64,000 nucleotides of DNA, taken from assembly GCA_019244185.1 (NCBI GenBank), contig JAFATB010000014.1:63587-127586 (forward strand), read 5' to 3'. The notes under the pieces are model-generated. The model did no database searches. It was not told where the DNA came from and saw only the letters and a list, made by a program, of their open reading frames with translations. The position numbers and the translations under genes were made by a program. The stretch is from Acidobacteriota bacterium. Lineage in GTDB: Bacteria; Acidobacteriota; Thermoanaerobaculia; Gp7-AA8. Below, piece after piece: positions 1-64,000 of this stretch. Numbering within the stretch: the stretch's first letter is position 1; every line of letters starts with the position of its first letter.

Positions 1-1
1 C

Positions 2-1183
2 GCGCCCGGTACGACCTCGCAGACCGTGACCGTCGGCGTCGTCGGCGACACTGACGTCGAAGCCAACGAGACCTTCACCCTCGATCTCTCCGCGCCCGCG
101 GGCGCGACGATCGCGCGCGCACGTGGCACGGCCACGATCGTGAACGACGACTACGCGGCGCCGCCGTCAACGCTGCCGGCGCTTCGCATCAGCGACGTGC
201 GCGTCGCGGAAGGCGATCGCGGTCTCAGCGACGCCACGATCGTGGTGACGCTCAGCGCGCCGAGCGCCACCGACGTCACCGCCGACTTCAGCACCGCCGA
301 CGGCACGGCGACCGCCGGCGTCGATTACGCCGCGACGTCCGGCTCGGTCGTCGTTCCCGCCGGCACGCTGTCGCGCGCGATTCACGTGCCGATCGTCGGC
401 GACACCGCGGTCGAAGGCGACGAGACGTTCCACGTCCGCCTCTCCGGCGCGAACGGAGCGACGATCGCGTCCGGCGATGCGACGGTGACGATCGTCAACG
501 ACGATGCGGCCGCCACGGAAACGCGCGCGTACATCGCCGTCGCCGGCGCGACGCCCGGCGCATTCGGCTCGTTCTTCCGCACGACGCTCCAACTGCACAA
601 CGACAGCGACGCCGCGGCGTCGGGCAGCATTGTCTTCCATCTGATGACCGGCGGCACGCCGGCCACCGTTCCGTACACGCTCGCGCCGCACGAGACGAAG
701 GTGCTCGACGACGCGGCGCTGTCCGCCGGCATCGGCACCGCGGATGTCGTCGCGGAAGTCGGCGCGCTGCCGCTCGCGGTCGTGCGCATCACCAGCACGT
801 CGCCGTGTGGCACGGTCGGTCTCGCGACGGAGTCGCTCGATCCGGTGCGCGACGCGCTCACGGTTTCCGACCGTGCGATTCTGCTCGCGCCCTCCGACCT
901 CGGCACGTCGCGCTTCAACATCGGCGTCCGCGCGATCGGTCACGACGCGACGCTGCACCTTACGCTTCGCGATCGCAGCGGCAACGTGAAGACGCGCGTC
1001 GATCGCCAGTTCGACGCCGACACGCTCGTCCAGGTCGCCGCCTCCGATCTCCTCGGCGTCGCCGTCGCCGCGGACGATTCCGTGCTCGTCGAAGTCACGT
1101 CCGGCACGGCCATCGTCTACGCCTCCACCACCGACAACTCCTCGCAGGATCCGGCCATCCAGCTCGCCCGTCCGCTCCCCTGA
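2..1183 (+). CDS. Calx-beta repeat domain protein (C-terminal part; the ORF is open to the window edge, so 5' partial)
   Basis: Repeated blocks ending in GTATI/VNDD and TVTIVNDD are typical of Calx-beta repeats. The frame has no stop upstream of the GTG at position 26 back to position 2. Confidence 0.55.
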   Translation, partial: APGTTSQTVTVGVVGDTDVEANETFTLDLSAPAGATIARARGTATIVNDDYAAPPSTLPALRISDVRVAEGDRGLSDATIVVTLSAPSATDVTADFSTADGTATAGVDYAATSGSVVVPAGTLSRAIHVPIVGDTAVEGDETFHVRLSGANGATIASGDATVTIVNDDAAATETRAYIAVAGATPGAFGSFFRTTLQLHNDSDAAASGSIVFHLMTGGTPATVPYTLAPHETKVLDDAALSAGIGTADVVAEVGALPLAVVRITSTSPCGTVGLATESLDPVRDALTVSDRAILLAPSDLGTSRFNIGVRAIGHDATLHLTLRDRSGNVKTRVDRQFDADTLVQVAASDLLGVAVAADDSVLVEVTSGTAIVYASTTDNSSQDPAIQLARPLP

Positions 1184-1252
1184 GCGGACGGCGACCGGAC
1201 GGCGACCGGACGGCGGGCTGGCGGCGCGAACGTTGATAGAATCCGCCGCCTC

Positions 1253-2551
1253 ATGGCCACGACCACCGTTCGAATCAAGGATTTACCGCAGTACGTCGGC
1301 GAGACCGTCACGGTCAACGGCTGGCTGTACAACAAGCGCAGCTCCGGCAAGCTGCAGTTCCCGATCGTCCGCGACGGCAGCGGCGTCGTGCAGTGCGTCG
1401 TCTCGAAGAAGGAAGTCGACGAGACGTCGTGGAACGATTCCGACCGCGCCACGCAGGAGTCGACGCTCGCCGTGACCGGCAACGTCGTCTCGGAAACGCG
1501 CGCGCCCGGCGGCGTCGAGCTGCACGTGAAGGAAGTGCGCCTCATCGGCCTGGCCGATGCGTATCCGATCTCGCCGAAGGAACACGGCACCGACTTCCTC
1601 ATGAATCACCGCCATCTCTGGCTGCGCTCGATGAAGCAGCATCACGTGCTGCTCATCCGCAACGAGATCGAGAAGGCGATCCGCGACTTCTACTACGACC
1701 GCAACTTCGTCCTCATCGACTCGCCGATCCTCACCGCGAACGCCGCGGAAGGAACGTCGACGCTCTTCGAGACCGATTACTTCGGCGACAAGGCGTACCT
1801 CTCGCAGTCGGGGCAGCTCTACCTCGAGCCCGCGGCCGCGGCATTCGGAAAGGTCTACTGCTTCGGTCCCACGTTCCGCGCGGAGAAGTCGAAGACGCGC
1901 CGGCACCTCATGGAGTTCTGGATGGTGGAGCCGGAAGTCGCGTTCCTCGACTTCGACGGCTTGCAGGCGCTCGCCGAGGAGTTCATCGAGTACATCGTGG
2001 GGCGCGTGCTCGAGCGGCAGATGGAATCGCTCAAAGAGCTCGAGCGCGACATCACGAAGCTCGAACAGGTGAAGCGGCCGTTCCCGCGCATCACGTACCG
2101 CGACGCCATCGAGCTGCTGAAGTCGAAAGGCATGCCCGCGAACTTCGGCGACGACATCGGCGGCGATGAGGAAACCGTCATCGCGAACTCGTACGACCGT
2201 CCGGTGATCATCACGCGCTATCCCGCCGCGATCAAAGCCTTCTACATGCAGCCCGATCCGAACGATCCCGAGCTCGCCCTCGGCATGGACATGATCGCGC
2301 CCGAAGGCTACGGCGAGATCATCGGCGGCTCGCAGCGCATCCACGATCACGACCTGCTGCTGCAGCGCATCCAGGAGCACGGCCTGCCCGTCGACAAGTT
2401 CCAGTGGTACCTCGACGTCCGCAAGTACGGCACCTTCCCGCACTCCGGCTTCGGCATGGGCGTCGAACGCGTCGTCGCATGGATCAGCGGCGTGCCGCAC
2501 CTGCGCGAGACGATTCCGTATCCGCGCATGCTGAACAGGATCTATCCGTGA
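1253..2551 (+). CDS. asnS: asparagine--tRNA ligase
   Basis: 432 aa. N-terminal OB-fold ([17 protein letters not shown]). Class II aaRS motifs [19 protein letters not shown] and [10 protein letters not shown]. Length and C-terminus are typical of AsnRS rather than AspRS. Confidence 0.85.
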
Positions 2552-2568
2552 ACGATGATTGCTGAACG

Positions 2569-4272
2569 ATGAACGATGAACAGGTACCGATGAGCGAGCA
2601 CGCGACCAGCGACGATCGTTCATCGCTCATCGTTCCTCGTTCCTCGTTGCGCGTCATCCCCCTCGGCGGCCTCGGCGAGATCGGGATGAACCTCATGGTC
2701 TACGAGCTCGGCGACACCGCCATCCTCGTCGACTGCGGCATGATGTTCCCCGACGCCGCCACGCTCGGTGTCGACGTCATCGTTCCCGACATGACGTACC
2801 TCTTCGACAATGCGTCGAAGGTCAAGGCGCTCTTCCTCACGCACGGCCACGAAGACCACATCGGCGCCGTGCCGTTTCTCGTCGACGAGCTGCCGCTGCC
2901 GGTCTACGGCACGCCGCTTGCGCTCGGCTTCGTCGCCGACAAGCTCGCGGAGTTCGGCATCGAAGGCATCGAGCTGCGCGAGATCCAGCCGCGCGAGACC
3001 GTGACCATCGACGACTTCCGCATCGAGGCCATTCGCGTGACGCATTCGATCGTCGACGCCGTCGGCTACGCCATCTCGACGCCCGTGGGCACGATCATCC
3101 ATACCGGCGACTTCAAGATCGATCACACGCCGATCGATGCGAAGCCGACCGACCTCGCGCGCTTCGCGCAGTACGGCGAAGACGGCGTGCTGCTGCTCGT
3201 CAGCGACTCGACCAACGCGCTCGTGCCGGGACACGGACCTTCCGAGAAGAGCGTCGGCGGCGCGCTGGATCGACTCTTTGCGAATGCGAAAGGCCGCATT
3301 CTCGTGACGACGTTCGCGTCGCACATCCATCGCGTGCAGCAGGTCATCGACCTCGCGCGCAAGCATCGCCGCAAGGTCCTGCTCGTCGGCCGCTCGCTCG
3401 TCGACAACGTCGAAACCGCGGAGCGCCTCGGCTACCTCAAGTTCCCGCGCGAGACGCGCGCATCCGGCCCCGAACTCGCGCCGCGCGACCTCGTCATCAT
3501 GACCACGGGGACGCAGGGCGAGCCATCGTCCGCGCTCGCGCGCATGGCCGTCGGCGAGCACAAACAGGTCTCGATCGAACGCGGCGATCTCGTCGTCATC
3601 TCCGCGCGCACGATCCCGGGCAACGAGCGCGCCGTCGCGCACGTCATCGACAACCTCTATCGCCGCGGCGCCGAAGTCGTGCATCACGAGCAGCCGGACG
3701 TCCACGTCTCCGGCCACGCGTGCGAGGAAGAGCTGAAGCTGATGCTGAACGTCACGCGGCCGCGCTTCTTCATCCCCATGCACGGCACGCTGCGGCATCT
3801 CATCCACCACGCGCGTCTCGCCGAAGCGGTCGGCGTGCCGCACGGCGTCGTGATCACGAACGGCCAGGTCGCCGAACTGGACGGCGACGCGATCCACGTC
3901 CTCGAAGACCGCGTCGCGCACGGCAAAGTCTTCATCGACTCGGAAGCGGAGGAAGTGCCCGACGTCGTCGTGCGCGACCGCCAGCACCTCGCCGAAGACG
4001 GGTTCGTGATCGTGGTCGTCGCCGTCGACAACAACGGGCGCCTGATCCGCGATCCGGAGATCATCACGCGCGGTCTCGTGCACGTCGATGCGAGTCAGGA
4101 AATCCTCGCCGAGGTGCGCACGCTGCTCGTTGGCATGTTTGACGAAAGTCCGGCGGACGAGCTGCGCGACTCCGATCTGCTGCAGGAGAAGATGCGCGCG
4201 CTGCTGAAACGCTACTTCCGCAAAAGCATGGGACGGCGACCGATGATCCTGCCCGTGATCTGGGAGATGTGA
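2569..4272 (+). CDS. rnj: ribonuclease J (metallo-beta-lactamase/beta-CASP RNase)
   Basis: LRVIPLGGLGEIGMN, HGHEDHIGAVPFL (the MBL HxHxDH motif), an approximately 560 aa length and beta-CASP architecture. The start may be a downstream Met at about 2590. Confidence 0.8.
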   Translation: MNDEQVPMSEHATSDDRSSLIVPRSSLRVIPLGGLGEIGMNLMVYELGDTAILVDCGMMFPDAATLGVDVIVPDMTYLFDNASKVKALFLTHGHEDHIGAVPFLVDELPLPVYGTPLALGFVADKLAEFGIEGIELREIQPRETVTIDDFRIEAIRVTHSIVDAVGYAISTPVGTIIHTGDFKIDHTPIDAKPTDLARFAQYGEDGVLLLVSDSTNALVPGHGPSEKSVGGALDRLFANAKGRILVTTFASHIHRVQQVIDLARKHRRKVLLVGRSLVDNVETAERLGYLKFPRETRASGPELAPRDLVIMTTGTQGEPSSALARMAVGEHKQVSIERGDLVVISARTIPGNERAVAHVIDNLYRRGAEVVHHEQPDVHVSGHACEEELKLMLNVTRPRFFIPMHGTLRHLIHHARLAEAVGVPHGVVITNGQVAELDGDAIHVLEDRVAHGKVFIDSEAEEVPDVVVRDRQHLAEDGFVIVVVAVDNNGRLIRDPEIITRGLVHVDASQEILAEVRTLLVGMFDESPADELRDSDLLQEKMRALLKRYFRKSMGRRPMILPVIWEM

Positions 4273-5097
4273 ATGTCCATCCTCGAAGCGATCGTCCTCG
4301 GCCTCGTGCAGGGCCTCACCGAGTTCATTCCGATCTCGTCGAGCGCGCACCTCAAACTCGTCCCCGAGCTTCTCGGCTGGGGCGATCCCGGCGCCGCGGT
4401 CTCCGCGGTCATCCAGTTCGGCACCATCGTCGCCGTGATCATCTACTTCGCGCGCGACATCCTGCGGCTCATCGCCGGCTTCTTCCGCGGCCTCGTGACC
4501 CGGCGTCCGTTCGCCGATCAGGATTCCGCGGAAGCGTGGTACGTGATCGTCGCCACGATCCCGATCCTCGTCCTCGGCGTGCTGCTCAAGGACTTCATCC
4601 ACGGCGTCTTCCGCAGCACGTGGGTCATCACGATCCAGCTCGTGACGATCGCGGTGCTGCTGCAGCTCGCGGAAGCGTACGCGCGGCGCCGCGGCTTCCG
4701 CACGCGTGAGGACTTCAACATCAAAGACGCCGCGATCATGGGCGCGGGGCAGTGCATCGCGCTCATCCCCGGCTCGTCGCGCAGCGGCTCGACGATCATG
4801 ACCGCGCTCTTCCGCCGCATGACGCACGACTACGCCGCGCGTTTCTCGTTCCTGATGAGCATCCCCGCGATCACCGCCGCGGGCGTGTACGAGCTCTTCT
4901 CCGAACGCGCCGCGCTCGCGAAGATCGGCACGACGCCGATCGTCGTCTCGATCCTCGTCGCCTTCGTCTCCGGCTGGGCGTCGATCTGGTTCCTGCTGCG
5001 CTACCTGCGCACGCACACGACGCACGTTTTCATCTATTACCGCTACGTGCTCGCCGTCGTCGTCGCGATCGCGTTGTGGACGGGCTACATGAAATGA
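4273..5097 (+). CDS. uppP: undecaprenyl-diphosphatase
   Basis: MSILEAIVLGLVQGLTEFIPISSSAHL is the canonical BacA/UppP N-terminus. Multi-TM, 274 aa. Its start sits 1 nt after the rnj stop. Confidence 0.9.
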   Translation: MSILEAIVLGLVQGLTEFIPISSSAHLKLVPELLGWGDPGAAVSAVIQFGTIVAVIIYFARDILRLIAGFFRGLVTRRPFADQDSAEAWYVIVATIPILVLGVLLKDFIHGVFRSTWVITIQLVTIAVLLQLAEAYARRRGFRTREDFNIKDAAIMGAGQCIALIPGSSRSGSTIMTALFRRMTHDYAARFSFLMSIPAITAAGVYELFSERAALAKIGTTPIVVSILVAFVSGWASIWFLLRYLRTHTTHVFIYYRYVLAVVVAIALWTGYMK

Positions 5098-5735
5098 AGC
5101 GCGCCACCGCGATCCTCGTTCTTCTGGCATGCTGCACGCCGATGCCCGCCGCGCCGCACGCCCGCTATCTCGCCCTCGGCGACTCGTACACGATCGGCGA
5201 GAGCGTCGCGGCGTCGGAACGCTTTCCGATGCAACTCGCGGCGCTGCTGAAGCTCGGTGAGCCGGAGATCATCGCTAAGACCGGCTGGACGACCGACGAG
5301 CTGAACGCCGCCATCGACGCCGCGAAGCCGCACGGTCCATACGAGCTCGTCACGCTGCTCATCGGCGTCAACAATCAATACCGCGGCCGCGACACGGAGC
5401 AGTACCGGCGCGAGTTCGCGGCGCTGCTGCAGCGCGCGATCGGCTTCGCCGGCGGCAACGCGAAGCACGTCGTCGTCGTCTCGATTCCCGACTGGGGCAT
5501 CACGCCGTTCGCCGAAGGCCGCGACCGCGCGAAGATCGGCCGCGAGATCGATCGCTTCAACTCAATCAATCGCGAGGAAACGCAACGCGCCGGCGCGCAC
5601 TATGCGGACATCACGCCGGTCTCGCGCCGCGAGACGACGCTCATCGCGCCGGACGGACTCCATCCGTCGGGAGCGATGTACACGAAGTGGGTGGATGTGA
5701 TCGCGCCGGAAGCGCGGGCAGCGCTCGCGCGCTAA
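5094..5735 (+). CDS. SGNH/GDSL-family hydrolase, lipoprotein-like signal
   Basis: MKRATAILVLLACC signal followed by the YLALGDSYTIG GDSL motif. The ATG overlaps the uppP stop (ATGAAATGA). The ORF-track start at 4752 is unlikely because it overlaps uppP. Confidence 0.7.
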   Translation: MKRATAILVLLACCTPMPAAPHARYLALGDSYTIGESVAASERFPMQLAALLKLGEPEIIAKTGWTTDELNAAIDAAKPHGPYELVTLLIGVNNQYRGRDTEQYRREFAALLQRAIGFAGGNAKHVVVVSIPDWGITPFAEGRDRAKIGREIDRFNSINREETQRAGAHYADITPVSRRETTLIAPDGLHPSGAMYTKWVDVIAPEARAALAR

Positions 5736-6277
5736 TCGGACAAAACCTGCACTTCGGGGATGTTGCGGTACTTCTCCGCGAAGTCGAGGCCGTAGCCGAT
5801 CACGAACTGCGGGTCGATGCTGAAGCCGACGTACTCGGGCGTGAACGGCACCTTGCGCGCCTTCGGCTTGTCGAGGAACGCCGCGGTCTTCACTTTCGCC
5901 GCGCCGCGGCTCTCGATGTAGTTGTGCACCTCGCGGATGGAGAGGCCGCTGTCGATGATGTCCTCGACGATCAGCACGCTCTTGCCGCGCATGTCGAGCT
6001 GCGGCTCCTTGAGGATCGTGACCACGCCCGACGAGTATTTCTGGTTGCCGTAGCTCGAGATCTGGATGAAGTCGAGCGCGACGTCCATGGTCATGTTGCG
6101 CACCAGATCGGCGCAGAAGAACATCGCTCCTTTGAGCACGCAGAGCGCGATCAGTTCCGTGCCGGCGAACTCCGCTTCGATCTCGCGCGCCATCTCGGCC
6201 ACGCGCCCGTCGATCTGTTCACGAGAGATTAACGTCGTCTGTGCCATTCGTGCCAGAATCATAGCATCGGGTTTCAA
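5732..6277 (-). CDS. hpt: hypoxanthine phosphoribosyltransferase
   Basis: PRTase motif VLIVEDIIDSGLS, an approximately 180 aa length and HPRT-like N-terminus. The real start may be an internal Met (6262 or 6247), because position 6277 abuts the divergent gene. Confidence 0.8.
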   Translation of the reverse strand: MKPDAMILARMAQTTLISREQIDGRVAEMAREIEAEFAGTELIALCVLKGAMFFCADLVRNMTMDVALDFIQISSYGNQKYSSGVVTILKEPQLDMRGKSVLIVEDIIDSGLSIREVHNYIESRGAAKVKTAAFLDKPKARKVPFTPEYVGFSIDPQFVIGYGLDFAEKYRNIPEVQVLSD

Positions 6278-6278
6278 C

Positions 6279-7841
6279 GTGTCCGTCGCTGACGTCGAAG
6301 CACTCCATGCACGCTACGTGAGGGTCGCCGATCGCTTCAAAGCGATCTGGACGTACCACCAGTTCGCGACGGGAATCTTCCGCAATCTGCTCGACCGGCC
6401 GGCGCCGTATCAGCTCGATTTCAAGCGCGTCTACGAACGCATCCGCAAGGCCGGCGGGAAGCTGAATGAAGCCGAAGCCGCCGACGCGCGCGACGCCCTC
6501 GATGCCGCCGCACGCGCCCTCGACGACGCCACGAAAGCGCTCCTCGGCGCCGACGACGCCATCGCCACCTCGCTCGTCCGCCGCTTCTTCGACAAGCTCA
6601 ATCTCAAAGACGAAGAGATCATCTACTTCCTCATCAAGTTCTATCTCTACGCGGACGCCGTCGAAGGCGACCGCCGCGACAAGCTCGATTTCTTCTTCAC
6701 GCGCATCGGCGAGGAACTGCTGCCCGAGCGCGGCGCCTACATCTCGCGCGAGTCGCTCGAGTTCCGCGAGCGCGTCATCGCCCTCGTCTCCGCGATGCGC
6801 ACCGCGCCCGCGCCGCGCGACGAGGTGCTGCGCATCATCCGCGCGATCCGTTCGATGCGCGACGAGATGCAGCAGGCCACGACGTTCGAGGACCTGACCG
6901 ACCGTCACCTGCTGAAGAACGCGCGCACGTTCAAGCACCGCATCGGCGATCTCTACTTCGACCCCGACGTGCTCCTCGCCGTCGTCGAGCTGAATGTCGC
7001 CGCGAAGAACCGCTTCATCGAGCTCTATCAAATCGAGGAGCAGCGCATCCTCGAGGACTCGCAGAAGCTCCTCGCGCACGGCGACGCGATCGAGCGCAAC
7101 TTCGGCGAGACGAACCCCGAGCTCGCCGAAGCGATCGGCCGGTTCCGCGAATACAAGGAGCGCTTCGACGCGCTGCGCGCGGAGTCGAACGTGAAGCACG
7201 ACCTCGTGACGCAGCTCAAGACCAGCATCGGCGAGGTGCTCTCGCAGCTCGACCGCGGCCTCGCGCAGGACTCGGCCAGCATCGACGACGACGTCGAGGA
7301 ACTGCCGCCGGCGTTCTTCGACGAACAGCAGCAGGTCGAGACGATGAGCGAGCGCTTCGGACGCCACGATCCGCTGCTGCCGCAGCTCGTGCGCATCGCG
7401 TCGGCGCTCGACTATCTCTCCGTCGAGATCGCACCCGAAGAAGTGATCGAGCTGCCCGCCGCGCGCGAGCTGCGCCTCGAGGCGTGGGAAGTGGCCGCGT
7501 ATCAGAAGCTCTTCGAGCGCCGGCCGCCCGACGCGGAAGAGGATACCGAGGAGCTGTGGATGCTGTTCGTGCGCGCGGCGGCGCTGCGGATCAAGGTGGA
7601 CGAAGAGGCGACGATCCTCGCCACGACGATGGCCGCCGGCGTGAGGCCGGAACCGGAGCTGCTCGCGCGCGCGAAGAAGAGCCTCGACCTCGCGAAAGAG
7701 CTCGACGAGCAGTTCGGCGACTTCCTGCAGGAGGCGGTCTACTACTCGAACCGGCCGATCCTGCACCAGCTCTACCGTTCGCGTTTCCGGCTGCTGCGCG
7801 GCTTCTCGGGGCTCTGGCTGATTTATGATCGCCAGTCGTGA
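6279..7841 (+). CDS. hypothetical all-alpha-helical protein (about 520 aa)
   Basis: Long ORF with coding-like codon usage. A GTG at 6279 avoids overlap with hpt. I recognise no family. Confidence 0.5.
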   Translation: MSVADVEALHARYVRVADRFKAIWTYHQFATGIFRNLLDRPAPYQLDFKRVYERIRKAGGKLNEAEAADARDALDAAARALDDATKALLGADDAIATSLVRRFFDKLNLKDEEIIYFLIKFYLYADAVEGDRRDKLDFFFTRIGEELLPERGAYISRESLEFRERVIALVSAMRTAPAPRDEVLRIIRAIRSMRDEMQQATTFEDLTDRHLLKNARTFKHRIGDLYFDPDVLLAVVELNVAAKNRFIELYQIEEQRILEDSQKLLAHGDAIERNFGETNPELAEAIGRFREYKERFDALRAESNVKHDLVTQLKTSIGEVLSQLDRGLAQDSASIDDDVEELPPAFFDEQQQVETMSERFGRHDPLLPQLVRIASALDYLSVEIAPEEVIELPAARELRLEAWEVAAYQKLFERRPPDAEEDTEELWMLFVRAAALRIKVDEEATILATTMAAGVRPEPELLARAKKSLDLAKELDEQFGDFLQEAVYYSNRPILHQLYRSRFRLLRGFSGLWLIYDRQS

Positions 7842-8521
7842 AGACGTATCGCTTCGAGCACAACGGCCGCATCTCCGAATCCTCCGAGCTTCCTGAAGGC
7901 GCGCGACTCCTCGCGCCGGTCACGCCGTCGAAGATCGTCTGCATCGGCCGCAACTACGCCGATCACGCGAAGGAGCTCGGCAACGAGGCGCCGTCCGAGC
8001 CGATCATTTTTCTCAAGCCGCCGAGCGCACTGCTCGATCCCGGCGCGACCATCGTGCGTCCGGCGATGTCGCAGCGCGTCGACTTCGAAGGCGAGCTGGC
8101 GATCGTCATCGGACGCACCGCGAAGAACGTGAAGGCGGCGCAGTGGCGCGGCGTCGTGCGCGGTTTCACCTGCGCGAATGACGTGACCGCGCGCGATCTG
8201 CAAAAGAAGGACGTTCAGTTCACGCGCGGCAAAGGCTTCGACACGTTCTGCCCGCTCGGCCCCTGCATCGAGGACGATCTCGACGTTGCCGATCTGCGCC
8301 TCACGACGCGCGTCGACGGCGCGACGCGGCAGGACGGCCGCACGTCGCAGATGATCTTCGCCTGCGATTTCCTCGTCGAGTTCATCACCTCCATCATGAC
8401 GCTCGTGCCCGGCGATGTGATCCTCACCGGCACGCCCGCTGGCGTCGGCCCGCTGCAAAGCGGCGAGACGGTGGAGGTGGAAATCGAAGGCGTCGGCGTC
8501 CTGCACAATGACGTTCGATGA
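7838..8521 (+). CDS. fumarylacetoacetate hydrolase (FAH) family protein
   Basis: KIVCIGRNYADHAKELG...FEGELAIVIGR motifs of FAH/HpcE-type hydratases. 4-nt overlap with the upstream gene. Confidence 0.75.
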   Translation: MKTYRFEHNGRISESSELPEGARLLAPVTPSKIVCIGRNYADHAKELGNEAPSEPIIFLKPPSALLDPGATIVRPAMSQRVDFEGELAIVIGRTAKNVKAAQWRGVVRGFTCANDVTARDLQKKDVQFTRGKGFDTFCPLGPCIEDDLDVADLRLTTRVDGATRQDGRTSQMIFACDFLVEFITSIMTLVPGDVILTGTPAGVGPLQSGETVEVEIEGVGVLHNDVR

Positions 8522-9600
8522 CGAATTGGCGTGAGCAGCTCACGCAACTCTTCCCCGCGCTCGCGCATCTGAGCGACGACTCCTACGTCGTCGGCGGCGC
8601 GATCCGCGATCTCCTCCTCGGACGCACGCCCGCCGACGCCGACGTGGCCTGTCTCGACCCTCTCACCGCCGCGCGTCGCGTCAGCCCGCGCGTGATCCGC
8701 CTCGGCAATCAGGAGCACCTGAGCGCATACCGCGTCGTGCTCCCGAATCACATCTACGACTTCGCCGCGCTCCTCGACGGCCACATCGACGCCGATCTCG
8801 CGCGCCGCGACTTCACGATCAACGCGATGGCCGTCGATCTTCGCGCCGATGAGCTCCTCGACCCGCACGGCGGCCAGCGCGACGTCGCCGCGCGCACCGT
8901 GCGCATGGTTCGCCCCGAGAACTTCGACGACGATCCGCTGCGGACGCTGAAAGCGATCCGCATGGCCGTGAAGTACGACTTCACCATCGACGACGCGACG
9001 ATCGCCGCGATCCGCTCCCGCGCGCATCGCATCACCGAGGTCGCCACCGAGCGCGTGCTCTACGAGCTGACGGTGATCCTGTCCTCGAACGCGCTCCGCA
9101 AAGCCGTCGCACTCTTCGACGCCACCGCTCTCGCCGAACCCCTCGGCCTCCACCTCCGCGCACTCCACGCCGACGAAGTCCCCCTCGCCGCCGCCCTCGC
9201 GCTGCTCGTCGACGATCCGCGCGCATCCGCCGAACGCTGGCGCTGGAGCGATGCGCTGCTCCACGACGTGCTGGCCCTGCAGCACCTCGTCGACCATCAC
9301 GACCGCATCGCCCTCTTCGACGCCGGCGAATCCGTCGCGCGCCAGCTGCCGCCACTCCTCCGCGCCCTCGGCCGCGACGACGCGCTCGACTTCCCCGACT
9401 TCACGACGCGCGCGCTCCTCACCGGCAACGAGATCGCACAACTCGCGAACGTCCCACGCGGCCCCGAACTCGGCGCGCTCAAACGCGCCCTTCTCGAAGC
9501 GCAACTGCGCGGCGAGGTGGTGACGCGTGCCGACGCTGAGAGATACGTTGGGGAGTCGACCGTGAGGCCTCCGGCGGGCCGGCCCGGCCGGCAGCGCTAA
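8518..9600 (+). CDS. CCA tRNA nucleotidyltransferase / poly(A) polymerase family protein
   Basis: VVGGAIRDLLLGRTPADADVA is the polymerase-beta nucleotidyltransferase head-domain motif. Class II CCA/PcnB-like body. The C-terminal tail is encoded within one arm of a long palindrome. Confidence 0.7.
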   Translation: MTNWREQLTQLFPALAHLSDDSYVVGGAIRDLLLGRTPADADVACLDPLTAARRVSPRVIRLGNQEHLSAYRVVLPNHIYDFAALLDGHIDADLARRDFTINAMAVDLRADELLDPHGGQRDVAARTVRMVRPENFDDDPLRTLKAIRMAVKYDFTIDDATIAAIRSRAHRITEVATERVLYELTVILSSNALRKAVALFDATALAEPLGLHLRALHADEVPLAAALALLVDDPRASAERWRWSDALLHDVLALQHLVDHHDRIALFDAGESVARQLPPLLRALGRDDALDFPDFTTRALLTGNEIAQLANVPRGPELGALKRALLEAQLRGEVVTRADAERYVGESTVRPPAGRPGRQR

Positions 9601-9710
9601 GGGCCTAGCCGCGACGCACGTGCGGCTGCCGTGAACGACGTTAACTGCAGCCGCACGTGCGGATAGGCTAAGCCCTTAGCGCTGCCGGCCGCGCCGGCCC
9701 GCCGGAGGCC
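9568..9710. terminator. Long imperfect inverted repeat (about 60-bp arms, about 17-nt loop) between convergent genes. Candidate bidirectional terminator or REP-like element.
   Basis: Left arm gaggcctccggcgggccggcccggccggcagcgctaagggcctagccgcgacgcacgtgcggctgc. The right arm is its near-perfect reverse complement, centred on gttaac at about 9638. Confidence 0.5.
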
Positions 9711-9733
9711 TCTCGTCGTCTCCTCGTCGTCCC

Positions 9734-10399
9734 TCAGCGACTCAGCGTCACGTTCACTTCGCCGACGGTCGTGTGCACGTTCACGTGGGAGCGGCCGCCG
9801 GTGGGGTTCACGAAGTGCGTGCGGCCGGGGAGGATGCCTTCGCGGTCGACGAGTTGGGTGCCGAGGTTGGCGTGGACCTCGCCGATGCGGCTAGAGGCGT
9901 TGAGCTCGTGGACGGAGTCGCGGGGGACGTTCACGCGGATCTCGCCGGCGCGGAGGCCGATCTCGAGATCGCCGAAGTTGCCGTCGACGTCGATCTCGCC
10001 GGCGGAGGTGGCGAACTCCACGTCGACGCCGGGCGGGAGCTCGATGCGGACGTCGATGCCGGTGAACTTGCGCGCGCGCCAGCTGTCGGCCTGCGGGCCG
10101 AACTTGCGGCGGAGGGTGGCTTGGGCGCCGTTGACGACGAACTCGATCGACGTGTCGTCGACGACCTTCTGCGCCCAGTCACGTTCGTGCTGGCCGTCGT
10201 AGTCGCGGGACGCGATGCCGGAGAGCGCAAGGCGATCGGCGGTGCCGTTGCGGACGGTGAACGTGCCGAAGGGGACGTCGATGAGGACGCGCTGGACCTG
10301 GCCGCGGGGGACGGTGGATTGGAAGCGGTGTTCGACGTCGACGGCGAAGGCGGACGACGCGAGGAGGAGCGAGACGGTGGCGGCGAGGAGGATGCGCAT
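9734..10399 (-). CDS. secreted DUF4097-like (putative beta-helical adhesin-like) protein
   Basis: N-terminal signal peptide MRILLAATVSLLLASSAFA. The repetitive G/D/V-rich beta-strand composition is typical of the DUF4097 family. Confidence 0.5.
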   Translation of the reverse strand: MRILLAATVSLLLASSAFAVDVEHRFQSTVPRGQVQRVLIDVPFGTFTVRNGTADRLALSGIASRDYDGQHERDWAQKVVDDTSIEFVVNGAQATLRRKFGPQADSWRARKFTGIDVRIELPPGVDVEFATSAGEIDVDGNFGDLEIGLRAGEIRVNVPRDSVHELNASSRIGEVHANLGTQLVDREGILPGRTHFVNPTGGRSHVNVHTTVGEVNVTLSR

Positions 10400-10437
10400 G
10401 ATGTCAGTTACGCGGCGACGGCGCGAAAAGTTGCGAG

Positions 10438-10473
10438 AGCAAAAAAGAAAGGCCGGCTTACGCCGGCCTTTCA
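10438..10473 (-). terminator. Rho-independent terminator (minus strand)
   Basis: On the minus strand, the hairpin gaaaggccggcgtaagccggcctttc is followed by TTTTTTG. It lies directly downstream of the small ORF 10506..10595. Confidence 0.7.
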
Positions 10474-10505
10474 GTACGACTCCCCAAAGGTTCGGTGATG
10501 ATCGC

Positions 10506-10595
10506 TTACTTCTTCTTCGACGACTTCTTGCTGCTGCTGCCGCCGCTGGACTTCTTCGACGAAGACTTGGAACCGCCCTTCTTCGAGGCTGCCAT
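10506..10595 (-). CDS. Unannotated small ORF (29 aa). Lys/Ser/Gly-rich peptide MAASKKGGSKSSSKKSSGGSSSKKSSKKK.
   Basis: Strong SD (AAAGGTGGTGA) 6-9 nt upstream of the ATG, a clean TAA stop and an intrinsic terminator 30 nt downstream. An AT-rich promoter-like region lies upstream (TTGACA at about 10775 on the minus strand). It is below the 60-aa cutoff of the ORF track. Confidence 0.55.
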   Translation of the reverse strand: MAASKKGGSKSSSKKSSGGSSSKKSSKKK

Positions 10596-10599
10596 TAGT

Positions 10600-10836
10600 G
10601 CTCACCACCTTTCATGCCGTACGGGACCTCCCGGTCGCGCTTCTTGGCATAACGCGCCGGATCGCTCCGGCAAACTCGTTACCGATGTGCGGGGGAACCG
10701 GGGAAGTGGAGATACGGGTGATGACGACCTGCGACTTGACTGAATCTTTCATCCAGTAGGCGATCATCATGTACTGATCAAAAGTAGGATCGTTAATCCA
10801 TATTGTCAAGCGATTTGTTTATCGAAATCGTAATTC
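10600..10836 (-). promoter_or_regulatory. AT-rich intergenic region with -35-like TTGACA and a possible structured 5' leader for the small ORF
   Basis: Local GC drops sharply (e.g. ttgacaatatggattaacgatcctacttttgatcagtacatgatgatcgcc on the minus strand). There is no convincing protein-coding potential. Confidence 0.35.
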
Positions 10837-11862
10837 TCACCCGTTGTTCCACGATGTTCCACGCTTTCGCGCCTCTTCGTACGCTTCCGCGGTGCGTTCC
10901 GCGCATCGTTTCCAGGTGAAGACGCGCGCGCGCGCGACGCCGCGAGCGGCTAGTTGCGCGCGCAGCGATGCGTCCCGCGCGACGCGCAGCATCGCATCCG
11001 CGAGCACGTGCGCACCGCGCGCGTCGGCGTGCAGCGCGGCGTCGCCGGTGACTTCGACGAGCGCGGGCGCGAGCGAGGTGATGACCGCGGTGCCGCACGC
11101 CATCGCTTCCGCGGCAGGAAGTCCGAAGCCTTCTTCACGCGACGGCATCACCAGCGCGAGCGCGCCGCGGTAGAGCGCGAACAGTTCGTCGTCGCTGACG
11201 CGGCCGCGCGCGACGACGCCGTCGACATGCGCGAATCGCGCGAACGGCGCGCCCGCAAGCACGAGCCGCACGTCCGGCAACTCGCGGCGGACGTGCGCGA
11301 AAGCCTCGACGAGGGTGCCCACGTTCTTGTGCGGCTTGTCATTGCCGACGAAGAGAAAGTCGCGGCCCGGCGACGCGACGCCGGCGGGCACGTCGACGCC
11401 ATTCGGCGTGACGACCACCTCGCGCGCGCCGAGCTCGCGCTCGAGCTGGAGGCGCACGCTCTCGCTCACTGTGAGCACGCGCGCGGCCTTCCGCACCGCC
11501 CGCCGCAGCATCGTCCGCGCGTACACGCGAGCCAGCGGATGCAGCGGCTGGTGCAGATGAATGAGGTCGTGGATCGTGACCACGACCGGCAGCCGCGTGA
11601 ACGGGACGACGTAGTGCGGCGCATGCAGCACGTCCACGCCCGCGCGCTCCGCCGCGCGTCCGACGACGAGCAACTCGCGCACCGAGTAATGCGGCGCATC
11701 GACGACGACGTGCTCGACACCGTCGGGAAGCGCCGCGTCCGCTGGCGCGAACGCGACGTACGTGTCGCCACGCTCCAGCGCGACGAGCCCGCGCAGCAGG
11801 CCGCGGATGTACGTGCCGATCCCAAAGTCGGCGATCTTGCGCGCGTCGATGCCTACGCGCAT
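10837..11862 (-). CDS. glycosyltransferase family 4 (GT-B fold)
   Basis: MRVGIDARK start. EX7E-type C-terminal motif (PSREEGFGLPAAEAMACGTAVI). The ORF-track start at 12630 is a GC artefact. Confidence 0.75.
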   Translation of the reverse strand: MRVGIDARKIADFGIGTYIRGLLRGLVALERGDTYVAFAPADAALPDGVEHVVVDAPHYSVRELLVVGRAAERAGVDVLHAPHYVVPFTRLPVVVTIHDLIHLHQPLHPLARVYARTMLRRAVRKAARVLTVSESVRLQLERELGAREVVVTPNGVDVPAGVASPGRDFLFVGNDKPHKNVGTLVEAFAHVRRELPDVRLVLAGAPFARFAHVDGVVARGRVSDDELFALYRGALALVMPSREEGFGLPAAEAMACGTAVITSLAPALVEVTGDAALHADARGAHVLADAMLRVARDASLRAQLAARGVARARVFTWKRCAERTAEAYEEARKRGTSWNNG

Positions 11863-12854
11863 CGCAGTAGCTCCGCCATCGTTCGCGCGCTCGGCTCCCA
11901 CCCGAACCGCCGCGCGCGTTCCGGTCCGCGCGCGCGCAGGTCGCGGCGCAGCGCGGCGTCGCGCAGGACGCGCGTGAGCGCGTCGCGCAGCGCGTTGCGG
12001 TCGCCCGGTGGCACGAGCAGCGCGGCGTCGCCGGCGAACTCGGGGATCGCGCCGGTGCGCGTGGCGATCACCGGCGCGCCGCACGCCATCGCCTCGAGCG
12101 GCGGAATGCCGAAGCCCTCGTAGTGGGACGGGTAGACGAACGCCTTCGCGCCGCGGTACAGCGCGCGCAGGCGTTCGCGCGGCACGTAGCCGGTGCGCTC
12201 GATGCCGTCGTCGTTCGCCACCTTCGTCTTCCAGCCGGCGTCGCCGCAGAGCACGAGGCGGGGGCGGGGGCGGGGCAGCGAGCGCCACACCGCGAGCAGG
12301 TCGTCGATGCCTTTGCGCGGCTCGAGCGTTCCGGTGAAGAGCACGTAATTCTCTTCCTCGCCGCCAGGCGTGAAGAAGTCGTCGACGCCGTTCGGCACGA
12401 GCTCGAGCTTCGCGGCGTCGACGCCGAAGCCGCGCATCGCCTCGTCCGCGACCGCGCGCGAGACGCACGCGATGCGCGATGCGAGTTCGAGGCTGCGGCC
12501 GATGAACAGGTTGAACGAGAGGATCGTCTGCGCGCGGTGGCGGTGCGGCATGGTGATCGACGTGAAGTCGTGCAGCGTCACGACCGACCGTTTCTTCCAC
12601 GCGACCGGCAGCGTTCCGTGCGGTCCCCACAGCACGTCCGCGTCGATGCGCGGCAGCGCGAGTTGTTGCCAGAGGACGCCGAGCGGCATCGGGTCGACGC
12701 GGAAGGTGCAGCGTTCGAGGCCGGAGCGATCCGCGATCTCCGCGTGCGAGGCGATGAGCGGCGGGTCCGGCAGCCGCCGCGCGATCTCGGCGGTGTGCAC
12801 GCCGATCCCGGTGCGATGTCCGACGAGCGGGCGGCCGTCGATGAGAACGTTCAA
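11853..12854 (-). CDS. glycosyltransferase family 4
   Basis: YPSHYEGFGIPPLEAMACGAPVIAT motif. Start uncertain: a TTG at 12854 avoids overlap with the upstream gene, while the ORF frame is open to 12977. Confidence 0.65.
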   Translation of the reverse strand: MNVLIDGRPLVGHRTGIGVHTAEIARRLPDPPLIASHAEIADRSGLERCTFRVDPMPLGVLWQQLALPRIDADVLWGPHGTLPVAWKKRSVVTLHDFTSITMPHRHRAQTILSFNLFIGRSLELASRIACVSRAVADEAMRGFGVDAAKLELVPNGVDDFFTPGGEEENYVLFTGTLEPRKGIDDLLAVWRSLPRPRPRLVLCGDAGWKTKVANDDGIERTGYVPRERLRALYRGAKAFVYPSHYEGFGIPPLEAMACGAPVIATRTGAIPEFAGDAALLVPPGDRNALRDALTRVLRDAALRRDLRARGPERARRFGWEPSARTMAELLRCA

Positions 12855-12858
12855 CTCG

Positions 12859-14067
12859 TCAGAGTCTAGCGGCCCGCCGCAGCACCGCCAACGTTTCGTC
12901 CGCCGCGCGCGACCACTGGAACTCCGCGGCACGCGCGCGCCCGCGCGTCGCGAGCTCCGCGCGCAGCGCGTCGTCATGCAGCACGCGCGCGAGCAGCGTC
13001 GTCAGCGCATCGACGTCGGTCGGTTCGAAGTACAACGCCGCGTCGCCGCCGATTTCCGGCAGCGACGAGCTCCGCGCGGCGATCGACGGCACGCCATGCG
13101 CCATTGCCTCGAGCAGCGGAAAGCCGAAGCCCTCGTAGAGCGACGGAAAGACGAACGCCTCCGCGTGCTGATAGACCGTCGCCAGCTGCGACGCGCGCAG
13201 ATAGTCGAGGTGCACGATGCCGGGTCCTCGCAATCGTCGCGCGATCGCTTCCGACTTCCAGCCGATCTTGCCGACCACGACGAGCTTGCCGTCATAGCTC
13301 GCGCGGATGCGTTCGTACGCATCGAGCAGCGTGCCGAGGTTCTTGCGCGGCTCGATCGTGCTGACGAAGAGGATGTAGCGCGAGGGCAGTCCGTCGACCG
13401 GCTCCGCGGGCGGGAGCGCGCCGAGGCCGGAGTGGATCGCGAAGGCGCGCGAGGGATCGACGGCGTAGTAGGCGAGGAGATCCCGGCGCGTCGACTCGGA
13501 GACGCAGACGATCGCGTCGGCGACGGCGATCTCGCGCAGCATCTGCCGTTCGAGATTGTCGAGGGTCTCCTTTTGCAGCAGCTCGGGAAAACGCTTGTAG
13601 GTGAGGTCGTGAATCGTGATCACGCGACGCCGCGCGACCGCGCCGTGCAGCCGCGGCAGAAAGTAGTTCGCGCCGAAGAAGACGTCGCAGCCGGCGAGCG
13701 CGAGCCACGCGACGTACGCGGCGGCGGTGAGCGGGCGATCGAAGCGGCCGATGCTCTGTCCGCGCAGATCGAACGTGCAGAGCCTCGCGTTCGCAGGAAG
13801 CGAAGCATGCAGATGCGGCCCGAGATCCGTGGCGCGCGCGTCGCCGAAGAGCAGCAGCTCGATGTCGTCGTGTTTCGCGAGCTCATGCAGCAGGTGATGG
13901 AGGTACCAGCCGACGCCGGTGAGCGGCTCGTAAAACGGGCGGATGTCGACGCCGATGCGCAGCTTGCGCTCGCGGCGCGACGCCGCACCCCATGCGCGGC
14001 GCGCGCGATCGGCGAGCGCCTGGCGTAGAGTGTGAACGACGACCACGGCTGTTCCGCGCAGCGACAT
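12859..14067 (-). CDS. glycosyltransferase family 4
   Basis: FPSLYEGFGFPLLEAMAHGVPSIAA motif. The true start may be downstream of 14067, which lies only 20 bp from the divergent gene. Confidence 0.7.
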   Translation of the reverse strand: MSLRGTAVVVVHTLRQALADRARRAWGAASRRERKLRIGVDIRPFYEPLTGVGWYLHHLLHELAKHDDIELLLFGDARATDLGPHLHASLPANARLCTFDLRGQSIGRFDRPLTAAAYVAWLALAGCDVFFGANYFLPRLHGAVARRRVITIHDLTYKRFPELLQKETLDNLERQMLREIAVADAIVCVSESTRRDLLAYYAVDPSRAFAIHSGLGALPPAEPVDGLPSRYILFVSTIEPRKNLGTLLDAYERIRASYDGKLVVVGKIGWKSEAIARRLRGPGIVHLDYLRASQLATVYQHAEAFVFPSLYEGFGFPLLEAMAHGVPSIAARSSSLPEIGGDAALYFEPTDVDALTTLLARVLHDDALRAELATRGRARAAEFQWSRAADETLAVLRRAARL

Positions 14068-14087
14068 CGGCGCGGGATCGTAGCAGC

Positions 14088-15314
14088 ATGCGCATCGCCC
14101 TCATCATTCTGATCGTTCTCGCGCTGATCGCCGGCGGGCTCGCCGCGTATCTCGCGTTCACGACGCCGCACGCCGCGGCGCCGCTGCGGATGCCGCTCAC
14201 GAACGCGCAGCGCGCGCTCCTCGCGCATGCCGGTGCGGACGCCGACACGCTCGCGTACATCCCGCGCGCGGCGGTGCTCCGCGCGAAGCTGCTCGCGAAT
14301 CCGGTCACGCGCGACGCCGTCGAGCGCTGGACCTCCGCCGAGTCCACCCCGCCGCCCTGGCTCCTCGGCGGCGCCGACGTCGTGCTGTGGCACAGCGAGA
14401 AGCGGACGAGCTACGCCGTGCGCCTCGACGCGTTGCGCGCGTGGCTCGCGCGCGCGTGGCTCTCGTTCGCGACGAATGCCGACGCGCGCTGGGACGGCGA
14501 CCTGCTGCTGATGAATGCTCCGGTCGAGCCGATGATCGGCGACGCCGCGCTCGCGCCGATTCTGCAGCTCGCGAGCGGCTTGCCCGAGGGAGACGTGTTC
14601 ATCGTGCAGCGCGAAGGCGGGCGCGGTGCGTTTCCGCCGATCGCGCGTCCGGCGGTCTCGTCGGTGCGCGTCGCCGCGAGCGATCTCGTCGTGGTCTCGC
14701 GCGCGAACGCCGACGAGACGAACAGCGCGCCGCACGCGCCGGTGGTCGCGCGTTTCCCGCGCGGCGCGCTGCTCTCCGCGACCTTCGCCGCGCCGCCGCG
14801 CATTCTCGGCGACGTCCGCCGGCTGCTCCTCGGTATCGACATTCAGTCGCTCGTCGACGACGGCGGCTCGATCGCGCTCTACGACGTCGACGCCGGCACG
14901 CTGCTGCCGCGCCCGAACGGCGTCATCGTCATCCCCGCGAACGAGAAGACGCGCGCCGCGGTCGACCCGATCGTCCGCGCGGCCGAGCTCGTCGGCGAAA
15001 CGCGCGATACCGGCAGCGAGCTCCTCGTCGCGGTCGACCGCACCAGCCTTCCCCTGTATTTAAAGGATACGTTCGTCCCCGCGACGTGGCCGGCCAACGG
15101 CTGGGCGCTGCGGATCGACCCGAAACGCTTCGTTCCGCTGCTGGGAAAGCTCGGCGACAACACGGGCCTGCGCTTCGCCGCGCCGCGCATCCATCGCGCC
15201 GCGCGCGACCTGCGCCGCTGGATCGGCGCGCTCGAGCAGGCCGAGGCGATCGAGGCGGCTGACTCCGTCAACGGCGGCGTCGAGGAACTGCGCGTGCGGG
15301 TTGCATCGAAATAG
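14088..15314 (+). CDS. membrane-anchored hypothetical protein
   Basis: N-terminal TM MRIALIILIVLALIAGGLAAYLAF, followed by about 380 aa with no recognisable motifs. Confidence 0.5.
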   Translation: MRIALIILIVLALIAGGLAAYLAFTTPHAAAPLRMPLTNAQRALLAHAGADADTLAYIPRAAVLRAKLLANPVTRDAVERWTSAESTPPPWLLGGADVVLWHSEKRTSYAVRLDALRAWLARAWLSFATNADARWDGDLLLMNAPVEPMIGDAALAPILQLASGLPEGDVFIVQREGGRGAFPPIARPAVSSVRVAASDLVVVSRANADETNSAPHAPVVARFPRGALLSATFAAPPRILGDVRRLLLGIDIQSLVDDGGSIALYDVDAGTLLPRPNGVIVIPANEKTRAAVDPIVRAAELVGETRDTGSELLVAVDRTSLPLYLKDTFVPATWPANGWALRIDPKRFVPLLGKLGDNTGLRFAAPRIHRAARDLRRWIGALEQAEAIEAADSVNGGVEELRVRVASK

Positions 15315-15359
15315 ATTGGCCTCCCGGCCAGTTACGGCTTCGGCTCAGCCGGACGCAAC

Positions 15360-15920
15360 ATGAACGACATCATCAGTTTCGACGAGATCGACGAACACGG
15401 GTCGCAGACCGTGCGCGGCGCGTACGACGTTCCGCCCGCGGAGCTCGACCGCGACGAGGCGGCCGGCGGTGCGCGCGTCGAGATCCAGGCGACCGTCGCG
15501 AAGGGCGATCTCGAAGGGGAGTACGTCGCCGACGGCACCGCCGTCGTCACGGCCGACCTCGAGTGTTCGCGCTGCGTCGAGCCGTATCCGTTTGCGAACA
15601 CTTCCGGCTTTCACGTAAGATTCCGCCCTCGTCTCGAGGTCTCCGAGGAGAACGAGGAGATCGAGATCACCGACAAGGAAGAGCTGGACGTTGAGTTCTA
15701 CACGGAACGAACGATCCCGCTGCGCGAGTTCGCGCTCGAGCAGGTCCAGCTGGCGATCCCGATGAAGCCTCTGTGCGACGAGAACTGCCTCGGCCTTTGC
15801 CCCACATGCGGCGCCGTCCGCTCGCGCGAGAAGTGCTCGTGCGAGAACTCCATCGTCGATGAACGATGGGGCGCGCTGCAGGGCATTCGCGAGGAGCTGT
15901 CGAAGAAGAAAGACGTTTAA
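15360..15920 (+). CDS. yceD: YceD/DUF177 family protein (23S rRNA accumulation protein)
   Basis: C-terminal CxxC...CxxC (CDENCLGLCPTCG). Its conserved position immediately upstream of rpmF-plsX. Confidence 0.75.
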   Translation: MNDIISFDEIDEHGSQTVRGAYDVPPAELDRDEAAGGARVEIQATVAKGDLEGEYVADGTAVVTADLECSRCVEPYPFANTSGFHVRFRPRLEVSEENEEIEITDKEELDVEFYTERTIPLREFALEQVQLAIPMKPLCDENCLGLCPTCGAVRSREKCSCENSIVDERWGALQGIREELSKKKDV

Positions 15921-15941
15921 CCTCAATCAGGAGTCATCACC

Positions 15942-16127
15942 ATGCCGAATCCCAAACGACGCCATTCGAAGGCGAGAACCCGCTCGCGCCGCGCGCACGA
16001 CTTCCTCGACGCGAAGTCGCTCTCGACGTGCCCGCAGTGCCACGAGGCGAAGGAGCCGCACCGCGTCTGCCCGAAGTGCGGGTACTACAAGGGCCGCGAA
16101 GTCCTCACCGTCAAGGACGCGCTCTAG
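15942..16127 (+). CDS. rpmF: 50S ribosomal protein L32
   Basis: MPNPKRRHSKARTRSRRAH...CPQCHEAKEPHRVCPKCGYY, 61 aa. Confidence 0.95.
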   Translation: MPNPKRRHSKARTRSRRAHDFLDAKSLSTCPQCHEAKEPHRVCPKCGYYKGREVLTVKDAL

Positions 16128-16139
16128 TTCCTCGACGCG

Positions 16140-17195
16140 ATGGCTGCTGACGGAACGCCTGCCGTCCGCATCGCGCTCGACGCGATGGGAGGCGACAACG
16201 CGCCCGACGAGATCATCAAAGGCGCGTTGCTCGCCGCCGGCGAGTCCCCCGTGGCCATCACGCTCGTCGGCCGCGAAGAAGTCATCGCGGAGAAACTGAA
16301 AGCCTTCGCCGGCGGCAATCCGTCGTCCGCGATCGACATCGCCGACGCGCGCGAAGTCGTGGAGATGGGCGACACCGCGCTCGCGCCGTTGCGCCGCAAA
16401 CGCAACTCGTCCATCCGCATCTGCGCGAACCTCGTCGCCGAAGGGAAAGCGGATGCGATGGTCTCCGCGGGCCACACCGGCGCCGCGATGACCAGCGCGT
16501 ACAAGGTCCTCGGCACGATCGAAGGCGTGAGCCGCCCCGCGCTCGCCGCCATTCTGCCGAGCGCGAAAGGGCATACCGTGCTGCTCGACGTCGGCGCGAA
16601 CGTCGACTCGAAGCCCGCGTATCTGCGCGAGTTCGCGGTCATGGGCCACTTCTACGCGCAGATGATCTTCGGCATCGAGGCGCCGCGCGTCGGCCTGCTC
16701 TCGATCGGCGAGGAAGAAGGCAAAGGCAACGAGCTCACGAAAGAGACGTTCCGCGTTCTCAAGGAAACGGGACTCAACTTCATGGGCAACGCCGAAGGGC
16801 GCGACGTCTTCAACGGCAACGCGGACGTCATCGTCTGCGACGGCTTCATCGGCAACGTCGTGCTGAAGGCAGGCGAAGCCCTCGGCGAGATGGTCAGCAA
16901 GATGCTGCGCGCCGAAGTCACGCGCACGCCGGTGCGCAAGGCCGGCGCGCTGATTCTCCGCGGCGCGTTCGACGACATCAAGAAGCAGATGGACTACTCC
17001 GAATACGGCGGCGCGCCGCTCCTCGGCGTCAACGGCGGCTGCATCATCTCGCACGGCCGCTCGAACGCGAAGGCGGTGAAGAACGCCATCCGCGTCGCGC
17101 GCGAGTTCGCCTCGAACCGCGTCGACGCGAAGATCCGCGCGAAGATCGGCGACCTGCACACGCGCGAGCACGCGTCGGCCATCCTCGCCCAGTAA
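16140..17195 (+). CDS. plsX: phosphate acyltransferase PlsX
   Basis: RIALDAMGGDNAP and GFIGNVVLK motifs, 351 aa. Confidence 0.9.
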   Translation: MAADGTPAVRIALDAMGGDNAPDEIIKGALLAAGESPVAITLVGREEVIAEKLKAFAGGNPSSAIDIADAREVVEMGDTALAPLRRKRNSSIRICANLVAEGKADAMVSAGHTGAAMTSAYKVLGTIEGVSRPALAAILPSAKGHTVLLDVGANVDSKPAYLREFAVMGHFYAQMIFGIEAPRVGLLSIGEEEGKGNELTKETFRVLKETGLNFMGNAEGRDVFNGNADVIVCDGFIGNVVLKAGEALGEMVSKMLRAEVTRTPVRKAGALILRGAFDDIKKQMDYSEYGGAPLLGVNGGCIISHGRSNAKAVKNAIRVAREFASNRVDAKIRAKIGDLHTREHASAILAQ

Positions 17196-17233
17196 GCGCG
17201 GGAAGCCGCGGGCCGCGCTATCATCCGCGCGCC

Positions 17234-18163
17234 ATGGAACACAACACCGCCTTCGTCTTTCCCGGCCAGGGCAGCCAGTACGCCGGCATGGGGAAAGACG
17301 TCGCCGAAAAATACCCGGCTGCGCGCCGCGTCTTCGACGAGATCGACGCCGCCCTCGGCTTCTCGATCTCGCAGCTCTGCTTCGAAGGTCCCGACGAGCA
17401 GCTCAAGCTGACGCAGAACACGCAGCCGGCCATTCTCGCCGTGTCGAGCGCGATTCACGCCGTGCTCGAAGAACGCGGAGCCGCACGACGCGATCTCGTC
17501 GCCGGGCATTCGCTCGGCGAGTACAGCGCCATCGTGAGCGTCGGTGGACTGACGCCGGCGGACGCCGCGAAGATCGTCCACGCGCGCGGCACGTTCATGC
17601 AGGACGCGGTTCCCATCGGCACCGGCGGCATGGCCGCGCTCATCGGCCCGAGCGTCGACGACGCGCGCGCGATCTGCGAGGAAGCGGCGCAGGGCGAGAT
17701 CGTCTCCGTCGCGAACATCAACGCGCCGGGACAGATCGTCATCGCCGGCACGAAAGCCGGCATCGAGCGCGCGATCGAAGTGGCGAAGAAACGCGGCGTG
17801 CGCCGCGCGCTGCCGCTGCCGGTCTCCGCGCCGTTCCACTGCGAGCTGATGAAGCCCGCGGAAGAGCGACTGCGGCCGATCCTCGACGACGCGCCGTTCA
17901 AGGACCTCTGGACCTCGCTCGTGTCGAACGTCGACGCGTCGCCGATCGGCACCGCGACGGCCGTGCGCAATGCGCTGCTGCGGCAGGTCGCGTCGCCGGT
18001 GCGCTGGGTCGAGTCGGTGCAGAAGATGGTGTCGATGGGCGTGAGGCGTTTCGTCGAAATCGGCCCCGGCAACGTGCTCACGGGACTCATCAAACGCATC
18101 GATCCGAACGTGGAGCTCGTGAACGTCTCGGACGTTCCGTCGCTCGAGGCATTTCTCGCATGA
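17234..18163 (+). CDS. fabD: malonyl-CoA:ACP transacylase
   Basis: FVFPGQGSQYAGMG with the GHSLGEYSA active-site serine motif. Confidence 0.9.
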   Translation: MEHNTAFVFPGQGSQYAGMGKDVAEKYPAARRVFDEIDAALGFSISQLCFEGPDEQLKLTQNTQPAILAVSSAIHAVLEERGAARRDLVAGHSLGEYSAIVSVGGLTPADAAKIVHARGTFMQDAVPIGTGGMAALIGPSVDDARAICEEAAQGEIVSVANINAPGQIVIAGTKAGIERAIEVAKKRGVRRALPLPVSAPFHCELMKPAEERLRPILDDAPFKDLWTSLVSNVDASPIGTATAVRNALLRQVASPVRWVESVQKMVSMGVRRFVEIGPGNVLTGLIKRIDPNVELVNVSDVPSLEAFLA

Positions 18164-18888
18164 ACATCGATCTCACCGGAAAGACCGCTCTCGTCACCGG
18201 CGCCTCGCGCGGCATCGGCGAAGCCATCGCGCGCGGGCTGGCGCAGTCGGGCGCGCACGTGCTCTGCGCCGCGCGCTCCGCGGAGCGCGTGAACGAGCTC
18301 GCCGCGCAGCTCGGCAACGCCACCGGCGTCGCGCTCGACATCGCCGCGCCCGACGCGCGCGAACGCGTGGCCGCGCTGGTAAAGGAGCGCGCCGTCGACA
18401 TCCTCGTCAACAACGCCGGGATCACCGAGGATGATCTCTTCATCCGCATGAAGCCGGAGGCGTGGACAAACGTCATCCGCACGAACCTCGACTCCGCGTT
18501 CGCGGTCACGCAGGAAGTGGTCAAGAAGATGATCCGCGCTCGCTGGGGCCGCGTCATCAACATCTCGTCGGTGGTCGGCCTGATGGGCAATCCCGGCCAG
18601 GTGAACTACGCGAGCTCGAAGGCGGCGATCATCGGCTTCACGAAAGCGCTCGCGCTGGAGATCGGCTCGCGCAACGTGACCGTCAATGCGATCGCGCCCG
18701 GCTACATTCAGACCGCGATGACCGACGCCCTCGGCGACGACGCGCGCGAGAAGCTCGCCGAGCGCATCGCCCTGAAACGCCTCGGCACGGTCGAAGACGT
18801 CGCGAACGCCGTCGTCTTCCTCGCGAGCGAGCAGGCCGGCTACATCACCGGCACGGTCGTCAACGTGAGCGGCGGCCTGTACACGTAG
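18160..18888 (+). CDS. fabG: 3-oxoacyl-ACP reductase
   Basis: TALVTGASRGIGEAIA Rossmann motif and the SDR catalytic YxxxK region. 4-nt overlap with fabD. Confidence 0.9.
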   Translation: MNIDLTGKTALVTGASRGIGEAIARGLAQSGAHVLCAARSAERVNELAAQLGNATGVALDIAAPDARERVAALVKERAVDILVNNAGITEDDLFIRMKPEAWTNVIRTNLDSAFAVTQEVVKKMIRARWGRVINISSVVGLMGNPGQVNYASSKAAIIGFTKALALEIGSRNVTVNAIAPGYIQTAMTDALGDDAREKLAERIALKRLGTVEDVANAVVFLASEQAGYITGTVVNVSGGLYT

Positions 18889-18903
18889 CGCTATACGTAG
18901 CGC

Positions 18904-21900
18904 TCACATCGCGGTGGCCATCTCGACGTAGCGGCACAAGCCGTTGACGAGCTTCATCTGCTCCGGCGTCTTGCACGCGACGTCGAGCAGCCGCGGATTC
19001 GCGACGACGACTGCCAGACAGCGCGCGCGGGAAATCGCGACGTTGAGCCGGTTGCGGCTGAAGAGAAAGTCGATGTCGCGCGGCAGCTCCGCGCCGCTCG
19101 ACGTGGCCATGCTGAAGAAGACCACCGGCGCCTCGCGGCCCTGAAACTTGTCGACCGTTCCGACCGGCACGTCTGCGAGGCCTCGCGCGGCGAGCGCCTG
19201 CGTGAGATGCCGCACCTGCGCGTTGTACGCGGCGACGACGAGAAAGCTCGTCGCGCGCAGCGGCGCCGTCGCGCCGTCGCTGTTCGTGAATGCGCCGCGG
19301 ATCATGCGCGCGATCTCGTCCGCGATGCGCGCTGCTTCCTCGTCGGACGACTGCGTGTTGCCTTCGTGCGCGACGGCGAGGAAGCGCAGGCCGGTCGCGC
19401 GCGCGCCGTCGATCGTCACCGCCTGCCGCGCGCAGCTCTCGTGCGAATGCAGCCGCGACTCGTAGACGACTTCGGAGACGAACGCGCAGACGTCGGGATG
19501 CATGCGCCGCGTGTGCTCGAGGAAGATGCCGCGCGACGGCCGCACGGTCGCGTCGTCGCCGAGGAGATGTTCGAGGACCGAGCACGCGGCGCCGTCGGGA
19601 TGCGAGCCTTGCGAAACCTGCGCGAGCTGCAGCGGATCGCCGAGGAGCACCACGTTGCGCGCGGACGTCGCGACGGCGAGCGCGGTCGCGAGCGACATCT
19701 GCCCCGCTTCGTCGAGAAAGAGATAGTCGAGCGACGCATCCATCGCGTCGTCGGAGAAGAGCCACGCGGTGCCCGCGACGAGCTGCATCGCGCGGTCGGC
19801 GCACTCCTTCGTTTCGCTGGTGGACTCGATCATCGGATTCGGCAGCTTCGAGACGAAGCGCGTCCGCGTGTCGGAGCCTTTCTTGAGGCCGCGCAACCAG
19901 TAGCCTTGCGCGCGTGCGACGTCTTCGACGGCATGCAGCAGGTTGTGAATCGCGGCGTGCGAGTTCGACGTCACGCCGACGCGCTTGCCGGCGCGCAGCA
20001 GCTTCACGATCGCGTGTGCGCCGTTGAACGTCTTGCCGGAGCCGGGAGGTCCTTGCACGAAGATGTACGAGTCGTCGAGCCGCTGCGCGGCGCTCGTGAC
20101 GTCGTCGCCGAGCGCGCCGTCGCGAACGCGCGGCTCGCGTGCGAGCAGGATGTCGTACGCGGCGCGGTACGTCGTCGCATCGCCGTCGCGTACGATCGAC
20201 GTTGCCAAGCGCTGCAACGCTTCGCGAATGGGCGCGGTGGAGATGTCGGGCTTCATGAAGAGCGCGTCGGGCGGCGGCAGGTCCTTCAGTTTCGGTCCGC
20301 GCCGCAAGCGCACGATGCCCTTCGCGTCGTCAATCGATTCGATCGTGCCCGCGGAGTTCGCGCGGTCGTGCACCGCGTCGCCCGGATCGAGCTTGTGCTC
20401 CTGCGGCGGAAACGTGTACGTGACGATGACCGACTTCTTGACCGGCTCGTCCGGCGTGTTCGGATCGGGCGCGAGTCCGCCGAGGCATTCGCTGTCGGCG
20501 ATCAGCTCCTCGTCGGTCATGTTCGTGCGGCGGTCGAACCAGCGCCACCACGCCGGCCGTTCCTCGCGCCGGTGGTAGTAGAGCAGTTGGGCGAGGAGCG
20601 GCATGCCGCGCGCAACGAGCTCCTGGAACAGCGCGTCGTTGCGCTGCTCCTCGGCGATGCGATCCTCGGCGCGCTCCTGCGCCGGCGGCGGCTCTTTCCA
20701 CGCCACGTCGTCGGGGCGGATCGACACGAGCCAGCGCCGCATCTCCACGATCGAGACGCAGTCTTCGCGGTTGTACGACTCGATCTCCGCGAGCATCGCG
20801 CGGTCGTTCGTCTCGAGCCACTGCTCGTACGCGAGCACGGCGCCGCCGGCGTCGGCGACGCCTTCCGACTTGCGCGTGAAGTAGAACGTCTCGATTTTCT
20901 TGAGGCCGTAGCTCGCGTGCGAGACGCGCATCCCCTGGCGGACGATCGACGCGAGGTCGACGAACGCCTCGCGGCGCAGCAGATCGTCGAGCTGCGCCTC
21001 GCGCGTGCCGTGCCGTCCCATCAGCCGCTCGAGCGACGACTTCTCCAGGCCGCCGTAGTGGTAGATGTGCGCGCCCGCTTCAGCGGTGAGCCGCGCGACG
21101 AGGAAGTCCATCACCGACTCGAATGACGCGCGTTCTTCCGCGGCGTCATGCGCCCACCACGCGCGGTACTGCGTCGAGCCGTTTTCCTCCCACGCCGCGC
21201 CGAACAGATACGTGATGCCGTCGCCGAGGAACGGATCGCCTTCGAGATCAAGAAAGACGTCGCCGGGGGAGGGGCGGGGCAGACGAAAGAAGCCGCGGTC
21301 TTTCTCGCGCGGCAGCAGCTCGAACGTGTGCTCGCCGGTGCGGCGCTGCTGCAACTGCAGGCGCGCCTGTTCGTGCAGCGTGACGAACGACTCCTCGGGC
21401 AGCTTGGCGATGCGCGTCGTCAGCGGCGACTCCGCGAGCGCGGTGAGCGTGTGGATGTCGCCGCGTTCGAGCCGCGTCACCTGCGCGCGCTGGATGTTCG
21501 CGACGAGTGAGAGATGATCGACCGCGCGCCAGTGCGCGGAACAATGCGCCCACCAGTCGCACAGCGCGCAGAACTCGACGGGATACGGCGCCGGCGCCCG
21601 GCCGTTCGCGACGAAGTGTTCGAGCGACGTCCGCACGTGCCGGTAGTACGCGGCAAAGTCGGCGACGCGAAACGACTGCCGCTCCTCGGTGCCGATGACG
21701 ACGTGCATCGACTCCGGCGCGACGCCCTGCAGCCGCGCGAGATGCATGCTGTAGTCGGCGAGCTGCAGCAGAAAGTGTGCGCGGACGCTGCGCGCGAGCT
21801 TCGTGTCGATGACCTCGTAGCCGTACGCGCCGAACGCCGGCGAGGGACGCTCGACGCGCATCAGCAGATCGGCGTAACCGATCCAGCGTCCGTCGAAGAA

Positions 21901-22224
21901 CGCGGCCTGATAGACATAGTCGGCGCCGGCCCGCATCGCGGCGAGCGTCTGCGTTTCCGCGCGGCGCAGCGCCTCGGGAGTCCACGGCGCGGGCTCGATC
22001 GCGACGACGCGCTTGCCGTCCGCGCGCAGCTTGTCGACGTACGCGCGCTCGTGCTCCTCGCCCTTGCGCGCGATCAGCTCGTCCATGGCGGACGGCGGCC
22101 GGTACGCGAGCGGCGCGACGCTGCCGCTGAGCGTGCCGCGATCGAGGAACGTCGCGTGATCGCAGCGCACGAACTTCGTGAGGTCGCTGGTGGCGAGAAC
22201 GAGGTCATTGCCGAAGAGCCGCAT
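18904..22224 (-). CDS. Multidomain nuclease-helicase: Cas4/RecB-like PD-(D/E)xK nuclease with Cys cluster, RNase H-like (TM0106-type) domain and Upf1/Dna2-like SF1 helicase
   Basis: N-terminal FCALCDWWAHC Cys cluster typical of Cas4/RecB nucleases. DVFLDLEGDPF... RNase H-like segment. C-terminal GPPGSGKT (Walker A), FLDEAGQ (Walker B), TRRMHPDVCAFVSEVVYESRL and VDKFQGREAPVVFFS...NVAISRAR (SF1 motifs V/VI). Start taken at the Met giving MRLFGND. The frame is open up to 22335. Confidence 0.75.
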   Translation of the reverse strand: MRLFGNDLVLATSDLTKFVRCDHATFLDRGTLSGSVAPLAYRPPSAMDELIARKGEEHERAYVDKLRADGKRVVAIEPAPWTPEALRRAETQTLAAMRAGADYVYQAAFFDGRWIGYADLLMRVERPSPAFGAYGYEVIDTKLARSVRAHFLLQLADYSMHLARLQGVAPESMHVVIGTEERQSFRVADFAAYYRHVRTSLEHFVANGRAPAPYPVEFCALCDWWAHCSAHWRAVDHLSLVANIQRAQVTRLERGDIHTLTALAESPLTTRIAKLPEESFVTLHEQARLQLQQRRTGEHTFELLPREKDRGFFRLPRPSPGDVFLDLEGDPFLGDGITYLFGAAWEENGSTQYRAWWAHDAAEERASFESVMDFLVARLTAEAGAHIYHYGGLEKSSLERLMGRHGTREAQLDDLLRREAFVDLASIVRQGMRVSHASYGLKKIETFYFTRKSEGVADAGGAVLAYEQWLETNDRAMLAEIESYNREDCVSIVEMRRWLVSIRPDDVAWKEPPPAQERAEDRIAEEQRNDALFQELVARGMPLLAQLLYYHRREERPAWWRWFDRRTNMTDEELIADSECLGGLAPDPNTPDEPVKKSVIVTYTFPPQEHKLDPGDAVHDRANSAGTIESIDDAKGIVRLRRGPKLKDLPPPDALFMKPDISTAPIREALQRLATSIVRDGDATTYRAAYDILLAREPRVRDGALGDDVTSAAQRLDDSYIFVQGPPGSGKTFNGAHAIVKLLRAGKRVGVTSNSHAAIHNLLHAVEDVARAQGYWLRGLKKGSDTRTRFVSKLPNPMIESTSETKECADRAMQLVAGTAWLFSDDAMDASLDYLFLDEAGQMSLATALAVATSARNVVLLGDPLQLAQVSQGSHPDGAACSVLEHLLGDDATVRPSRGIFLEHTRRMHPDVCAFVSEVVYESRLHSHESCARQAVTIDGARATGLRFLAVAHEGNTQSSDEEAARIADEIARMIRGAFTNSDGATAPLRATSFLVVAAYNAQVRHLTQALAARGLADVPVGTVDKFQGREAPVVFFSMATSSGAELPRDIDFLFSRNRLNVAISRARCLAVVVANPRLLDVACKTPEQMKLVNGLCRYVEMATAM

Positions 22225-22283
22225 GCCCGCTTTCGACACGCCGCGCAACCGCTTGTGGCGCGCGCCACCTTTCGCGCGGAAGC

Positions 22284-24497
22284 GTGTCGTCAAAGCGGGG
22301 GGAGTTCTTGGACATCGCAAGGGGATCCGCCGCACCGACGCGGCTCGAGCGCATCCTGCAGGCGTCGATCGACCGGAAGCGCAAGCTCGAAGCGCTCGCG
22401 CGGCAGGCCGCCGAAGTCGTCGCGCCGCCGCAAACGCAACCGCGCGCCGCGACGACTGGCGAGTGGCTGCCGCGGGGAACGAGCGCCGGCGTGCACGGCT
22501 TCGCCACCGGCGACTTCGTCTACGTCGGCAACAAGCTGCGCGCGCTGAACGGCTACGGCGTCGAGCCGTCGCTCATCAATCCCGCGCTCCTCGTCGACTC
22601 GACGAACGCCGACGCCTCGGGCAGTGACGTCTCGTACTGGCCGTCGTACACGAACCTCTCGCCATCCAGCCGCCGTGCGTATCTGCAGTGGCTCGCGGGC
22701 GGACGCAACGATCCAGAGATCTCGATCGGCTACGTCTTCGTCTTCTTCTACGGCCTCGAACGCCGCGTCTGCGAGTACGTGCGCGATCGCGGCTCGGACG
22801 CGGACGAGGTGCTCGCGATCGCGCACGAGGTCGCGCGTCTGCTCGACCTCTACGCGACGACGAGCCATTCGTTCGCGTCGTACGCGCGGGCGCTGCTGGA
22901 ATTGATTGCCACGATCGAGCCGCGCTCGCGCACGCTGCTGCGTGGACGCGACGACGACTACACGTACGGTCCGTCGCAGCGGCTGAAGCTCGCCCTAGGC
23001 GAGCTCGCCGTCGCGCACAAGCCGATCCCCGCCGCGCTCGCGTTGCGTTGGGTTCGCGCGTCCTACGCGCGGACGACGCCGATGAAACGCTGCGCCGCCG
23101 AATTCGAGCTGCTCTTTCACGTGCGCTACGCGACGCAGTTCGGCGATGGGCTCGTGGTCAAGCCGAACAAGACGTACGTCGACGCGACCTACTCTGCGGC
23201 GAGCAGCGCGCTCGACACGCTCGTCGTGACGCAGCAGCGCGTCCCCGACATCACGCAGCTCGCGCGTCCGATCGCGAAGCTCATCGCGCTCGCGCAGGAA
23301 TGCACGAACGCGCTCGATCCCTTCAGCCGCTTTCTCGGCCGCAACCCGCAAGGGCGGCAGTCGCTTTCGGCGTTCGCGCTGTTACCCGAGGACCTCGTGG
23401 AGGCGACGCCGTCCGCGGACGCGGCGTCGCTCGCGTCGCTGGTGCGTTCGCGACTCGACGGCGACGGGCTCGCGCTGCTCGGCGCGGGCGAGCTTCTGCC
23501 CTTCGTCCGGCTCGCGCGCCCGGGCAAAGTGTCGAAGAGCGAGTCGATGTTTCTCGCGCAGGCGCTCGAGAAGCTCGGCTACGGCATCGAGCCCGACGTG
23601 CGCCTCGGCGGTCCTGCATTCGACGTCAACGGCCGCGCGATTCTGTTCCGCCGTCTGCCGGATTGTCCGTCCGTCGCATCCGTTGAATATGCGCTGGCGA
23701 TGCTCTGCATGCGCCTCGGCGCGATCGTCAGCGCGGCGGACGACGACGTCTCCGCGGTGGAGCGCGCGCTCCTGCAGAAGCACATCGCCGACACGCTGCA
23801 ACTCTCCGCGGGCGAACGGCAGCGCCTCGCCGCGCATCTCGCGTGGCTGCTCGAAGAGAAGCCCGGCACGAGCGGCCTGAAGAAACATCTCGCCGCGCTG
23901 ACGACCGACGCGCGCCATCACATCGGCCGCCTGCTCATCACCGTTGCCACGACCGACGACGTCGTCGATCCGCGCGAGATGAAGATGCTCGAGAAGCTCT
24001 ACGCGCTCATCGGACTCGACACGGCCGCGCTCTACGCCGACCTCCACGCCGCGCTTGCGACCGACGACGAACCGGTCGCCGTCGATGCGTCGCCTGCCGT
24101 CGCGAAAGGCTTCGCCATTCCGCCGCGTGCGCCGGCGACGGCCATCGACATGAACCGCGTGCGCCTCAAGCTCGCGGAAACGCGGCAGGTGTCGTCGCTC
24201 CTCGCCGAGGTGTTCGCGGAGGAGGAAACGTCCGCGCCGGTGGCGCCAAAGGCCGCGCAGGCGAACGCGATCGGCACGCTCGACGCCGCGCAGTCGGAAC
24301 TGCTGCGGCGTCTCGCGCAGCGCGCCTCGTGGTCGCGCGACGACGTCGAGCATCTCGCCGGCGAGCTCGCGCTGCTGCCCGACGGCGCGCTCGAGGCGAT
24401 CAACGACTACGCGTACGCCACCGCCGGCGAGCCGGTGTGGGAAGACGAAGACCCGCTCACCATCAACACCAACGTCGCCAGGGAGCTCATCGCATGA
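22284..24497 (+). CDS. TerB-N / TerB / TerB-C domain protein (Shango SngA-like)
   Basis: N-terminal segment YWPSYTNLSPSSRRAYLQWL (TerB-N-like). Central bipartite acidic/helical TerB-like region (VEYALAMLCMRLGAIVSAADDDVSAVERALL ... DPREMKMLEKLYALIGLD). Acidic C-terminal TerB-C-like region. First gene of a three-gene cassette. Confidence 0.65.
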   Translation: MSSKRGEFLDIARGSAAPTRLERILQASIDRKRKLEALARQAAEVVAPPQTQPRAATTGEWLPRGTSAGVHGFATGDFVYVGNKLRALNGYGVEPSLINPALLVDSTNADASGSDVSYWPSYTNLSPSSRRAYLQWLAGGRNDPEISIGYVFVFFYGLERRVCEYVRDRGSDADEVLAIAHEVARLLDLYATTSHSFASYARALLELIATIEPRSRTLLRGRDDDYTYGPSQRLKLALGELAVAHKPIPAALALRWVRASYARTTPMKRCAAEFELLFHVRYATQFGDGLVVKPNKTYVDATYSAASSALDTLVVTQQRVPDITQLARPIAKLIALAQECTNALDPFSRFLGRNPQGRQSLSAFALLPEDLVEATPSADAASLASLVRSRLDGDGLALLGAGELLPFVRLARPGKVSKSESMFLAQALEKLGYGIEPDVRLGGPAFDVNGRAILFRRLPDCPSVASVEYALAMLCMRLGAIVSAADDDVSAVERALLQKHIADTLQLSAGERQRLAAHLAWLLEEKPGTSGLKKHLAALTTDARHHIGRLLITVATTDDVVDPREMKMLEKLYALIGLDTAALYADLHAALATDDEPVAVDASPAVAKGFAIPPRAPATAIDMNRVRLKLAETRQVSSLLAEVFAEEETSAPVAPKAAQANAIGTLDAAQSELLRRLAQRASWSRDDVEHLAGELALLPDGALEAINDYAYATAGEPVWEDEDPLTINTNVARELIA

Positions 24498-25837
24498 CGC
24501 AAAGCGAGACCGCGATCAAACCGAAGCACCGCGAAGCCATCATCCAGTCGTTGCGCGCCGGCGTCGTGCCGCGCGCGGGGCAGCAGCACATCCAGGTCGG
24601 ACGCCACGCCGAAGTGAAGGCGCTCCTCGGCGACATCGACCGCATCGCCGCGGGCGGCTCCGCGATCCGCTTCATCATCGGCGAGTACGGCTCGGGCAAG
24701 ACGTTCTTCCTGAACCTGATTCGCGCCATCGCGCTGGAGCGCAACCTCGTCGCCATCAACGCCGATCTCTCGCCCGACCGCCGCCTGCACGCGACCGGCG
24801 GCCAGGCGCGCTCGCTGTACGCGGAGCTGATGCGCAACCTCGCCACGCGCTCGAAGCCGGAATGCGGCGCGATGGCGAGCGTCGTCGAGAAATTCGTCAG
24901 CAGCGCGCTCGGCGAGGCGCGCGGCAGCGGACGCAGCGTCGACGAGATCATCCGCGCGCGGCTCGCATCGCTGCAGGAGCTCGTCGGCGGCTACGACTTC
25001 GCGCAGGTCATCGAGGCGTACTGGCGCGGCCACGACAGCGGCAACGAAGAACTGAAAGACGCCGCGCTGCGCTGGCTCCGCGGCGAGTACGCGACGAAGA
25101 CGGACGCGCGCGCGTCGCTCGGCGTGCGCACCGTCGTCAGCGACGCGAACGTCTACGATCAGCTGAAGCTCTTCGCGCGCTTCGTGCGTCTCGCGGGTTA
25201 CGCCGGGTTTCTGGTCGTGCTCGACGAGCTCGTGAACCTCTACAAGCTCGCCAACGCGCAGGCGCGCAACAGCAACTACGAACAGATCCTGCGCATCTTG
25301 AACGACGTGCTGCAGGGCAGCGCGGAAGGCCTCGGCGTCCTCCTCGGCGGCACGCCGGAGTTTCTCCTCGACACGCGCCGCGGCCTCTACAGCTACTCCG
25401 CGCTGCAATCGCGCCTGGCGCAGAACCAGTTCGCCGCGAACGGCTTCGTCGACTACAGCGGCCCCGTGCTCTCGCTCGCGCAGCTGACGAAGGAAGACCT
25501 CTACGTGCTGCTCGGGAACATCCGCAACGTCTACGCGTGCGGCGACGCCGCGAAGCATCTCGTGCCCGACGAGGCGCTCGAGGCGTTCATGCAGCACTGT
25601 TCGACGCGCATCGGCGACGCGTACTTTCGCACTCCGCGCAACACCGTCACCGCGTTCGTGAGCCTGCTCTCCGTGCTCGAACAAAACGCGCACGCCGACT
25701 GGCGCGAGCTCCTCGGCGCGGTGACGATCGCGCCGGAGCACAACCCCGATCTCGAAGGCGAGATCGTCGACGACGCGGCGCCGGCAGCAGGCACAGCGAA
25801 GGACGAGGACGACGACCTTGCCACCTTCCGCATCTGA
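24494..25837 (+). CDS. P-loop ATPase (Shango SngB-like)
   Basis: ATGA overlap with the upstream gene. Walker A GEYGSGKT and Walker B-like VVLDELVNL. The ORF-track start (23843) is inside the upstream gene. Confidence 0.65.
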   Translation: MTQSETAIKPKHREAIIQSLRAGVVPRAGQQHIQVGRHAEVKALLGDIDRIAAGGSAIRFIIGEYGSGKTFFLNLIRAIALERNLVAINADLSPDRRLHATGGQARSLYAELMRNLATRSKPECGAMASVVEKFVSSALGEARGSGRSVDEIIRARLASLQELVGGYDFAQVIEAYWRGHDSGNEELKDAALRWLRGEYATKTDARASLGVRTVVSDANVYDQLKLFARFVRLAGYAGFLVVLDELVNLYKLANAQARNSNYEQILRILNDVLQGSAEGLGVLLGGTPEFLLDTRRGLYSYSALQSRLAQNQFAANGFVDYSGPVLSLAQLTKEDLYVLLGNIRNVYACGDAAKHLVPDEALEAFMQHCSTRIGDAYFRTPRNTVTAFVSLLSVLEQNAHADWRELLGAVTIAPEHNPDLEGEIVDDAAPAAGTAKDEDDDLATFRI

Positions 25838-28013
25838 GGCGTCGTCGTCGTTCGCGCTGCTGCACGAGCGCGTGCGCCGCTGGATCTGGGACCAGCAATG
25901 GTCCGAGCTGCGCGACGTGCAGGAGCTCGCGATCCAGACGATTCTGCGCGGCGACGGCGACGCGATCGTCACCGCGGCGACGGCGGCGGGCAAAACGGAA
26001 GCGGCGTTTCTGCCGATCTGCTCGACGCTCGTCGGCGACGCCGCGCCCGGCGTGCAGGTGCTCTACGTCGGCCCGCTGAAGGCGCTCATCAACGATCAGT
26101 GGCGGCGGCTCGACGGCCTCTGCGAGTCGCTGGAGATTCCGGTGCATCGCTGGCACGGCGACGTCACGATGAGCGCGCGGCAGAAGCTCATCCGCGATCC
26201 GCACGGCATCCTGCTCATCACGCCGGAGTCGCTCGAAGCCTTGTTCGTGCGCCGCGGCAGCGAAGTCGGCCGCATCTTCGCGGCGCTGCGCTTCGTGGTC
26301 ATCGACGAGCTGCACGCCTTCATCGGCAGCGAGCGCGGCATGCAGCTGCAGTCGCTGCTGCACCGGCTCGAACGCGTGCTGCACCGCCGCGTGCGGCGCG
26401 TCGGCCTCAGCGCCACGCTCGGCGACATGACCGTCGCCGCCAATTTCCTCCGTCCGCCGAACGATCGCGCGCAGGCGCCCGCGATCGTGAAATCGGAGGA
26501 AGCGGGCACCGGCGTGAAGCTGCGCCTGTACGGCTTTCGCCATCCGCTGCATGCCGATGACGAGACGAAGAAAGAGAAAGACGATCCCACGCTCGCGTCG
26601 ATCGCGCGACATCTCTTCGAGCATCTGCGCGGCTCGAACCATCTCGTCTTCGCGAACGCGCGCGGCAGGGTCGAGGGACTCACCGACCGCCTGGCGCGCA
26701 TGTGCAACGAGGCGAAACTGCCGCAGGAGTTCTTCGCGCATCACGGGAGCCTCTCGCGCGAGCTGCGCTTCGAAGTCGAAGATCAGCTCAAGCGCGGCGA
26801 GCGTCCGCTGACCGTGATCTGCACGAGCACGCTGGAGATGGGCATCGACATCGGCGCGGTGAAGAGCGTCGCGCAGATCGGCGTTCCTCCCGGCGTCGCC
26901 GCACTGCGCCAGCGTCTCGGCCGCTCCGGACGCCGCGGCGAGCCCGCCATCCTGCGCATCTACATTCAGGAAGAAACCGTGACCGATCGCTCCGCCCCGC
27001 AGGATGCGATCCGCGCGACGCTCGTTGAAACCATCGCCATGGTGAACCTGATGCTCGAGAAATGGGTCGAGCCGCCGCTCGCGGAACTGGTGCACGGCTC
27101 GACGCTCGTGCAGCAGCTCCTCTCGCTCATCGCGCAATACGGCGGCATCACCGCCGCCGACGCGTACGCGCTGCTCTGCGCGAGCGGGCCGTTCCGCCAC
27201 GTCCCGCGCGCGATGTTCACGTCGCTCGTCGAGCAACTCGAAACGCGCGAGTTGATTCGCAGGGAGCGCGACGGCCTGCTGCTGCACGACGAGAAGGGCG
27301 AGAAGGTCGTCAACCATCACGACTTCTACAGCGCGTTCAAGAGTCCCGACGAATACCGCCTCGTGAGCGGCGGCCGGCAGCTCGGCACGCTGCCGATCGT
27401 GAATCCGGTCAGTGAAGGCTCGTTCCTCATCTTCGCCGGCCGGCGCTGGCGCATCGTCGCCGTCGACGCGGAGAAGCGCGTCATCGACCTCGTGCCGTCG
27501 GCCGCCGGCCGCCTCCCCATCTTCGATCCGAGCGATGGTCCCGACGTGCACGACCGCGTGCGCCGCGAGATGCTCGCGATCTACACGAGCGACGACACGC
27601 CGGTGTATCTCGATGCCGAGGCTGCCGATCTCCTGCATGAGGGCCGCCGCAACTTCGCGCGCTTCGCGCTCGCAAACACGAACTTCATCGCCCGCGGCGA
27701 CGGCGCGCTGTACTTTCCGTGGTACGGCACGCGCGCGATGAACACGCTCGCGCAGCAGCTCGCCGCGCGCGAGATCAAGGTCTCGATGGAAGGTCTCGCG
27801 CTCGTCGCGCTGCACATCACGCCCGACGCTTTGCGCGACGCGGTCGACGCGTGCGAGCGCGAGCGCCCCATCGACACCATCGCGCTCGCGGCGAAAGTGA
27901 AGAACACGCTCGAGGAGAAGTGGGACTGGGCGCTCGATGACGCGACGCGTTTCGCCTCGTACGCGAGCCGCAAGCTGGAGCGGAATCCCATGCCGTCCGC
28001 GCGAGCGCGCTAA
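25818..28013 (+). CDS. DEAD/DEAH-box superfamily-2 helicase (Shango SngC-like)
   Basis: TAATAAGKTEAAFLP (motif I), VIDELH (motif II, DEAH-like), SATLGD (III), helicase C motifs QRLGRSGRRGEP. 20-nt overlap with the ATPase gene. Confidence 0.75.
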   Translation: MPPSASEASSSFALLHERVRRWIWDQQWSELRDVQELAIQTILRGDGDAIVTAATAAGKTEAAFLPICSTLVGDAAPGVQVLYVGPLKALINDQWRRLDGLCESLEIPVHRWHGDVTMSARQKLIRDPHGILLITPESLEALFVRRGSEVGRIFAALRFVVIDELHAFIGSERGMQLQSLLHRLERVLHRRVRRVGLSATLGDMTVAANFLRPPNDRAQAPAIVKSEEAGTGVKLRLYGFRHPLHADDETKKEKDDPTLASIARHLFEHLRGSNHLVFANARGRVEGLTDRLARMCNEAKLPQEFFAHHGSLSRELRFEVEDQLKRGERPLTVICTSTLEMGIDIGAVKSVAQIGVPPGVAALRQRLGRSGRRGEPAILRIYIQEETVTDRSAPQDAIRATLVETIAMVNLMLEKWVEPPLAELVHGSTLVQQLLSLIAQYGGITAADAYALLCASGPFRHVPRAMFTSLVEQLETRELIRRERDGLLLHDEKGEKVVNHHDFYSAFKSPDEYRLVSGGRQLGTLPIVNPVSEGSFLIFAGRRWRIVAVDAEKRVIDLVPSAAGRLPIFDPSDGPDVHDRVRREMLAIYTSDDTPVYLDAEAADLLHEGRRNFARFALANTNFIARGDGALYFPWYGTRAMNTLAQQLAAREIKVSMEGLALVALHITPDALRDAVDACERERPIDTIALAAKVKNTLEEKWDWALDDATRFASYASRKLERNPMPSARAR

Positions 28014-29578
28014 AACTCGCGATCGCGCAGATGGAACGGCGAGTGTCCGCGCTGGATCGCGGGCGCCCAGACGACGGCGAGCTTCTCGCGCGGTCCCGCG
28101 AAGCGATGCGCGCCGCTCGCGAGCGTACGCGCGCCGGTGAACGGCGTGCCGTCGAGCGTGCCGCGCACTTCGCCGCGCTCGCTGACGATCGTGTACTCGC
28201 CCGGCACCGCGATGGTGAACGTGCCGTCGTCGCGCAGCCATTGTCCCGACGCGCGCAGGCGTCCCATGTCGAGAAAGTTCGCGCTGAGGAACGCGCGTCC
28301 CTGCGGCGGCCACATCGGGCCGTCCGCCTGCGCGACGTGCGTGCGCGTGCGAATCACATCCGCCGCGAGCGTGTCGGGGATCAGGCCGTGCGCCATCTGC
28401 GCGCGGGTGATGTTCTCGAGGACGTAGTAGAACGGGCGACGCCGATAGATCGTCTCGCCCTTGAGGTCGAGCAGCAGCTCGCCGGGATGCGTGAGCCGCA
28501 GCGCCTGCGCCATCATGGTCGTGTGCCAGCGCGTGTCGTTGCGGAACTGATTCGCGTAGTGCACGAGCGCGAGCAGCAGCACGACGACGGCGATCGCGAA
28601 CGCCTGCAGCGGATTGCGCGCGCGCACGAGCATCGCCGCGACGAAGATCGCCGCGAGCGGCATGAGCGAGAGCAGGTCGCGCGGCGAGATCAGCACCCAG
28701 AAGCCGCCCAGCGTGATGACGTACACGCCGATGGCGACGGCGAAGAAGAAGCGCGCGGAGTCGTGCGTCTTCGGACGCAGCCGCATCGCCGCGTAAACCA
28801 GCGCCGCCATCGCGAACGGCCACGCCACGCGGCCGATCCAGACGCTGCGCCGCGTCAGCACGATGTTCTCGTTGAACGTGAAGACGCACCACACCAGGCG
28901 ATCCCACGCGCCGAGCGCCACGAAGAGCACGACCAGGATCGCCGGCACGAGGACGAGGCCGCCCAGCAACGGCAGCAGCGGCGAGAGCGCATCGCCCCGC
29001 TTCTCGATCCAGCGCACGATCGCCGCGGCACCCGCGAGCGTCGCGAGGAGCAGCGTCGTCTTCAGCGAGACCGACATCGCGCATCCGAGGAGCAGGCCGG
29101 CGAGGAACGTCCAGCGCGGCGTCCACGGCTTCAGCGCGAGCACGACCAGTGCCGCCATCCAGAACGCGTTCCACAGATTGTCGGTGCGGTACTCGAGCGA
29201 CTTGAGAAAGAACGGCGGAAAGAGCGAGAGCAGCACCGCCGCCCACGCCGCCACGCGCGCGTCGTAGAGCCGCCGCGCGAGCGCATACGTCGCCCACACC
29301 ACGAAGGCGAAGAGCGCGAGCATCGGCACGCGCATCCAGAGCAGGATGTTTGCGCGCTCGCCGAACAGCGCGAGGATCGGCGCGGTCAGCAGATGAAAGA
29401 GCGGCGCGTGGTTGTCGAAGTAGTCGCGATACTGCACGAGCCCCTGCGTCCATCCCCACGCCACGTGCAGGTGCTGCTGCTCGTCGGAGTCGAAGCGGTA
29501 GCGGAAGAGCGCGACGAGGCGCAGCACGACCGAAGCCGCGCCCGCCGCCGCGAGCAGGATGCGTTCCGCTTTGCTCAA
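28010..29578 (-). CDS. GT-C fold membrane glycosyltransferase (ArnT/PMT-like), putative
   Basis: More than 10 predicted TM helices. Acidic loop motif RFDSDEQ after the first TM. Start placed at a TTG (29578), because the ORF-track N-terminus (to 29737) runs across the tRNA-Arg gene and is therefore not real. Confidence 0.45.
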   Translation of the reverse strand: MSKAERILLAAAGAASVVLRLVALFRYRFDSDEQQHLHVAWGWTQGLVQYRDYFDNHAPLFHLLTAPILALFGERANILLWMRVPMLALFAFVVWATYALARRLYDARVAAWAAVLLSLFPPFFLKSLEYRTDNLWNAFWMAALVVLALKPWTPRWTFLAGLLLGCAMSVSLKTTLLLATLAGAAAIVRWIEKRGDALSPLLPLLGGLVLVPAILVVLFVALGAWDRLVWCVFTFNENIVLTRRSVWIGRVAWPFAMAALVYAAMRLRPKTHDSARFFFAVAIGVYVITLGGFWVLISPRDLLSLMPLAAIFVAAMLVRARNPLQAFAIAVVVLLLALVHYANQFRNDTRWHTTMMAQALRLTHPGELLLDLKGETIYRRRPFYYVLENITRAQMAHGLIPDTLAADVIRTRTHVAQADGPMWPPQGRAFLSANFLDMGRLRASGQWLRDDGTFTIAVPGEYTIVSERGEVRGTLDGTPFTGARTLASGAHRFAGPREKLAVVWAPAIQRGHSPFHLRDREF

Positions 29579-29601
29579 GATGAAGAAGCCGCCGTTTTCG
29601 A

Positions 29602-29677
29602 TGGCGCGCCCTGAGGGATTCGAACCCCCAACCAGCGGTTCCGAAGACCGCTGCTCTATCCGTTGAGCTAAGGGCGC
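29602..29677 (-). tRNA. tRNA-Arg (anticodon UCG)
   Basis: Cloverleaf folded by hand: acceptor GCGCCCT/AGGGCGC, D-stem GCTC/GAGC, anticodon stem GCGGT/ACCGC with loop CTTCGGA, T-arm GGGGG-TTCGAAT-CCCTC, discriminator G and an encoded CCA. 76 nt. Confidence 0.85.
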
Positions 29678-29758
29678 GCAGGCGCCGCGCCATCGTACTC
29701 GACACGCCGCCGCTCCGTGAATAGAATGCGCGCCCACGCTGTTCCGGTGGTTCCTTAC

Positions 29759-29834
29759 GCCGATGTAGCTCAGTTGGTAGAGCAGCTGATTCGTAATCAG
29801 CAGGTCACCGGTTCGAGTCCGGTCATCGGCTCCA
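29759..29834 (+). tRNA. tRNA-Thr (anticodon CGU)
   Basis: GCCGATGTAGCTCAGTTGGTAGAGC 5' half. Anticodon stem GCTGA/TCAGC with loop TTCGTAA. T-arm ACCGG-TTCGAGT-CCGGT. Acceptor GCCGATG/CATCGGC plus T-CCA. 76 nt. Confidence 0.85.
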
Positions 29835-29848
29835 TCTGCATCAACGAC

Positions 29849-30373
29849 TTAGCGCCGGCCGTGAGGCCGGCGTTCTCGTTTTCCCACAAGATTTCCCACA
29901 AAAGTCAGCAGTTCGTCGACGGCAGCATCGACGCCGGCGCACTCTTTCGCCGCGCCACCGATGCATCGTTCCGGCGCGATCGCGTACGCCGCCGCGGCCT
30001 CAGTCGGCGTTTGCGTAAGCGGCAGGTCCTGCTTGTTCACGAGGTACACGATCGGACGCCGATCCGCCGCCGCGTTGAAGAGCGTGAGCGCCGCGAGATT
30101 GTGCGCGTGCCTCGCGACTTGCGCGTCGAGCACGAAGAGCACGCCGTCCGCCGCACGATAGAACTCGACTGCCGCCGCGGCCGCGGCATCTGTGGCCGCG
30201 GCATCCAGGGTTTCGAAGTACCGGTTGCCGGGCAGCACCCGCGCGAGCTGCACGCGATGAACGCCGCGCTGGATCGACACGAAGTCGCTCGCCGTCGCGG
30301 AGGACGTCCGCGCGAGGCATTTCATGACTTCCGACCGCCCCGACATCGGCGGGCCGGCGACGGCGATTCGCAT
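29849..30373 (-). CDS. Ras-like small GTPase (MglA/Roc/Arf-like family)
   Basis: MRIAVAGPPMSGRSEVMK (P-loop G1-like) and LVNKQD (G4 NKxD). About 175 aa. Divergent from the large operon at 30451. Confidence 0.6.
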   Translation of the reverse strand: MRIAVAGPPMSGRSEVMKCLARTSSATASDFVSIQRGVHRVQLARVLPGNRYFETLDAAATDAAAAAAVEFYRAADGVLFVLDAQVARHAHNLAALTLFNAAADRRPIVYLVNKQDLPLTQTPTEAAAAYAIAPERCIGGAAKECAGVDAAVDELLTFVGNLVGKRERRPHGRR

Positions 30374-30450
30374 CCAACCAAGATAAGCCGCGCGTCCGTC
30401 ACGCCACAAAAAAATCCGCGCCGTGTCTCTGCACTTCCGAAGGGGAACGC

Positions 30451-31044
30451 ATGCGGAGATGGATCGGCGGTTGGATCGCTGCGGTGCTGTTGTTGTTCGC
30501 GTTCGGTGTGCCGTGGCTGCGCGCGCAGTCGAACGCGGCGCGCGTGACGACGACGCAAACGGAAGAAACCGTCGACGCGACGGGGACGGACGGGGTGCAA
30601 ACCACGTCGACGACCACCACCACGACGTCCGTCATCGAAGGCGGCATTCCGTCGACCTCCGCCGCGCCGCCGCCCGCGTGGACGCACCTCGTGCGCATCG
30701 CCGCGAACGCCGGACCGATCGCGTTCCTGCTGCTGGCGTGGCTCATCGGCGGAATCATCCACGTGCGCATGGTCCGCCGCGAGCAGGCGCAGTTCCCGGT
30801 GCTGCGCGGCAGCCGCGCGCCGCAGACGGTGCCGATGATCGTCAGCGCGCTCCTGTTCCTCGTCCCGGCCATCCTCTTCATCGTCTTCGAGGTGCGCTCG
30901 CGCTACGAGATCCGCCGCGGCCTCGCCGGCGTCGTCGACGAATGGCAGCCGGTCACGGTGCACGCGTGGACGGCGCTCGTGATCTGTCTCGCGCTCGCGT
31001 TGATCCCGTGGCTGCTCGCGCGCCGCGCGGACACGGTCGCATAG
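30451..31044 (+). CDS. membrane protein with signal peptide, Thr-rich linker and 3 TM helices
   Basis: MRRWIGGWIAAVLLLFAFGVPWLRAQS, then TTSTTTTTTS, then three hydrophobic helices. 13 bp upstream of the giant gene. Confidence 0.5.
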   Translation: MRRWIGGWIAAVLLLFAFGVPWLRAQSNAARVTTTQTEETVDATGTDGVQTTSTTTTTTSVIEGGIPSTSAAPPPAWTHLVRIAANAGPIAFLLLAWLIGGIIHVRMVRREQAQFPVLRGSRAPQTVPMIVSALLFLVPAILFIVFEVRSRYEIRRGLAGVVDEWQPVTVHAWTALVICLALALIPWLLARRADTVA

Positions 31045-31057
31045 GAAGGACGGAATC

Positions 31058-34000
31058 GTGGCGAACTACCTCATTGCGGTCGGCGGCACCGGCCAGCACG
31101 TCGCACTCGCGGTGGCCGATTTCATCGCGCTCGCGTACGAGATCTACACCGAAGAATTTCCGAACGTTCAGATGATTCTCGTCGACGCCGATCAGGCGGC
31201 GGACACGGATCAGCCATCAGCGTGGCAGGAGGCGCGCGCGCGGCTCAACGCGCTCGGTCTGCTCGCCGGCGACAGCTTCGAATGCGTCCCGCTTCCGGTG
31301 CACTCGCAGCTCGCCGACTCGCGGCGCATGTACGAGTTCGTGAATCGCCTCGGCGCGTCGTTCGGTCCGAACGCGGCGGACGCGCTGCTGCTGCGCGAAC
31401 AGCGCGAGGTCGACGTGACGACCGGCTTCTACGCGCAGCCACGCGTCGGCGCGATGATGGCCGAATGGCTCTTCAATGAAGTGACGCGCGGCGACGGCGT
31501 GAACCCGCAGCTCGCGCGCATCTTCGCGCTCGCCGGCGATCCGGCGAATCGCATCGTCGTCGCGGGGTCGGGCGTCGGCGGCACCGGCGCGGGCTTCGCG
31601 CCCGCGCTCGTGCGGCGGCTCTCGGCGGCAAGCGGTGGTGGCCGGCTGATGGCGCTCATGGCCACGGAATGGTTCCGCCTCTCGGGCCTGTGCGCGAACC
31701 GCCTTTCGGAATCGGTGCAGAAGAGCAACGCGAACTCCGCGCTGTGGCACGCGGCGCATTCGGGCTCGAGCGCCGTGCGCACGATTCTGTTCGGACATCC
31801 GTCCGTCTCGCGCGCGCCGGAGGAGGAATGCCAGAGCGGCGCGTTCCAGGCGCGCAAGCGCAACCTCACCATTCCGTACTATGCGGCCGCGGCGGCGCTG
31901 TCGTTCTTCGCCGGCGATGCGAATGGCGGCACGCACGTGCCCGCGGCGACGCTCGCGGGCGACGTCGTTGCGCTGCCGAAGTCGCTGCGGATCACGCCGC
32001 GTCTGACGTTGCGCGAGCTCGTCGAGTCGAACGTCGAAGCGGTCGGGCGACTGACGCTCGCATCGGAGTATCTGCGCGGTCGCTATCAGGGATTCGTGCT
32101 GCCGTTCTCGTCGCTGAGCGGCCGGATCGCGGCGCTCGATCAGACCGACCGCCAGCGCATCGACGGTCCGCTCGCCGCGAAGCGCGCGGCCTTGCGCAAC
32201 CTCGGCGTCTCCGACGAGAAGCTGCCCGTCGTGCCGCGCATTCATCGCGGTCTCGCGACGCTGCGCGGCTGGGTCAACGGCAGAGTCGATCGTCCGTACG
32301 ATCTCTGGAAGGACGTTCCGGTCGTGCCGCCGCAGACGACCGAGCGCAAGGCTGAAGCCGTCGCGGCCGACAGCGACACCGCGGCGCTGCTCATCCGCAA
32401 GATCGGTTATGCCAGCCGCGTGACCGGCGGCAACGTCGTTCCGATCACGCAGGCGCAGGTGCGCGAGCTCGTGACCGTCGACGACGTCGACGTATCGAAA
32501 GTGCCGGCGTCGGACGCGGTGGAGCTCACGCTCGGCGACATCTTTCGCAATTGGGAAGCGCGCAACGGCGAGGAGAAGGCCGAGCTCGCGGCGCTGCTCG
32601 TCGAGGACGGGCGCGTGCGGCGTCCAGTGCTCGTCTCCGGTGACAAGGGCGACCGTCCGCGCGAATGGCTGAAGCGCTGGCTGCTGCTCGCGAACCTGCT
32701 CGTCGAGAACAAGCTGACGGTCGAACCGAAATCGCTGCCGTTCACGACGGGAAAGATTCTCTCGTTTCGCGGCATCCCGATCGGCGAGCTCTCGCGCGAG
32801 TTCGTCTGCCTGCCGCTCGTCAACGGCTACTGGAACGACGAGGCGACGATCGGCGCGCTGTGGAATGCGGCGTCGCGGCTCGAGTCGCTCGCGACGTGGT
32901 GCCGCAACACGGCCGCGGTCGCGCGCTGCCGAACGGCCGCACTGCCGGCGTGGCTCGACGTGCTGCTCTTCGCGACCTCGCGCTACGCCGGCGTGACCAA
33001 GCAGTTCACGTCGCAGAGCGTGACTGTGCGCTGGCCCGGCATCGCGGAGCCGGTCTCGCTGCCGCTGCCGAATGCCGCCGCCGGCAGTGCCGACGCGAAA
33101 GACTGCGTAGCCGCGGCGGCGGAGGCGTTCGGCGTGCTCACGCCGCAGCCGTCGCCCGCGGAGATGTCGCCGGCCGTGCGCGCGGTGGTGCAGGAGATCG
33201 CGCGCATCGCGCTCCCGGTTCCGCGGCTCGGCGGCGGCGAAACGAAGAGCATCGTCTTCTCGGAGTTGCTGCCGCCGGCGGCGCGCGACTGCCTCTTCGG
33301 CGAGATCGTCGTCGACACCGACGCGCGATGCGCGTGGCGGCTCGAAGCGACCGCGCGCATCGTCACGTCCGTCGCCGGCGAGTTGCTGACGGAGAACGTC
33401 GGCTGCTTCCGCAACGAGCAGCGGACGGAGTGGCTGACGCCGCTGCGGCGCGAGTACGTCCCGCTGCTCAAGTCGGGCGTCGTTGACGTGCGCAGCGAGG
33501 AGCACGGCCAGGAGCTGCGCGTCAGCGTGAGAGTCCACGACCGCACATTCGTCGAGTCGTACGCGGCGTCGCGCGTGCGTGCGATCAATCCGCTGCTGTT
33601 GCATTGGCCGGCGGCCGTCGCCAGTCCGTCGGCGAGCCTCACGGTGCTTTTCGACGTGCCGGAGCATCGCTACAGCCCGCAGACGGTGTACGCCGTGATG
33701 CACGACGCGCAGGCGAAGGCGTGGACGCTCTCCGCGCCGCTGAGCGAGCGGCACTCGCTGCACTACCTCGCCACCGACGGCAACGTGCCGCACAGCCTCT
33801 CGTTCGACCTCGAGCGTCACGACGTCGGCTTCGTGAAGATCGAGCGCGCGGTGCAGCACCTCGAAGACGCCACGCAGCGCGTCGCCGTCGACTTCGGCAC
33901 ATCGGCAACCGTCGTCGCGATCGACGGCGCGCAGAAAACGGAAGTGCTCGATCTCCTCGCCGCCGGCGCCGATGCGACCGCCGAGGTGTGGAAGGGGAGC

Positions 34001-35344
34001 GCGCTGGAAGCGTTCCAGTGGTACGGGACGCGTCCGGTGGATTCGACGATCCGCGAGAAGCGTCGCGCGCCGAGCGCGCTGGTCTATCTCGGATCGGCGA
34101 AAGATGCGCGTCCGCCGCGGCCGCAGTACGGCGATCACGTCCTGCTCGATCAGGACGACTGGCAGTGGAAGAGCGACGGCACGTCGCTGCTCTTCGACAT
34201 CAAGTGGACGCGCGAGCGCGCGTATCGCGAGGCGTTTCTCGTCCACCACCTCGAGCAGTGCATCGCCGCCGCACTCAGCAAAGGCATCGTGCACAGCCGC
34301 CGGCTCTCCGTCATCTTCACGATGCCGCTGCGGCAGCGCGCCCGCGCGGCGGATTTCGTCGCGGAGATCGAAGGCGTCATCGCGACCTTGCACCGCCGCA
34401 CCGGACTGCAGCTCGAGTCGCGGTTCGCGTACGAGTCGGAAGTCATCGCGCCGATCGAAGCGCCGGCGACCGATGTCGACGCGATCGTGATCGCGGACCT
34501 CGGCGGCGGAACGCTCGATTTGTTCGCGAAGCACTTCGGCCGCGGACGCAGGGGCGGCGCGCGCAACGTCGTCTTTGAGAGCGCGCGCATCGGCGGTCAC
34601 TCGCTCGTCGAATGGCTGACGCGCGACTTCGGCGGCACCGAGCTCGCGGAGTATCGCCGCAAGCTGCGCATCGGCTCCTTGCCGCAGCTCGACGAAGCGT
34701 CGTCGCGCATCGCCGCGAGTTACTTCGACGTCGTGAAGCGCTTCACCGCGCTCTGGATGGATTCGGTCTGGCGCTACTGGACCGGCGGCGACCAGCCAGG
34801 CCGCGTGCACGTGCAACTCCTCGGCATGGGCTGGTCGCTGCCGGCGTCGCCGGACGAGCAGATGGCGCTGCATCTCACCGACATCGCGCGCGCCCTCGGC
34901 TCGCAACTCGCGTACAGCCGCTACGAGGATCCGACGCTGCCCGGCAATCCGAAGGAGCTGCTGGCGCGCCGCACGATCCTGCACGGCGGCGCGACGCGCG
35001 GCGACTTCGTCGCGTTCGAACCGGCGGCGGTGAACGGCATCGAAGTCAGCGTCGCGGGCGAAGTCCGCCGCGACGACGAGCCGCTGCGCGGGCTCGGCGC
35101 GAACACGCCCGCCGTCGGCATCACCGCGAACGGACTGCAGCGCATCGCGAAGCTGACCGGCGCGCGCGAGGAGATCGTCGCCGCCGTGCGCGACGGCACG
35201 CGCATCGCGCTCACCACGCGCTCGACCGGCGTCGACAAACACGACGGCGCCGTGCTCGAAGGCGTGAACGTCTGGGTCGCCAGCCCGCTGGCCATCGCCG
35301 CGGAAACGTACACGCGCCAGGTGCTGCTGCAGGTGCACGCATGA
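31058..35344 (+). CDS. Giant (1428 aa) protein with N-terminal tubulin/FtsZ-like GTPase signature and C-terminal Hsp70/actin-like ATPase signature
   Basis: N-terminus IAVGGTGQHVALAV (T1-loop-like GGxGxx). VVAGSGVGGTGAGFAPALV matches the FtsZ/tubulin T4 signature GxGGGTGxGxAP. C-terminal region: AVDFGTSATVVAIDG (phosphate-1-like DxGT[ST]) and IVIADLGGGTLDLFA (Hsp70 phosphate-2 DLGGGTFD-like). These are motif-level assignments only. Confidence 0.6.
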   Translation: MANYLIAVGGTGQHVALAVADFIALAYEIYTEEFPNVQMILVDADQAADTDQPSAWQEARARLNALGLLAGDSFECVPLPVHSQLADSRRMYEFVNRLGASFGPNAADALLLREQREVDVTTGFYAQPRVGAMMAEWLFNEVTRGDGVNPQLARIFALAGDPANRIVVAGSGVGGTGAGFAPALVRRLSAASGGGRLMALMATEWFRLSGLCANRLSESVQKSNANSALWHAAHSGSSAVRTILFGHPSVSRAPEEECQSGAFQARKRNLTIPYYAAAAALSFFAGDANGGTHVPAATLAGDVVALPKSLRITPRLTLRELVESNVEAVGRLTLASEYLRGRYQGFVLPFSSLSGRIAALDQTDRQRIDGPLAAKRAALRNLGVSDEKLPVVPRIHRGLATLRGWVNGRVDRPYDLWKDVPVVPPQTTERKAEAVAADSDTAALLIRKIGYASRVTGGNVVPITQAQVRELVTVDDVDVSKVPASDAVELTLGDIFRNWEARNGEEKAELAALLVEDGRVRRPVLVSGDKGDRPREWLKRWLLLANLLVENKLTVEPKSLPFTTGKILSFRGIPIGELSREFVCLPLVNGYWNDEATIGALWNAASRLESLATWCRNTAAVARCRTAALPAWLDVLLFATSRYAGVTKQFTSQSVTVRWPGIAEPVSLPLPNAAAGSADAKDCVAAAAEAFGVLTPQPSPAEMSPAVRAVVQEIARIALPVPRLGGGETKSIVFSELLPPAARDCLFGEIVVDTDARCAWRLEATARIVTSVAGELLTENVGCFRNEQRTEWLTPLRREYVPLLKSGVVDVRSEEHGQELRVSVRVHDRTFVESYAASRVRAINPLLLHWPAAVASPSASLTVLFDVPEHRYSPQTVYAVMHDAQAKAWTLSAPLSERHSLHYLATDGNVPHSLSFDLERHDVGFVKIERAVQHLEDATQRVAVDFGTSATVVAIDGAQKTEVLDLLAAGADATAEVWKGSALEAFQWYGTRPVDSTIREKRRAPSALVYLGSAKDARPPRPQYGDHVLLDQDDWQWKSDGTSLLFDIKWTRERAYREAFLVHHLEQCIAAALSKGIVHSRRLSVIFTMPLRQRARAADFVAEIEGVIATLHRRTGLQLESRFAYESEVIAPIEAPATDVDAIVIADLGGGTLDLFAKHFGRGRRGGARNVVFESARIGGHSLVEWLTRDFGGTELAEYRRKLRIGSLPQLDEASSRIAASYFDVVKRFTALWMDSVWRYWTGGDQPGRVHVQLLGMGWSLPASPDEQMALHLTDIARALGSQLAYSRYEDPTLPGNPKELLARRTILHGGATRGDFVAFEPAAVNGIEVSVAGEVRRDDEPLRGLGANTPAVGITANGLQRIAKLTGAREEIVAAVRDGTRIALTTRSTGVDKHDGAVLEGVNVWVASPLAIAAETYTRQVLLQVHA

Positions 35345-36045
35345 ACCAGATGCCGGTGATCCTCGCGCTCGCGGTTCTCGCGCTGACGATCGTGCTCACC
35401 GCGCTCGCGCTGACGATGCGCCTGCGCGCGCTCGAGAAAAGCGTCCACGCGGCGCAGGACCGCGGCCGCGCGTCGAAGGACAAAGACACGCGGCGCGAAG
35501 AGCTGGCGCAGCTGAAGAGCGAGCTGCAGAAGAGCATCGAGTCGCTGCGCTCGACGATCGTGAATGTGCCGGTGGAAGTGGTGCGTCGGCTGCCGCGGCA
35601 AAACTTCGATGCAGCTCCGCCGCGCGCGATGAATCCGCCGCCGGCATCGCGCAGCGTGTTCCGCGATGAGCGCCAAGCCGAGCATTACGCTGAGTCAGTC
35701 TCCGCGGAAGACGGAGCCGCGCAGCTGCTTGCGCTCGCGAACCGCATCGTGCAGCAGAACTCCACCACGCTCGACGCCGTGCGCGCGAGCACCGACGCTC
35801 TCGCCGCGCACGTCACCGTCTGGCCGCCGTCGGGGGAAGGCACTCCGATCGCGTTCATCGTCGAGCATCGCGGCACGTGGTACGCGGTCCCGAACGTCGT
35901 CAAGCCGGCGCGGCTGCCGAACGACTGGTTCAACCGCGCCGACTTCGGCGTGAACGACGAGATCCGCCGCGTCGAATCGCTGCCGCGCCTCACGCGCCGC
36001 GGCGACGACTTCGAAGTGCAGCACGCCGGAGTGTTCTCGCGATGA
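35341..36045 (+). CDS. single-pass membrane protein with coiled-coil segment and C-terminal globular domain
   Basis: ATGA overlap with the giant gene. N-terminal TM MNQMPVILALAVLALTIVLTALALT, then heptad-like ELAQLKSELQKSIESLRS. Confidence 0.5.
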   Translation: MNQMPVILALAVLALTIVLTALALTMRLRALEKSVHAAQDRGRASKDKDTRREELAQLKSELQKSIESLRSTIVNVPVEVVRRLPRQNFDAAPPRAMNPPPASRSVFRDERQAEHYAESVSAEDGAAQLLALANRIVQQNSTTLDAVRASTDALAAHVTVWPPSGEGTPIAFIVEHRGTWYAVPNVVKPARLPNDWFNRADFGVNDEIRRVESLPRLTRRGDDFEVQHAGVFSR

Positions 36046-37427
36046 CGGTGCTCTCGCTGCAGGCTCCTCGGCCTCCGGCGCGGCGGCTCTTCTGGGAGCC
36101 GTGGCTCGCCGTCGTCGTCGCGGCGGCGCTGTACCTGCGCGTCGCGGCCGGCCAGTGGGGCGGGCTCGCCGCGCTCGCATGCGAGCTCGCGCTCGCGGTG
36201 ATCCTGCGCGCGCAGCTGTTGCGGCGCGCGGACGAAGAGGCGGAGCTGACGGAGCGCCTCGCATCGCGCGACCTCTCGATCACCGACGTCGATCGCCTGA
36301 TCGGCAGCACCGCGGAGCGTGTGCAGGGGATGTTCGCCACCGCGTCGAGCGCCGTGCTGGCCACGGGGATGGCGGCGTCCGCGTTTCTGCTGCTGTTCTA
36401 CGCGAGCGCCGGAACGACCGGCGGCGGCATCGTGTCGGTCGCGCCGAAGGCGTTCGTCGCGACCGGCTACGCGATCCTCTGCGCGCTGGCGCTGACGCGC
36501 GACGCGCATCACCTGAACGCGACGATCTTCGAGCCGCTGCGGCGGAAGAAACTCGACGACGCGAATCGCGAGCCGACGCCGGCGACGCGATCCGCGGTCG
36601 CGCCGGAGTCGCGGACGTCGCGCGTCGAGGAGCTCATCGAACAGCTCGTCTCGATGCAGATCAGCCAGCTGCAGGCGCTCCACGAAGCGAATCAGCAGCT
36701 CGCCGCCGCCGCGTCGGAACGCGTCGACGAAGAGTCGGGCGCGGTGCGCGTGAAGCTCGCGAAGGGACTCACCGATTTCCGCAAATCGGTCGAGCAGCTG
36801 AACGAGATCGTGCAGTCGCTCAACGCGCGTTTCGACGCACTCACGCACGAGGACGCGGCGCTCTTCGAGCAGCACCGGCGCGAGCTCGTGAGCGAGATCG
36901 TGCGGTTACCGCAGCAGGTCATCGACCGCACCGCGGGACTCATCGCCACGTCGGTGACGCGGGTCGAGGAGCAGTTCCGCGCGACGCTGCAGACGATTCA
37001 CGACGACGAGATCCGCCGCGCGCGCGATCTGCTGGCCGGCGAATTCCGCACGCTGCGCGATCAATTCGAGCTCACGGAGCATTCCGTCTCCGCGATCAGC
37101 ACGCGCTTCAACGACGTCGTCTCCTCGCTCGACGCGCTCGCCTCCGCGTTCGACCGCGGCGCGAAGTCGGTTGTCGGCAGCGCCGCGGAGTTCACGCGCG
37201 AGGCGGAGTCGCTCGTCGCGTCCGTCACCACGGCGTTGGGCCGGCTGGGCGACGCGGACGAGACGAACGCGTCGCTGCTCACGCCGCTCACCGAAGCCGC
37301 GACCGCGGTGCGCAAAGCGTCGTCGCTCGTCGCCACCGACATGCGCAAGGTCGCCGCGGAACGCGAGCGCCTCGGCCGCGTGCGGCTGAAGCTCCTCGAG
37401 CTGCTGCCGAACGGGCAGGAGAACTGA
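36042..37427 (+). CDS. MotA/TolQ/ExbB-like membrane protein with long C-terminal coiled-coil tail (ZorA-like architecture)
   Basis: N-terminal 4 TM helices. The last two (LATGMAASAFLLLF and GIVSVAPKAFVATGYAILCALALT) resemble the TolQ LGTVxGIxxAF and GIAPxIAEALxATAxGL helices. About 300 aa of heptad-rich sequence follow. ATGA overlap with the upstream gene. Confidence 0.5.
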   Translation: MTVLSLQAPRPPARRLFWEPWLAVVVAAALYLRVAAGQWGGLAALACELALAVILRAQLLRRADEEAELTERLASRDLSITDVDRLIGSTAERVQGMFATASSAVLATGMAASAFLLLFYASAGTTGGGIVSVAPKAFVATGYAILCALALTRDAHHLNATIFEPLRRKKLDDANREPTPATRSAVAPESRTSRVEELIEQLVSMQISQLQALHEANQQLAAAASERVDEESGAVRVKLAKGLTDFRKSVEQLNEIVQSLNARFDALTHEDAALFEQHRRELVSEIVRLPQQVIDRTAGLIATSVTRVEEQFRATLQTIHDDEIRRARDLLAGEFRTLRDQFELTEHSVSAISTRFNDVVSSLDALASAFDRGAKSVVGSAAEFTREAESLVASVTTALGRLGDADETNASLLTPLTEAATAVRKASSLVATDMRKVAAERERLGRVRLKLLELLPNGQEN

Positions 37428-37429
37428 CG

Positions 37430-38155
37430 ATGTTCGGGCGCGGCGTCAACTACTGGATCTCGTGGGCCGACCTCACGTTCATGCTCTTCATCGGCGGACT
37501 CGCGGCCGTCGCGTTCAGCGACGAGCAGCGGACGGCGGCGCAACAGGAACTCGCGGCCGCGAAGGGTGCGCTCGCGGAAGCGCGCGGCGAGCTCGACGTC
37601 CTCCGCAGCCACAGCAATCCGTGCGCGGATGCGAGTCCGTTCCTGGCCGGCTTCTCGAGCTGCGTCGCGCGGGCGACCGGCCGCAGACAGGTGCCGGGCA
37701 GCGGCTGCTTCGTGACCGTCGGCGAAGACGTGATCCGCTTCGAGAAGGGGAAGGCCGTGCCGCTCGACGCGTCGTCCGCCGACGCCGTGGCCGGCTGCCT
37801 CTACACGAACGCGCTGCGGTTCGCGGCGGCGGATCCGCGCTCCTTCAACGCGATCACGATTCACGTCGACGGACATACCGACTGCGTCGGCACGCGCGCG
37901 GGAAACGAGAAGCTCGGCGCGGACCGCGCGTTCAGCGTGTACGCGCGCCTCCTCGAACGCGCGGAGAGCGATCCGGTCTGGCTATCGCCGAAGCAGCGGC
38001 GCGCGTTCCTCGGACGCATCGCCGTGCGCTCGTTCGGCGACACGCGTCCCGTCGAAGGCTCACGGTGCATCGCGCCGTTCGGCTGGGAAGGCGATCGCCG
38101 CGTCGTCGTCTCCGTGCAGCTCGCGACCGAAGGCGCCGCGGGGAGGCGCGGGTGA
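37430..38155 (+). CDS. MotB/OmpA-family protein (stator MotB/ZorB-like)
   Basis: YWISWADLTFMLFIGGLAAVAF matches the MotB plug/TM region with the conserved proton-accepting Asp (ADL). C-terminal OmpA-like peptidoglycan-binding motif ITIHVDGHTDCVGTRAGNEKLGADRAFSVYARL. Confidence 0.75.
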   Translation: MFGRGVNYWISWADLTFMLFIGGLAAVAFSDEQRTAAQQELAAAKGALAEARGELDVLRSHSNPCADASPFLAGFSSCVARATGRRQVPGSGCFVTVGEDVIRFEKGKAVPLDASSADAVAGCLYTNALRFAAADPRSFNAITIHVDGHTDCVGTRAGNEKLGADRAFSVYARLLERAESDPVWLSPKQRRAFLGRIAVRSFGDTRPVEGSRCIAPFGWEGDRRVVVSVQLATEGAAGRRG

Positions 38156-38331
38156 TCTCGACGATCGTGATGGTCGCCGTCGTCGTGCTGCTCGCGTTCA
38201 CGCTCGCCGCGGCGCGGCGTTCGTGGCAGCGGCAGCTCGAACTGGAACGCGCAAACGAGACGATGCAGCGCGAGCTACAGCGCCACCGCGACACCGTGCA
38301 TTCGATTCTTCGGGAGTTGCAGAATCCATGA
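38152..38331 (+). CDS. small single-TM protein (59 aa), unannotated
   Basis: GTGA overlap with the motB-like stop. VISTIVMVAVVVLLAFTLAAA TM plus a charged helical tail. ATGA overlap with the next gene. Confidence 0.45.
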   Translation: MISTIVMVAVVVLLAFTLAAARRSWQRQLELERANETMQRELQRHRDTVHSILRELQNP

Positions 38332-39545
38332 GAAAGCCTGCGTTGCTGCTCGCGGTCTGGTTCGTCGTGACGGCGTGCGGTGGAGGTGAAGAACGCGCCG
38401 TCACCGTCGAATGCCGGCCGTCCGTGAGCGTCGTCATTCCGGCCGCGGGCAACGCGCGACGCAAGGCGGAGGCGGCGCAGGCGCGCGAAGTCGTGCAGGT
38501 GTACTGGGACGTCTCACGATCGATGCGCGATTTCGCGGTCGCGCGCAAGCATGGCGGCGGCGCGGAAGCGACCGACGATCTCACGCCGGTAGTCGAAGCG
38601 CTCGACAGCGGTGTCTTGCTTTCCGCGCATGCGGAGGCGGTCGAACAGTACGGCGTCGGCGAATCGATCGCGCGGCTGGCCACCGCGCGCGCGGCGCTGC
38701 ATCCCACCGCGAACCGCACCGCGCTGCATCTCGCCGCGGAGCAACTCGGCGACGCGCTCGCAACCGGCCGCGCGCAAGCCGCGATCGTCGTCTCCGACAT
38801 GGAGCTCGATACGCCGCCGCGCGCGTCGACCGACGCCACGGTCTGCGGCGGCGTGCCGCTGCCGAGCACGCCGCTGGCGGGCTCGCTGTTCGGCCGCTGC
38901 TTCGAGAACGCGGTGCTCGCCGTCGACGCGCCGAGCGCCATGCGCGCGCGCCTGCTCGCGCACGTCTTCCGCAAGGCCTCGCACGGACGCGAGCTGTTCA
39001 TCCTCCTGCTGGCGACGGACCACGCGTTCGGCCAGCACATCTCCGAACAGATCGTGAGCCGTCTCGACTTCGAGCGGCAGGTCATCTTCGATGCGAACGC
39101 GGTGGCGGCGTCGAACGTCCGCGGCTGCCGCTTCACGATCCCCGAGTCGCGCGTGCGTCCGCGCGATCTGCCGCGGTGCGGCGCGAAGTGCTTCGATCGC
39201 GACGCATCCATCGAAACCGAATGCGATCTGCGCCGTCCGGCGAACGATGCTTGGATCGAGCCCGCGGGACGCGGCTCGACCGGCACCTCGTACGAGTCGC
39301 TGCAGAAACGGGCAGGCGACCGCGAGGAGCCGGCGCGCATGCGATTCACGATTCCGTGCAGTACGCCGCCTGGGCGATTCGACGCGTCCGTCTCGTTCAC
39401 ATGGCGCCGGCGTTTAGCGCGCAACGCAGCCGAGCCGTTCGCGCAAAAGGAAAGTGTGCGCGATCTCTTCGACAGTCTCTCCGACGCGATCGTGCGCGTC
39501 GTCGCGCCGCGCACGCTGCGCGTCAGCGTGAATCTCCACCAATGA
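38328..39545 (+). CDS. vWA-domain lipoprotein
   Basis: Lipobox LAVWFVVTAC. MIDAS DxSxS motif (YWDVSRSM) shortly after the signal. 4-nt coupling with both neighbours. Confidence 0.6.
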   Translation: MRKPALLLAVWFVVTACGGGEERAVTVECRPSVSVVIPAAGNARRKAEAAQAREVVQVYWDVSRSMRDFAVARKHGGGAEATDDLTPVVEALDSGVLLSAHAEAVEQYGVGESIARLATARAALHPTANRTALHLAAEQLGDALATGRAQAAIVVSDMELDTPPRASTDATVCGGVPLPSTPLAGSLFGRCFENAVLAVDAPSAMRARLLAHVFRKASHGRELFILLLATDHAFGQHISEQIVSRLDFERQVIFDANAVAASNVRGCRFTIPESRVRPRDLPRCGAKCFDRDASIETECDLRRPANDAWIEPAGRGSTGTSYESLQKRAGDREEPARMRFTIPCSTPPGRFDASVSFTWRRRLARNAAEPFAQKESVRDLFDSLSDAIVRVVAPRTLRVSVNLHQ

Positions 39546-39658
39546 ATGACGCTCCCACGCCGGCGACCGACGGCCTGCTCAGCTGCGCGATCGCCGCGGG
39601 CGTGCTCTGTCTGACGCTCGTCGTGCTCGCCGTGATCGCGCTCAGCGCGGCGTCGTGA
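39542..39658 (+). CDS. small hydrophobic peptide (38 aa), unannotated
   Basis: ATGA overlap with the vWA stop. MNDAPTPATDGLLSCAIAAGVLCLTLVVLAVIALSAAS is a single TM helix. Confidence 0.4.
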   Translation: MNDAPTPATDGLLSCAIAAGVLCLTLVVLAVIALSAAS

Positions 39659-39724
39659 ACGCCCCAAGGTAGGGACTCGCCCGCTTCCCGACTCTCCATG
39701 GTTGTGGAACGTAAAGGAGACGTG

Positions 39725-41266
39725 ATGAGTCGACGTGTAATCCGAGGTTTGGCCGCGCTCGTTTTCCTCGTTGGGGCTCTTTCCTGCAAGCAAGAGACGC
39801 CGTCGCCGGCGGTCGACAAGGCGCCGCCGCCCGCGCCGAAGCCGGCGGTGGTGACGACGGTGAATCTGCCGCCGAACTCGTGGCAGGTGCCGGTCGACGT
39901 CAGTCCCACCCCGCCGCCCAATCCGCCGCAGAACAACTACCTCAACCTCGGCTGGCAGACCTTCGTCGCGCTCAACTGGCCGGCGCTCTCGCCGTCGTCA
40001 GGCGGACAGAACGCGCAGCCGGACACGAACTCCGTCATCGGCGCGGTGGCACCGAACGGCGCGATCGTGCCGACGGTGTGGAACACGTACCGCGATCTCA
40101 GCACGATCATGCTCGATCAGGGCGCCGATCCGGGATCGACGTACACGCAGCAGGTTTCGATCCCGTCCGCGTGCGCGGCGATCACGCCGGCCAATCCGGT
40201 CGCGCCGGGCTTCCAGCCGATGTACATCGACGGCTCGACGTTCCAGACCGCGACGATCGTGCGCGACTACATCAATCAGGCCACCGGCAATCCGCTCGTC
40301 GATCAGAAGGGGTGGTACACGATCACGGACATCCGCGTCGATCCTTCCGAGTACGCGTACATCCAGCAGAACGGCTACTACCTCGGCGCGAATCAGGTCG
40401 CGGCGTACAACAAGTCGGGCCAGTTGCAGCCGTTCCCGAAGAACGGCACCGAGATCACGCCGCCGCTGCCGTCGTACGCGCAGTACGGCGCGCTCGAGGT
40501 GAAGGCGACGTGGCGCGTGCTGAATCCCTCGACCGACTCCGCGATCATCCCGCGCTACTACACGCAGTGGGGTTACTTCATGCAGCCGGACGGCAAGACC
40601 TGCCAGGGACCGGCGCTGTTCGGCCTCATCGGCATGCATATCCTTCGACTCACACCGTCGATGGGCGGCACGTGGTTCTGGGCGAGCTTCCAGCAGGTCG
40701 ACAACGTCGCCGCACCGAACGGCATCGCGCCGACGCTCGCGAAGCTGGGCACGCCGAACGGCAACTGCGGCGGCAACTACAACAAGAAGCCGCCGCAGGT
40801 CACCGGCAACATTCCGTGGAACGGCAACAACACGCCGGACGACATCTGCCAGGTCAAGAACATCCCGAGCGAAGTGCAGCAGGTCAATCAGACGTGGCAG
40901 AAGAATCTGAGCGGCACGGTCTGGCAGTACTACGAGATGGTGCACACGCTCAACCCTTGCCCGTCGGGCGCGAAGGAATGCTACGTCTTCCCGCCGATCA
41001 AGGATCAGAACAACAAGATCGATCTGAAGATCTTCGGCAACAACGCCATCGAGACGTACTTCCAGACCAGCAACTGCATGACCTGTCACGGCTCGGCGTC
41101 GGGCAACGGCGCGCCGTCGCCGCTGACCGGCACGAACCAGATCTTCACGTTCGTCCTGCTCAACGCGTACATGCCGCAGACGACGCAGACGAACGCGAAG
41201 CGCAGCGAGATCAAGCGGCTGCTCGAGGTGCTGCCGCAGAGCGACGCCGTCGCCATGCATCCGTAG
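39725..41266 (+). CDS. secreted lipoprotein, Pro-rich linker, N/Q/T-rich body, single C-terminal CxxCH motif (possible c-type haem site)
   Basis: RBS AAGGAGA. Lipobox LVGALSC. PAVDKAPPPAPKPAVV linker. NCMTCHG near the C-terminus. Codon and amino-acid composition shifts to lower GC relative to its neighbours. Confidence 0.5.
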   Translation: MSRRVIRGLAALVFLVGALSCKQETPSPAVDKAPPPAPKPAVVTTVNLPPNSWQVPVDVSPTPPPNPPQNNYLNLGWQTFVALNWPALSPSSGGQNAQPDTNSVIGAVAPNGAIVPTVWNTYRDLSTIMLDQGADPGSTYTQQVSIPSACAAITPANPVAPGFQPMYIDGSTFQTATIVRDYINQATGNPLVDQKGWYTITDIRVDPSEYAYIQQNGYYLGANQVAAYNKSGQLQPFPKNGTEITPPLPSYAQYGALEVKATWRVLNPSTDSAIIPRYYTQWGYFMQPDGKTCQGPALFGLIGMHILRLTPSMGGTWFWASFQQVDNVAAPNGIAPTLAKLGTPNGNCGGNYNKKPPQVTGNIPWNGNNTPDDICQVKNIPSEVQQVNQTWQKNLSGTVWQYYEMVHTLNPCPSGAKECYVFPPIKDQNNKIDLKIFGNNAIETYFQTSNCMTCHGSASGNGAPSPLTGTNQIFTFVLLNAYMPQTTQTNAKRSEIKRLLEVLPQSDAVAMHP

Positions 41267-41365
41267 ATCGTTTCAACACGAACGCGGCGTCCGGGCGCAA
41301 GGCTCGGGCGCCGCGTCACAGGAACGCTACAAACGCTTCGCCGCGCGTGCGCCTATCGTGAGCGG

Positions 41366-42421
41366 ATGCGCAAATTCGTCGTCTGTGCTCTGGTGATGTT
41401 CGCGGCCGCCGTTGCGTCCGCGGCCGATCTGCAACTCACGAAAGAGACGCTGGCGGACGGCGTGTATCTCTTCCGCGCGCCGTCGGATCTCGATCTGTGG
41501 ACGGCGACGAACGTCGTGGCCGTCGTCGGCGACCGCGACGTGACGGTGTTCGACACGTGCACGCGCCCGGTCACCGCGCGCATGGTCATCGCGGAGATTC
41601 GCAAGATCACGGACAAGCCGGTGCGCACGATCATCAACTCGCACTGGCACATGGACCACTGGATGGGCAACGCGGAGTTCGCGAAGGCGTATCCTGGCGT
41701 CGAGATCATCGCCACGGAAGAGACGCGCGCGTACATGCAGCGCATGGGCAACGCGTTCTTCTCCGGCTCGATCGCGAAGGGTGTGGCGCGGCGGCGCGCC
41801 GACCTCGCGAACGCGACGAGCGACGCGCAGCGCAAGCAGCTCGAAGACGAGATCGCGTTGTACGACGCGTTCGCGAAGGAGAGCGCCGAGGTGCCGCACG
41901 TGCTGCCGACGCTGACGTATCGGGAGGAGCTCACGTTCTGGCGCGGCAAGCGCGAGTTCCGGCTGATGAGCGTCGTGGGCGACGCGACGGGATCGACGGC
42001 GCTGTTTCTGCCCGCGGAGAAAATCCTCGTCACCGGCGACGCGCTCGTGCATCCCGAGAGCGGCGACGGACCGCCGCCGTGGACGACGAACTCGTACGCG
42101 ATCACGCCGTGGCTGGCCACGCTGCGGAAGTTCCAGGCGCTCGACGCGCGCGTGATCGTCCCGGGTCAGGGGCCGGCGTTTCACGACGAGGCGTATCTCG
42201 ATCTGACCGCGGAGCTCTACCAGTCGATCCTCGATCAGGTGCACGGCGCGATGGAGCGCGGGCTGACGACGCTGGCGGACATTCAGGCGGCGGTGAACGT
42301 CGATGCGATCGGCCTGCGCTACACGCCGGGAGCGACGGCCCCCGATCCCGACTTCAAGCGTCTCGTCGGCGTGCTGACGAAGAAGGCGGCGCAGGAGGCG
42401 TTCGACGGCGTGGAGCGCTGA
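41366..42421 (+). CDS. secreted MBL-fold metallo-hydrolase
   Basis: Signal peptide plus INSHWHMDHWMGN (HxHxDH). Confidence 0.75.
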   Translation: MRKFVVCALVMFAAAVASAADLQLTKETLADGVYLFRAPSDLDLWTATNVVAVVGDRDVTVFDTCTRPVTARMVIAEIRKITDKPVRTIINSHWHMDHWMGNAEFAKAYPGVEIIATEETRAYMQRMGNAFFSGSIAKGVARRRADLANATSDAQRKQLEDEIALYDAFAKESAEVPHVLPTLTYREELTFWRGKREFRLMSVVGDATGSTALFLPAEKILVTGDALVHPESGDGPPPWTTNSYAITPWLATLRKFQALDARVIVPGQGPAFHDEAYLDLTAELYQSILDQVHGAMERGLTTLADIQAAVNVDAIGLRYTPGATAPDPDFKRLVGVLTKKAAQEAFDGVER

Positions 42422-42439
42422 GCGTCATTTGCTGAGCGG

Positions 42440-44023
42440 TCATTTGCGCGCGTCGAGCTTCAGCCGCAGCCCGTTCTTCGCCGTGCCGACCGGATTTCCC
42501 TGCACGTCGACGTAGAGCGTCGCGCCGCGCGCGGTGGTGATGGCGATGTCCAACTTCGTGTCGTGATTGCGATCGGCGACGTGCAGGCTGGCGATGGTCT
42601 CCGTGCGCGGCATCAGGTGTCCCGACCAGAGCGGCTTCGCGTCGCGCAGCTTCTTGGGATCGTAGACGAGCACGCGGTTCGCGCCCGCGACGGCGATGCG
42701 CGGCGCGTAGTGCGGACCGGCGCGGTAGATCTCGACGGCGCGCAGTTTCTCGGGCGCCTCGCACGTGTCGCCGCGGCCTCCTTCCGCATCGTAAATGGCG
42801 ATGTGCCCACCCCACAGCGCGACGAAATGGTGATGACCGTTGCGGAACAGATCGCCCGCGGTGAGCTCGCGCAGCGGCTCGGGTCCGGTGATCGTCCAGA
42901 CGCGCGTGCCGATGCGGTCGAAGCCGATGAGTGCTTTGCGCGTGCCGGCGACGATGGTGCCGTCGGCCTGCGCGGTGTGCGTGATCGGAGCCTCGACGTC
43001 GTTGCGCCAGAGCAGCTTGCGCGGCGACTTGAGAAAGGTGCGAAGCGTATGTCCACTCGCAACCACGATGACAGGCGGTGGAGGCGGAACGCTGCAATCG
43101 GCGAGCGGCATGTTCTTGGCCTCGCCGTCGAGGCTGATCTGCGTCGCCGAGCCGATCGCGTGGTCGACGTGGTCGCGGATCCACTTGCGCACGCTGCGCT
43201 CGACGTACGCGTGCAGCGTCGTCGCGGTCACGCGCTTCCGTAACGTCGTGGCGTTGCACTGCAGCCCTTCCATCACCGCGGCGGTGAAGACGCCGTTGCG
43301 CCGGTCCGGATCGTCGTATGCGGCGCCTACGGTCGAGAGCACGACCTGTCCGTGGACGCGCGGCATCTGCTTCGCGAGCGTCATCCCCGCGTACGACAGC
43401 GCGTCGACGCCGCGGCTGCCGGCGATGCGCTGCTTGCACGCGTCGATGAGGATGAGCGAGCGCGGCACGCGGTGCGCGGCGATGACGTCGAGCAGCGCCG
43501 CGGTCGACACCGGTTGTCCCGACGCCGCCACGACGTGCTGGATGCCGCCGCGGACGAAGCCGTGCGTCGCGAACGAGACGATGAGAAAGCCGTGGCTGCC
43601 CGCGATCGCCGCCTGCTGCCCGGCGAGGGCGAGGATGTGGTGCGGCTCGGCTTTCGCGACGCGCGCGCCGGCGCGGATCAACTCGCGCAGCCGGTTGCTT
43701 GACTCCGGTTTGTCCGGCGCGCCGGAGAGCGCGAGCACGATGCGCTGCGGCGGCACGAGGCGCACGCGGCGATCGAAGGCGAAGAGATACGCGAGATCGA
43801 TCGCATCGTCGACGGCGTACGGGATCTCGCGCAACGCGCCGCGGTCGAAGGTGCGGATGCCGACGAAGAGCGCCGCCGCGCGGCCGCCGTCGGCCGGCGC
43901 GGACGTGCTAGCGTCGACGAGTGAGAGCGGCGTCACCGAGCGCTGTCCCGCAAACTCCGCGGCGCCGAATGCGGCCGATAGACAGGCGAAGGCGACGAAC
44001 GTCCAGCGCTTCACGGAGCTCAC
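42440..44023 (-). CDS. caspase-family (peptidase C14) secreted protein with C-terminal beta-rich domain
   Basis: Signal peptide. Catalytic dyad context SFATHGF (His-Gly) and LILIDACKQ (Cys). Confidence 0.6.
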   Translation of the reverse strand: MSSVKRWTFVAFACLSAAFGAAEFAGQRSVTPLSLVDASTSAPADGGRAAALFVGIRTFDRGALREIPYAVDDAIDLAYLFAFDRRVRLVPPQRIVLALSGAPDKPESSNRLRELIRAGARVAKAEPHHILALAGQQAAIAGSHGFLIVSFATHGFVRGGIQHVVAASGQPVSTAALLDVIAAHRVPRSLILIDACKQRIAGSRGVDALSYAGMTLAKQMPRVHGQVVLSTVGAAYDDPDRRNGVFTAAVMEGLQCNATTLRKRVTATTLHAYVERSVRKWIRDHVDHAIGSATQISLDGEAKNMPLADCSVPPPPPVIVVASGHTLRTFLKSPRKLLWRNDVEAPITHTAQADGTIVAGTRKALIGFDRIGTRVWTITGPEPLRELTAGDLFRNGHHHFVALWGGHIAIYDAEGGRGDTCEAPEKLRAVEIYRAGPHYAPRIAVAGANRVLVYDPKKLRDAKPLWSGHLMPRTETIASLHVADRNHDTKLDIAITTARGATLYVDVQGNPVGTAKNGLRLKLDARK

Positions 44024-45084
44024 ACGATACCGTTGCCCTGCGTCTGCGCCGTGACGCCGCCGAGGAATCGCACCGCCGCCGCGAATCCTTCTGCGATCCC
44101 CGATTGCGACACCTGCACGACTTCCTGCAAGCCGCCCGCGCTGCGCAGCTGCAGTTCGTCATAGAGGCAGATCGGCAGCCGCGGATTGCTGGCGAAGCGG
44201 CGATCCGGACCTCCGTCGCGGTTGACGTAACGCCAGGTGTAACCGACGACCAGGGCGTCGAACGGCGCGGGAGGGGTTTGGATCATCCGCGACTCGGTGA
44301 CGCTGAGCTCGAGCGAGCGGTATGCGAGCGCGCCGATGCTGCGGCCGTCGTCGATGAGCAGGCGATCGGGTAGGAAATAGAGCGTTCGCGCGCCCAGGGC
44401 GAGGCTGGGGATCGCGACATTCGTGCGTAGATAGGGCGGTGCGGCGAAGCGCATGCGCGTGAGCTCGCGCGGCACCAGCGGACTCGCGCCGGCGTTGTAC
44501 TTCCAGTCGTACACGCCGCCCGATGCCTCCACGTGCCAGAGCCGCTCCGACACCGCGAGCGCCTGCGACCACTCGAGCAGGCGGTGAAACGCCTCCGCCG
44601 CCTGCGACTGAAGGTCGTACAGGACGACGACGTGCCTACGCCGCACGTCGCTGTACTTCGCCGCCGCGATCGCGGCGATGCCGACGGCGAACGCGAACAA
44701 GATGAAATCGGCCGATCCCGTCGAAGCAGCGTAGAGGAAGAAGAGAAACGCGCCGACGATCACCGGCAGCGTGATTCTGGTCGCGCTCCGCGCCGCGCGA
44801 ATTTGTTCGAGGAGCTGCATCGAGGACGAGTCGGCGAGCGACGCCGCGTCAGGGCCGCTCGTCTGCAGCGGCAAGAGCGCCGGCGTTGCGACGCGCGTGG
44901 GTGCATGCGCGCGCGGCAGCGTGTGGTGATACGACACGCCGCCGAGGCCCATGCGCACGTAGTTGCCGCGCGGTCCGGTGCCGACGCGGAAGCCGCGCAC
45001 GCCGACGGACATGCCGACGCCGGAGCCGGAGAGATTGAAGCGGAACGGACCGACGGAGACGCTCTTGCGGTACGAAAAGCCCAT
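44020..45084 (-). CDS. DUF4236 domain protein
   Basis: N-terminal MGFSYRKSVSVGPFRFNLSGSGVGMSVGVRGFRVG is the hallmark DUF4236 repeat. 4-nt overlap with the downstream caspase gene. Confidence 0.6.
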   Translation of the reverse strand: MGFSYRKSVSVGPFRFNLSGSGVGMSVGVRGFRVGTGPRGNYVRMGLGGVSYHHTLPRAHAPTRVATPALLPLQTSGPDAASLADSSSMQLLEQIRAARSATRITLPVIVGAFLFFLYAASTGSADFILFAFAVGIAAIAAAKYSDVRRRHVVVLYDLQSQAAEAFHRLLEWSQALAVSERLWHVEASGGVYDWKYNAGASPLVPRELTRMRFAAPPYLRTNVAIPSLALGARTLYFLPDRLLIDDGRSIGALAYRSLELSVTESRMIQTPPAPFDALVVGYTWRYVNRDGGPDRRFASNPRLPICLYDELQLRSAGGLQEVVQVSQSGIAEGFAAAVRFLGGVTAQTQGNGIV

Positions 45085-45090
45085 GCGCCG

Positions 45091-47298
45091 TCAGACACCG
45101 CCGCCTCGCTTTTGTGGCGTCGACTCCCACGTCGTCCGCTCAATCGACCAGTTCGACGGCGTGACGACGGCGCGCGTGGAGCTGCCGAGCGACGCGAGTA
45201 GCTCTTCGAGCGGTGTCGACGGCCGCGTGCCGTTCGACCGCACGCCGTTCCATTCGAGAAGCGACGGATTCGGCAGCGGCTGATCGGTGGTCAGCAGCAC
45301 GTACGTGTCGACGCCGTACGGCGGCGAGACCTCGAAAGCGCAGAGCGGGATCTCGGCGGGCGGCGCTACCGACGGGTCGATCGGGAAGCGGTTCTCCACC
45401 GAGCCGCTCGCGGCGCGCGGATAAAGAAGGATGCTCTGGCCGCGGCTGTCGATCACGAAGAGGTAGACGAAGCGGCCGTCGACGCGCGGCGGCAGATTCA
45501 CGCCGCGCAGCACCGCCTGATAGCGCTCGTGTCCCATGACGCTCGTTCCGTGCACGAGCGCGTTGTCGTGCGCGCGCCGCAACGCGAGGTGATACGGCGA
45601 GCGCGCCGCGGGCGGCGAGTCGAGCAGTTGCCACGCGGCGATGCGGCGCAGGCGGAGCGCGGTGTCGCGCAGCGTCTCCGCGTCGCTCGTCCACGCGCTG
45701 CGCACCGGCAGGCCCGACTTGCGGCGATCCGCGCGCGTGACGCCGGGGCGGATCCACGCGTACGCGAGCCGCCCGTTCACGAAGCGTCCGGTGAGGATGT
45801 AGTCGGCCTCGGCGGGATCGTTCGCGACATCGTTCGGCGGAATGGCGAGCCGTTCGACGATGGCCTGCGGCGCGGGCAGCTGCACGAAGAGCGACGCGCC
45901 TTCCGGCACCGCGCGCACGGCGTTCTCCGCGCCGTCGGTATCCGGCGTGAACGCCGTTGACGCGCCGCGCGGGCGCAGGAGCTCCCACTGCTCGTTACCG
46001 CGTCGCAGCACGTACTGCGGCGTCGTGGCGGTGGGATCGTGAATCCAGCGCAGACCGCGTTGCGCCGCGATGCGCGTGAGCGCGCGCGCGAGTCCGCCGA
46101 TCGAGACTTCGCCCAGCGCGACTTGCGGCAGCGCGACGCGCAGCGGTCGCGCGGGCGCGGCGAGCCAGCCGGACGGTTCGAGCAACGTCCCGGCGTCGAC
46201 GCGTCCTTCTTCCACACGCGCCTCGGCATTGCCGAGTCCGACCAGCGCCGTGACGCGGACGCGCGTGCGCGGATCTCCGGCCACGCGCAGCACGCTGCCG
46301 GCGGAGAGTCCGTTCGCCCAGCCGCCCTGCAGCAGCACGTTGCCGTTCGCGAGGAGTTTGGCCACCGCGACGCGCGTGCGTTCGTCGCCACGTGCACTAC
46401 GGCGTTCGTCACGCGTGCCGAGGAACGGCGTGTTGCGCGCGGAAGCAGTCGCGGCGAACACCGGCTCCTGAAACGGCATCTCCGTGCGCAGGCGCGCCTG
46501 CGTGCGCAGAAACATCTCGAACGCCGACTCGTCCGGCGCGGCGTCGCGCATCGCGCGCATCCAGCCCCACGTGAACGCGCCGTGCAGATTGTTGCGGTCG
46601 TCGCGTTTCTCGCGCGCGTCCTCGAAGTCCTGCGACGCGGCGATGACGACGGCGCCGCGCGACTCCGGACGCGGTCCCGCGTCCGCGCCGTCGGCGACGT
46701 CGCGCTGATCGGGCTTGATGCCGCGCGCGACCGCGCCGGTCGGCAGTCCGCGCGCACCGGAGCCGCTGTGGCAGTCGTCGAGCATCACCGTGAGGCGCGC
46801 GCCGCGATCGAGGACGCGGTTGAAGAGGCGGCGCAGTTCCTTGTCGCGGATGTCGGGCGCGCCGCGACGCGAGTCGGCGGGGACGATCGATTCGTCGAGA
46901 TGATCCGGCTCGTCCGAGCGCGAGTTGCGCACCTGCGAGCCGTGGCCCGCGTAGTAGAAAAACACGATGTCGCCTTCGGCCGCCGTCGCGACGAGCTGCG
47001 TTTCGATCGCGCGCAGGATCGCCGCGCGCGTCGCCGCCTCATCGGTCAGCGTCACGATGTCCTGCAGTGCGAAGCCGCGCAACGCGACGAGCAACTGCCG
47101 CATCGCCTCGACGTCGTTGACCGCGCCGCCGAGGGGCGGCCAGTCGCGTTCCGGCGCGGCGGGTCCGAGCGACGGGAGATGCGAGGCCGAGTAGTCGTTG
47201 ATGCCGACGAGCAGCGCGCGTTTGTGCGGCGCGGCGGCCGCGTCGTGGGCGAAGATCACGGCGCAGAGGAGCGCGAAACAGGCGTGCTTCAGCGACAT
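45091..47298 (-). CDS. caspase-family (peptidase C14) secreted protein, large C-terminal extension
   Basis: Signal MSLKHACFALLCAVIFA. ALLVGINDY, YYAGHGSQ and MLDDCHSGSG are canonical caspase/metacaspase His and Cys motifs. The ORF-track start at 47637 is upstream of the signal peptide and unlikely. Confidence 0.75.
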   Translation of the reverse strand: MSLKHACFALLCAVIFAHDAAAAPHKRALLVGINDYSASHLPSLGPAAPERDWPPLGGAVNDVEAMRQLLVALRGFALQDIVTLTDEAATRAAILRAIETQLVATAAEGDIVFFYYAGHGSQVRNSRSDEPDHLDESIVPADSRRGAPDIRDKELRRLFNRVLDRGARLTVMLDDCHSGSGARGLPTGAVARGIKPDQRDVADGADAGPRPESRGAVVIAASQDFEDAREKRDDRNNLHGAFTWGWMRAMRDAAPDESAFEMFLRTQARLRTEMPFQEPVFAATASARNTPFLGTRDERRSARGDERTRVAVAKLLANGNVLLQGGWANGLSAGSVLRVAGDPRTRVRVTALVGLGNAEARVEEGRVDAGTLLEPSGWLAAPARPLRVALPQVALGEVSIGGLARALTRIAAQRGLRWIHDPTATTPQYVLRRGNEQWELLRPRGASTAFTPDTDGAENAVRAVPEGASLFVQLPAPQAIVERLAIPPNDVANDPAEADYILTGRFVNGRLAYAWIRPGVTRADRRKSGLPVRSAWTSDAETLRDTALRLRRIAAWQLLDSPPAARSPYHLALRRAHDNALVHGTSVMGHERYQAVLRGVNLPPRVDGRFVYLFVIDSRGQSILLYPRAASGSVENRFPIDPSVAPPAEIPLCAFEVSPPYGVDTYVLLTTDQPLPNPSLLEWNGVRSNGTRPSTPLEELLASLGSSTRAVVTPSNWSIERTTWESTPQKRGGGV

Positions 47299-47735
47299 TT
47301 GACGAGCCTCTCTGCTTCGTCCTGGGTCACGTCGCCGTACGTCCAGATGCATTTGGAGACGTCTTTGTAGGCGACGCCGCGGAATTCGTGCAGGCGCAGG
47401 AAGCGCTTCACGCCGCCGCCGTACGCGTCGTATTCGCCGGCGCCGTAGTGCATCGCTTCGATCATCGAGCCGTCGAGGATGATCCCGGTCTCGAGGAGCA
47501 GCACGCGGCAGTCGCGGCCGGCGGCGTTCGCGCGGATGTGCCACGCGTGGAAGCGCGACGCGTCGTACAGCTGGGCAAGCGACCGGGCCGCCGCGACGTG
47601 CTGGCCGGCGTTCGCGGCCGAGCGCTTCGCGGTGCATTGCGCGCCGCCGAGGATCAGGAGTGCGCCGAGGAGGAATGTGCGCGCCAAGGGTTGATCCTTT
47701 CGAAAAGGTGCGCCGCCCGTTGCCGGGCGGCGCAC
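47289..47735 (-). CDS. small secreted hypothetical protein
   Basis: Hydrophobic N-terminal segment LARTFLLGALLILGGAQC. Sits in an operon between caspase-family genes. Confidence 0.4.
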   Translation of the reverse strand: MRRPATGGAPFRKDQPLARTFLLGALLILGGAQCTAKRSAANAGQHVAAARSLAQLYDASRFHAWHIRANAAGRDCRVLLLETGIILDGSMIEAMHYGAGEYDAYGGGVKRFLRLHEFRGVAYKDVSKCIWTYGDVTQDEAERLVKCR

Positions 47736-47748
47736 CGCGGAAACGAAA

Positions 47749-48825
47749 TCAGTGCGTCGGCGGGCAGAGGATGCGGTCGTCGGGGCCGCGGCCGACGTTG
47801 AGGCGCAGTCCGTTCAGCAGATCGGACCAGAGCTCCGTCGTCGGGTGGATCGTCGCCCAGCTGACCTGCGGATACGAGCCGACGGTGGACGCGGGACCGG
47901 CGAACGGCACGAGGCGCTCTTCGCGCGCCGGCGCGTTGTCGGCGAGGTCGTAGTACAGCTCGAAGTGCTTGCCGGGCGCGGGCGACGGATTGCCGGTCGT
48001 CAGCGGCGGCGTGCGCGACGGCAGGTTCACCACCGCGAGCTCGATCTTGCCGTCTTCGTCGGGCGTGAGGTGCATCGTGCGTCCCGGATCGCCGTCGAAC
48101 TTCGTCTCGACGAGATCGATGCTGTCGCCGGTGACCTCGATGTCCGCGCCGACCCACGTGGCGATCGCCTGCGAGTACGTCGAGACGCTGCCGGTGCCGT
48201 CGAGGCGGCGGAAGTTCACGGGCGTGACGTCGCTGCCGATGCGCGCGACGGAGTACGTGAAGAGGTTCCCCGAGCGCAGTTTGAAGCGCGCCACCACGAG
48301 CCCCTCGGGCGGCGTCGACGAGGTGAGCGCCGACTTGAACGTGCAGTCGGGGCAGATGGACTGAAGCGCGGCCACCCACGAGAAGTCGCGGCGCTCGGTG
48401 GCCGTCGTCGGAATGACGGACGTCACCCCGTTGACGACCGCGCGGTCGCCGGTCTCGATGGTGAGCGACGGCAGATCGGCGGCCGACGTGCTGCCTTTGC
48501 GCAGCGTGAGATCGGAGGCGTCGAGCAGCCACGCACCGCCGCCATCGATGGCTGCCTCGAGCGACGCGAGCGCCGCCGTCGACGACTGATCGGGATACAT
48601 GAACGCCGCAATGGCGCTGTCGTTGGTCGGGCAATCGCCCGTGCAGCTGCCGCCGCGCGCGAAGACGAGCGGTTTGTGCGGCGGCAACGCGGTGCCGTCC
48701 GACATGTGGTAATGCTGCGCGCAATCGCCCGCGCTGAGCAGCACGACGTCCATTTCCGTCCCGTTCTGCGACGGAATGAATGCAATGAGACCACTGAAAA
48801 CGATGTGCAGAATGAAACTACCCAC
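47749..48825 (-). CDS. secreted hypothetical protein (about 358 aa)
   Basis: GTG start with RBS AAAGGAGA 7 nt upstream. Signal-like FILHIVFSGLIAFIPS. The overlapping track ORF 47654..48724 (-) is rejected. Confidence 0.5.
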   Translation of the reverse strand: MGSFILHIVFSGLIAFIPSQNGTEMDVVLLSAGDCAQHYHMSDGTALPPHKPLVFARGGSCTGDCPTNDSAIAAFMYPDQSSTAALASLEAAIDGGGAWLLDASDLTLRKGSTSAADLPSLTIETGDRAVVNGVTSVIPTTATERRDFSWVAALQSICPDCTFKSALTSSTPPEGLVVARFKLRSGNLFTYSVARIGSDVTPVNFRRLDGTGSVSTYSQAIATWVGADIEVTGDSIDLVETKFDGDPGRTMHLTPDEDGKIELAVVNLPSRTPPLTTGNPSPAPGKHFELYYDLADNAPAREERLVPFAGPASTVGSYPQVSWATIHPTTELWSDLLNGLRLNVGRGPDDRILCPPTH

Positions 48826-48844
48826 GGTTGTTCTCCTTTTTCGT

Positions 48845-51800
48845 TTACCGCGCGGGCGCGAACGGTGACGAGCCATGGCCGATCACCTGAAACGGAGCCC
48901 ACACGAGCACCGACTGGAGGCCGGAGGAGTTGTTTTTCCGGAGCAGTTCGATTTGCGCTTTCTGCATCGCCACTGCCGCGTCGTCGCCCATCCTGTAGTG
49001 CTGATGGAAAGACACGAGCAGGGGCTCCACTGTGGCGTCGCCGATGTTCCATAACGTCCCGACGACGGCTGGGACGCCATTGGCGATGAGCGGCCGTACG
49101 AGCGGACCGACGCCTTCCGCGCCGACCGGCATACCGGCCGCGCTGCTGCACGCCGCGAGCACGACCAGCCGCGCGCGCCCCGGCTTCAATTGCGACAGCA
49201 GATGAGCGGCGTCGAGAGCGCCTGGTTGTCCCGGCGTCTGCGCGAAATGCAATGAGGAACTGGAAGGCGTCTGTGCGTCGACGATCGCGTGCGCGGCGAC
49301 ATGAACGATCGCATCGTCGCGGACGCCTGTAATGAACGCGTCCGCCGTGGCGTCCGCTCCCGTCCGCACGACCGCCCCTGCATACGATTGCGCGATCGCG
49401 TGCACTTCCGCCTCGGCACCGGGCAAATGCGCGCCGTCCGGATTCCCGATCAGCAGCGCCGACGTGTCGCGCGGTAATTGCGCGTCGCGCGTGACCGACA
49501 GCGTGTACAGTGCCGCGCTCCCGGCCGTTTCGACCGGAGCATCTTCAATGACATAGCGGCGCGTCTCCGGATTGCGCAGCGCGGAAAACGGCAATCCGTA
49601 CATCGGTCCGTCCGGCACGAATACCAGCCGCGCGGCGCCGTTCGTCATTTGTGCCACGGCGCGCAACGGCTCGGCGAGCAAGGCGTCGTATGCGGCGAAC
49701 AGCGTGGCATCGAGTGTCGTCGTATCGCGCGTCGGCACCGCGCGCGACAACGCATTGTTCCAGCGCTCGACGTCGCGCTGCCGCACGCCGAGCGGGAGCA
49801 ATCGCCACGCGTCGCGGCTGATGACCCACGCGTACGTGCGGTCCTCCATCACCGTGTATTCAATGAGAAACGTTCCGGGCGGCAAGGTGCGCTGCAGCGC
49901 GGGCAGGTCGAGCTGGCTCGGCGCGTTCGGCGGCGGCGCGAGCTTCAAGGCGAGATTGAGCGGCTCGAACGCGCGCGAGCGGTCGGCATAGACGAACGCC
50001 TCCGCCTGCCGGTTCGTCTCGATCAGCTCGCGGATGAGGACGTGATACGCGTCCTCAAAGCGCGAGAAGTAATCGCTCCAGAGGATGTCCTCCCCGCCGC
50101 GGACGCGCTTCTCGAGGACGCGCGCTTCCTCCTGATGGAGCAGGTCGAGCGCCGCGCGCAGATCGGCCTCGCTCTCCCGCTCCAGCCCGGCGCGCCGTTC
50201 CGCCGCGGCGCGTTGTGCATAAAGGGACGCGCGAAACGCGCTGTATTCGAGGCCGCGCGAGAGATCGATGGCGGACGTGAACGCGGCCACGGCGCGTCGC
50301 GGATCGCGCGGTGCATAGGCCTGAGCTTCCACCTCGGCAATGCGCGCGTCGAGCGCGACGCGGTATTGCGGAGAAGGATCTCTTGCGCTGAGCCGCCTGG
50401 CTTCGGCGAGATCCTGCAATGCGGCATGGTTGTGGCCGGTCAGGAGCTGATAGTCGGCGCGCCGGCGGAGTGCAATGGCGATGTTCGTCTGCAGATACGC
50501 GATCGCCACGAGCCGGTCGGGCGGCGTTTCGACGGACATCTGCTGGACGAAGCGGACGCCTTCATTGGCGTACTGCAGTGCGGCTTGCGGATGGCCGAGG
50601 GCAAGCGCCGATGCGGCCGATTCACCGAGGACGAGGTGCCGGTCGCGCGGTTGTCCGAGGAAGCGGCGATTGCGAACGGTGGCGAGCGCGTCGCTCCAGC
50701 CGCGCTCGGACTGGCCGAGGACGCGCAGGATGCCGAAGCGGCGCGTGGCGGTCGCGGTGAGACCTTCCGGATCGTGCAGCCGCCGGTACATCGCGCTGGC
50801 CTCGTCATAATGGGCCAGCGCCTCGAGATGCCGGTCCTGTTGCCAGAGCTGATACCCGGCGCCGGAAGTGAGCCACGCCTCGATGTTGGCGTAACCCCGC
50901 GCGTGCGTCTCGCGGCGCATGGCCTCGATCGCCGCGACGTCCTTCTTGGAGAAGGCCAGCCCGCCTCGGGCGTACAGAGCCGCGGGACTGCCGCCGAGCT
51001 GTAATTGCGGGACCGCCGCCGCGTAATACGTGTTGATACCGGGAAACGTCGTAATGCGCCCGTCGCGCAGCGCCGCGTAGCCCGCCTTCAATGCCGCGCG
51101 TTGCGCCGGATTCGCGGACGCCACCGCCGCGATCTCGTCGCGCGCGTAATGATTTCCGGTGATCCGCGTCCATGCGTCGGCGAGCGTGCGCGCATAAGGC
51201 AATTGATCGGGCAGCAGCTCGTCTTCCATGTACAGCAGCGCGCTCGACGGATGCAGGCGGACGATGCGCTCGACCGCGCGGCGGTCGCCGGCGCGCAGCG
51301 CGGCGTGGAGCCACCGCGGCGACCATTGTTCGTCCCTCTGTTGTTGCAGCCGCCGCAGACGCTCGCGGGAGGTGGCGTCCTCGTTCTGCAGCGCGCCGAA
51401 GATCGCCATTGCGTCGGTCGTTAATCCCAGCGCTTCCTCGCACAAGGCGAGATTGAAGCGCGCGGCGGCCGGCGGCGGGATCGCGTTCGCGGCGTGAAAC
51501 GCGGCGTCGAAGGCATTGAGGTAATCGGCGGGCCGGTTCTGCCGCTGCGCGCGGATGTAATACGCGGCGGCGAGATCGCTCATGGCCGTGGCGTCGCGGT
51601 CGGCGAAATTCTTCAATGCCGCGATGCCGGCGTCGCTGCACGCCGTCTGGGCAATGGCCACGGAGACCGCCTGCTGCTCGGTGCGGATCGGGCGGCAATC
51701 CTTCTGGTCGGCAAGGCTCCAGTCGACCTCGACGCTCAGGCGCGGCTCGAGCCCCCACTCTTTGCGCGCATTCGTGTCTGACTTGGTGCAGTCGATCGAT

Positions 51801-51859
51801 AGACTGCAGAGGACGGCAGCGATGGCGATGAACGCGGAAGCTCTCAAGACTCTCATACG
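48845..51859 (-). CDS. CHAT-domain (caspase HetF-associated with TPRs) protein with N-terminal TPR repeats, lipoprotein-like signal
   Basis: C-terminal CHAT His/Cys motifs (VHVAAHAIVD...; LVVLAACSSAAG). Long TPR-like helical repeats. Start taken at MRVLRASAFIAIAAVLCSLSIDC. Confidence 0.7.
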   Translation of the reverse strand, partial: RMRVLRASAFIAIAAVLCSLSIDCTKSDTNARKEWGLEPRLSVEVDWSLADQKDCRPIRTEQQAVSVAIAQTACSDAGIAALKNFADRDATAMSDLAAAYYIRAQRQNRPADYLNAFDAAFHAANAIPPPAAARFNLALCEEALGLTTDAMAIFGALQNEDATSRERLRRLQQQRDEQWSPRWLHAALRAGDRRAVERIVRLHPSSALLYMEDELLPDQLPYARTLADAWTRITGNHYARDEIAAVASANPAQRAALKAGYAALRDGRITTFPGINTYYAAAVPQLQLGGSPAALYARGGLAFSKKDVAAIEAMRRETHARGYANIEAWLTSGAGYQLWQQDRHLEALAHYDEASAMYRRLHDPEGLTATATRRFGILRVLGQSERGWSDALATVRNRRFLGQPRDRHLVLGESAASALALGHPQAALQYANEGVRFVQQMSVETPPDRLVAIAYLQTNIAIALRRRADYQLLTGHNHAALQDLAEARRLSARDPSPQYRVALDARIAEVEAQAYAPRDPRRAVAAFTSAIDLSRGLEYSAFRASLYAQRAAAERRAGLERESEADLRAALDLLHQEEARVLEKRVRGGEDILWSDYFSRFEDAYHVLIRELIETNRQAEAFVYADRSRAFEPLNLALKLAPPPNAPSQLDLPALQRTLPPGTFLIEYTVMEDRTYAWVISRDAWRLLPLGVRQRDVERWNNALSRAVPTRDTTTLDATLFAAYDALLAEPLRAVAQMTNGAARLVFVPDGPMYGLPFSALRNPETRRYVIEDAPVETAGSAALYTLSVTRDAQLPRDTSALLIGNPDGAHLPGAEAEVHAIAQSYAGAVVRTGADATADAFITGVRDDAIVHVAAHAIVDAQTPSSSSLHFAQTPGQPGALDAAHLLSQLKPGRARLVVLAACSSAAGMPVGAEGVGPLVRPLIANGVPAVVGTLWNIGDATVEPLLVSFHQHYRMGDDAAVAMQKAQIELLRKNNSSGLQSVLVWAPFQVIGHGSSPFAPAR

Positions 51860-51889
51860 ATACGCGTTTCGCGGAATCGAGAGCAGGCG

Positions 51890-52447
51890 ATGATGCGGAG
51901 GAGACACGGAGACCGCGACGACGCGCGCTTCGAGGCGTTGTACCGGAAGTATTACGCGCGCGTATACCGCTTCTTTCGCGGCTACGGGCTCGCCGACGAT
52001 CAGGCGCAGGACCTCGCCCAGGCGACGTTCACGCGGATCTACGAGAGTTTCGACCAGTACCGCGGCGAGGCGGAGTGGGGCTTCATCCAGACCACGGCGC
52101 GCAACGAATTACTGAACTGGATCCGCTCGCGCAAGACCGCCAAGCGCAACGCCGACGTCCAGAGCATCGATGAAGTATTGACCAGCGAAGAGCCGCGCGT
52201 CGAGGAAGGCCCCGACCTCGCCGAACGGCAGCAATCACAACTGCGCAAGGCACGCCTCTGGGCGGCCATCGCCGGACTGCCGGAAGGGCAGCGTCAGTGC
52301 ATGGAGCTCTGGCTGAGCGAGGCGAAGTACGAGGGCATCGCGCGGACGCTCGGCATCACCGTCGATGCCGTCAAGTCGCGCATCCGGGACGCCAAACGAT
52401 CCTTGCGCAGCACACTGGGAGAAGCCCTCCCGGAGGACGACGAATGA
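51890..52447 (+). CDS. ECF-type RNA polymerase sigma-70 factor
   Basis: Region 2 ([18 protein letters not shown]...DLAQATF) and region 4 HTH ([43 protein letters not shown]). Confidence 0.8.
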
Positions 52448-53202
52448 TCACCAAGGCGGAACTGCAGGCAATTCACGGGCAGGTCCAGGCGGAACGGCGA
52501 AGGCTGCTCGCGCCGCCGACGAATGAAGAACTGTTCGCGTTCATGCGCGGCGAACTGAAGCCGGAGGAGGAGGCGCGCGTCCGCGAACTGCTCATCGCGT
52601 ATCCCGAGCTCGTGCGAGCGATGACCGAGCCGTTCCCCGTCGACGACGCGCGGCCGGGCGACCCCGGCTATCTTTCGGAGAGCGATCTCGACGTGCAGTG
52701 GCGCTCGCTGCAGACGCGCATCCACGGCGATGCGTCGACGTCGAACCTGCGCTTCTGGCGGCGGACGTCGTTCGCGCTCGCGGCCGCGCTGGTCGTGGCG
52801 TTCGGCGGTCTCGTGTGGCAGTCGACGCGCGCGCGGCAGGCCGGGCTCGCGCCGCGCGTGGCCATCGACGGACAGCAACTGCTCCCCGACGGCGAGCGCG
52901 GCGCCGCGCAGCCGGTGACGCTCCTCGCGCGCGGCGACACGTTCCTGCTGTACACCTCGCTCATCAACCCGCCGGGCTTCGCGTCGTACCGGCTCGAGCT
53001 CGTGCGCGAAGACGCGCCGGCGCATCCCATCTGGAGCAGTCCGCCGCTGCCGCGTCCCGCGAACGATACGTTCCAGGTCGTCGTCCCCGCCGCCTTCCTC
53101 GCGCCGGGCCGCTACCAGATGATCGTCCTCGGCGTGAGCGGCGCGCGGCAGGAGCGGCTCGCAACGTACTCGTTGCACGTCGCCGACACGCGTCCGATGT
53201 GA
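52444..53202 (+). CDS. putative anti-sigma factor (single TM)
   Basis: ATGA overlap with the sigma gene. Central [18 protein letters not shown]. Typical size and position. Confidence 0.55.
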
Positions 53203-53225
53203 GGCGGTTACCATGATGCCACGCC

Positions 53226-55817
53226 ATGCGTGGCTCGCTCGCCCTCGCTCTCGTGCTCACCGCGTTCTCCCTTTCCGCACAGGAGCGTGAGCTCGACGCC
53301 GCAACGACTCGCGATCTCGATTTCGCACTGACCCCGCGCACGGCGAAGCTGTCGGGCGATGCGTCCGTGATCCCGATCGAGATCGCGATCCCCGCGGACG
53401 AGCTGCAGTTCGTCGAGGAGGGCGGCGTGCTCGCCGCGACGTTCTCCGTGCGCGCGGAAGCGCGCGGACAGACGACGCGGCTCGACGAGCCGCAGCGCAT
53501 CACCGCGCCGCGCGGCACGACGCCCGCGGGCGCGGTGACGCGGCGCTTCGACGTGCATGTGGAGCGCGGCACGACCACGATCGACGTCGTGCTGCGCGAC
53601 GAAAACGCGCAACGCGAGGCGCGCCGCACGCTGGCCATCGACGGACACGAGGTGCATCTCGTCGACGTGGCCGACGTGCGCGCGGCGGATGCGCTCTGGC
53701 GCGACGCGCTCGACCGCGCGCAGCGCGAGCACAAACCGATCGTGGTCTTCTTCGAGACGCGCCCGTGCAGCCGCTGCCGCACGTTCGCGAGCGCCACGCT
53801 GCCGCATCCCGCGATCCAGCGCCGCCTCCCGCCCGTGGTCGTCGTCACATTGCCGGCGCAGGCCGGCGAGGCGGCGCGGCAGTGGCAGTCCGCCGACGCG
53901 GGTGTCGCGTTTTTCGATCGACGCGGCGTGCTGCGCGCGCGCTGGCCGATCGTCCCCGACACGACCGACTTCGGCATCATCCTCGACTCCGTCGCCGCGG
54001 TCGCGAATGACTTCGAGCGCGCCGCGCAGCTCTTCGACGCGAACGACCCGGGCGCCGCGGAGCTCGCCGTCGCGAACGGATTCGGACGCCTGGGGCGCAT
54101 CGCCGACGCGCGTGCGGCGCTCGCCCGCGCGCAGGCGTTGCAGGATCGCGCGACGCAGCAGGCGGCGCTGGTCATCGGCGCGATCTTCGACGCGAACGAA
54201 GGCAGAGTCGCGGACGCGCTGACGCTGCTCCAGCCGCTCGCCGCCTCGGCGGTGAATGCGCAAATCGCCGCGGATGCGTGGCTCGCGATCGGCGCGCTGC
54301 AGCGCGCCCGCGGCGCGAACGACGCTGCCGCACGCGCGTTCACCGCGGCGCTCGAACATCTCGACCCGAATGCGCCGCGCGCGGCGGACGCACGGCAGGC
54401 GCTCGATGAGCTGCGCAACGGGATGCGCGTCGCCGGCGCCGTGCGCGTGTTGCCGCCGTCGCGACAGGTCGTCAGCGGCCGGCAGCTCGTACGCACGCAC
54501 GTCGGCTCGCCCGCCGTCGCGCGCGTGGCGTTTTCCATCGATGGCAAGGAAGCCGCGCGCGTGACGCGGCCGCCGTTCTCGGCCACGCTCGATTTCGGCG
54601 ACGTGCCGGAACGCCACGTCATCCGCGCGGTCGCCGTCGATCGCAAAGGCCGCGCGATCGGCCGCGACGAGCGCGCGGTCAACGACGCCGGCGAGACGTT
54701 CTGGCTGCACTTCGTCTCGCCGCGGGAAGGTCCCGCGGACGGCAGCAAGGTGCACGTCGCCATGAACCTGCGCGTGCCGCCGACGCAAACGCTGCGGCGG
54801 CTCGTCGTGTCGTGGAACGATGCCGAGCGCGCGGTGCTGCAGGCGCCGCCGTGGGAGACGGACGTCGCCATTCACAACGGCGAAGTCGGCGTGTTGCGCG
54901 CGGTCGCGGAGCTGAACGATGGGCGCACGTCGGAAGACGCGGTGCTCCTCAACGCCGGCGGCGCCGCGGGCCGCGCGGACGTGCAGCTCGTCGAGCTGCG
55001 GATGACGATCGCCGGCCGCGACGGCAACGCATCCGCCGTCACCGCGCAGGACATCGTCGTCCGCGAAGGCACGCGCTCGCGCCGCGTCGAATCGATCGCC
55101 TCCGCCGGGGAAACGCCGCTCACGATCGGACTGCTCATCGACGTCTCCGCGAGCATGCAGGCCTCGCTCCTCGACGTGCAGGAAGCCGCCATCGGTTTCC
55201 TCGAGTCGATCCTCGGCCCGCGCGACCGCGCGTTCGTCATCACCTTCGACACGCGCGCGCGCCTCGTGCAGCCGGCGACCTCCGACGTCGCGCAGCTCCG
55301 CCGCCAGATCATGACGCTGCGCCCCGACGGCCTCACGTCGATCCACGACGCGATGGTCCTCGGCCTCCTGCAGTTCGAAGGCGTGAAAGGCCGCCGCGCG
55401 ATGATCGTCTTCACCGACGGCCTCGACATCACCAGCGAGTACAAAGTCGCCGACGTGCGCGAGCTCGCGCGCCGCGTCTACGTGCCGATCCACGTCATCG
55501 CCTCGACGCCCGGCACCGCCGCGCGATTGCGCGCGTCGAGCGAGCCGCCGAAAGCGGAGCGCAGACTCGACGCGCCGAACGCGGAGCTGATGTCGATCGC
55601 GCGGGCCACCGGCGGCTCCGCGCAGACGCTCGACAACCTCGCCGAGCTCCCGCGCCTCTACGCGCAAATCGAGTCCGCCCTGCGCGCGCAACTCCTCGCC
55701 TTCGTCCGCACCGACCCCGGCACGCGCGCCAACGAATGGCGCCCGGTTACCGTGCACGTGAACGGCCGCAAAGACGCGGAGGTGTTTGCGCCCGAGGGGT
55801 ATTACGCGCCGTGGTGA
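53226..55817 (+). CDS. secreted protein with thioredoxin-like CxxC segment and C-terminal vWA domain
   Basis: Signal peptide. VVFFETRPCSRCRTF (Trx-like). vWA MIDAS LLIDVSASM ... IVFTDGLD. Confidence 0.6.
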   Translation: MRGSLALALVLTAFSLSAQERELDAATTRDLDFALTPRTAKLSGDASVIPIEIAIPADELQFVEEGGVLAATFSVRAEARGQTTRLDEPQRITAPRGTTPAGAVTRRFDVHVERGTTTIDVVLRDENAQREARRTLAIDGHEVHLVDVADVRAADALWRDALDRAQREHKPIVVFFETRPCSRCRTFASATLPHPAIQRRLPPVVVVTLPAQAGEAARQWQSADAGVAFFDRRGVLRARWPIVPDTTDFGIILDSVAAVANDFERAAQLFDANDPGAAELAVANGFGRLGRIADARAALARAQALQDRATQQAALVIGAIFDANEGRVADALTLLQPLAASAVNAQIAADAWLAIGALQRARGANDAAARAFTAALEHLDPNAPRAADARQALDELRNGMRVAGAVRVLPPSRQVVSGRQLVRTHVGSPAVARVAFSIDGKEAARVTRPPFSATLDFGDVPERHVIRAVAVDRKGRAIGRDERAVNDAGETFWLHFVSPREGPADGSKVHVAMNLRVPPTQTLRRLVVSWNDAERAVLQAPPWETDVAIHNGEVGVLRAVAELNDGRTSEDAVLLNAGGAAGRADVQLVELRMTIAGRDGNASAVTAQDIVVREGTRSRRVESIASAGETPLTIGLLIDVSASMQASLLDVQEAAIGFLESILGPRDRAFVITFDTRARLVQPATSDVAQLRRQIMTLRPDGLTSIHDAMVLGLLQFEGVKGRRAMIVFTDGLDITSEYKVADVRELARRVYVPIHVIASTPGTAARLRASSEPPKAERRLDAPNAELMSIARATGGSAQTLDNLAELPRLYAQIESALRAQLLAFVRTDPGTRANEWRPVTVHVNGRKDAEVFAPEGYYAPW

Positions 55818-55852
55818 GGGGCGCGGTGTAACCTCCGCGCAGCCATTGCGGC

Positions 55853-58800
55853 ATGACAGGCCGTGCCGGGAGCCTGATGCGTGCGGCTTCGGGTCGCAAA
55901 GGTTCATACTGCCCCCATCCCATGAACTCCATCGGCGGGGGCTTCGACGACACCGAGCGGCTCGGGGCGGGCGGGGACGGCGCGGCGTTGCCGTTCGAGG
56001 ACGAGCGGCGGATGCCGGCGAGTGTCGGGCGGTATCAGATCGGCGTGCTCCTCGGGGCGGGCGGGATGGCGGAGGTGTATCGCGCGTTCGATCCGATGCT
56101 GAACCGCGCGGTCGCGTTGAAGTTTCTGCGCGAGACGAATCGCGAGCATCTGACGCGGTTTCTGCGCGAGGCGCGGGCGCAGGCGCAGGTGGGGCACGAC
56201 AACATCTGCGACGTCTACGAGGCCGGCGTCGCCGACGGGCACGCGTTCATCGCCATGCGCTGCATCGACGGCGAGACGCTCGCCGACGCGGCGCCGCGCA
56301 TGTCCGTCGACGAGAAAGTCGCGGTGCTGGCCGATGTCGCGGAAGCGGTGCACGCGGCGCATCGCACGGGGCTCGTGCATCGCGATCTCAAGCCGAACAA
56401 CATCATGGTCGAGGCGAGCCCCGAGGGCGGGTGGCATGCGTGGGTGCTCGACTTCGGGCTCGCGCGCGACTCGTCGATGGACACCATGACCACCATCGGC
56501 ACGATCATGGGCACGCCGCCGTACATGGCGCCGGAGCAGGCGCGCGGCGAGCGCGCCAGCATCGACCGCCGCACGGACGTTTACAGCCTCGGCGCCACGC
56601 TCTTCGATCTGCTCAGCGGACGTCCGCCGTTCGTCGCCGACTCCAGTGTCGCCGTGATGCTGAAGGTGATGAACGAGGACGCGCCGTCGCTGCGCGCGCT
56701 CGATCCGTCGATTCCGCTCGACCTCGAAACGATCGTCCTCAAGTGCCTCGAGAAAGATCCGCAGCGCCGCTACGACTCCGCGCGCGCGCTCGCGGAAGAC
56801 CTCCGCCGCTACCTCGACGGCGAGCCGATCGCCGCGCGGCGCACGACGTTCGTCTATCGCTGGATGGTCCGCGCGCGCAAGCAACCGGTCATCGCCACGC
56901 TCCTTGGCATCGCGTTCGTGGCGGTGCTCGCGTCGATGGCGTGGGCGGTGACGACGTCGATCCGTTCCGCGGAACGCCAGCGCGCCGCGCAGCGCTTCGG
57001 CCAGGAGATCGAGCGCATCGAGGCCGTGGCGCGTTACGCGAACATGCTGCCGCTCCACGACGTGCAGCGCGAGCGCCGCCGCATCCGCAATGCGATCGGC
57101 ACCATCGAGCGCGAGATGCGCACGCTCAACGCGACGTCGGCCGCGCCCGCGCATTACGCGATCGGCCGCGGCTACCTCGCGCTGCGCGAATATGACCTCG
57201 GCCGCCGCCATCTCGAGGCCGCCTGGAACGGCGACTACCGCGCGCCGGAAGTCGCGTACGCGCTCGGCCGCGTCATCGGCGCGCAGTATCAGGAGCAGCT
57301 CGAGGAAGCGGACCGCATCGCCAACGCCGACGCGCGCGCGGCGCGGCGCAAGCAGGTCGAGCAGCAGTATCGCGACGCGGCCCTCGGCTGGCTGCGGCGC
57401 AGCTCGAGCGCGGCCGGCGAGTCGCCCGCGTACGGCGAGGCGCTGATCGCGTTCTACGAGAAACGCTACGACGCCGCGCTCGCGCGGGCGCGGCAGGCGT
57501 TCGCGGACGTGCCGTGGATGTACGAGGCGAAGACGCTCGAAGGCGACATCTGGACCGAGCGCGGCACCAATCAGTTCAACAGCGGCGCCGTCGACGACGC
57601 CGTGGCGAGCTACACGCGCGCGGGCGATGCGTATCGCGAAGCGGAAGCGATCGCGTCGAGCGACGAGACGGTGATGCTCGGCGAGGCGGAGCAGGCGTTC
57701 CGGCTGATGGTCGTGGCCATCGCGCGCGGCGGCGATCCGACGGAGATGTTGCAGCGCGGCCTCGCCGCGGCCGAGCGCGCGACGGCCACGCGCGGCGATC
57801 TCGAGGCGAGCTATCGCGAGGAAGCGCTGCTCCTCCAGCGCTACGCCGACTGGCAGCAGTCGCAGGGACAGTCGCCGCTCGCCAGTCTCGACCGCGCCAT
57901 CGCGTTCGGACGCAACGCCGTCGCCGCGGACCCGAAGAGCGGCGCCGCGTTCCTCGCGCTCGGCTCCGCGCTCTTCATCCGCGCGCGCTACGCGGCGATG
58001 CACGGCGAGGATGCGATTCCGCTGTACGACGCGTCGATCGCGAACCTGCGGCGCTCCGTCGCGCTCGAACCGCGCAACGCGAACATCCTCATGAGCCTCG
58101 CGAACTCGCTGCGCAGAAAAGCGGAGGCGCTGGGGGAGAAAGGCGGCAATCCGCTGGCGCTGCTCAACGAGTCGATCGTGTACTACGACCGCGCCACCGC
58201 CGCGAATCCGCAGTGGCCGAACAGCTTCAACGACCGCGGCCTCGCCTTCATGACGCGCGGCGAATGGGAAGCGAACAACGGCATCGACCCGACCGCGTCG
58301 TACGAGGAATCGGCGCACAGCCTCGAGCGCGCGATCGCCATCAATCCGCGCTTCTCCGTCGCGCTGCTCAACCTCGGCACCGTGCACGTCGACCGCGCCA
58401 GCGCGGCGCTGCAGGCCGGACGCGATCCGCGACCGGCCGTGCAGCAGGCGAACGACACGTTTGCGGCGGCGCTGCAACTGAATCCGAAGCTCGCCTTCGC
58501 GTACTCGAACGCCGGCATCGCCAGCGTCATCGGCGCGCAGTGGGCGCTCGACGTCGGCGACGATCCGCGCCCATGGCTCGAGCGCGGCAAGGCGGCGTTC
58601 GCGCACGCGCTGGAGATCAATCCGCAGCACGCGAACTCGTATCTCTACACCGCCTCGCTCCTGCTCGCCGGCGCGCAGTGGACGGCGCGCAACGGCGGCG
58701 ATCCGACGGCGCTGCTCGACGAGGCGCGCGCCAACGTGCGCCGCTCGGATGCGATCCGTCCCGACAGCGGCGACACGCTGCAGGTCGCGGCGTCGATCGA

Positions 58801-59167
58801 GGCGGAAGCGGCGCGCTACGCGCTCGCGCAGCATCGGTCCGCGGATGCGGCGCTGCGCGCGGCGCAGGCGTCCATCGACCGCGCGCGGCAGCAGAACGCG
58901 AGCGACGCGAAGATCTTCTACACGGCGGCGGACGTCGCGTACTTGCGCGGTAACGACGCCGACGCGATGCAGTTCGTCGATCGCGCGCTGGCGCTCGATC
59001 CGCGCGACAGCGACAGCCACGCGCTGCGCGGCGAGCTGCTGCTGCGCGGCCACGACGCGAAGGGCGCGCTCGGGGAGATCGACCGCGCCATCGCGCTCAA
59101 GCCGCCCGCGCGCGGCAAATGGGCGGCGCTGCGCGAAGAGGCGCGGCGTGCTACTTTCCCGCCATGA
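55853..59167 (+). CDS. Ser/Thr protein kinase with TM segment and extensive C-terminal TPR repeats
   Basis: Kinase subdomains: GAGGMAEVYRA...VALK (I/II), HRDLKPNNIMV (VIb), DFGLAR (VII), PPYMAPE (VIII). TM IATLLGIAFVAVLASMAWAV. Then more than 15 TPR-like repeats. Start may be an internal Met. Confidence 0.8.
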   Translation: MTGRAGSLMRAASGRKGSYCPHPMNSIGGGFDDTERLGAGGDGAALPFEDERRMPASVGRYQIGVLLGAGGMAEVYRAFDPMLNRAVALKFLRETNREHLTRFLREARAQAQVGHDNICDVYEAGVADGHAFIAMRCIDGETLADAAPRMSVDEKVAVLADVAEAVHAAHRTGLVHRDLKPNNIMVEASPEGGWHAWVLDFGLARDSSMDTMTTIGTIMGTPPYMAPEQARGERASIDRRTDVYSLGATLFDLLSGRPPFVADSSVAVMLKVMNEDAPSLRALDPSIPLDLETIVLKCLEKDPQRRYDSARALAEDLRRYLDGEPIAARRTTFVYRWMVRARKQPVIATLLGIAFVAVLASMAWAVTTSIRSAERQRAAQRFGQEIERIEAVARYANMLPLHDVQRERRRIRNAIGTIEREMRTLNATSAAPAHYAIGRGYLALREYDLGRRHLEAAWNGDYRAPEVAYALGRVIGAQYQEQLEEADRIANADARAARRKQVEQQYRDAALGWLRRSSSAAGESPAYGEALIAFYEKRYDAALARARQAFADVPWMYEAKTLEGDIWTERGTNQFNSGAVDDAVASYTRAGDAYREAEAIASSDETVMLGEAEQAFRLMVVAIARGGDPTEMLQRGLAAAERATATRGDLEASYREEALLLQRYADWQQSQGQSPLASLDRAIAFGRNAVAADPKSGAAFLALGSALFIRARYAAMHGEDAIPLYDASIANLRRSVALEPRNANILMSLANSLRRKAEALGEKGGNPLALLNESIVYYDRATAANPQWPNSFNDRGLAFMTRGEWEANNGIDPTASYEESAHSLERAIAINPRFSVALLNLGTVHVDRASAALQAGRDPRPAVQQANDTFAAALQLNPKLAFAYSNAGIASVIGAQWALDVGDDPRPWLERGKAAFAHALEINPQHANSYLYTASLLLAGAQWTARNGGDPTALLDEARANVRRSDAIRPDSGDTLQVAASIEAEAARYALAQHRSADAALRAAQASIDRARQQNASDAKIFYTAADVAYLRGNDADAMQFVDRALALDPRDSDSHALRGELLLRGHDAKGALGEIDRAIALKPPARGKWAALREEARRATFPP

Positions 59168-60459
59168 GAATTGCAGCGCTCGCCCTCTCGCTCTCGCTCG
59201 CTCTCACCGCGTTCGCGCAACGTCCGGCGCAGACTCCCGCGGCGCCGCATGTCATCGCGCTCAAGGCCGCGCGCATGTTCGACGGCACGTCGAACGACGT
59301 CGTCGCGCCGGGACTCGTCGTCGTGGAAGGCTCGCGCATCCGCGCGATCGGCGGCGCGGTGCCGGCCGGCGCGGAAGTCATCGATCTCGGCGACGTCACG
59401 CTGTTGCCCGGCTTCATCGACGCGCACACGCACCTCTCGTTCGAGTCGGGCGACAACTTCTACCGCGAATACTTCGAAGGGCTGATGCGCCATCCGCCGG
59501 AGCAGGCGCTGCTCGCGTCGACGTACGCGCGTAAGACCATCGAAGCCGGCTTTACCACCGTGCGCGACGTCGGCTCGAACCAGTACATCGACGTCTCGCT
59601 GCGCAACGCCATCAACGCCGGCATCATCGTCGGACCGCGCATGCTCGTGGCCGTGCACGCGATCAGCGCGACCGGCGGCCACGGCGACTCCGACGCCTAC
59701 CCGCCGTCGCTCGGCATCCCGCAGTCGGGACCGATCGACGGCATCTGCAACGGTCCTGAAGAGTGCCGCGCGGCGGTGCGCTACCAGATCAAATACGGCG
59801 CGGACGTGATCAAGGCCATGCCCTCGGGCGGCGTGCTGTCGCTCGCCGATCCGGTCGACGTGCCGGAGCTGACGAAGGACGAGATCACGGCCATCGTCGA
59901 GGAAGCGCACGCGTGGAAGCGCAAGGTCGCCGCGCACTGCCACGGCGACGCGGCGGCGAAGACGGCCATCACCGCGGGCGTGGACTCGATCGAGCACGGC
60001 ACGTTCCTGCAGCCCGACACGCTGGCGATGATGCGCGACAAGGGCACGTATCTCGTGCCGACGCTGCTCGCGGCGGAGACGCTGAAGACGAAGCTCGACG
60101 GGCTTCCGCCGGCCGTCGCGAACAAGGCGCGCGCGGCCATCGCGGCGCGCGACACGATGTTCCGCAACGCGCTCAAGAGCGGCGTGAAGATCGCGTTCGG
60201 CACCGACTCCGCGGTCTCGCGCCACGGCGTGAACGCGCGCGAGTTCGCGCTGATGACGAGCCTCGGCATGTCGCCCGCCGCCGCGCTGCGCACGATCGGG
60301 ACGAGCGCCGCGCTCCTCGGCGTCGACGACCGCCTCGGCTCGCTCGCCGCCGGCAAGCTCGCCGACGTCGTGGCGGTGCCGGGTAATCCGCTCACCGACA
60401 TCACCGCGACCGAGCGCGTGTCGTTCGTGATGAAGGAAGGGACGATCGTGAAGCGATGA
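59164..60459 (+). CDS. secreted metal-dependent amidohydrolase family protein
   Basis: ATGA overlap with the kinase gene. Signal peptide. GFIDAHTHL metal-binding motif. Confidence 0.75.
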   Translation: MRIAALALSLSLALTAFAQRPAQTPAAPHVIALKAARMFDGTSNDVVAPGLVVVEGSRIRAIGGAVPAGAEVIDLGDVTLLPGFIDAHTHLSFESGDNFYREYFEGLMRHPPEQALLASTYARKTIEAGFTTVRDVGSNQYIDVSLRNAINAGIIVGPRMLVAVHAISATGGHGDSDAYPPSLGIPQSGPIDGICNGPEECRAAVRYQIKYGADVIKAMPSGGVLSLADPVDVPELTKDEITAIVEEAHAWKRKVAAHCHGDAAAKTAITAGVDSIEHGTFLQPDTLAMMRDKGTYLVPTLLAAETLKTKLDGLPPAVANKARAAIAARDTMFRNALKSGVKIAFGTDSAVSRHGVNAREFALMTSLGMSPAAALRTIGTSAALLGVDDRLGSLAAGKLADVVAVPGNPLTDITATERVSFVMKEGTIVKR

Positions 60460-61013
60460 CCTTCCAGTGGATCTTCATGTTGTGGGGCGTGAGCGAGATC
60501 GTGCTCGCGATCGCGAAGCGCTCCGGCAGCACCGGCGCGACGCGTAAGGATCGCGGCTCGCTGTCGCTCCTGTGGCTCGCGATCGGAGGTGGGATTGCGC
60601 TCGCGGTGTGGCTGGCGTACGCGCAGCTCTCGCCGATCGCGCTGCCGCGCCGCACGATCCTCGCCGTCGCGGTGTCGCTGCTCCTCGCGGGTGTCGTGCT
60701 GCGCGTCGCCGCCATTGCGACGCTGAAGAAATCGTTCACCGTCGACGTCGCCGTGCGCGCCGATCAGACCATCATCCAGCACGGGCCGTATCGCTGGATG
60801 CGGCATCCGGCGTACACCGGCGCGCTGCTGTCGTTCTACGGCTTCGCGCTGTCGTTCGGCGACTGGCTGAGCGTCGCGGCGGTCGTCGTGCCGGTGACGC
60901 TCGCGTTTGCGTATCGCATCCGCGTCGAAGAGCGCGCGCTCGTCGAGCAGTTCGGCCGCGAGTACGAGGACTACATGCGCCGCACGAAGCGCCTCGTGCC
61001 CGGCGTGTTCTGA
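60456..61013 (+). CDS. isoprenylcysteine carboxyl methyltransferase (ICMT)/phospholipid methyltransferase family membrane protein
   Basis: RHPAYTGALLSFYGFAL ... EERALVEQFGREYEDY are typical of the ICMT/PEMT family. Confidence 0.7.
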   Translation: MTFQWIFMLWGVSEIVLAIAKRSGSTGATRKDRGSLSLLWLAIGGGIALAVWLAYAQLSPIALPRRTILAVAVSLLLAGVVLRVAAIATLKKSFTVDVAVRADQTIIQHGPYRWMRHPAYTGALLSFYGFALSFGDWLSVAAVVVPVTLAFAYRIRVEERALVEQFGREYEDYMRRTKRLVPGVF

Positions 61014-61064
61014 GCGGCGCGCGCGTTTTCGCGCGCGCCGCGTTCGCGGCGATAATCTCCGGAA

Positions 61065-61877
61065 TTGCTGCGAGAAGGATCGGTCCTCCGCCTCAGCGAA
61101 ACAGTCGTCGCGGCGTTGCTCGCCATCATCTGCGCGACGTTCGCCTTGCGCGCGCCGCAGGCGCTGCCGCTGCACGCGGCGCTGTTCATCGCATTCCTCG
61201 CGACGGCCGCGCTCGCGCGGCGGCATGACGGCATCCGCGCATTCGCACTCGTGGCGGTGCTGATGACGCTCTACTCGACGCTGGCCGAGCCGGCGTTCGT
61301 GGCCATGCGCGGCGCGAAGGACGCGACGCTCGCCGCCGTCGACCGCGTGCTGGCGTTCGGCCACGATCCCGCGCTCGTGGCGCAGCACTTCGTCACGCCG
61401 GCGAACCTCGAGTTCTTCTCGTTCATCTACGGCTTCTTCATCCCGTATCTGTGGATATCCATCTTTCTCGGCTGCGTCGGACGTCCGCGCCCCGAGCGCG
61501 CCGCGTTCCTCCTCGGCCTCACCATCACCTACACGCTCGCGTACCTCGGCTATCTCTTCGTCCCCGCGCGCGGGCCGGTCGAGTGGTACGCGTTCGCGGC
61601 GCCGCTGCACGGCGGCCGCTTCCACCGCATCGTGCTCGACTCCGTCGTCGCCACCGGCGGCAACCACGGCGCGTTCCCGAGCCTGCACGTCGGCGCGTCG
61701 GCGTATCTGTGTCTCTTCGACCTGAAACGCAATCCGCTGCGCGGGATGACCTACGTGCCGATGGTGCTGCTCATCACCGTCGCCACGATCGTGCTGCGCT
61801 ATCACTACGTCATCGACATCCTGACCGGCCTCGCCATCGCGTTCCTCGCCTTCACGGCGACGGAGCGTGCGCGATGA
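61065..61877 (+). CDS. multi-TM membrane protein, possibly PAP2-superfamily-like
   Basis: Six or more hydrophobic helices. FPSLHVGAS resembles the PAP2 PSGH region. Assignment weak. Confidence 0.35.
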   Translation: MLREGSVLRLSETVVAALLAIICATFALRAPQALPLHAALFIAFLATAALARRHDGIRAFALVAVLMTLYSTLAEPAFVAMRGAKDATLAAVDRVLAFGHDPALVAQHFVTPANLEFFSFIYGFFIPYLWISIFLGCVGRPRPERAAFLLGLTITYTLAYLGYLFVPARGPVEWYAFAAPLHGGRFHRIVLDSVVATGGNHGAFPSLHVGASAYLCLFDLKRNPLRGMTYVPMVLLITVATIVLRYHYVIDILTGLAIAFLAFTATERAR

Positions 61878-63136
61878 CGCTCTTCCGCGCGCTCGCGCGC
61901 GCCGGCACTTCGCTCTTCTTCGACGCCATCGAGATCGAAGGCGCGCCGCCGGCGGACGGGCCGCTGCTCGTCGTCGCCAATCACACCAACGGCCTCGTCG
62001 ACGGACTCGTGATCACCGCGGCGATACAACGGCGCGTGTCGCTGACCGCGAAGAGCACGCTGAAGAAGAACCCGCTGCTCGCCGCCATCATCTGGCTGGC
62101 GGACGCGGTGCCGCTCTATCGCAGGCAGGACGCGGTGGACGTGGCGAAGAACCTCGACTCGTTCGCGGCCGTGCGCGCGCGGCTCGCGGGCGGCGGCGCG
62201 GTATGCATCTTCCCGGAAGGGCAGAGCCACTCCGACGCGTCGATGCGCGAATTCAAAACGGGCGCGGCGCGCATCGCGCTCGGCTGCCGCGGCATCGGCC
62301 TGAAGATCGTGCCGGTGGGACTCGAGTACGACGCGAAGCAGCGCTTTCGTTCGTCAGTCATCGTGCGCTTCGGCGACGCGATCGACGCCGACGCCTTCGA
62401 CGACATCCACGCGCTGACGAACGAGCTCGAGGCGCGCGTCGGACAGCTGGCGACGCAGTTCCGCAGCGTGCGCGAGATGCTGTGGCTGCGATGGACGGCG
62501 GAACTGCTGGCGACGAATGCCGAGAATCCGCGTCCGCTGGATCGCGAATCGAGCACGTTTGCCGCGCGCGCGAAACGCATCGCGGAGCTGCGCGACGCGT
62601 ACGAACGCGCGAACCGCGACGACGTCGTCGATCTCGTCGCGGAACTGCGCGCGTATCGCCGCGAGCTGCGGCGCCTCGGCATCGCGCCGCACGAAGTGTG
62701 GCTATCCATGCATCCGCTGCAGGCGCTCTTCTTCACCATCCGTGAGCTCGAACTGCTGCTCGCCGGCGGCGCGATCGCCGCGATCGGCGCGGTGCAGCAC
62801 GGACTGGCGTTCCTCGCCGATCGCGTCGTGACGAAGAAGACCTCCATCGATCTCGATCACTGGGCGTCGAACGCGATCTTCTACGGCTTCGCGCTCTTTC
62901 CGCTCGTGACGATTCTCGGCATTGCCATCGTGGCCGCGCTCGCGGGCTGGCGGTGGGCGCTGCTGTACGCGCTCGCGGCGCCGTTCACGCTCGTCTATTC
63001 GATCCGGTGGAGCGAACGCATCGCCCGCGCGGCGCGGCGGGCGCGCACCTTTTTCACGTTCCTCGTGCATCGCGGCCTGCAGCGCGAGCTGCAACGGCGC
63101 GGACGCGCGCTGATCGACGCGATCTCGCGCGCATGA
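61874..63136 (+). CDS. lysophospholipid acyltransferase (PlsC/AGPAT family) with C-terminal membrane extension
   Basis: ATGA overlap with the upstream gene. HxxxxD motif (VANHTNGLVDGL) and FPEG motif (VCIFPEGQSHSD). Confidence 0.7.
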   Translation: MTLFRALARAGTSLFFDAIEIEGAPPADGPLLVVANHTNGLVDGLVITAAIQRRVSLTAKSTLKKNPLLAAIIWLADAVPLYRRQDAVDVAKNLDSFAAVRARLAGGGAVCIFPEGQSHSDASMREFKTGAARIALGCRGIGLKIVPVGLEYDAKQRFRSSVIVRFGDAIDADAFDDIHALTNELEARVGQLATQFRSVREMLWLRWTAELLATNAENPRPLDRESSTFAARAKRIAELRDAYERANRDDVVDLVAELRAYRRELRRLGIAPHEVWLSMHPLQALFFTIRELELLLAGGAIAAIGAVQHGLAFLADRVVTKKTSIDLDHWASNAIFYGFALFPLVTILGIAIVAALAGWRWALLYALAAPFTLVYSIRWSERIARAARRARTFFTFLVHRGLQRELQRRGRALIDAISRA

Positions 63137-63161
63137 AGCGCATGAGACGACAGGAGAACCG

Positions 63162-64000
63162 ATGATTCTTCCCTTCGACGATCCCGCGGCCACGCAACTC
63201 GCCGTCAGCGGCGGCAAAGGCGCGTCGCTGGCGAAGCTCTTCCAGGCCGGCTTCGACGTCCCGCCCGGCGTCATCATCCGCGCGTCGGCGACGATGCCCG
63301 ACGACGCGGCGTTCGCCGATTCCTTGCGCGACGCCACCGCAGCCCTCCTCGCGCGCGGCGCCGTCGCGGTGCGCAGCTCGTCGACGATGGAAGATCTCGC
63401 CGGCGCCGCGTTCGCCGGTCAGCACGACACCTTCCTCGGCATCACCACGTTCGAGCAGCTGCTCGACGCCGTGCGCAACTGCTTCGCCTCGCTCTGCACC
63501 GACCGCGCGGTTGCGTATCGCGAGGCGCGCGGCTTCGATCACGCGAAAGCGACCATGGCCGTCGTGGTGCAGTCGCTCGTGCACGCCGACGTTGCCGGCG
63601 TCGCGTTCTCGATGAACCCGATCACCGGCAACCTCGGCGAGATCGTGCTCAACGCGTCGTACGGCCTCGGCGAGACGGTCGTCTCCGGCGAAGGCGACGT
63701 CGATCAGTTCATCCTCGACAAGAAGAGCGGCGCCGTGCGCGAGCGCTCGATCGGCGCGAAGCTGCGCAAGATCGTCGCGAGCGGCGACGGCACGACGCGC
63801 GAGGTCGAGCTCACCGAAGACGAACGCGGCGCGTCGTCGCTGAGCGGAGCACAGCTCGAACAACTGCGCGCGCTCGTCGTCCGCGTCGAACGCTTCTACG
63901 CGTTTCCGCAGGACATCGAATGGGCGTTCGCGGGCGGCTCGCTTTACCTGCTGCAATCGCGGCCGATCACGAAGTTTCCCGCGCGCTGGACGCGCGGCGA
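63162..64000 (+). CDS. PEP-utilising enzyme (pyruvate,water dikinase/PPDK-like N-terminal domain), 3' partial
   Basis: RBS AGGAGA. ATP-grasp-like N-terminus LAVSGGKGASLAKL ... RSSSTMEDLAGAAFAGQHDTFLGI. Runs off the window end. Confidence 0.65.
   Translation, partial: MILPFDDPAATQLAVSGGKGASLAKLFQAGFDVPPGVIIRASATMPDDAAFADSLRDATAALLARGAVAVRSSSTMEDLAGAAFAGQHDTFLGITTFEQLLDAVRNCFASLCTDRAVAYREARGFDHAKATMAVVVQSLVHADVAGVAFSMNPITGNLGEIVLNASYGLGETVVSGEGDVDQFILDKKSGAVRERSIGAKLRKIVASGDGTTREVELTEDERGASSLSGAQLEQLRALVVRVERFYAFPQDIEWAFAGGSLYLLQSRPITKFPARWTRG

Follow-up and report, generated by a model that had tools for sequence, protein, structure and literature searches.

Identification of the giant gene

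Can a single polypeptide carry both a tubulin/FtsZ-type GTPase and an Hsp70/actin-type ATPase and, if so, in what kind of machinery would it work? This question is raised by a long gene found in 64,000 nucleotides of DNA from an Acidobacteriota bacterium (hereafter the window, meaning the whole stretch that was analysed), where a preliminary description had recognised short motifs of both kinds. Translation of the frame, which starts with GTG, confirmed all four of them: IAVGGTGQHV occupies residues 6-15 and VVAGSGVGGTGAGFAPALV residues 167-185, and AVDFGTSATVVAIDG and IVIADLGGGTLDLFA are found at residues 943-957 and 1143-1157, respectively (Table 1). The GC content by codon position (0.70/0.50/0.89) matches the expectation for a genome of 69% GC, for which reason the frame was judged to be a real gene, and a ribosome-binding site, GGAAGGA, is present upstream.

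An alignment of 32 members of the family, whose overall identity falls to 19-22%, revealed invariant residues in both domains, among them G9, G10, T11, G12 and H14 together with G170, S171, V173, G174, G175, T176 and G177 in the N-terminal one, and D945, F946, G947, T948 and S949 together with D1147-D1154 in the ATPase. All divergent long representatives keep the same GTPase and ATPase motifs and, since these are invariant across such a strongly diverged family, chance does not account for them. An artefactual origin of the motif pairs, be it through misassembly into a chimera, through two genes run together by an overlooked stop codon or a frameshift, or through a generic glycine-rich Rossmann domain that imitates tubulin signatures, has largely been refuted already and is hardly credible.

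Table 1. Position of the giant gene, its regions and the accompanying genes in the window
Feature	Position	Strand	Description or basis
Giant gene (1428 aa)	31058..35344	+	FtsZ/tubulin-like GTPase, uncharacterised middle, Hsp70/actin-like ATPase, C-terminal tail domain
FtsZ/tubulin-fold GTPase domain, residues ~1-290	31058..31930	+	T1-like GGTGQH 9-14, T4-like GSGVGGTGAG 170-179
Middle region, residues ~291-934	31931..33860	+	Conserved; helical, then beta-rich; without known domain
Hsp70/actin-like (ASKHA) ATPase domain, residues ~935-1390	33861..35230	+	Model, Foldseek, profile matches, motif conservation
Gene A, 197-aa membrane protein, first of the operon	30451..31044	+	Hydropathy, synteny
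Gene C, 234 aa	35341..36045	+	N-terminal TM helix, coiled-coil stretch, C-terminal globular domain
Gene D, 461 aa, MotA/ExbB/ZorA-like	36042..37427	+	Three TM segments, helical cytoplasmic tail of ~290 aa
Gene E, 241 aa, MotB/ZorB-like	37430..38155	+	TM helix with conserved Asp14 (WISWADLTFMLF); C-terminal OmpA-type peptidoglycan-binding domain
Gene F, 59-aa single-TM protein	38152..38331	+	Short coiled coil; conserved in locus L005 (59% identity)
Gene G, 405-aa predicted lipoprotein (LLAVWFVVTAC)	38328..39545	+	MIDAS-like DVSRSM motif

Domain structure of the giant protein

The idea that tubulin/FtsZ-like and Hsp70/actin-like signatures coexist on the same chain held at the level of the fold, and the predicted models support a GTPase domain of the FtsZ/tubulin fold at the N-terminus and an ATPase domain of the Hsp70/actin fold at the C-terminus, with the motifs lying in the expected nucleotide-binding loops. 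In the N-terminal model, whose confidence is moderate to low (mean pLDDT 47.5), a Rossmann-like topology from S1-H1 through S6 superposes better on FtsZ/tubulin than on other Rossmann folds. GGTGQH lies between a strand (3-8) and a helix (9-27) and GSGVGGTGAG between a second such pair (165-171 and 176-192), as the T1 and T4 loops of the FtsZ/tubulin superfamily; neither varies within the family or in its distant subfamilies, the T4 loop (G-V-G-G-T-G-A-G) being a variant of the canonical GGGTG[ST]G. The domain is nearest to Tubulin_2/FtsZl1 and Tubulin. In Pfam, the giant protein of the window scored 15.1 bits with PF00091 (Tubulin), below the cut-off of 33, and its residues 1-300 scored 24.4 bits with PF13809 (Tubulin_2), below the gathering cut-off of 27. 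Sub-threshold PF00091 matches were obtained for 16 of 19 family members (best E 2.6e-4), and distant relatives such as the Psychrobacter protein carry outright (precomputed) PF13809 matches. Neither a T7 loop nor an activation domain could be recognised, the alignment having no conserved NxDxxD-like motif and the model dropping below pLDDT 50 beyond residue ~285, so that tubulin-like polymerisation is speculative.

Foldseek searches with the model of residues 700-1428 bore out the assignment of the C-terminal part, as they retrieved Hsp70 nucleotide-binding domains (DnaK, Ssb, Ssz1, BiP) and ParM with probability 1.00 and E values of 1e-7 to 1e-5 (best ~1e-7); the model shows the two-lobed ASKHA fold, with target-normalised TM-scores of at most 0.48 and pLDDT 80-94 over ~1049-1389, most of the domain. 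Profile searches likewise matched Hsp70 nucleotide-binding domains, and Pfam and NCBIfam gave no match whatsoever for residues 900-1428. Phosphate-1 (D945-S949) and phosphate-2 (D1147-D1154) each lie in a predicted hairpin, and an HMM alignment puts them on DnaK residues 4-28 and 164-235 and aligns an E-S-x-A-A connect motif to the NEPTAAA of DnaK, the three motifs being conserved in the aligned long representatives. Other invariant positions are K1049-W1050 and E1128, and an adenosine-like motif is found at G1256-x-x-W1259.

The approximately 700 aa separating both domains had been described as lacking obvious motifs and are indeed empty in Pfam, with only conserved Trp/Pro positions to be noted (W592, W614, W632, W659 and W850-P851 in the 32-sequence alignment). 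The model has low pLDDT over residues 288-650 and a partly confident beta-rich segment at ~700-770, and an HMM of this middle region detects the closer subfamilies only.

Organization of the operon

Seven translationally coupled genes (ATGA/GTGA start-stop overlaps) make up a 9-kb cassette, in which the giant gene comes second and most products are membrane or periplasmic proteins. The product of gene A begins like a signal peptide and also has a Thr-rich linker and three TM segments, its hydropathy windows being 3-25, 80-109, 123-152 and 166-194; a homologue with 58% identity sits immediately upstream of the giant gene in L005, and a small multi-TM protein is encoded at this place in 38 loci, and likewise in Psychrobacter, Caballeronia and locus L061. 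On the 3' side, the ATG of gene C overlaps the stop codon of the giant gene, and at least 24 loci have an analogous gene for a TM-anchored protein behind the giant one.

Genes D and E resemble the ZorA and ZorB components of Zorya. For gene E, found in 39 loci, Pfam reports an OmpA domain (PF00691, E 5.5e-7, 30.3 bits over a cut-off of 27.2), and the PADLOC ZorB models (ZorB1) match with E values of 6e-7 in the window and 4.5e-10 for locus L001. With the family profile, ZorB chains 8vvn_B and 8qyd_F are within the top three PDB matches, Asp being aligned to Asp, and gene E combines the MotB-family TM Asp and the peptidoglycan-binding domain expected of ZorB. Gene D matches the PADLOC ZorA models (ZorA1) in the tail region only (E 1.5e-4), and its family profile retrieves, mainly through the tail, ZorA structures 8qyd_A (5e-8) and 8qyk_A and type II ZorA 8vvi_F, the PDB entries 8VVN and 8VVI corresponding to Zorya ZorAB. 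A profile restricted to the TM segments gave type II ZorA 8vvi_F (E 0.0025) and MotA 8ucs and 6ysf (MotA 0.006) as its top three, with the alignments falling on the GxGGT and ALxxSxxG helices. The topology, three TM segments plus the long tail, is consistent with ZorA; the ZorA-like evidence for gene D is weak, with E values of 1e-4 to 1e-8 driven in part by coiled-coil composition.

Regarding gene G, the family alignment shows nearly invariant D61 and S63 and an invariant D157, and its HMM detects an equivalent gene in Psychrobacter and Caballeronia (E ~1e-5). The motif pattern DxSxS...D, by itself, makes a vWA-like periplasmic component possible, Pfam and PDB searches giving no support for the fold. 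No PADLOC model matches the giant protein, A, C or G, and no recognised effector (nuclease, pore, NADase) is encoded in the cassette of the window.

Distribution and genomic context

An exhaustive profile search with the N-terminal domain retrieved 947 cluster representatives. Among those listed, 75 exceed 1,250 aa, and 74 of these have both domains, with both active sites conserved. Judging from these sequences, the giant protein is a member of a large undescribed family, comprising at least several hundred sequence clusters with both nucleotide sites conserved, in which the tubulin–Hsp70 fusion is old and apparently obligate. A description of this fusion was not found in the literature searched, in line with the initial remark that it was unfamiliar among characterised proteins.

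In ~50 loci, belonging to Acidobacteriota, Rhodothermales, Gemmatimonadota, Latescibacterota and other groups, the genes are arranged either as A-giant-C-G-D-E or as A-giant-C-D-E-F-G, and all the hosts found are diderms, Bacteroidota, Rhodothermales and Acidobacteriota among them. Genes D and E are absent in the distant subfamilies (Psychrobacter, Caballeronia, L061), which indicates that a stator is not essential to the function of the giant protein, and we infer that the A-giant-C-G core is an ancient unit and the ZorAB-like pair a clade-specific addition. Homologues of 79% identity have different flanks, which points to mobility of the cassette as a whole. An N-terminal TIR together with a kinase is present in one homologue, and others are fused to TerD and adjoin a Ter cluster.

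In the window, a complete Shango system adjoins the operon (SngA/B/C, E 1e-89 to 1e-263), and an MkoA-like helicase and a caspase are also encoded. Near homologues we find an Ssp-like DUF4007/PAPS-reductase cluster with an AAA_15 ATPase (L057), an MmeI-type restriction-modification gene with IS66 (L056), and HicAB and PIN toxins (L003 and L002), and the Psychrobacter homologue is surrounded by integrase, transposase, HNH and McrB-like genes. The operon of the window sits in a defence island; the association with such islands is anecdotal, coming from ~8 loci read. Upstream, in divergent orientation, the window also has an ORF for a small Ras-like GTPase, which is not conserved beside the cassette in L005.

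Proposed function

The operon most probably encodes a new machine of phage defence or of the envelope, and there is about an even chance that the giant protein, with its two NTPase domains, serves as a cytoplasmic subunit in a multi-component apparatus that spans the envelope and blocks infection or kills the cell. Counted in favour of this reading are the folds, the conservation of both active sites, the fusion, the operon and its synteny, the differing flanks, Shango, the other defence and mobile neighbours and the TIR/kinase and TerD relatives, as well as the likeness of D and E to ZorA and ZorB and a split-gene precedent with FtsZl1 and an Hsp70-like protein. In such an apparatus, D and E would form a peptidoglycan-anchored 5:2-type stator sensing envelope perturbation, for example phage entry, with the signal passing through the tail of D, and sensing or anchoring might fall to lipoprotein G in the periplasm and to A, C and F in the membrane. 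Recruited to the membrane, or switched on there, the giant protein would build an assembly through GTP-dependent self-association of its tubulin-like domain and through a clamp or oligomerisation cycle that its Hsp70-like domain would drive with ATP, and it is this assembly that would block infection or kill the cell.

A different role, and an unlikely one in our view, follows the proposal of Makarova and Koonin for FtsZl1-vWA-OmpA operons: the cassette would remodel membranes and serve as a cytoskeletal system, either as a housekeeping function or under certain conditions. The giant protein would build filaments or scaffolds at the membrane, used to form vesicles, maintain the envelope or differentiate the cell, and the MotAB/TolQR-like pair would supply energy to a process at the outer membrane, like Tol-Pal. 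The proximity of the N-terminal domain to Tubulin_2/FtsZl1 and Tubulin, with outright PF13809 matches in distant members, argues for it, as do the OmpA-family and vWA-like proteins shared with FtsZl1 operons, the exclusively diderm hosts found and the mostly membrane or periplasmic components. However, the cassette is distributed patchily, in particular strains, and its flanks are not the same in close relatives, and Shango, restriction-modification, Ssp-like, toxin-antitoxin and mobile-element genes adjoin the cassette; TIR/kinase and TerD fusions among relatives, and D and E matching ZorAB better than TolQR or ExbBD, also speak against it.

Far less probable still is a surface-motility or secretion-type apparatus, where a proton-driven MotAB-like motor would work with a cytoplasmic actin-like/GTPase track, as in the Agl-Glt gliding of Myxococcus (TolQR-like motor, MreB, MglA) or GldLM-driven type IX secretion. 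The coexistence of a MotA/MotB-like pair with an actin-fold and GTPase-domain protein in the cytoplasm, hosts such as Bacteroidota, Rhodothermales and Acidobacteriota, and the small GTPase ORF of the window would all fit, but this ORF is not kept in L005, no adhesin, secretin, Glt or Gld homologues were detected among the cassette genes, and a cassette of just 9 kb is island-borne and lacks D and E in distant subfamilies.

Comparison with known systems

The C-terminal domain shares with canonical Hsp70/DnaK and ParM/MreB the ASKHA fold, phosphate-1 DxGTS, phosphate-2 DLGGGTxD, the E-x-x-A-A connect motif and a GxGW adenosine-like motif, but it has no Pfam HSP70, MreB or actin match and no recognisable substrate-binding domain, bears a large low-confidence insertion past the phosphate-1 hairpin and is embedded C-terminally in a 1428-aa protein. 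A canonical chaperone of the DnaK family was discarded on the missing Pfam HSP70 score and substrate-binding-domain match, and on a tail (~125 aa) that is too short. Fusions of an Hsp70-like NBD/SBD to McrB GTPase in early-branching NxD McrBC/CoCoNuT-related systems (PMC11090510) also join a GTPase and an Hsp70-like ATPase in one polypeptide of a predicted immune system; there, however, the GTPase is an AAA+ McrB instead of a tubulin fold, the partner genes are unrelated, and the Hsp70-like motifs are degenerate, whereas here they are strictly conserved. In the GTPase-centric conflict systems of Kaur, Burroughs, Iyer and Aravind (2020; PMC7159879), predicted to be NTP-dependent, vWA proteins are similarly combined with tubulin-family or HSP70-family proteins, which were proposed to form multimeric assemblies acting as thresholded effectors. 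The centre of those systems is a GAP1-N2 TRAFAC GTPase and their hosts are Firmicutes and Actinobacteria, with tubulin and HSP70 in separate genes of different, non-overlapping neighbourhood themes, whereas here both are fused, in diderm hosts and without a GAP1 GTPase.

The nearest precedents are the FtsZl1-vWA-OmpA systems and Zorya. FtsZl1 (Tubulin_2, PF13809), described by Makarova and Koonin in 2010 (PMC2875224), is also a large protein with a highly divergent N-terminal FtsZ/tubulin-like GTPase in which T1 and T4 are conserved and T6-H7-T7 is not identifiable, encoded with OmpA-family and several TM proteins and with vWA proteins, of which gene G is a possible counterpart, and having kinase-fused variants; in M. 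magneticum AMB-1 the order vWA-FtsZl1-vWA-vWA-Hsp70-like(1626 aa) provides the split-gene precedent (supplementary file 5 of the same work). FtsZl1 proteins, however, have ~1000-1100 aa and end in a coiled coil and an alpha-helical C-terminal domain, and the covalently fused ASKHA ATPase found instead at 935-1390 of 1428 aa sets the giant protein outside FtsZl1 by architecture. In addition, the cassette has no P-loop 'GTPase_new' gene, and it has a MotA-like partner for the OmpA/MotB protein, undescribed for FtsZl1.

With Zorya the cassette shares a location in defence islands and a neighbouring pair, made of a probable MotA-family TM protein, whose cytoplasmic tail is long and helical, and a MotB-family protein with a TM Asp and a peptidoglycan-binding domain, whose best PADLOC and PDB matches are ZorA and ZorB (8QYD, 8VVN, 8VVI). 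This similarity is far below family level, and many members of the family swap the OmpA domain of E for another periplasmic domain. Homologues of ZorC, D, E, F and G are absent, and the type-defining ZorC+ZorD, ZorE or ZorF+ZorG remain unmatched by PADLOC in the giant protein, A, C and G; the pair is here accompanied by small membrane proteins, a lipoprotein with a MIDAS motif and the giant tubulin/Hsp70 NTPase.

A tubulin-like and an Hsp70-like domain in one polypeptide

The cytoskeletons of all domains of life rely on two ancient NTPase folds, tubulin/FtsZ and actin/Hsp70, and the preliminary description had claimed that signatures of both occur in a single polypeptide, separated by about 700 aa without obvious motifs. 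The four motifs quoted for this claim are indeed found in the translation, at residues 6-15, 167-185, 943-957 and 1143-1157. The ORF itself is equally borne out: in a window with a GC content of about 69%, its GC by codon position is 0.70/0.50/0.89, as is typical of a true coding frame in this DNA, and its GTG start is preceded by GGAAGGA. Moreover, the N-termini of distant homologues line up with that of the protein (MANYLIAVGGTG) position by position, and the gene model is therefore sound.

When the whole giant protein was searched against Pfam, NCBIfam and PADLOC, only a sub-threshold Tubulin_2 match was obtained, and the C-terminal half gave no match. The N-domain scored E 2e-5 against Pfam Tubulin_2 (24.4 bits, below the cut-off of 27) and E 0.03 against Pfam Tubulin, at the T4 motif, and sub-threshold PF00091 matches were seen in 16 of 19 family members. 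As a profile against PDB sequences this domain retrieved nothing significant, with CetZ only at E 1.2, so that the tubulin assignment rests on structure prediction together with the weak Pfam matches. Since sequence methods were weak for the N-domain, structures were predicted from family alignments. The model of residues 1-705 was poor overall (mean pLDDT 47.5), with values of about 60-84 for residues 1-285, where strands and helices alternate in a Rossmann-like manner and where GGTG is placed between strand 1 and helix 1 and GSGVGGTGAG between strand 4 and helix 4. The top 50 PDB matches of this model in Foldseek were all FtsZ, CetZ, PhuZ or tubulins (E 1e-5 to 2e-4). The model of residues 700-1428 had a mean pLDDT of 69.6, reaching 80-94 across about 1049-1389, and matched Hsp70 nucleotide-binding domains (M. 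tuberculosis DnaK, Ssb, Ssz1, BiP and Hsc70) as well as ParM (E 1e-7 to 1e-5). A whole-family HMM searched against 177,635 PDB sequences also found Hsp70 nucleotide-binding domains only (best E 0.0045), with phosphate-1 lying on DnaK residues 4-28 and the family sequence YDESRAA...DLGGGTLDLF...SARLGG aligned with INEPTAAA...DLGGGTFDV...GDTHLGG of DnaK. As neither domain had unrelated folds as its top matches and the motifs fall on the nucleotide loops of the models, the interpretation as tubulin plus Hsp70 stands, supported by these predictions at the level of fold and motif.

No T7 loop or activation domain was identified, nor any conserved NxDxxD-like motif, in a model that is unreliable past residue 285, so that a coupling of GTP hydrolysis to polymerisation is not implied. 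Between the two domains (residues about 291-934) the protein is helical and then beta-rich, with no detectable relative, and C-terminal to the ATPase domain lies a conserved tail of about 125 aa.

Family size and conservation

Of the homologues retrieved by a word-indexed search, 33 are close (70-91% identity) and come exclusively from metagenome bins of Thermoanaerobaculia (Acidobacteriota); two more, of 1620 aa, match the giant protein at both ends only (30% over residues 1-250 and 29% over 894-1184). With a distant 1620-aa protein as query, a larger family of 1580-1760 aa and more than 218 clusters came to light, in which no member has a Pfam domain or an informative name. In a 32-sequence alignment covering both subfamilies, at 19-22% identity to the window protein, the invariant residues of the N-domain are G9, G10, T11, G12, H14, D43, D45, G170, S171, V173, G174, G175, T176, G177, W205, F206 and N224, and those of the C-domain are D945-S949, K1049, W1050, E1128, D1147-D1154, G1256 and W1259.

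An N-domain-only profile, run exhaustively with HMMER over 1.84 billion cluster representatives, matched 947 proteins at E <=1e-3 and 252 at E <=1e-10. Of the listed representatives, 75 exceed 1250 aa, and 74 of these are also matched by the HMM of the C-terminal domain (E <=4e-5), the sole exception being a protein of 1341 aa (P0311), and these matches extend to subfamilies with an N-domain score of only 1e-22. The long representatives retain the T1-like, T4-like, phosphate-1, E-[ST]-x-A-A, phosphate-2 and G-N-G-W motifs and the K-W pair; the fusion is therefore ancient rather than an assembly artefact, with purifying selection at both nucleotide sites. Proteins consisting of the N-domain alone form a separate set of about 455-505 aa, with weak Tubulin and Tubulin_2 matches. 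Neither the PLSDB plasmids nor the INPHARED phages gave a tblastn match to one family member (P0034), so that carriage of the family by plasmids or phages is not obvious.

Organisation of the cassette

Seven genes with overlapping or abutting start and stop codons (ATGA/GTGA; Table) form the cassette, the giant gene being in second place. The same seven genes, within entirely different flanks, occur at a related locus (L005) with a giant protein 79% identical to that of the window. With each GTDB species represented by one genome, a pattern scan gave 50 loci, all from metagenome-assembled genomes, whose hosts belong to Thermoanaerobaculia, Vicinamibacteria, Bryobacterales, Rhodothermales, Longimicrobiales/Gemmatimonadota and Latescibacterota, and further include a proteobacterium, Oligoflexales and one Methanosarcinales bin. 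Clustering of the neighbouring ORFs revealed a conserved order A-giant-(C)-G-D-E, with E-like genes at 39 of these loci, A-like at 38, G-like at 36, D-like at 31 and C-like at 24, the gaps being mostly contig ends. When the window's accessory proteins were compared directly, by BLAST and phmmer, with the accessory proteins of the 1600-aa subfamily, a link emerged for the MotB-like gene alone; for A, C, D and G, equivalence between subfamilies rests on order, size, topology and profile matches.

In the gene G family a D-x-S...D pattern is nearly invariant and reminiscent of the MIDAS site of vWA proteins. A vWA fold was confirmed neither by Pfam, which matched 1 of 26 members at E 0.002, nor by a PDB profile search, and gene G is thus retained as the carrier of a MIDAS-like motif and not as a vWA protein. 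Three neighbouring genes were also set aside as components: the lipoprotein gene H and the metallo-beta-lactamase-fold gene, both 3' of the cassette, are not conserved beside it in related loci, and the Ras-like GTPase ORF is divergent in orientation and absent upstream of the L005 cassette.

Table. Cassette genes and surrounding features, with their positions in the window
Feature	Position	Strand	Description
Helicase gene	18904-22572	-	1222 aa; RNase_H_2 and SF1 helicase (AAA_11/AAA_12); helicase part only matches Mokosh MkoA models, E 1e-40
Shango system	22284-28013	+	complete; immediately 5' of the cassette
SngA	22284-24497	+	TerB_N/TerB/TerB_C; PADLOC E 1.6e-89
SngB	24494-25837	+	ATPase; PADLOC E 3.8e-182; start overlaps SngA stop
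SngC	25818-28013	+	DEAD helicase; PADLOC E 2e-263
PMT_2-like gene	28010-29737	-	ORF as listed
tRNA-Arg(TCG)	29602-29677	-	
tRNA-Thr(CGT)	29759-29834	+	
Hairpin	29851-29874		terminator-like; after tRNA-Thr
Ras/MglA-like ORF	29849-30373	-	about 174 aa; resembles a small GTPase; P-loop with Arg for Lys (GPPMSGRS); NKQD G4 motif
Gene A	30451-31044		signal peptide and three TM segments
Giant gene	31058-35344	+	tubulin/Hsp70 fusion
Gene C	35341-36045		TM helix, coiled coil, globular domain
Gene D	36042-37427		three TM segments and helical tail of about 290 aa
Gene E	37430-38155		TM helix and OmpA domain
Gene F	38152-38331		59 aa, one TM segment
Gene G	38328-39545		predicted lipoprotein, DVSRSM motif
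Gene H	39698-41266	+	522 aa, Pro/Asn-rich predicted lipoprotein
MBL-fold gene	41366-42421	+	metallo-beta-lactamase-fold protein
Minus-strand group	42440-47748	-	downstream of the cassette
DUF4236 gene	44020-45090	-	in the minus-strand group
Kinase gene	55832-59167	+	1111 aa; N-terminal Ser/Thr kinase domain matches many PADLOC PD-T4-6 models, E ~1e-80

A stator-like gene pair

As judged from their sequences, genes D and E resemble the ZorAB and MotAB pairs, with scores that are individually weak, mutually consistent and backed by the adjacency of the two genes. Gene E exceeds the Pfam OmpA threshold, and its N-terminus (WISWADLTFMLF) fits the family consensus W-P-A-F-A-D-L-M-T-x-L-A, which we take to be the classical MotB channel helix and in which W9 is invariant and D14 nearly so. 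PADLOC ZorB models matched gene E at 6e-7 and its L001 orthologue at 4.5e-10, and the E family profile had 8vvn_B as its best and 8qyd_F as its third PDB match, Asp on Asp, these being the ZorB proteins of Zorya types I and II. Gene D and its orthologues were matched by PADLOC ZorA models at 1e-4 to 1e-5 and aligned with the PDB ZorA entries 8qyd_A, 8qyk_A and 8vvi_F at 5e-8 to 5e-7, a score that comes largely from the compositionally biased helical tail. For this reason a profile of the TM segments only was built from 25 sequences, and its top three matches were ZorA type II 8vvi_F (E 0.0025) and MotA 8ucs_C and 6ysf_E (E 0.006), in an alignment that covers both pore-lining helices (A-x-x-x-x-G-I-G-G-T-M and A-L-x-S-S-x-x-G-V, compared with G-M-V-G-T-L and A-L-I-T-T-F-Y-G in MotA).

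In most family members, the part of E that lies in the periplasm does not resemble OmpA. Among the MotB-like E proteins found in the 1600-aa subfamily, the majority (for example those at 19885-20589 in locus L002 and 18940-19617 in L003) lack the OmpA domain and carry in its place a conserved periplasmic domain, C-R-F-W-V-E-L ... F-L-L-[ST]-N-S-S-E-V-N-R-I-L, with no detected relative.

Distant subfamilies

A search with a distant representative showed that relatives of 1730-2000 aa occur in cultured bacteria, including a Psychrobacter protein named 'tubulin-like doman-containing protein' in RefSeq, with a PF13809 match (the cassette lies at about 2.04-2.07 Mb of CP014945), and a protein of Caballeronia sp. 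DA-9 listed as hypothetical. The distant-subfamily loci keep an upstream small multi-TM gene, a downstream TM protein and a secreted DxSxS protein (G-HMM E ~1e-5), and the D-E pair is absent from them. Therefore, the conserved core is A-giant-C-G, and the ZorAB-like pair is a peculiarity of the clade to which the window belongs.

Some relatives carry further domains. TerD domains are fused to P0349 (L061, 1-19473), P0256, P0343 and P0350; the giant gene of L061 is followed by two TerD genes and adjoins a complete Ter-type biosynthetic cluster (ATP-grasp_Ter, PRTase_2/TRSP, PELOTA_1/StiP, C-C_Bond_Lyase and TerD-trypsin). Together with the TerB-containing Shango system beside the window cassette, these fusions hint at a recurrent Ter link. 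Another relative, P0074 (2129 aa; L058, 682-7071), has an extra N-terminal module of TIR_2 and protein kinase domains at residues 1-516 and a degenerate phosphate-2 (GDLGARNLD), suggesting that the ATPase of this variant may be inactive.

Genomic context and possible function

In the window, the cassette lies next to a Shango system, with the helicase gene further upstream and, on the other side, the kinase gene, which is likely to be another defence gene of the same island. The minus-strand group contains, besides the DUF4236 protein, an 885-aa caspase-family protein (Peptidase_C14) with DUF4384 and a 572-aa protein with a weak PQQ/beta-propeller match, 40% identical to the C14-peptidase protein adjacent to the L005 cassette; the latter cassette is likewise flanked by caspase and CHAT proteins. 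Neighbours at other related loci are an AAA_15/AAA_21 ATPase and a DUF4007 and PAPS-reductase cluster (L057), an MmeI-type methylase/endonuclease and IS66 (L056), HicAB (L003), a PIN toxin (L002), and integrase, transposase, HNH and McrB-like genes (L059, Psychrobacter). Such an association with defence islands, anecdotal as it is, is suggestive. The two tRNA genes stand back to back about 600 bp 5' of the cassette and may mark the integration site of the island; tRNA genes were found in none of ten related loci. Because tRNA-Arg overlaps the 5' end of the PMT_2-like ORF, this gene must start further downstream.

The most likely reading, in which we place middling confidence, is that an envelope-spanning conflict system, which in this clade has recruited a Zorya-like stator, has the giant protein as its cytoplasmic component with two NTPase domains. 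If the cassette is a defence system, it has no recognisable nuclease, pore or NADase effector, and a physical, assembly-based mechanism is thereby indicated. In a bolder reading, the giant polypeptide, in which the classical cytoskeletal NTPase folds tubulin/FtsZ and actin/Hsp70 are united, would be governed by a ZorAB-like rotary stator, driven by ions and anchored to peptidoglycan, together with a MIDAS-type sensor in the periplasm, and would use GTP and ATP together to build a membrane-proximal polymer or clamp that halts phage infection. That the cassette represents a previously unrecognised class of prokaryotic immune or cytoskeletal machine working in this way is a tentative and somewhat doubtful proposal.

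The family would likely add a fourth kind of output for ZorAB-type stators and widen the question of which targets stator-motor signalling has. It is also a natural 'Rosetta stone', indicating that FtsZ-like GTPases and Hsp70-like ATPases cooperate in vWA-associated membrane systems, and it gives a handle on FtsZl1-type systems, for which we know of no experimental follow-up since 2010. As members exist in culturable Psychrobacter and Caballeronia, this biology is testable.

Comparison with known systems

FtsZl1 proteins are large and combine an N-domain that is FtsZ-like and divergent with a coiled coil and a C-domain that is helical, and their operons encode vWA proteins, a novel GTPase and OmpA-family proteins, for which a role in membrane remodelling was proposed (Makarova and Koonin 2010, PMC2875224). 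As in the giant protein, a T7 loop or activation domain was reported not to be identifiable in FtsZl1 (Makarova and Koonin 2010). A non-immune, membrane-remodelling role of this type is the main rival to the conflict-system reading and seems to us rather unlikely. In M. magneticum AMB-1, the genes amb2957-amb2961 encode vWA-FtsZl1-vWA-vWA followed by a 1626-aa COG0443 (Hsp70) protein (PMC2875224, supplementary file 5), and this operon, known from a supplementary table entry only, may be a split-gene counterpart of the fusion.

GTPase-centric conflict systems with vWA proteins include tubulin or HSP70 genes (Kaur et al. 2020, PMC7159879), although there the two are separate genes and alternative themes. 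Hsp70-like domains are also found fused to McrB GTPases (Bell et al. 2024, PMC11090510), and Tubulin_2 proteins appear as an outgroup only in Santana-Molina et al. (2023). Neither a tubulin-fold/Hsp70-fold fusion nor a ZorAB-like pair tied to one is described in the full texts searched, a coverage outside which most subscription journals lie, and the covalent fusion, the fact that it is universal in the family, and the association with a ZorAB-like pair all appear to be undescribed. Altogether, we place the cassette, as to its kind, among FtsZl1/vWA-type systems, here with a Zorya-like module.

Follow-up and report, generated by a model that had tools for sequence, protein, structure and literature searches.

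A putative, very diverged ZorAB-like stator pair encoded beside a giant tubulin-like protein in a rare acidobacterial operon

In an acidobacterial genome, two neighbouring genes encode a membrane protein with a long helical tail (A, 36042..37427, forward strand, 461 aa) and a protein combining a transmembrane aspartate with an OmpA domain (B, 37430..38155, forward strand, 241 aa). The question raised by this locus is whether A and B form an ion-driven stator of the MotAB or ZorAB kind and, if so, which machinery they serve. Both open reading frames given for the pair in a preliminary description are present in the window, i.e. the whole stretch of 64,000 nucleotides analyzed here, and the two strings quoted there from B occur at residues 12-23 (WADLTFMLFIGG) and 145-170 (HVDGHTDCVGTRAGNEKLGADRAFSV). 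A and B lie inside a rare seven-gene operon, entirely on the forward strand, around g2 (31058..35344), which encodes a giant tubulin-like protein of 1428 aa. The first cassette gene, g1 (30451..31044), encodes a 197-aa membrane protein, g3 (35341..36045, 234 aa) separates g2 from A, and B is followed by g6 (38152..38331, 59 aa) and g7 (38328..39545, 405 aa). The start ATG of A overlaps the g3 stop codon as ATGA, B starts 2 nt past the A stop codon and g6 overlaps both the B stop and the g7 start; as neighbouring genes overlap or are almost contiguous, translational coupling of the cassette is suggested. Directly 5' of the cassette ARAGORN located a tRNA-Arg (29602-29677, reverse strand) and a tRNA-Thr (29759-29834, forward strand), and a terminator scan a terminator-like hairpin (29851-29874). 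The cassette itself is non-syntenic, and genes for TerB, a helicase and a caspase are found near it.

The seven-gene operon is conserved. Six Thermoanaerobaculia loci whose flanks are unrelated have it in collinear form, with a sequence identity of 65-77%, and distant lineages still keep g2, A, B and g7. Its distribution is very patchy and the A family is very rare, with 11 clusters among the 1.84 billion representatives covered by an exhaustive profile search. Homologues were found for both A (38) and B (60), each at least 54% identical and with a mean column identity of 71-76% for the two proteins, which indicates that A and B are real genes.

B is the subunit whose assignment is best supported by several lines of evidence that can be followed along the protein. 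Hydropathy detected a single hydrophobic segment, residues 10-28 (37457..37513), which places Asp14 (codon GAC, 37469-37471) within the predicted transmembrane helix, near its cytoplasmic end, in agreement with the preliminary description. Asp14 is invariant in 40 close homologues and in 9 divergent family members; in very divergent members Asn7 and Trp9, N-terminal to it, are also invariant while the remainder of the helix varies. Alignment with hhalign set Asp14 on MotB Asp32 (P 0.07) and on ExbD Asp25 (P 0.18), and three isolated N-terminal segments of B gave no match to MotB_plug (PF13677) at E <= 10. The OmpA-type peptidoglycan-binding domain (residues about 140-212, 37847..38065) scored 30.3 bits in Pfam against a gathering score of 27.2, the PDB sequence matches of B are OmpA-like domains, and Asp151 and Arg166 of the binding motif (D151...R166) are conserved, as are six Cys of the periplasmic part. 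Foldseek returned 39 matches at E <= 0.001, the best of which are full-length ZorB (8vvn_B, E 1.2e-6, and 8vvn_A, 2.6e-6, over 250 aligned columns), followed by 8qyd_F and then 8vvi_A (TM-score 0.52, query-normalised). The PADLOC ZorB1 models matched B with E-values of 6e-7 to 3e-3, restricted to the OmpA part (residues 96-233); in relatives, the matches of the ZorB3 and ZorB1 models extend into the N-terminal transmembrane region, and in the distant L094 locus residues 7-73 of B match ZorB3 positions 14-84. The transmembrane helix with its invariant Asp, the OmpA domain and the ZorB-like fold support B as a MotB/ZorB-type subunit, as had been proposed.

The situation is different for A. As described before, it has four transmembrane helices followed by a tail of about 300 aa: four hydrophobic segments were found by hydropathy (about 16-34, 40-60, 98-121 and 130-152), all helical in the AlphaFold model, and they make up a membrane domain of residues 16-152 (36087..36497). 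The predicted topology is MotA-like, with both termini inside. An alignment of 16 divergent members showed that conservation is strongest in TM3 and TM4, with invariant Gly109 and Leu117 in TM3 and a family signature APKAFxATG in TM4, where Pro135, Ala137, Phe138 and Thr141 are invariant. The MotA-family assignment of A itself did not survive the searches, the outcome that the preliminary description had named as speaking against it. MotA_ExbB (PF01618) was absent from the Pfam scan of full-length A and from NCBIfam, from three isolated transmembrane regions even at E <= 10, and from eight distant relatives of A. A PDB profile search with A found no relative, and no canonical MotA/ExbB protein was among the 11 matches of the exhaustive search of 1.84 billion proteins. 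Compared by hhalign with a TolQ/ExbB profile of about 80 sequences, the A family scored 18.3 (P 0.064, Prob 0.9%); column-shuffled controls scored 12.9 +/- 2.8 and 2/60 reached the observed score, whereas E. coli MotA, used as positive control, scored 31.6 (P 6e-4). At the level of sequence, the transmembrane domain of A has thus no statistically supported likeness to any MotA, ExbB, TolQ or ZorA.

A resemblance of the last two helices to the TolQ/ExbB/MotA pore helices was also proposed earlier. The best eight PDB matches of the A model in Foldseek are ExbB, TolQ and MotA, with ExbB and TolQ at the top, but they are weak (E 0.05-0.2). The best local alignments of A with TolQ and with the Deinococcus ZorA-like family described below both fall on TM4, at non-significant P-values of 0.064 and 0.1. 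The TolQ segment VAPGIAEALIAT resembles the A motif VAP...KAFVAT and sets Thr141 on TolQ Thr178, a likeness that is not significant (P 0.064, 2/60 shuffles). The TM4 register is identical across three pairwise alignments, which are mutually consistent in aligning Thr141 with TolQ Thr178 and with a Ser of the Deinococcus proteins, each being individually non-significant.

These data also bear on the idea that an ordinary stator of the flagellum (MotAB/PomAB) or a motor of the Tol/Ton type (ExbBD/TolQR) was simply mis-recognised in this pair. MotA/MotB (PomA/PomB) share with A and B four N-in/C-in transmembrane helices with a cytoplasmic TM2-TM3 loop, a single transmembrane helix with an Asp close to its cytoplasmic end and an OmpA-like domain, and the four-helix A is encoded upstream of B as motA is of motB. 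However, the last two helices of E. coli MotA start near residue 165, whereas the TM2-TM3 loop of A is far shorter (40 aa), so that A has no equivalent of the large cytoplasmic rotor-facing domain of MotA. Further differences from MotA/MotB are the lack of sequence-level homology of A, its long tail, the missing MotB_plug match and the non-flagellar context. ExbD and TolR, unlike B, do not have an OmpA domain (PMC12505986), and the cassette contains no TonB or TolA partner. Since no MotA_ExbB, MotB_plug, TonB or TolA match was found, since the tail of about 300 aa is missing from MotA, ExbB and TolQ, since the pair shares its operon with a tubulin-like giant and a vWA-like lipoprotein instead of flagellar or Tol/Ton genes, and since the family has just 11 clusters among 1.84 billion representatives, an ordinary motor of either type is effectively refuted and we regard it as extremely improbable.

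The tail of A covers residues 153-461 (36498..37424). The AlphaFold model is almost entirely helical from about residue 153 to 461, with long helices at 195-226, 235-402 and 410-454, and hydrophobic residues recur along the tail with a period of 3.5-3.67 residues, a periodicity that was matched by 1/500 shuffles; heptad-repeat sequence had been noted here earlier. In PADLOC, ZorA1 (E 1.5e-4) and ZorA2 (E 2e-3) match A at residues 194-451, i.e. in the tail only, and no ZorA model match was found over the membrane core. Profile matches of coiled-coil-like tails can be spurious, since the protein P0103 also matches the JetC and LmuB models at similar E-values. Tail matches also go to apolipoprotein, ATG17 and coiled-coil families. 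We aligned the tail by hhalign with that of ZorA-like proteins linked to the tubulin-like FtsZl1 in Deinococcus and obtained a score of 41.9 over 151 columns (P 1.3e-4), which none of 40 block-shuffled controls reached (16.0 +/- 2.5). Judged from this profile comparison, the A tail is homologous to the Deinococcus ZorA-like tails.

The Deinococcus proteins belong to the FtsZl1 operons DR_0540-DR_0534 of D. radiodurans and Deide_2p00760-00810 of D. deserti (Makarova & Koonin 2010, Additional file 5), in which, as in the cassette, a tubulin-like gene precedes the genes for a tailed membrane protein and an OmpA protein, in this order. The Deinococcus OmpA/MotB-like protein and B have in common the transmembrane motif N..[AS]D[LM], and the best local hhalign match between them is the transmembrane segment around Asp14 (P 0.0067); residues 9-191 of the Deinococcus protein match ZorB3 positions 12-200. 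The A-type proteins of these operons match ZorA1 models across both the transmembrane core and the tail (E 1.6e-7 and 1.4e-8) and the TolQ profile with P 1.6e-4. They are recognisably ZorA/MotA-like, whereas the cassette A is not, and on inspection of its sequence the Deinococcus ZorA-like protein apparently has three transmembrane helices instead of four. Other differences concern the neighbours. The Deinococcus partners are LRV-repeat and kinase proteins instead of g3, g6 and g7, and FtsZl1, of 1070 aa and with 235 bits on Tubulin_2, does not have the Hsp70-like motifs of g2, to which it is only marginally similar. The counterpart of the vWA protein of the FtsZl1 operons would be g7, which has the motifs DxSxS and VVSDMELD without a Pfam vWA match. 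The strongest link between A and stators is indirect, through the Deinococcus ZorA-like proteins with their same position by a tubulin-like gene and their homologous tail.

Makarova and Koonin proposed a role in membrane remodelling for the FtsZl1 operons (PMC2875224), and this hypothesis is in line with a quite different view of the pair, in which A is an unrelated four-helix anchor for a long helical scaffold of the apolipoprotein, PspA or SMC-like coiled-coil kind that organises g2 or tethers it to the membrane, and B is a mere peptidoglycan anchor whose transmembrane Asp serves structure or assembly, without ion flow or rotation. The failure of every search to find MotA/ExbB homology in A fits such an anchor, as do the tail matches to apolipoprotein, ATG17 and coiled-coil families. 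It does not account well, however, for the invariance of Asn7, Trp9 and Asp14 in an otherwise variable helix of B, for the invariant polar or small residues Gly109, Pro135 and Thr141 in TM3/TM4 of A, for best Foldseek matches that are all A-subunits of 5:2 complexes, or for Deinococcus positional counterparts that are recognisable ZorA/ZorB relatives with the same tail. We consider it quite unlikely. A stator role for A is instead favoured by the weak Foldseek matches, the topology, the context and the tail homology to the Deinococcus ZorA-like proteins. A and B are thus probably a complex of the inner membrane that is anchored to peptidoglycan and belongs to the MotAB/ZorAB kind, and the module would be a very diverged branch of the FtsZl1-linked ZorAB-like pairs, of which DR_0536-0538 are an example.

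The large partner of this module appears to be g2. Its N-terminal domain was matched by Tubulin_2 (PF13809, the FtsZl1 type) in 8/8 family members (best E 1.1e-6) and by PF00091 in 5/8. The copy in the window scored 24.4 bits on Tubulin_2, under the gathering score of 27, and that of the L005 locus 27.4. The tubulin loops are conserved (T1-like GGTGQH and T4 GGTGAG), and on these profile matches and motifs g2 is identified as carrying a tubulin-like domain. The C-terminal part, about 500 aa, is Hsp70-like by its motifs, namely the Hsp70/actin-fold-like phosphate motifs VDFGTS and ADLGGGTLDL, and gave no HMM or PDB match; GGTGAG, DFGTS and DLGGGTLD are kept across six divergent homologues. A candidate connection between A and g2 is provided by g3, a protein with a single transmembrane helix whose C-terminal domain (about 70-115 aa) is conserved. 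In P0102, an A-family protein of 725 aa, the A tail carries this domain as a fusion at its distal end (hhalign Prob 95%, E 1.9e-8; BLASTP E 2.8e-9). On the periplasmic side, the lipoprotein encoded by g7 (MRKPALLLAVWFVVTAC) has an invariant VYWDVSxS (DxSxS, MIDAS-like) and a VVSDMELD motif in an alignment that includes its distant homologue from L005, and is still found in three distant loci (L005, L094 and L095). As Pfam gave no vWA match, the vWA-like assignment comes from these motifs, and g7 is probably a periplasmic vWA-like protein.

The preliminary description had seen in A and B the architecture of the Zorya signalling stator, with different genomic partners. ZorA and ZorB, the core of the Zorya anti-phage systems, form a 5:2 complex (PDB 8qyd, 8vvn and 8vvi; PMC11890865). 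Like ZorA, A continues C-terminally from its membrane domain into a long helical tail in the cytoplasm; like ZorB, B combines a peptidoglycan-binding domain with an N-terminal transmembrane helix in which an Asp is conserved; and the gene order, A then B, is the same. The architecture is therefore borne out for the layout of A and the fold of B but not for the membrane domain of A, which unlike that of Zorya ZorA is recognised by no ZorA model, and the tail, of about 300 aa, is shorter (the ZorA1 models used have 487-727 positions). The profile searches are similarly divided: OmpA exceeded its gathering score and MotA_ExbB gave nothing, while ZorA reached the tail only and ZorB the OmpA part only. 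The difference in partners was confirmed, since PADLOC found no match to ZorC/D, ZorE or ZorF/G and, in their place, the cassette encodes the tubulin-like/Hsp70-like giant g2, the vWA-like lipoprotein g7 and the small membrane proteins g1, g3 and g6. No Zor model matched the genes scanned, namely four of the other five cassette genes (g1, g2, g3 and g7) and the next downstream gene, and the sole PADLOC match in the scanned partners was a chance-level 'Effector' in g2 (E 0.079). A Zorya system of types I-III, as defined in PADLOC and PMC11890865, is ruled out by the lack of ZorC/D/E/F/G.

A bona fide Zorya system of a new type, with ZorAB and new effectors among which g2 would be the effector, would agree with the ZorB-like fold of B, the ZorA-like tail of A and the matches of both to PADLOC models, and also with a patchily distributed, non-syntenic cassette that lies by tRNA genes and near TerB, helicase and caspase genes. 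The missing ZorC/D, ZorE and ZorF/G, the restriction of the ZorA matches to the tail and the lack of a nuclease or other known effector domain speak against it, and the 65-77% identity among Thermoanaerobaculia is also compatible with a housekeeping envelope function. As the core cassette shows no recognisable effector domain (nuclease, protease etc.) and no system is called there by PADLOC, a defence role is a guess, and we judge a new Zorya type rather unlikely. The locus is best read as a ZorAB-like stator module that has diverged very far and is coupled to a tubulin-like/Hsp70-like NTPase.

For this coupled stator module we infer how ion conduction, 5:2 assembly, rotation, contacts with g2 and a biological role might fit together. 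B would most likely dimerise and be anchored to the cell wall by its OmpA domain, with Asp14 in the membrane encircled by TM3/TM4 of A (invariant Thr141, Pro135 and Gly109), probably with an A:B stoichiometry of 5:2. Ion flow past Asp14 would most likely move A relative to B, and the A tails, of about 300 aa, would form a bundled rod in the cytoplasm like that of ZorA. With its tip this rod may touch the C-terminal domain of g3 and, through g3 or directly, the g2 NTPase; g7, the vWA-like lipoprotein, would complete an envelope-spanning machine together with the small membrane proteins of g1 and g6. Its most likely role would be Zorya-like: to sense an event at the envelope, phage attack or damage for example, or to relay it to the cytoplasmic NTPase. 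The boldest form of this proposal would be an undescribed envelope-spanning machine in which an ion-driven 5:2 rotary motor of ZorAB ancestry, its membrane domain diverged past recognition at the sequence level, is coupled by its cytoplasmic tail, mechanically or allosterically, to a tubulin-like GTPase/Hsp70-like ATPase giant. We hold this form to be possible but tentative; if true, a membrane rotary motor would be wired to a cytoskeletal-type NTPase, and the cassette and the Deinococcus operons would define a 'tubulin-linked Zorya-like' class.

The small membrane proteins of the cassette are themselves conserved. By hydropathy g1 has four hydrophobic segments, and a Thr-rich stretch lies close to its N-terminus; the protein gave no family match in the Pfam, PADLOC and NCBIfam scans and is conserved as the first gene in the six Thermoanaerobaculia loci. 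The single-helix protein g6 was detected by tblastn in all six of these loci and was called as a gene in L003 and L004.

The high-GC window (about 65-72% G+C) derives from a Thermoanaerobaculia (Acidobacteriota) MAG and carries two adjacent genes on the plus strand at 36042-38155 that had been proposed to form a ZorA/ZorB-like pair. Gene A (36042-37427, + strand) encodes 461 aa from an ATG that shares bases with the preceding gene's stop codon (ATGA), and its product is identical to the NCBI entry 'MAG: hypothetical protein JO197_01175 [Acidobacteria bacterium]'. Gene B (37430-38155, + strand) encodes 241 aa from an ATG located two bases past the stop of A. Database homologues were found for A (n=38) and B (n=60), each at least 54% identical and nearly all on Thermoanaerobaculia-type metagenome contigs. 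This confirms that both ORFs are real genes, and the two peptide strings quoted in the preliminary description were found in the encoded proteins.

Hydropathy analysis of B predicted a single TM segment (residues 10-28) that includes Asp14 (GAC, 37469-37471). All 40 close homologues keep residues Asn7, Tyr8, Trp9, Asp14 and Thr16, and in nine very divergent family members the invariance of the TM segment is limited to Asn7, Trp9 and Asp14. Behind the TM helix, a helical linker of variable length leads to a domain whose six conserved cysteines are consistent with a location in the periplasm. This domain bears the OmpA-type peptidoglycan-binding motif DGHTDC..G....N..LG..RA and is recognized by Pfam OmpA with 30.3 bits (gathering score 27.2). 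When the AlphaFold model of B (pLDDT 81) was compared with the PDB, the top matches were the full-length ZorB chains 8vvn_B (E 1.2e-6, 250 aligned columns), 8qyd_F and 8vvi_A, ranking ahead of or among isolated OmpA/Pal/MotB-C domains. MotB_plug was not found in B, and hhalign placed Asp14 on MotB Asp32 (P 0.07) and on ExbD Asp25 (P 0.18) in short segments that are not significant. Given the TM aspartate, the OmpA motif and the ZorB fold matches, B is a MotB/ZorB-type subunit, in agreement with the earlier assignment of a conserved aspartate inside a TM helix and of an OmpA domain.

Subunit A contains four hydrophobic helices (16-34, 40-60, 98-121 and 130-152), and its remaining ~300 residues are predicted to be helical with a hydrophobic periodicity of 3.5-3.67 residues that was reached by 1 out of 500 shuffles. 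The four TM helices and the ~300-aa helical tail with a heptad-like repeat were thus correctly described. Because basic residues are found ahead of TM1, within the 40-aa TM2-TM3 loop and behind TM4, the positive-inside rule suggests an N-in/C-in topology, as in MotA. Conservation is highest in TM3 and TM4, where Thr141, Pro135 and Gly109 are invariant; the AlphaFold model of A is of moderate confidence. Two charged residues, Glu48 inside the predicted TM2 (36183-36185; Glu or Gln in most family members) and Lys136 at the periplasmic end of TM4 (36447-36449; nearly invariant in APKAF), have no obvious counterpart in TolQ or MotA.

A had also been called a MotA-family channel, a claim that our searches did not sustain. 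No MotA_ExbB match was obtained with Pfam, NCBIfam or PADLOC for A, for its isolated TM region scanned at a relaxed threshold (E <= 10) or for eight distant relatives, and A found nothing relevant among PDB sequences by phmmer or by profile search. When the A TM-region profile was run exhaustively against 1.84 billion representative proteins, the HMM search matched only 11 of them, and canonical MotA/ExbB were absent from this set. The distant relatives of A (P0101-P0108) are likewise 4-TM proteins, with APKAFxATG as their TM4 signature and a helical tail of 300-550 aa. Comparison of A by hhalign with a three-sequence TolQ/ExbB/MotA alignment, which was too shallow, gave no support. About 80 metagenomic TolQ sequences were then combined with TolQ and ExbB of E. 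coli into a TolQ/ExbB profile, against which hhalign paired TM4 of the broadened A family with the last TolQ helix, aligning VAP---KAFVAT of A with VAPGIAEALIAT of TolQ and placing A Thr141 on TolQ Thr178. This alignment is not significant (score 18.3, P 0.064): column shuffles gave 12.9 +/- 2.8 with 2 out of 60 reaching the observed score, and E. coli MotA, the positive control, scored 31.6 (P 6e-4) against the same profile. The suggested resemblance of the last two helices of A to the TolQ/ExbB/MotA pore helices has no significant support at the sequence level; we found no sequence evidence for A as a MotA/ExbB homologue, and A cannot be filed in Pfam MotA_ExbB.

A and B are genes 4 and 5 of a collinear seven-gene cassette with start/stop overlaps at several genes. 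They are preceded by g1 (30451-31044), a 4-TM protein, g2 (31058-35344), a giant protein of 1428 aa, and g3 (35341-36045), which has one TM helix and a C-terminal domain, and are followed by g6 (38152-38331), a 59-aa TM protein, and g7 (38328-39545), a lipoprotein. All seven genes are collinear in six other Thermoanaerobaculia loci with flanks unrelated to those of the window. Three metagenomic lineages at a much greater distance keep g2, A, B and g7 and have a gene in the g3 position, and A and B are still adjacent on three further short contigs. The N-terminal domain of g2 is tubulin-like, matching Pfam Tubulin_2 in 8 out of 8 family members (best E 1.1e-6) and PF00091 in five of them, with conservation of the loops GGTGQH and GGTGAG. 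The C-terminal third may be Hsp70/actin-fold-like, to judge from its conserved motifs VDFGTS and ADLGGGTLDL; this part gave no Pfam/HMM or PDB sequence match. The ~600 residues between the two parts (about 300-930) have no Pfam match and few invariant columns across six aligned homologues. A vWA MIDAS site is suggested in g7 by two motifs, VVSDMELD and an invariant DxSxS, and is not supported by any HMM. One A-family protein, P0102 (725 aa), ends its tail in a fused copy of the g3 C-terminal domain (hhalign Prob 95%, E 1.9e-8; BLASTP 2.8e-9), which points to a contact between the A tail tip and g3. As the preliminary description stated, these partners, including tubulin-like g2 and lipoprotein g7, are unlike those of Zorya, whose partner genes are missing.

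Makarova and Koonin (PMC2875224) described the family equivalent to Tubulin_2 as FtsZl1, noted FtsZl1 operons with vWA and OmpA-family genes and in 2010 proposed a role in membrane remodelling (PMC2875224). Their Additional file 5 gives the order FtsZl1 (1070 aa), 'MotA/TolQ/ExbB membrane protein' (411 aa) and OmpA family protein (200 aa) for D. radiodurans and D. deserti (PMC2875224). In the Deinococcus deserti locus (L098; plasmid 2, NC_012529: 110941-118592) RefSeq names the FtsZl1-linked tailed protein 'hypothetical protein' only, and an LRV-repeat protein gene comes next after the OmpA partner. The 411-aa protein matched Pfam MotA_ExbB weakly (E 0.06) and PADLOC ZorA1 with E 1.6e-7, membrane core and tail being covered; its relative P0113 matched ZorA1 with E 1.4e-8, and its small family scored 35.1 against the TolQ profile (P 1.6e-4). 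The OmpA partner matches ZorB3 along its full length and carries the N-terminal motif NPYIAFSDLM, the same motif as the B family, and the TM/Asp segment was the best hhalign match between the two (P 0.0067). In the L098 operon, a ZorAB-like module is paired with a tubulin-like partner.

Alignment of the full-length A family with the Deinococcus proteins by hhalign covered the C-terminal 151 columns and reached both C-termini (score 41.9, P 1.3e-4, Prob 54%; 40 shuffles of seven-column blocks, 16.0 +/- 2.5, maximum 22.7), the Deinococcus ZorA-like profile being thin (five sequences; at least six relatives found) and helical tails being prone to spurious profile matches, as for P0103 with the JetC and LmuB models (E about 1e-4 to 1e-5). 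The membrane domains gave no significant alignment between the A family and the Deinococcus proteins (P 0.1); the TM4 register is identical in the A-TolQ, A-Deinococcus and Deinococcus-TolQ pairings. Compared directly, g2 and Deinococcus FtsZl1 are marginally similar, and only in the T1 and T4 loops. The shared gene position and the tail alignment indicate that A occupies the place of a recognisable ZorA-like protein and has its tail in common with it; the membrane domain of A has been replaced, or has changed too far for the relationship to be detected. The cassette fits the FtsZl1 operon class of Makarova and Koonin. Zorya types I-III do not include it, since it lacks their partner genes and A gives no match to the ZorA core. 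The proposed Zorya-type stator architecture is supported for ZorB-like B and the ZorA-like tail and has no significant sequence support in the membrane core of A. The latter would be an example of the drift of a stator-like protein away from every current HMM, which matters for surveys that count motors via Pfam or PADLOC models.

Known ion-driven 5:2 motors include MotAB, ExbBD, TolQR, GldLM/PorLM and ZorAB, and how signals pass down the ZorAB tail to cytoplasmic partners is still under study. A flagellar stator or a Tol/Ton motor was ruled out by gene context and the A tail, as was canonical Zorya type I-III by its missing partner genes. We consider it rather probable that the A/B pair works like ZorAB/MotAB. 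B, probably a peptidoglycan-anchored dimer, would present Asp14 inside a ring of A TM3/TM4 helices bearing Thr141, Pro135 and Gly109, and ion flow would displace A relative to B. The bundled A tails could pass this movement or a conformational state about 30-40 nm into the cytoplasm (estimated as ~300 helical residues x 1.5 Å, minus loops), where it would reach the g3 C-terminal domain and the tubulin-like/Hsp70-like g2. Presumably g7 is periplasmic and g1 and g6 reside in the membrane. The four invariant residues are direct experimental handles, and so is the specific contact suggested by the naturally occurring fusion between the g3 domain and an A tail tip.

The tubulin-like, MotA-like and OmpA gene pairing has been visible since 2010, solely in a supplementary table (PMC2875224), and in the literature searched we found nothing beyond that supplement tying Zorya-like modules or MotA to tubulin-like partners. 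The novel elements are A's orphan membrane domain, the putative fusion of tubulin-like and, judging from motifs, Hsp70-like parts in g2, the g3 domain joined to an A tail and the seven-gene architecture. If true, a ZorAB-like branch tied to tubulin-like NTPases, not nucleases, would widen the range of what such motors drive or control, and the uncharacterised FtsZl1 family would gain a concrete energy-coupling or sensing component.

We favour a Zorya-like envelope-sensing or conflict function because of the rarity of the family, the non-synteny of the cassette, its tRNA/TerB/helicase/caspase setting in the window and the trypsin-like protease genes next to B in two distant lineages. The A family is extremely rare, with 11 clusters among 1.84e9 representatives and 4 matches in 185,579 species genomes, all Thermoanaerobaculia, and the cassette is not syntenic with its flanks. 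Directly upstream of the cassette are two tRNA genes, for tRNA-Arg(TCG) (- strand) and tRNA-Thr(CGT) (+ strand), and then a terminator-like hairpin; this stretch (29602-29874) is a typical island insertion site. Further upstream, an SF1 helicase of 1143 aa with an RNase H-like domain (18904-22335, - strand), a TerB_N/TerB/TerB_C protein (22284-24497) and a DEAD/DEAH helicase (25818-28013) look like a TerB-associated stress or conflict module. No recognisable effector domain was found in the cassette and PADLOC did not call the system; membrane remodelling, as suggested for FtsZl1, therefore stays a live alternative to the favoured Zorya-like function. The B-like gene is directly followed, on the opposite strand, by a gene for a trypsin-like serine protease in two distant lineages (L006, 3030-3875; L094, 10340-11272); this protease could be a lineage-specific effector or partner.

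Directly after the cassette, a secreted or lipoprotein-like protein of 522 aa (39698-41266) carries a CxxCH haem-binding-like motif (NCMTCHG) near its C-terminus and has weak Pfam cytochrome c matches (E 0.026-0.16); its gene is not conserved beside the cassette at other loci. Three downstream genes on the - strand (42440-47283) encode a protein of 527 aa that matches PQQ_2 (beta-propeller-like) weakly, a DUF4236 protein (44020-45084) and a Peptidase_C14 caspase-domain protein (45091-47283). The 527-aa protein has a homologue about 5 kb downstream of the cassette at another locus, L091.

Follow-up and report, generated by a model that had tools for sequence, protein, structure and literature searches.

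A conserved block of sigma factor, anti-sigma factor, CHAT and metacaspase-like genes in Thermoanaerobaculia as a candidate proteolytic relay at the cell envelope

Why do genes of caspase-type proteases lie head to head with an ECF sigma/anti-sigma pair in an acidobacterial genome, and which of them belong together? We analysed a window of 64,000 nucleotides from a soil-dwelling member of the Thermoanaerobaculia (assembly GCA_019244185.1, contig JAFATB010000014.1), in which six co-directional minus-strand ORFs, here named A to F, run from 51859 down to 42440. Their ends overlap or abut, as the earlier note on this DNA had stated, with spacings ranging from a 10-nt overlap to a 61-nt gap (Table 1). 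Gene C starts at TTG 47687, with an AAGGA ribosome-binding site ahead of it. The ECF sigma gene starts 30 bp from gene A on the opposite strand and the anti-sigma start overlaps the sigma stop via ATGA, which, together with the sigma domains described below, confirms a divergent pair directly upstream. GC content is uniform at about 69%, and since such a composition yields many long spurious ORFs in all frames, a chance juxtaposition of unrelated genes, or a set of ORF artefacts, had to be considered. However, the called frames have a GC3 of 0.81-0.89, homologues of each part recur in an unchanged order across dozens of genomes (33-69% identity), and the block is conserved whereas the genes flanking it in the window are not. 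The synteny counts refute chance or artefact, to which we attach a negligible probability.

Table 1. Positions and predicted features of the genes in the window (residue numbers refer to the respective protein)
Feature	Position	Strand	Length	Details
ECF sigma factor	51890..52447	+	185 aa	
Anti-sigma factor, single-pass	52444..53202	+	252 aa	
Anti-sigma transmembrane segment	52768..52818	+		residues 109-125; from an alignment of 53 homologues
Anti-sigma juxtamembrane loop L-x-P-D-G-x-R-G	52885..52902	+		residues 148-153; conserved
Non-coding motif GAAmCGCGTATCkTA	51856..51870	-		gap between sigma and CHAT starts; 45 loci aligned
Gene A, lipoprotein TPR-like/CHAT protease	48845..51859	-	1004 aa	lipobox-like LSIDC 20-24; conserved (V/L)EPRLS motif 37-42; helical region ~60-700
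CHAT domain of A				residues 722-994; His857, Cys904
Gene B, signal-less protein	47749..48825	-	358 aa	
Gene C, small lipoprotein	47289..47687	-	132 aa	
Gene D, secreted metacaspase-like C14 protease	45091..47298	-	735 aa	Sec signal, cleavage near AAA/P at ~residue 23; C14 domain 26-283; dyad His119/Cys176 (D-x-C-H-S-G); middle region; weak DUF4384 607-674
Gene E, DUF4236 membrane protein, accessory	44020..45084	-	354 aa	
Gene F, divergent caspase-like protein, accessory	42440..44023	-	527 aa	N-terminal signal or membrane anchor; candidate dyad His154/Cys196; C-terminal beta-propeller-like region
Junction A/B			19 nt	gap
Junction B/C			61 nt	gap
Junction C/D			10 nt	overlap
Junction D/E			6 nt	gap
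Junction E/F			4 nt	overlap

Conservation was assessed in 48 informative loci, i.e. related loci whose flanking sequence sufficed; all belong to Thermoanaerobaculia/Acidobacteriota. A synteny search, named as a check in the earlier note, upheld only part of the unit proposed there: the order of anti-sigma and ECF sigma on one strand, with CHAT and B following divergently, was kept in 48/48 loci, the small protein C in 44 and the C14 protease D in 47, whereas the DUF4236 protein E occurred at seven (within 10 kb, on either strand) and the caspase-like F at 26, in varying position and strand. A six-gene operon with three caspases and DUF4236 is therefore not the unit; by gene order, sigma, anti-sigma, CHAT, B, C and D make up the conserved functional unit, with E and F as predicted accessory genes. 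At some loci, F adjoins a second sigma/anti-sigma pair of its own. For the anti-sigma, CHAT, B and C alike, 38 loci fall into two paralogous types with identical membership, and a genome that has two copies carries one block of each type, showing that the whole block was duplicated and then diverged as a unit. Distances correlated most strongly for the pair of anti-sigma and CHAT (0.89), with 0.80 for sigma and anti-sigma (raw values that include the shared phylogeny).

The proposed CHAT-TPR architecture of A stands in its CHAT part (PF12770, E 4.5e-52), while the TPR part came back as a single TPR_12 match below threshold (24.8 bits against 30.1). N-termini of A homologues read M-K-K-L...A-x-A-C-xxEDT, a lipoprotein signal, and the true start of A may be TTG 51850 instead of ATG 51859. 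D is a C14 caspase, as previously named (Peptidase_C14, E 3.2e-19; PADLOC 'caspase' model, E 4e-23; DUF4384 sub-threshold, E 9e-4), and it matches metacaspases in the PDB (yeast Yca1, 4f6o, 1.3e-16; TbMCA2, 7.5e-12). The DUF4236 assignment of E was likewise correct (PF14020, E 8e-15; hydrophobic stretch at residues ~105-140). F was called a second caspase; it has no Pfam Peptidase_C14 match, but a sub-threshold match to NCBIfam NF047832 (32.9 bits, where the cutoff is 140; E 4e-8), an hhalign alignment of its profile with that of the D family (probability 70%, E 4e-5, with His and Cys aligned) and an invariant dyad speak for a caspase fold; PQQ_2 was also found below threshold (E 6e-4). On alignment, the catalytic dyads are intact in all three proteins, and the motifs quoted earlier are present as His and Cys that are invariant across 60 homologues of A, 53 of D and 29 of F. 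In D, Asp174, two residues before the catalytic Cys, is invariant as well. An Asp in this position in TbMCA2 and Yca1 is a marker of Arg/Lys specificity.

Several of the products had been thought to carry signal peptides, and this applies to A and C (lipoprotein signals, that of C with a lipobox) and to D (Sec signal, with signal peptides also in its homologues), but not to B, which had been regarded as secreted. In B and all homologues read, a conserved beta-strand follows right after the ribosome-binding site, and B is a predicted cytoplasmic protein without an export signal. No other protein of the block is as well conserved as B. Pfam, NCBIfam and PADLOC gave no match for it, and a confident structure model matched none of the solved structures searched. 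The C-terminal tail of this model is of low confidence and carries the invariant residues R341, R346 and C354. The mature domain of C contains two cysteines and is predicted to form an alpha/beta sandwich, whose best structural match is protease-prodomain-like, a weak match to a very common fold.

The ECF sigma factor consists of Sigma70_r2 (E 3e-10) and Sigma70_r4_2 (E 2e-9) without region 3, and scored 72.9 bits with TIGR02937 (cutoff 42.9). The anti-sigma gave a weak match to NF052375 'anti-sigma factor' (E 7e-5); its N-terminal sigma-binding part has zero cysteines, with zf-HC2 only at E 0.22. Conserved among the 53 aligned homologues are a PPTxEE..AYxRGELS..AYPELAR region, the transmembrane segment and the PDGxRG loop, in which the Arg is at least 90% conserved and after which a beta-rich periplasmic domain of ~100 aa follows. 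By their predicted signals and topology, A, C and D share one side of the membrane, outside the cytoplasm, with the C-terminal domain of the anti-sigma. Start codons of sigma and CHAT lie ~10-30 bp apart across loci, with a conserved 15-nt motif between them, whose core TATCkTA is a symmetric TAnnnTA. Exact matches to CGCGTATC[TGC]T in 1.13 Mb of related loci were all located at the sigma-CHAT gap in CHAT-sense orientation (26/26), and the window has one copy of the motif. No ECF-type promoter was recognised, which leaves sigma control of the putative A-D operon as a hypothesis.

Further B proteins were searched with a distant alignment, A2, in which identity to the first sequence is 20-31%. 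The sigma/anti-sigma/CHAT/B core was present again at three of the loci found (L071, L074 and L075), accompanied by C14 in two of them, and all three retained the anti-sigma loop LLPDGxRG. At L076, the neighbours of CHAT-B are a gene of 254 aa with no Pfam match and an anti-sigma of the zf-HC2 type, and L072 and L077 have CHAT-B-protease sets with no sigma pair in the available contig. CHAT directly adjoins B in 7/8 distant contexts, the third protease around CHAT-B is exchangeable (C14 in L071, L075 and L077, trypsin in L072), and in P0252 a B-like domain is joined to a probable trypsin-like domain (TAAHV and GDSG by eye; Trypsin_2, E 0.02). These contexts, and the low-confidence tail of B with its invariant residues, would fit a conflict or cell-death module, in which B would be a latent effector licensed when CHAT or the second protease trims it, with the sigma pair tuning expression. 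The part removed could be, e.g., the disordered, Arg-rich, Cys-bearing C-terminal tail, in parallel with gasdermin, Pepco or EACC1 beside caspase-like or trypsin-like proteases. Defence protease-effector modules (gasdermin, Pepco, EACC1, MBL; PMC12642450) typically keep one partner while the class of protease changes, and B adjoins caspase-like and trypsin-like proteases in the same manner. However, B matches none of these four families by sequence or fold, and the proteases of the known modules are cytoplasmic whereas those of the block are exported, so that enzyme and substrate would occupy different compartments. No sensor domain, nucleotide-binding or other, was found in the eight cluster proteins scanned, for which PADLOC returned generic protease matches only, the uniform GC gives no sign of a mobile defence island, and an arms-race effector would be expected to be less conserved than B. 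The suggestion of a conflict/cell-death module, also made in the earlier note, is thus without specific support, and we regard it as improbable.

The same note had suggested a regulated proteolytic module with the ECF pair, which fits the 48/48 association, the distant relatives, the intact dyads and the export and membrane topology. We tentatively favour, at somewhat less than an even chance, an extracytoplasmic CHAT-plus-metacaspase relay that acts on, or is controlled by, the anti-sigma, and that would form a self-contained envelope module of the Thermoanaerobaculia. CHAT, as the initiator protease, might sense an extracytoplasmic cue via its large helical region, and might activate the metacaspase-like D or work in parallel with it. 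Either CHAT or D would then cut the anti-sigma in its conserved juxtamembrane loop, exposing it to intramembrane proteolysis; the sigma factor would be freed and could boost transcription of the divergent operon and of its own. C might be a restrainer or chaperone of a protease, the cytoplasmic B might be an output of the relay or a guardian of the proteases, and E and F in the window would be accessory additions. This mechanism is inferred from context and analogy throughout, and it is challenged by B, which is the most conserved member and yet cytoplasmic and without a role in the relay as drawn. In operons of the staphopain/staphostatin type, the gene of a secreted cysteine protease is followed by that of a cytoplasmic inhibitor, and separase/securin is comparable. 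B is likewise a signal-less protein encoded directly after an exported cysteine protease, and its position and compartment are as expected of a guardian against premature activity.

Genes beside an ECF pair very often belong to its regulon, and the sigma pair might therefore sense an envelope cue in the ordinary way and switch on the operon, with the exported CHAT and metacaspase cutting substrates other than the anti-sigma. These cuts could serve to mature or turn over surface proteins, to attack competitors or prey, or to scavenge protein. The gap of ~30 bp shared by the sigma and CHAT start codons agrees with this, the extra C-terminal domains of D, including the weak DUF4384, could bind substrates, and the CHAT-B-protease sets of L072 and L077, which lack a sigma pair in the available contig, suggest that the protease/B core may act independently, with the sigma pair as a mere regulator. 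However, the conserved juxtamembrane loop would be left without an explanation, and the divergence of the anti-sigma follows that of CHAT more closely than that of sigma, in a block duplicated as a matched set, which is expected of a signalling partner more than of a mere target. Furthermore, the CHAT-family enzymes that have been characterised (separase, Craspase, SAVED-CHAT and DdvA) cut specific targets in regulation and do not degrade protein in bulk (PMC11506125; 10.1101/2023.06.23.546230). We consider regulation without cleavage of the anti-sigma rather unlikely, less so than a conflict module.

The envelope relay has its closest parallels in two systems: by analogy, the block resembles a relative of DdvA/DdvS in which CHAT is unfused, and a counterpart of the SAVED-CHAT/PCaspase cascade that is exported. 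In DdvA of Myxococcus xanthus, the anti-sigma is fused to a periplasmic TPR-CHAT, proposed to be its own site-1 protease, and fused forms were reported only in Myxococcota and one Comamonas (PMC11506125). In both systems, a single-pass anti-sigma holds the ECF sigma and a large helical-repeat-plus-CHAT protease (His-Cys dyad) lies on the periplasmic side, and in both CHAT is proposed for the site-1 cut before intramembrane proteolysis. Here, however, CHAT is a separate lipoprotein and not the anti-sigma C-terminus, the anti-sigma has no zinc-binding HxxxCxxC at its N-terminus and a small beta-rich domain as its own periplasmic part, three more genes (B, C and the C14 protease) are conserved, and the lineage is Acidobacteriota. 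In the type III-B CRISPR system of Haliangium ochraceum, SAVED-CHAT activates the C14 PCaspase by cleavage, and the PCaspase in turn cuts two proteins of the same cluster, a sigma factor and a small PCaspase inhibitor (bioRxiv 10.1101/2023.06.23.546230). The cast of CHAT, C14, sigma and small protein is the same, C being likened to the latter via its protease-prodomain-like best match; but that cascade is cytoplasmic, triggered by cyclic oligoadenylate via the SAVED domain and linked to CRISPR/CBASS, whereas the block has proteases with export signals, a helical repeat region as the sensor part of CHAT, a membrane anti-sigma, and B, which has no counterpart there. Craspase (gRAMP-TPR-CHAT) with Csx30/Csx31/CASP-sigma, and CalpL/CalpT/CalpS, also free an ECF-like sigma when a dedicated protease cuts a holder protein, but both are cytoplasmic, activated by RNA or cyclic nucleotides and part of CRISPR loci, and membrane anti-sigmas and exported proteases are absent from both. 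Compared by genomic context, a CHAT protein conserved beside an ECF sigma was already noted for ECF54, where carboxypeptidase, subtilase and CHAT proteins occur near the sigma factors and proteolytic control was proposed from synteny (PMC8999054); ECF54 is described as lacking an anti-sigma, whereas a canonical membrane anti-sigma is always present here. The conserved block of these Acidobacteriota is most likely a protease-driven relay at the cell envelope that has not been described previously.

An alignment of B, a 358-aa protein from the window, was used to scan genomes, with each species represented once, and gave 67 loci, all of which are located in Thermoanaerobaculia or in unclassified Acidobacteriota MAGs. 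The eight window proteins were then searched by tblastn against these 67 loci and three earlier loci, and counts were restricted to the 48 whose flanking sequence was sufficient. The CHAT protease (A), the divergent sigma factor and the anti-sigma are present in 48/48 loci, the small lipoprotein C in 44, and the C14 protease D in 47 (in 44 of these at the same downstream position), whereas the caspase-like protein F (26/48) and the DUF4236 protein E (7/48) vary in position and strand. The synteny counts therefore delimit a unit of anti-sigma, sigma, CHAT, B, C and D, with E and F variable and the window flanks not conserved. The earlier note had taken the six minus-strand genes as the operon; its core from A to D is retained, E and F turn out to be accessory, and the sigma pair belongs to the unit. 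Chance juxtaposition or an ORF artefact is ruled out by the same counts. In the window (GC ~69%, uniform throughout, with long spurious ORFs in all frames), the eight genes were singled out by a third-position GC of 0.81-0.89 together with homology (see table). The minus-strand genes are spaced, from A to F, by +19, +61, -10, +6 and -4 nt, and terminator-like sites in the window do not exceed their frequency in shuffled sequence.

Features of the window and of related loci (coordinates are those of the sequence named; layouts are those of distant relatives of B)
Feature	Sequence	Position	Strand	Length	Observation
A, CHAT protease	window	48845..51859	minus	1004 aa	CHAT E 4.5e-52; single sub-threshold TPR_12 match
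B	window	47749..48825	minus	358 aa	without family match
C, small lipoprotein	window	47289..47687	minus	132 aa	TTG start after AAGGA ribosome-binding site; without family match
D, C14 protease	window	45091..47298	minus	735 aa	Peptidase_C14 E 3.2e-19; weak DUF4384
E	window	44020..45084	minus	354 aa	DUF4236 E 8e-15
F, caspase-like protein	window	42440..44023	minus	527 aa	without Pfam C14 match
ECF sigma	window	51890..52447	plus		regions 2 and 4; TIGR02937 over cutoff
Anti-sigma	window	52444..53202	plus		ATGA overlap with sigma gene
GAAmCGCGTATCkTA motif	window	51856..51870	minus		single copy in window
Tubulin_2-like ORF	window	31058..35344	plus	1428 aa	weak N-terminal match, E 9e-4
ORF after Tubulin_2-like ORF	window	35877..37427	plus		without Pfam match
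ORF after Tubulin_2-like ORF	window	38223..39545	plus		without Pfam match
ORF after Tubulin_2-like ORF	window	39698..41266	plus		without Pfam match
MBL-fold hydrolase	window	41366..42421	plus		secreted; SoxH-related sub-threshold matches
VWFA-type protein	window	53226..55817	plus		acidobacterial; signal peptide; TIGR03436, 119 bits
Ser/Thr kinase	window	55853..59167	plus		C-terminal TPRs
Short F-like ORF	L010	10581-11513			
Short F-like ORF	L014	11549-12460			
Short F-like ORF	L020	11563-12447			
Short F-like ORF	L031	11503-12414			
Short F-like ORF	L032	11503-12411			
Short F-like ORF	L034	7556-8380			
Short F-like ORF	L050	11500-12381			
Short F-like ORF	L060	11595-12419			
Short F-like ORF	L068	10459-11331			
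F with second sigma pair	L003	14534-17462			
F with second sigma pair	L004	13824-16718			
F with second sigma pair	L012	8897-11748			
F with second sigma pair	L037	3413-5694			
F with second sigma pair	L068	13801-16572			
Layout	L071				C14 <- ... <- anti-sigma <- sigma / -> CHAT -> B; one C14 abuts anti-sigma, second C14 three genes further
Layout	L075				C14 <- ... <- anti-sigma <- sigma / -> CHAT -> B; two C14 genes abut anti-sigma
Layout	L074				C14-like <- anti-sigma <- sigma / -> CHAT -> B
Layout	L076				zf-HC2 anti-sigma and 254-aa gene without Pfam match, adjoining CHAT -> B
Layout	L077			9.5-kb contig	CHAT / -> B -> C14; sigma absent within contig
Layout	L072				CHAT -> B -> trypsin; sigma absent within 13 kb
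Partial relative	L073			620 aa	alone

When the sequences from 38 loci were clustered by average linkage, anti-sigma, CHAT, B and C each gave the same two-way split, and genomes with two copies carry one copy of each type. Pairwise distances, compared raw and with phylogeny still in the figures, correlate most highly between anti-sigma and CHAT (0.89, vs 0.80 for sigma and anti-sigma). The pattern fits a block that was duplicated and diverged as a matched set. Three loci of a divergent subgroup, with B 39-42% identical (L065, L066, L069), lack C and carry the C14 gene after the anti-sigma on the sigma strand, a layout which recurs in the distant L071 and L075. About nine loci contain a short F-like ORF of ~330 aa, comprising the caspase part but no propeller, on the opposite strand between C and D. 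In five loci full-length F adjoins a further ECF sigma/anti-sigma pair of its own, which shares 24-38% identity with the first pair; this suggests that sigma, anti-sigma and an exported caspase make up another, simpler module.

Among the window flanks, the secreted MBL-fold hydrolase is convergent with F (stop codons 18 nt apart), and the VWFA-type protein and the Ser/Thr kinase follow the anti-sigma on its strand; MBL hydrolases are protease-licensed effectors in other systems. None of these three, nor the other flanking genes of the window, was found beside the module in any other related locus. Immediate neighbours of the module in L001 and L002 are Tubulin_2 (915 aa) and VWA proteins together with one of 948 aa, and the tubulin-like/VWA genes may be a separate system that tends to sit near it.

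The sigma factor is an ECF (group 4) member, containing Sigma70_r2 and Sigma70_r4_2 only (TIGR02937 72.9 bits, cutoff 42.9). Its 252-aa anti-sigma has one transmembrane segment (residues 109-125) followed by a periplasmic part of ~125 residues; the zinc-binding motif HxxxCxxC/CHCC was not found in its N-terminal domain, where residues 1-105 contain no cysteine and zf-HC2 scores E 0.22. The start codons of sigma and CHAT are ~10-30 bp apart in nearly all loci. In this gap the motif GAAmCGCGTATCkTA lies 8-9 nt ahead of the (G/T)TG-AAA start of CHAT, a gene without a Shine-Dalgarno sequence, and an equivalent site is present in ~45 loci. All exact matches to the motif core in 1.13 Mb of related loci (26/26) fall in the sigma-CHAT gap in CHAT-sense orientation. 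No ECF-type -35/-10 pair is recognisable in the gap. Given the symmetric form TAnnnTA of its core TATCkTA, the motif may serve both directions as a shared -10-like element, with a near-leaderless CHAT transcript.

The CHAT assignment of A is firm (PF12770, 177.7 bits, cutoff 24; profile positions 6-288 of 289 aligned), while the TPR part of its former description as a CHAT-TPR protein depends on one TPR_12 match below the cutoff (24.8 vs 30.1 bits), with faint TPR matches in relatives. His857 is present in 60/60 homologues and Cys904 in 59/60, with a gap in the remaining one. A carries a lipoprotein signal (...A-x-A-C-x-x-E-D-T in homologues, LSIDC in the window protein). D matches Peptidase_C14 (70 bits, cutoff 21.4) and PDB metacaspases (1e-16 to 2e-11; yeast Yca1 at 1.3e-16), has a Sec signal ending AAA|P, and is invariant in 53 homologues at G118, H119, G120, D174, C176 and S178, the H-G and D-x-C-H-S-G motifs. 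The Asp two residues ahead of the catalytic Cys is thus kept, as in metacaspases, and from Asp174 alone we infer a P1 specificity for Arg/Lys. F, which had been called a second caspase, is a less direct case: it showed no Pfam Peptidase_C14 match at E <= 0.01 and no match to PDB sequences at E <= 1, and reached only a sub-threshold score with the NCBIfam caspase profile NF047832 (32.9 bits vs cutoff 140, E 4e-8). Its dyad His154/Cys196 is nevertheless invariant in 29 sequences, and when the F and D families were compared by hhalign, a probability of 70% was obtained (E 4e-5, 142 columns) with H-G and D-x-C in register. The sub-threshold NCBIfam match and this profile-profile alignment of both catalytic residues make a caspase fold probable. 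At its N-terminus F carries a hydrophobic anchor. The motifs quoted in the earlier note correspond to the catalytic positions of A, D (His119/Cys176) and F, and the absence of catalytic His or Cys on alignment, which it had named as a refutation, was not observed: the dyads are intact in all three homologue alignments. E matches DUF4236 (PF14020, 55.5 bits, cutoff 27), and C, which has a lipobox, is confined to this block.

The conserved and duplicated six-gene block, the intact dyads, and the four components with extracytoplasmic parts (CHAT, C, D and the anti-sigma C-terminal domain) form the basis of a proposed relay in which CHAT and D act on the anti-sigma so that sigma is freed, a tentative reading to which we give somewhat less than an even chance. 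CHAT would be sensor and initiator and, with the metacaspase-like D, would cut the anti-sigma in a conserved Arg-containing juxtamembrane loop; this cut would lead to intramembrane proteolysis and sigma release, the freed sigma would boost both divergent operons, and C might modulate a protease. The sigma pair might instead merely regulate the operon while the proteases act on other substrates, which we consider rather unlikely. CHAT-B-protease sets without a sigma pair do exist (the L072 and L077 contigs), but the tight co-divergence of anti-sigma and CHAT argues against regulation alone, as does the anti-sigma loop L-L-P-D-G-x-R-(G/D) just outside the membrane, which is kept even in distant relatives.

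Within the block, B shows the highest conservation, with 51-69% identity in loci where CHAT has 33-49%; an identical protein, annotated as hypothetical, is known from an Acidobacteria MAG. It had been described as secreted, but it has no signal peptide: every homologue read starts with M-x-(S/T)-F-I-L-R-I-L-F-S-G-L-I-A-F-V-P directly after the ribosome-binding site, and this strand segment, modelled as a core beta-hairpin, is kept in relatives ~25% identical. Residues kept across the superfamily include His50, His287 (HFExYY motif), Asn267/Pro269 and Cys354, the last of these in the C-terminal tail, which is disordered. Run over 1.84 billion representative proteins, the B profile retrieved 608 clusters (50% identity) at E <= 1e-3, of which 207 reach E <= 1e-10; all family members read are signal-less, and no Pfam domain was found in the ten scanned. 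In the eight distant contexts read, B adjoins CHAT in all but one; the CHAT proteins bear signals of lipoprotein or anchor type, and signals are likewise present on the C14 and trypsin proteins. These contexts make the CHAT-B pair the deepest core, usually accompanied by the sigma pair and by a second protease that switches class. Two family members are of unusual length: P0252 (669 aa) joins a B-like part to a C-terminal domain that is probably trypsin-like (motifs TAAHV and GDSG; Trypsin_2 only at E 0.02), and P0129 (569 aa) has a 220-aa N-terminal extension of no recognised kind.

The interchange of protease classes resembles known protease-effector modules (PMC12642450) and, together with the possible B-trypsin fusion, would be in line with a conflict module, one of the readings offered in the earlier note, with B as a protease-licensed effector. 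We regard this as improbable, because the proteases are exported and B is not, its conservation is too high for an effector role, and it resembles no known effector: comparison with gasdermin, Pepco/Trypco, EACC1, MBL and alpha/beta hydrolase effectors gave no sequence or fold match. Among solved structures B likewise has no structural relative.

The logic of the proposed relay is supported by two precedents. In the Myxococcus xanthus anti-sigma DdvA, the only characterised one of its kind according to its authors, a periplasmic TPR-CHAT is fused to the anti-sigma and its self-cut has been proposed as the site-1 step (PMC11506125). PCaspase, a C14 enzyme of Haliangium ochraceum, becomes active on cleavage by SAVED-CHAT and in turn cuts a sigma factor and the small inhibitor encoded between them (bioRxiv 10.1101/2023.06.23.546230). 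CHAT proteins near ECF54 sigmas are also known from synteny (PMC8999054). DdvA is one polypeptide with a zinc-binding anti-sigma domain, whereas here the anti-sigma is cysteine-free over residues 1-105 and CHAT is encoded apart from it, as a lipoprotein, on the opposite strand. With the SAVED-CHAT/PCaspase system the block shares CHAT, C14 caspase and sigma in one cluster, but a Pfam scan of A gave no SAVED match, PADLOC returned only generic protease matches and no CRISPR-linked component for the eight cluster proteins, and the proteases are exported. The block is a member of neither type and would work like both systems in outline. A, D and sigma themselves are ordinary members of the CHAT, C14 and ECF sigma families. 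The searchable literature yielded no account of this block. A more specific and more doubtful proposal is that lipoprotein CHAT as initiator and the secreted metacaspase as second protease would form an extracytoplasmic caspase-type cascade in Thermoanaerobaculia, the dedicated site-1 system of an ECF anti-sigma and an unfused, two-protease counterpart of DdvA, coupled to a cytoplasmic B of unseen fold. In this proposal B might represent a novel type of effector or guardian linked to proteases.

Control of sigma factors by proteases is a recurring theme, as in regulated intramembrane proteolysis, DdvA, Craspase, CalpL and PCaspase. To our knowledge, the CHAT/caspase examples so far comprise defence systems of the cytoplasm and one anti-sigma in fused form. 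A module of separate parts, each of which can be deleted or purified alone, would offer a cleaner test of CHAT as a site-1 protease, and would allow envelope relays of the initiator/executioner caspase style to be tested for in bacteria. It also contains two families, B and C, without annotation in any library searched, and the link of B to CHAT proteases makes the function of B experimentally approachable. The hosts are abundant, uncultured and poorly understood soil Acidobacteriota, many of which carry two diverged copies of the module.
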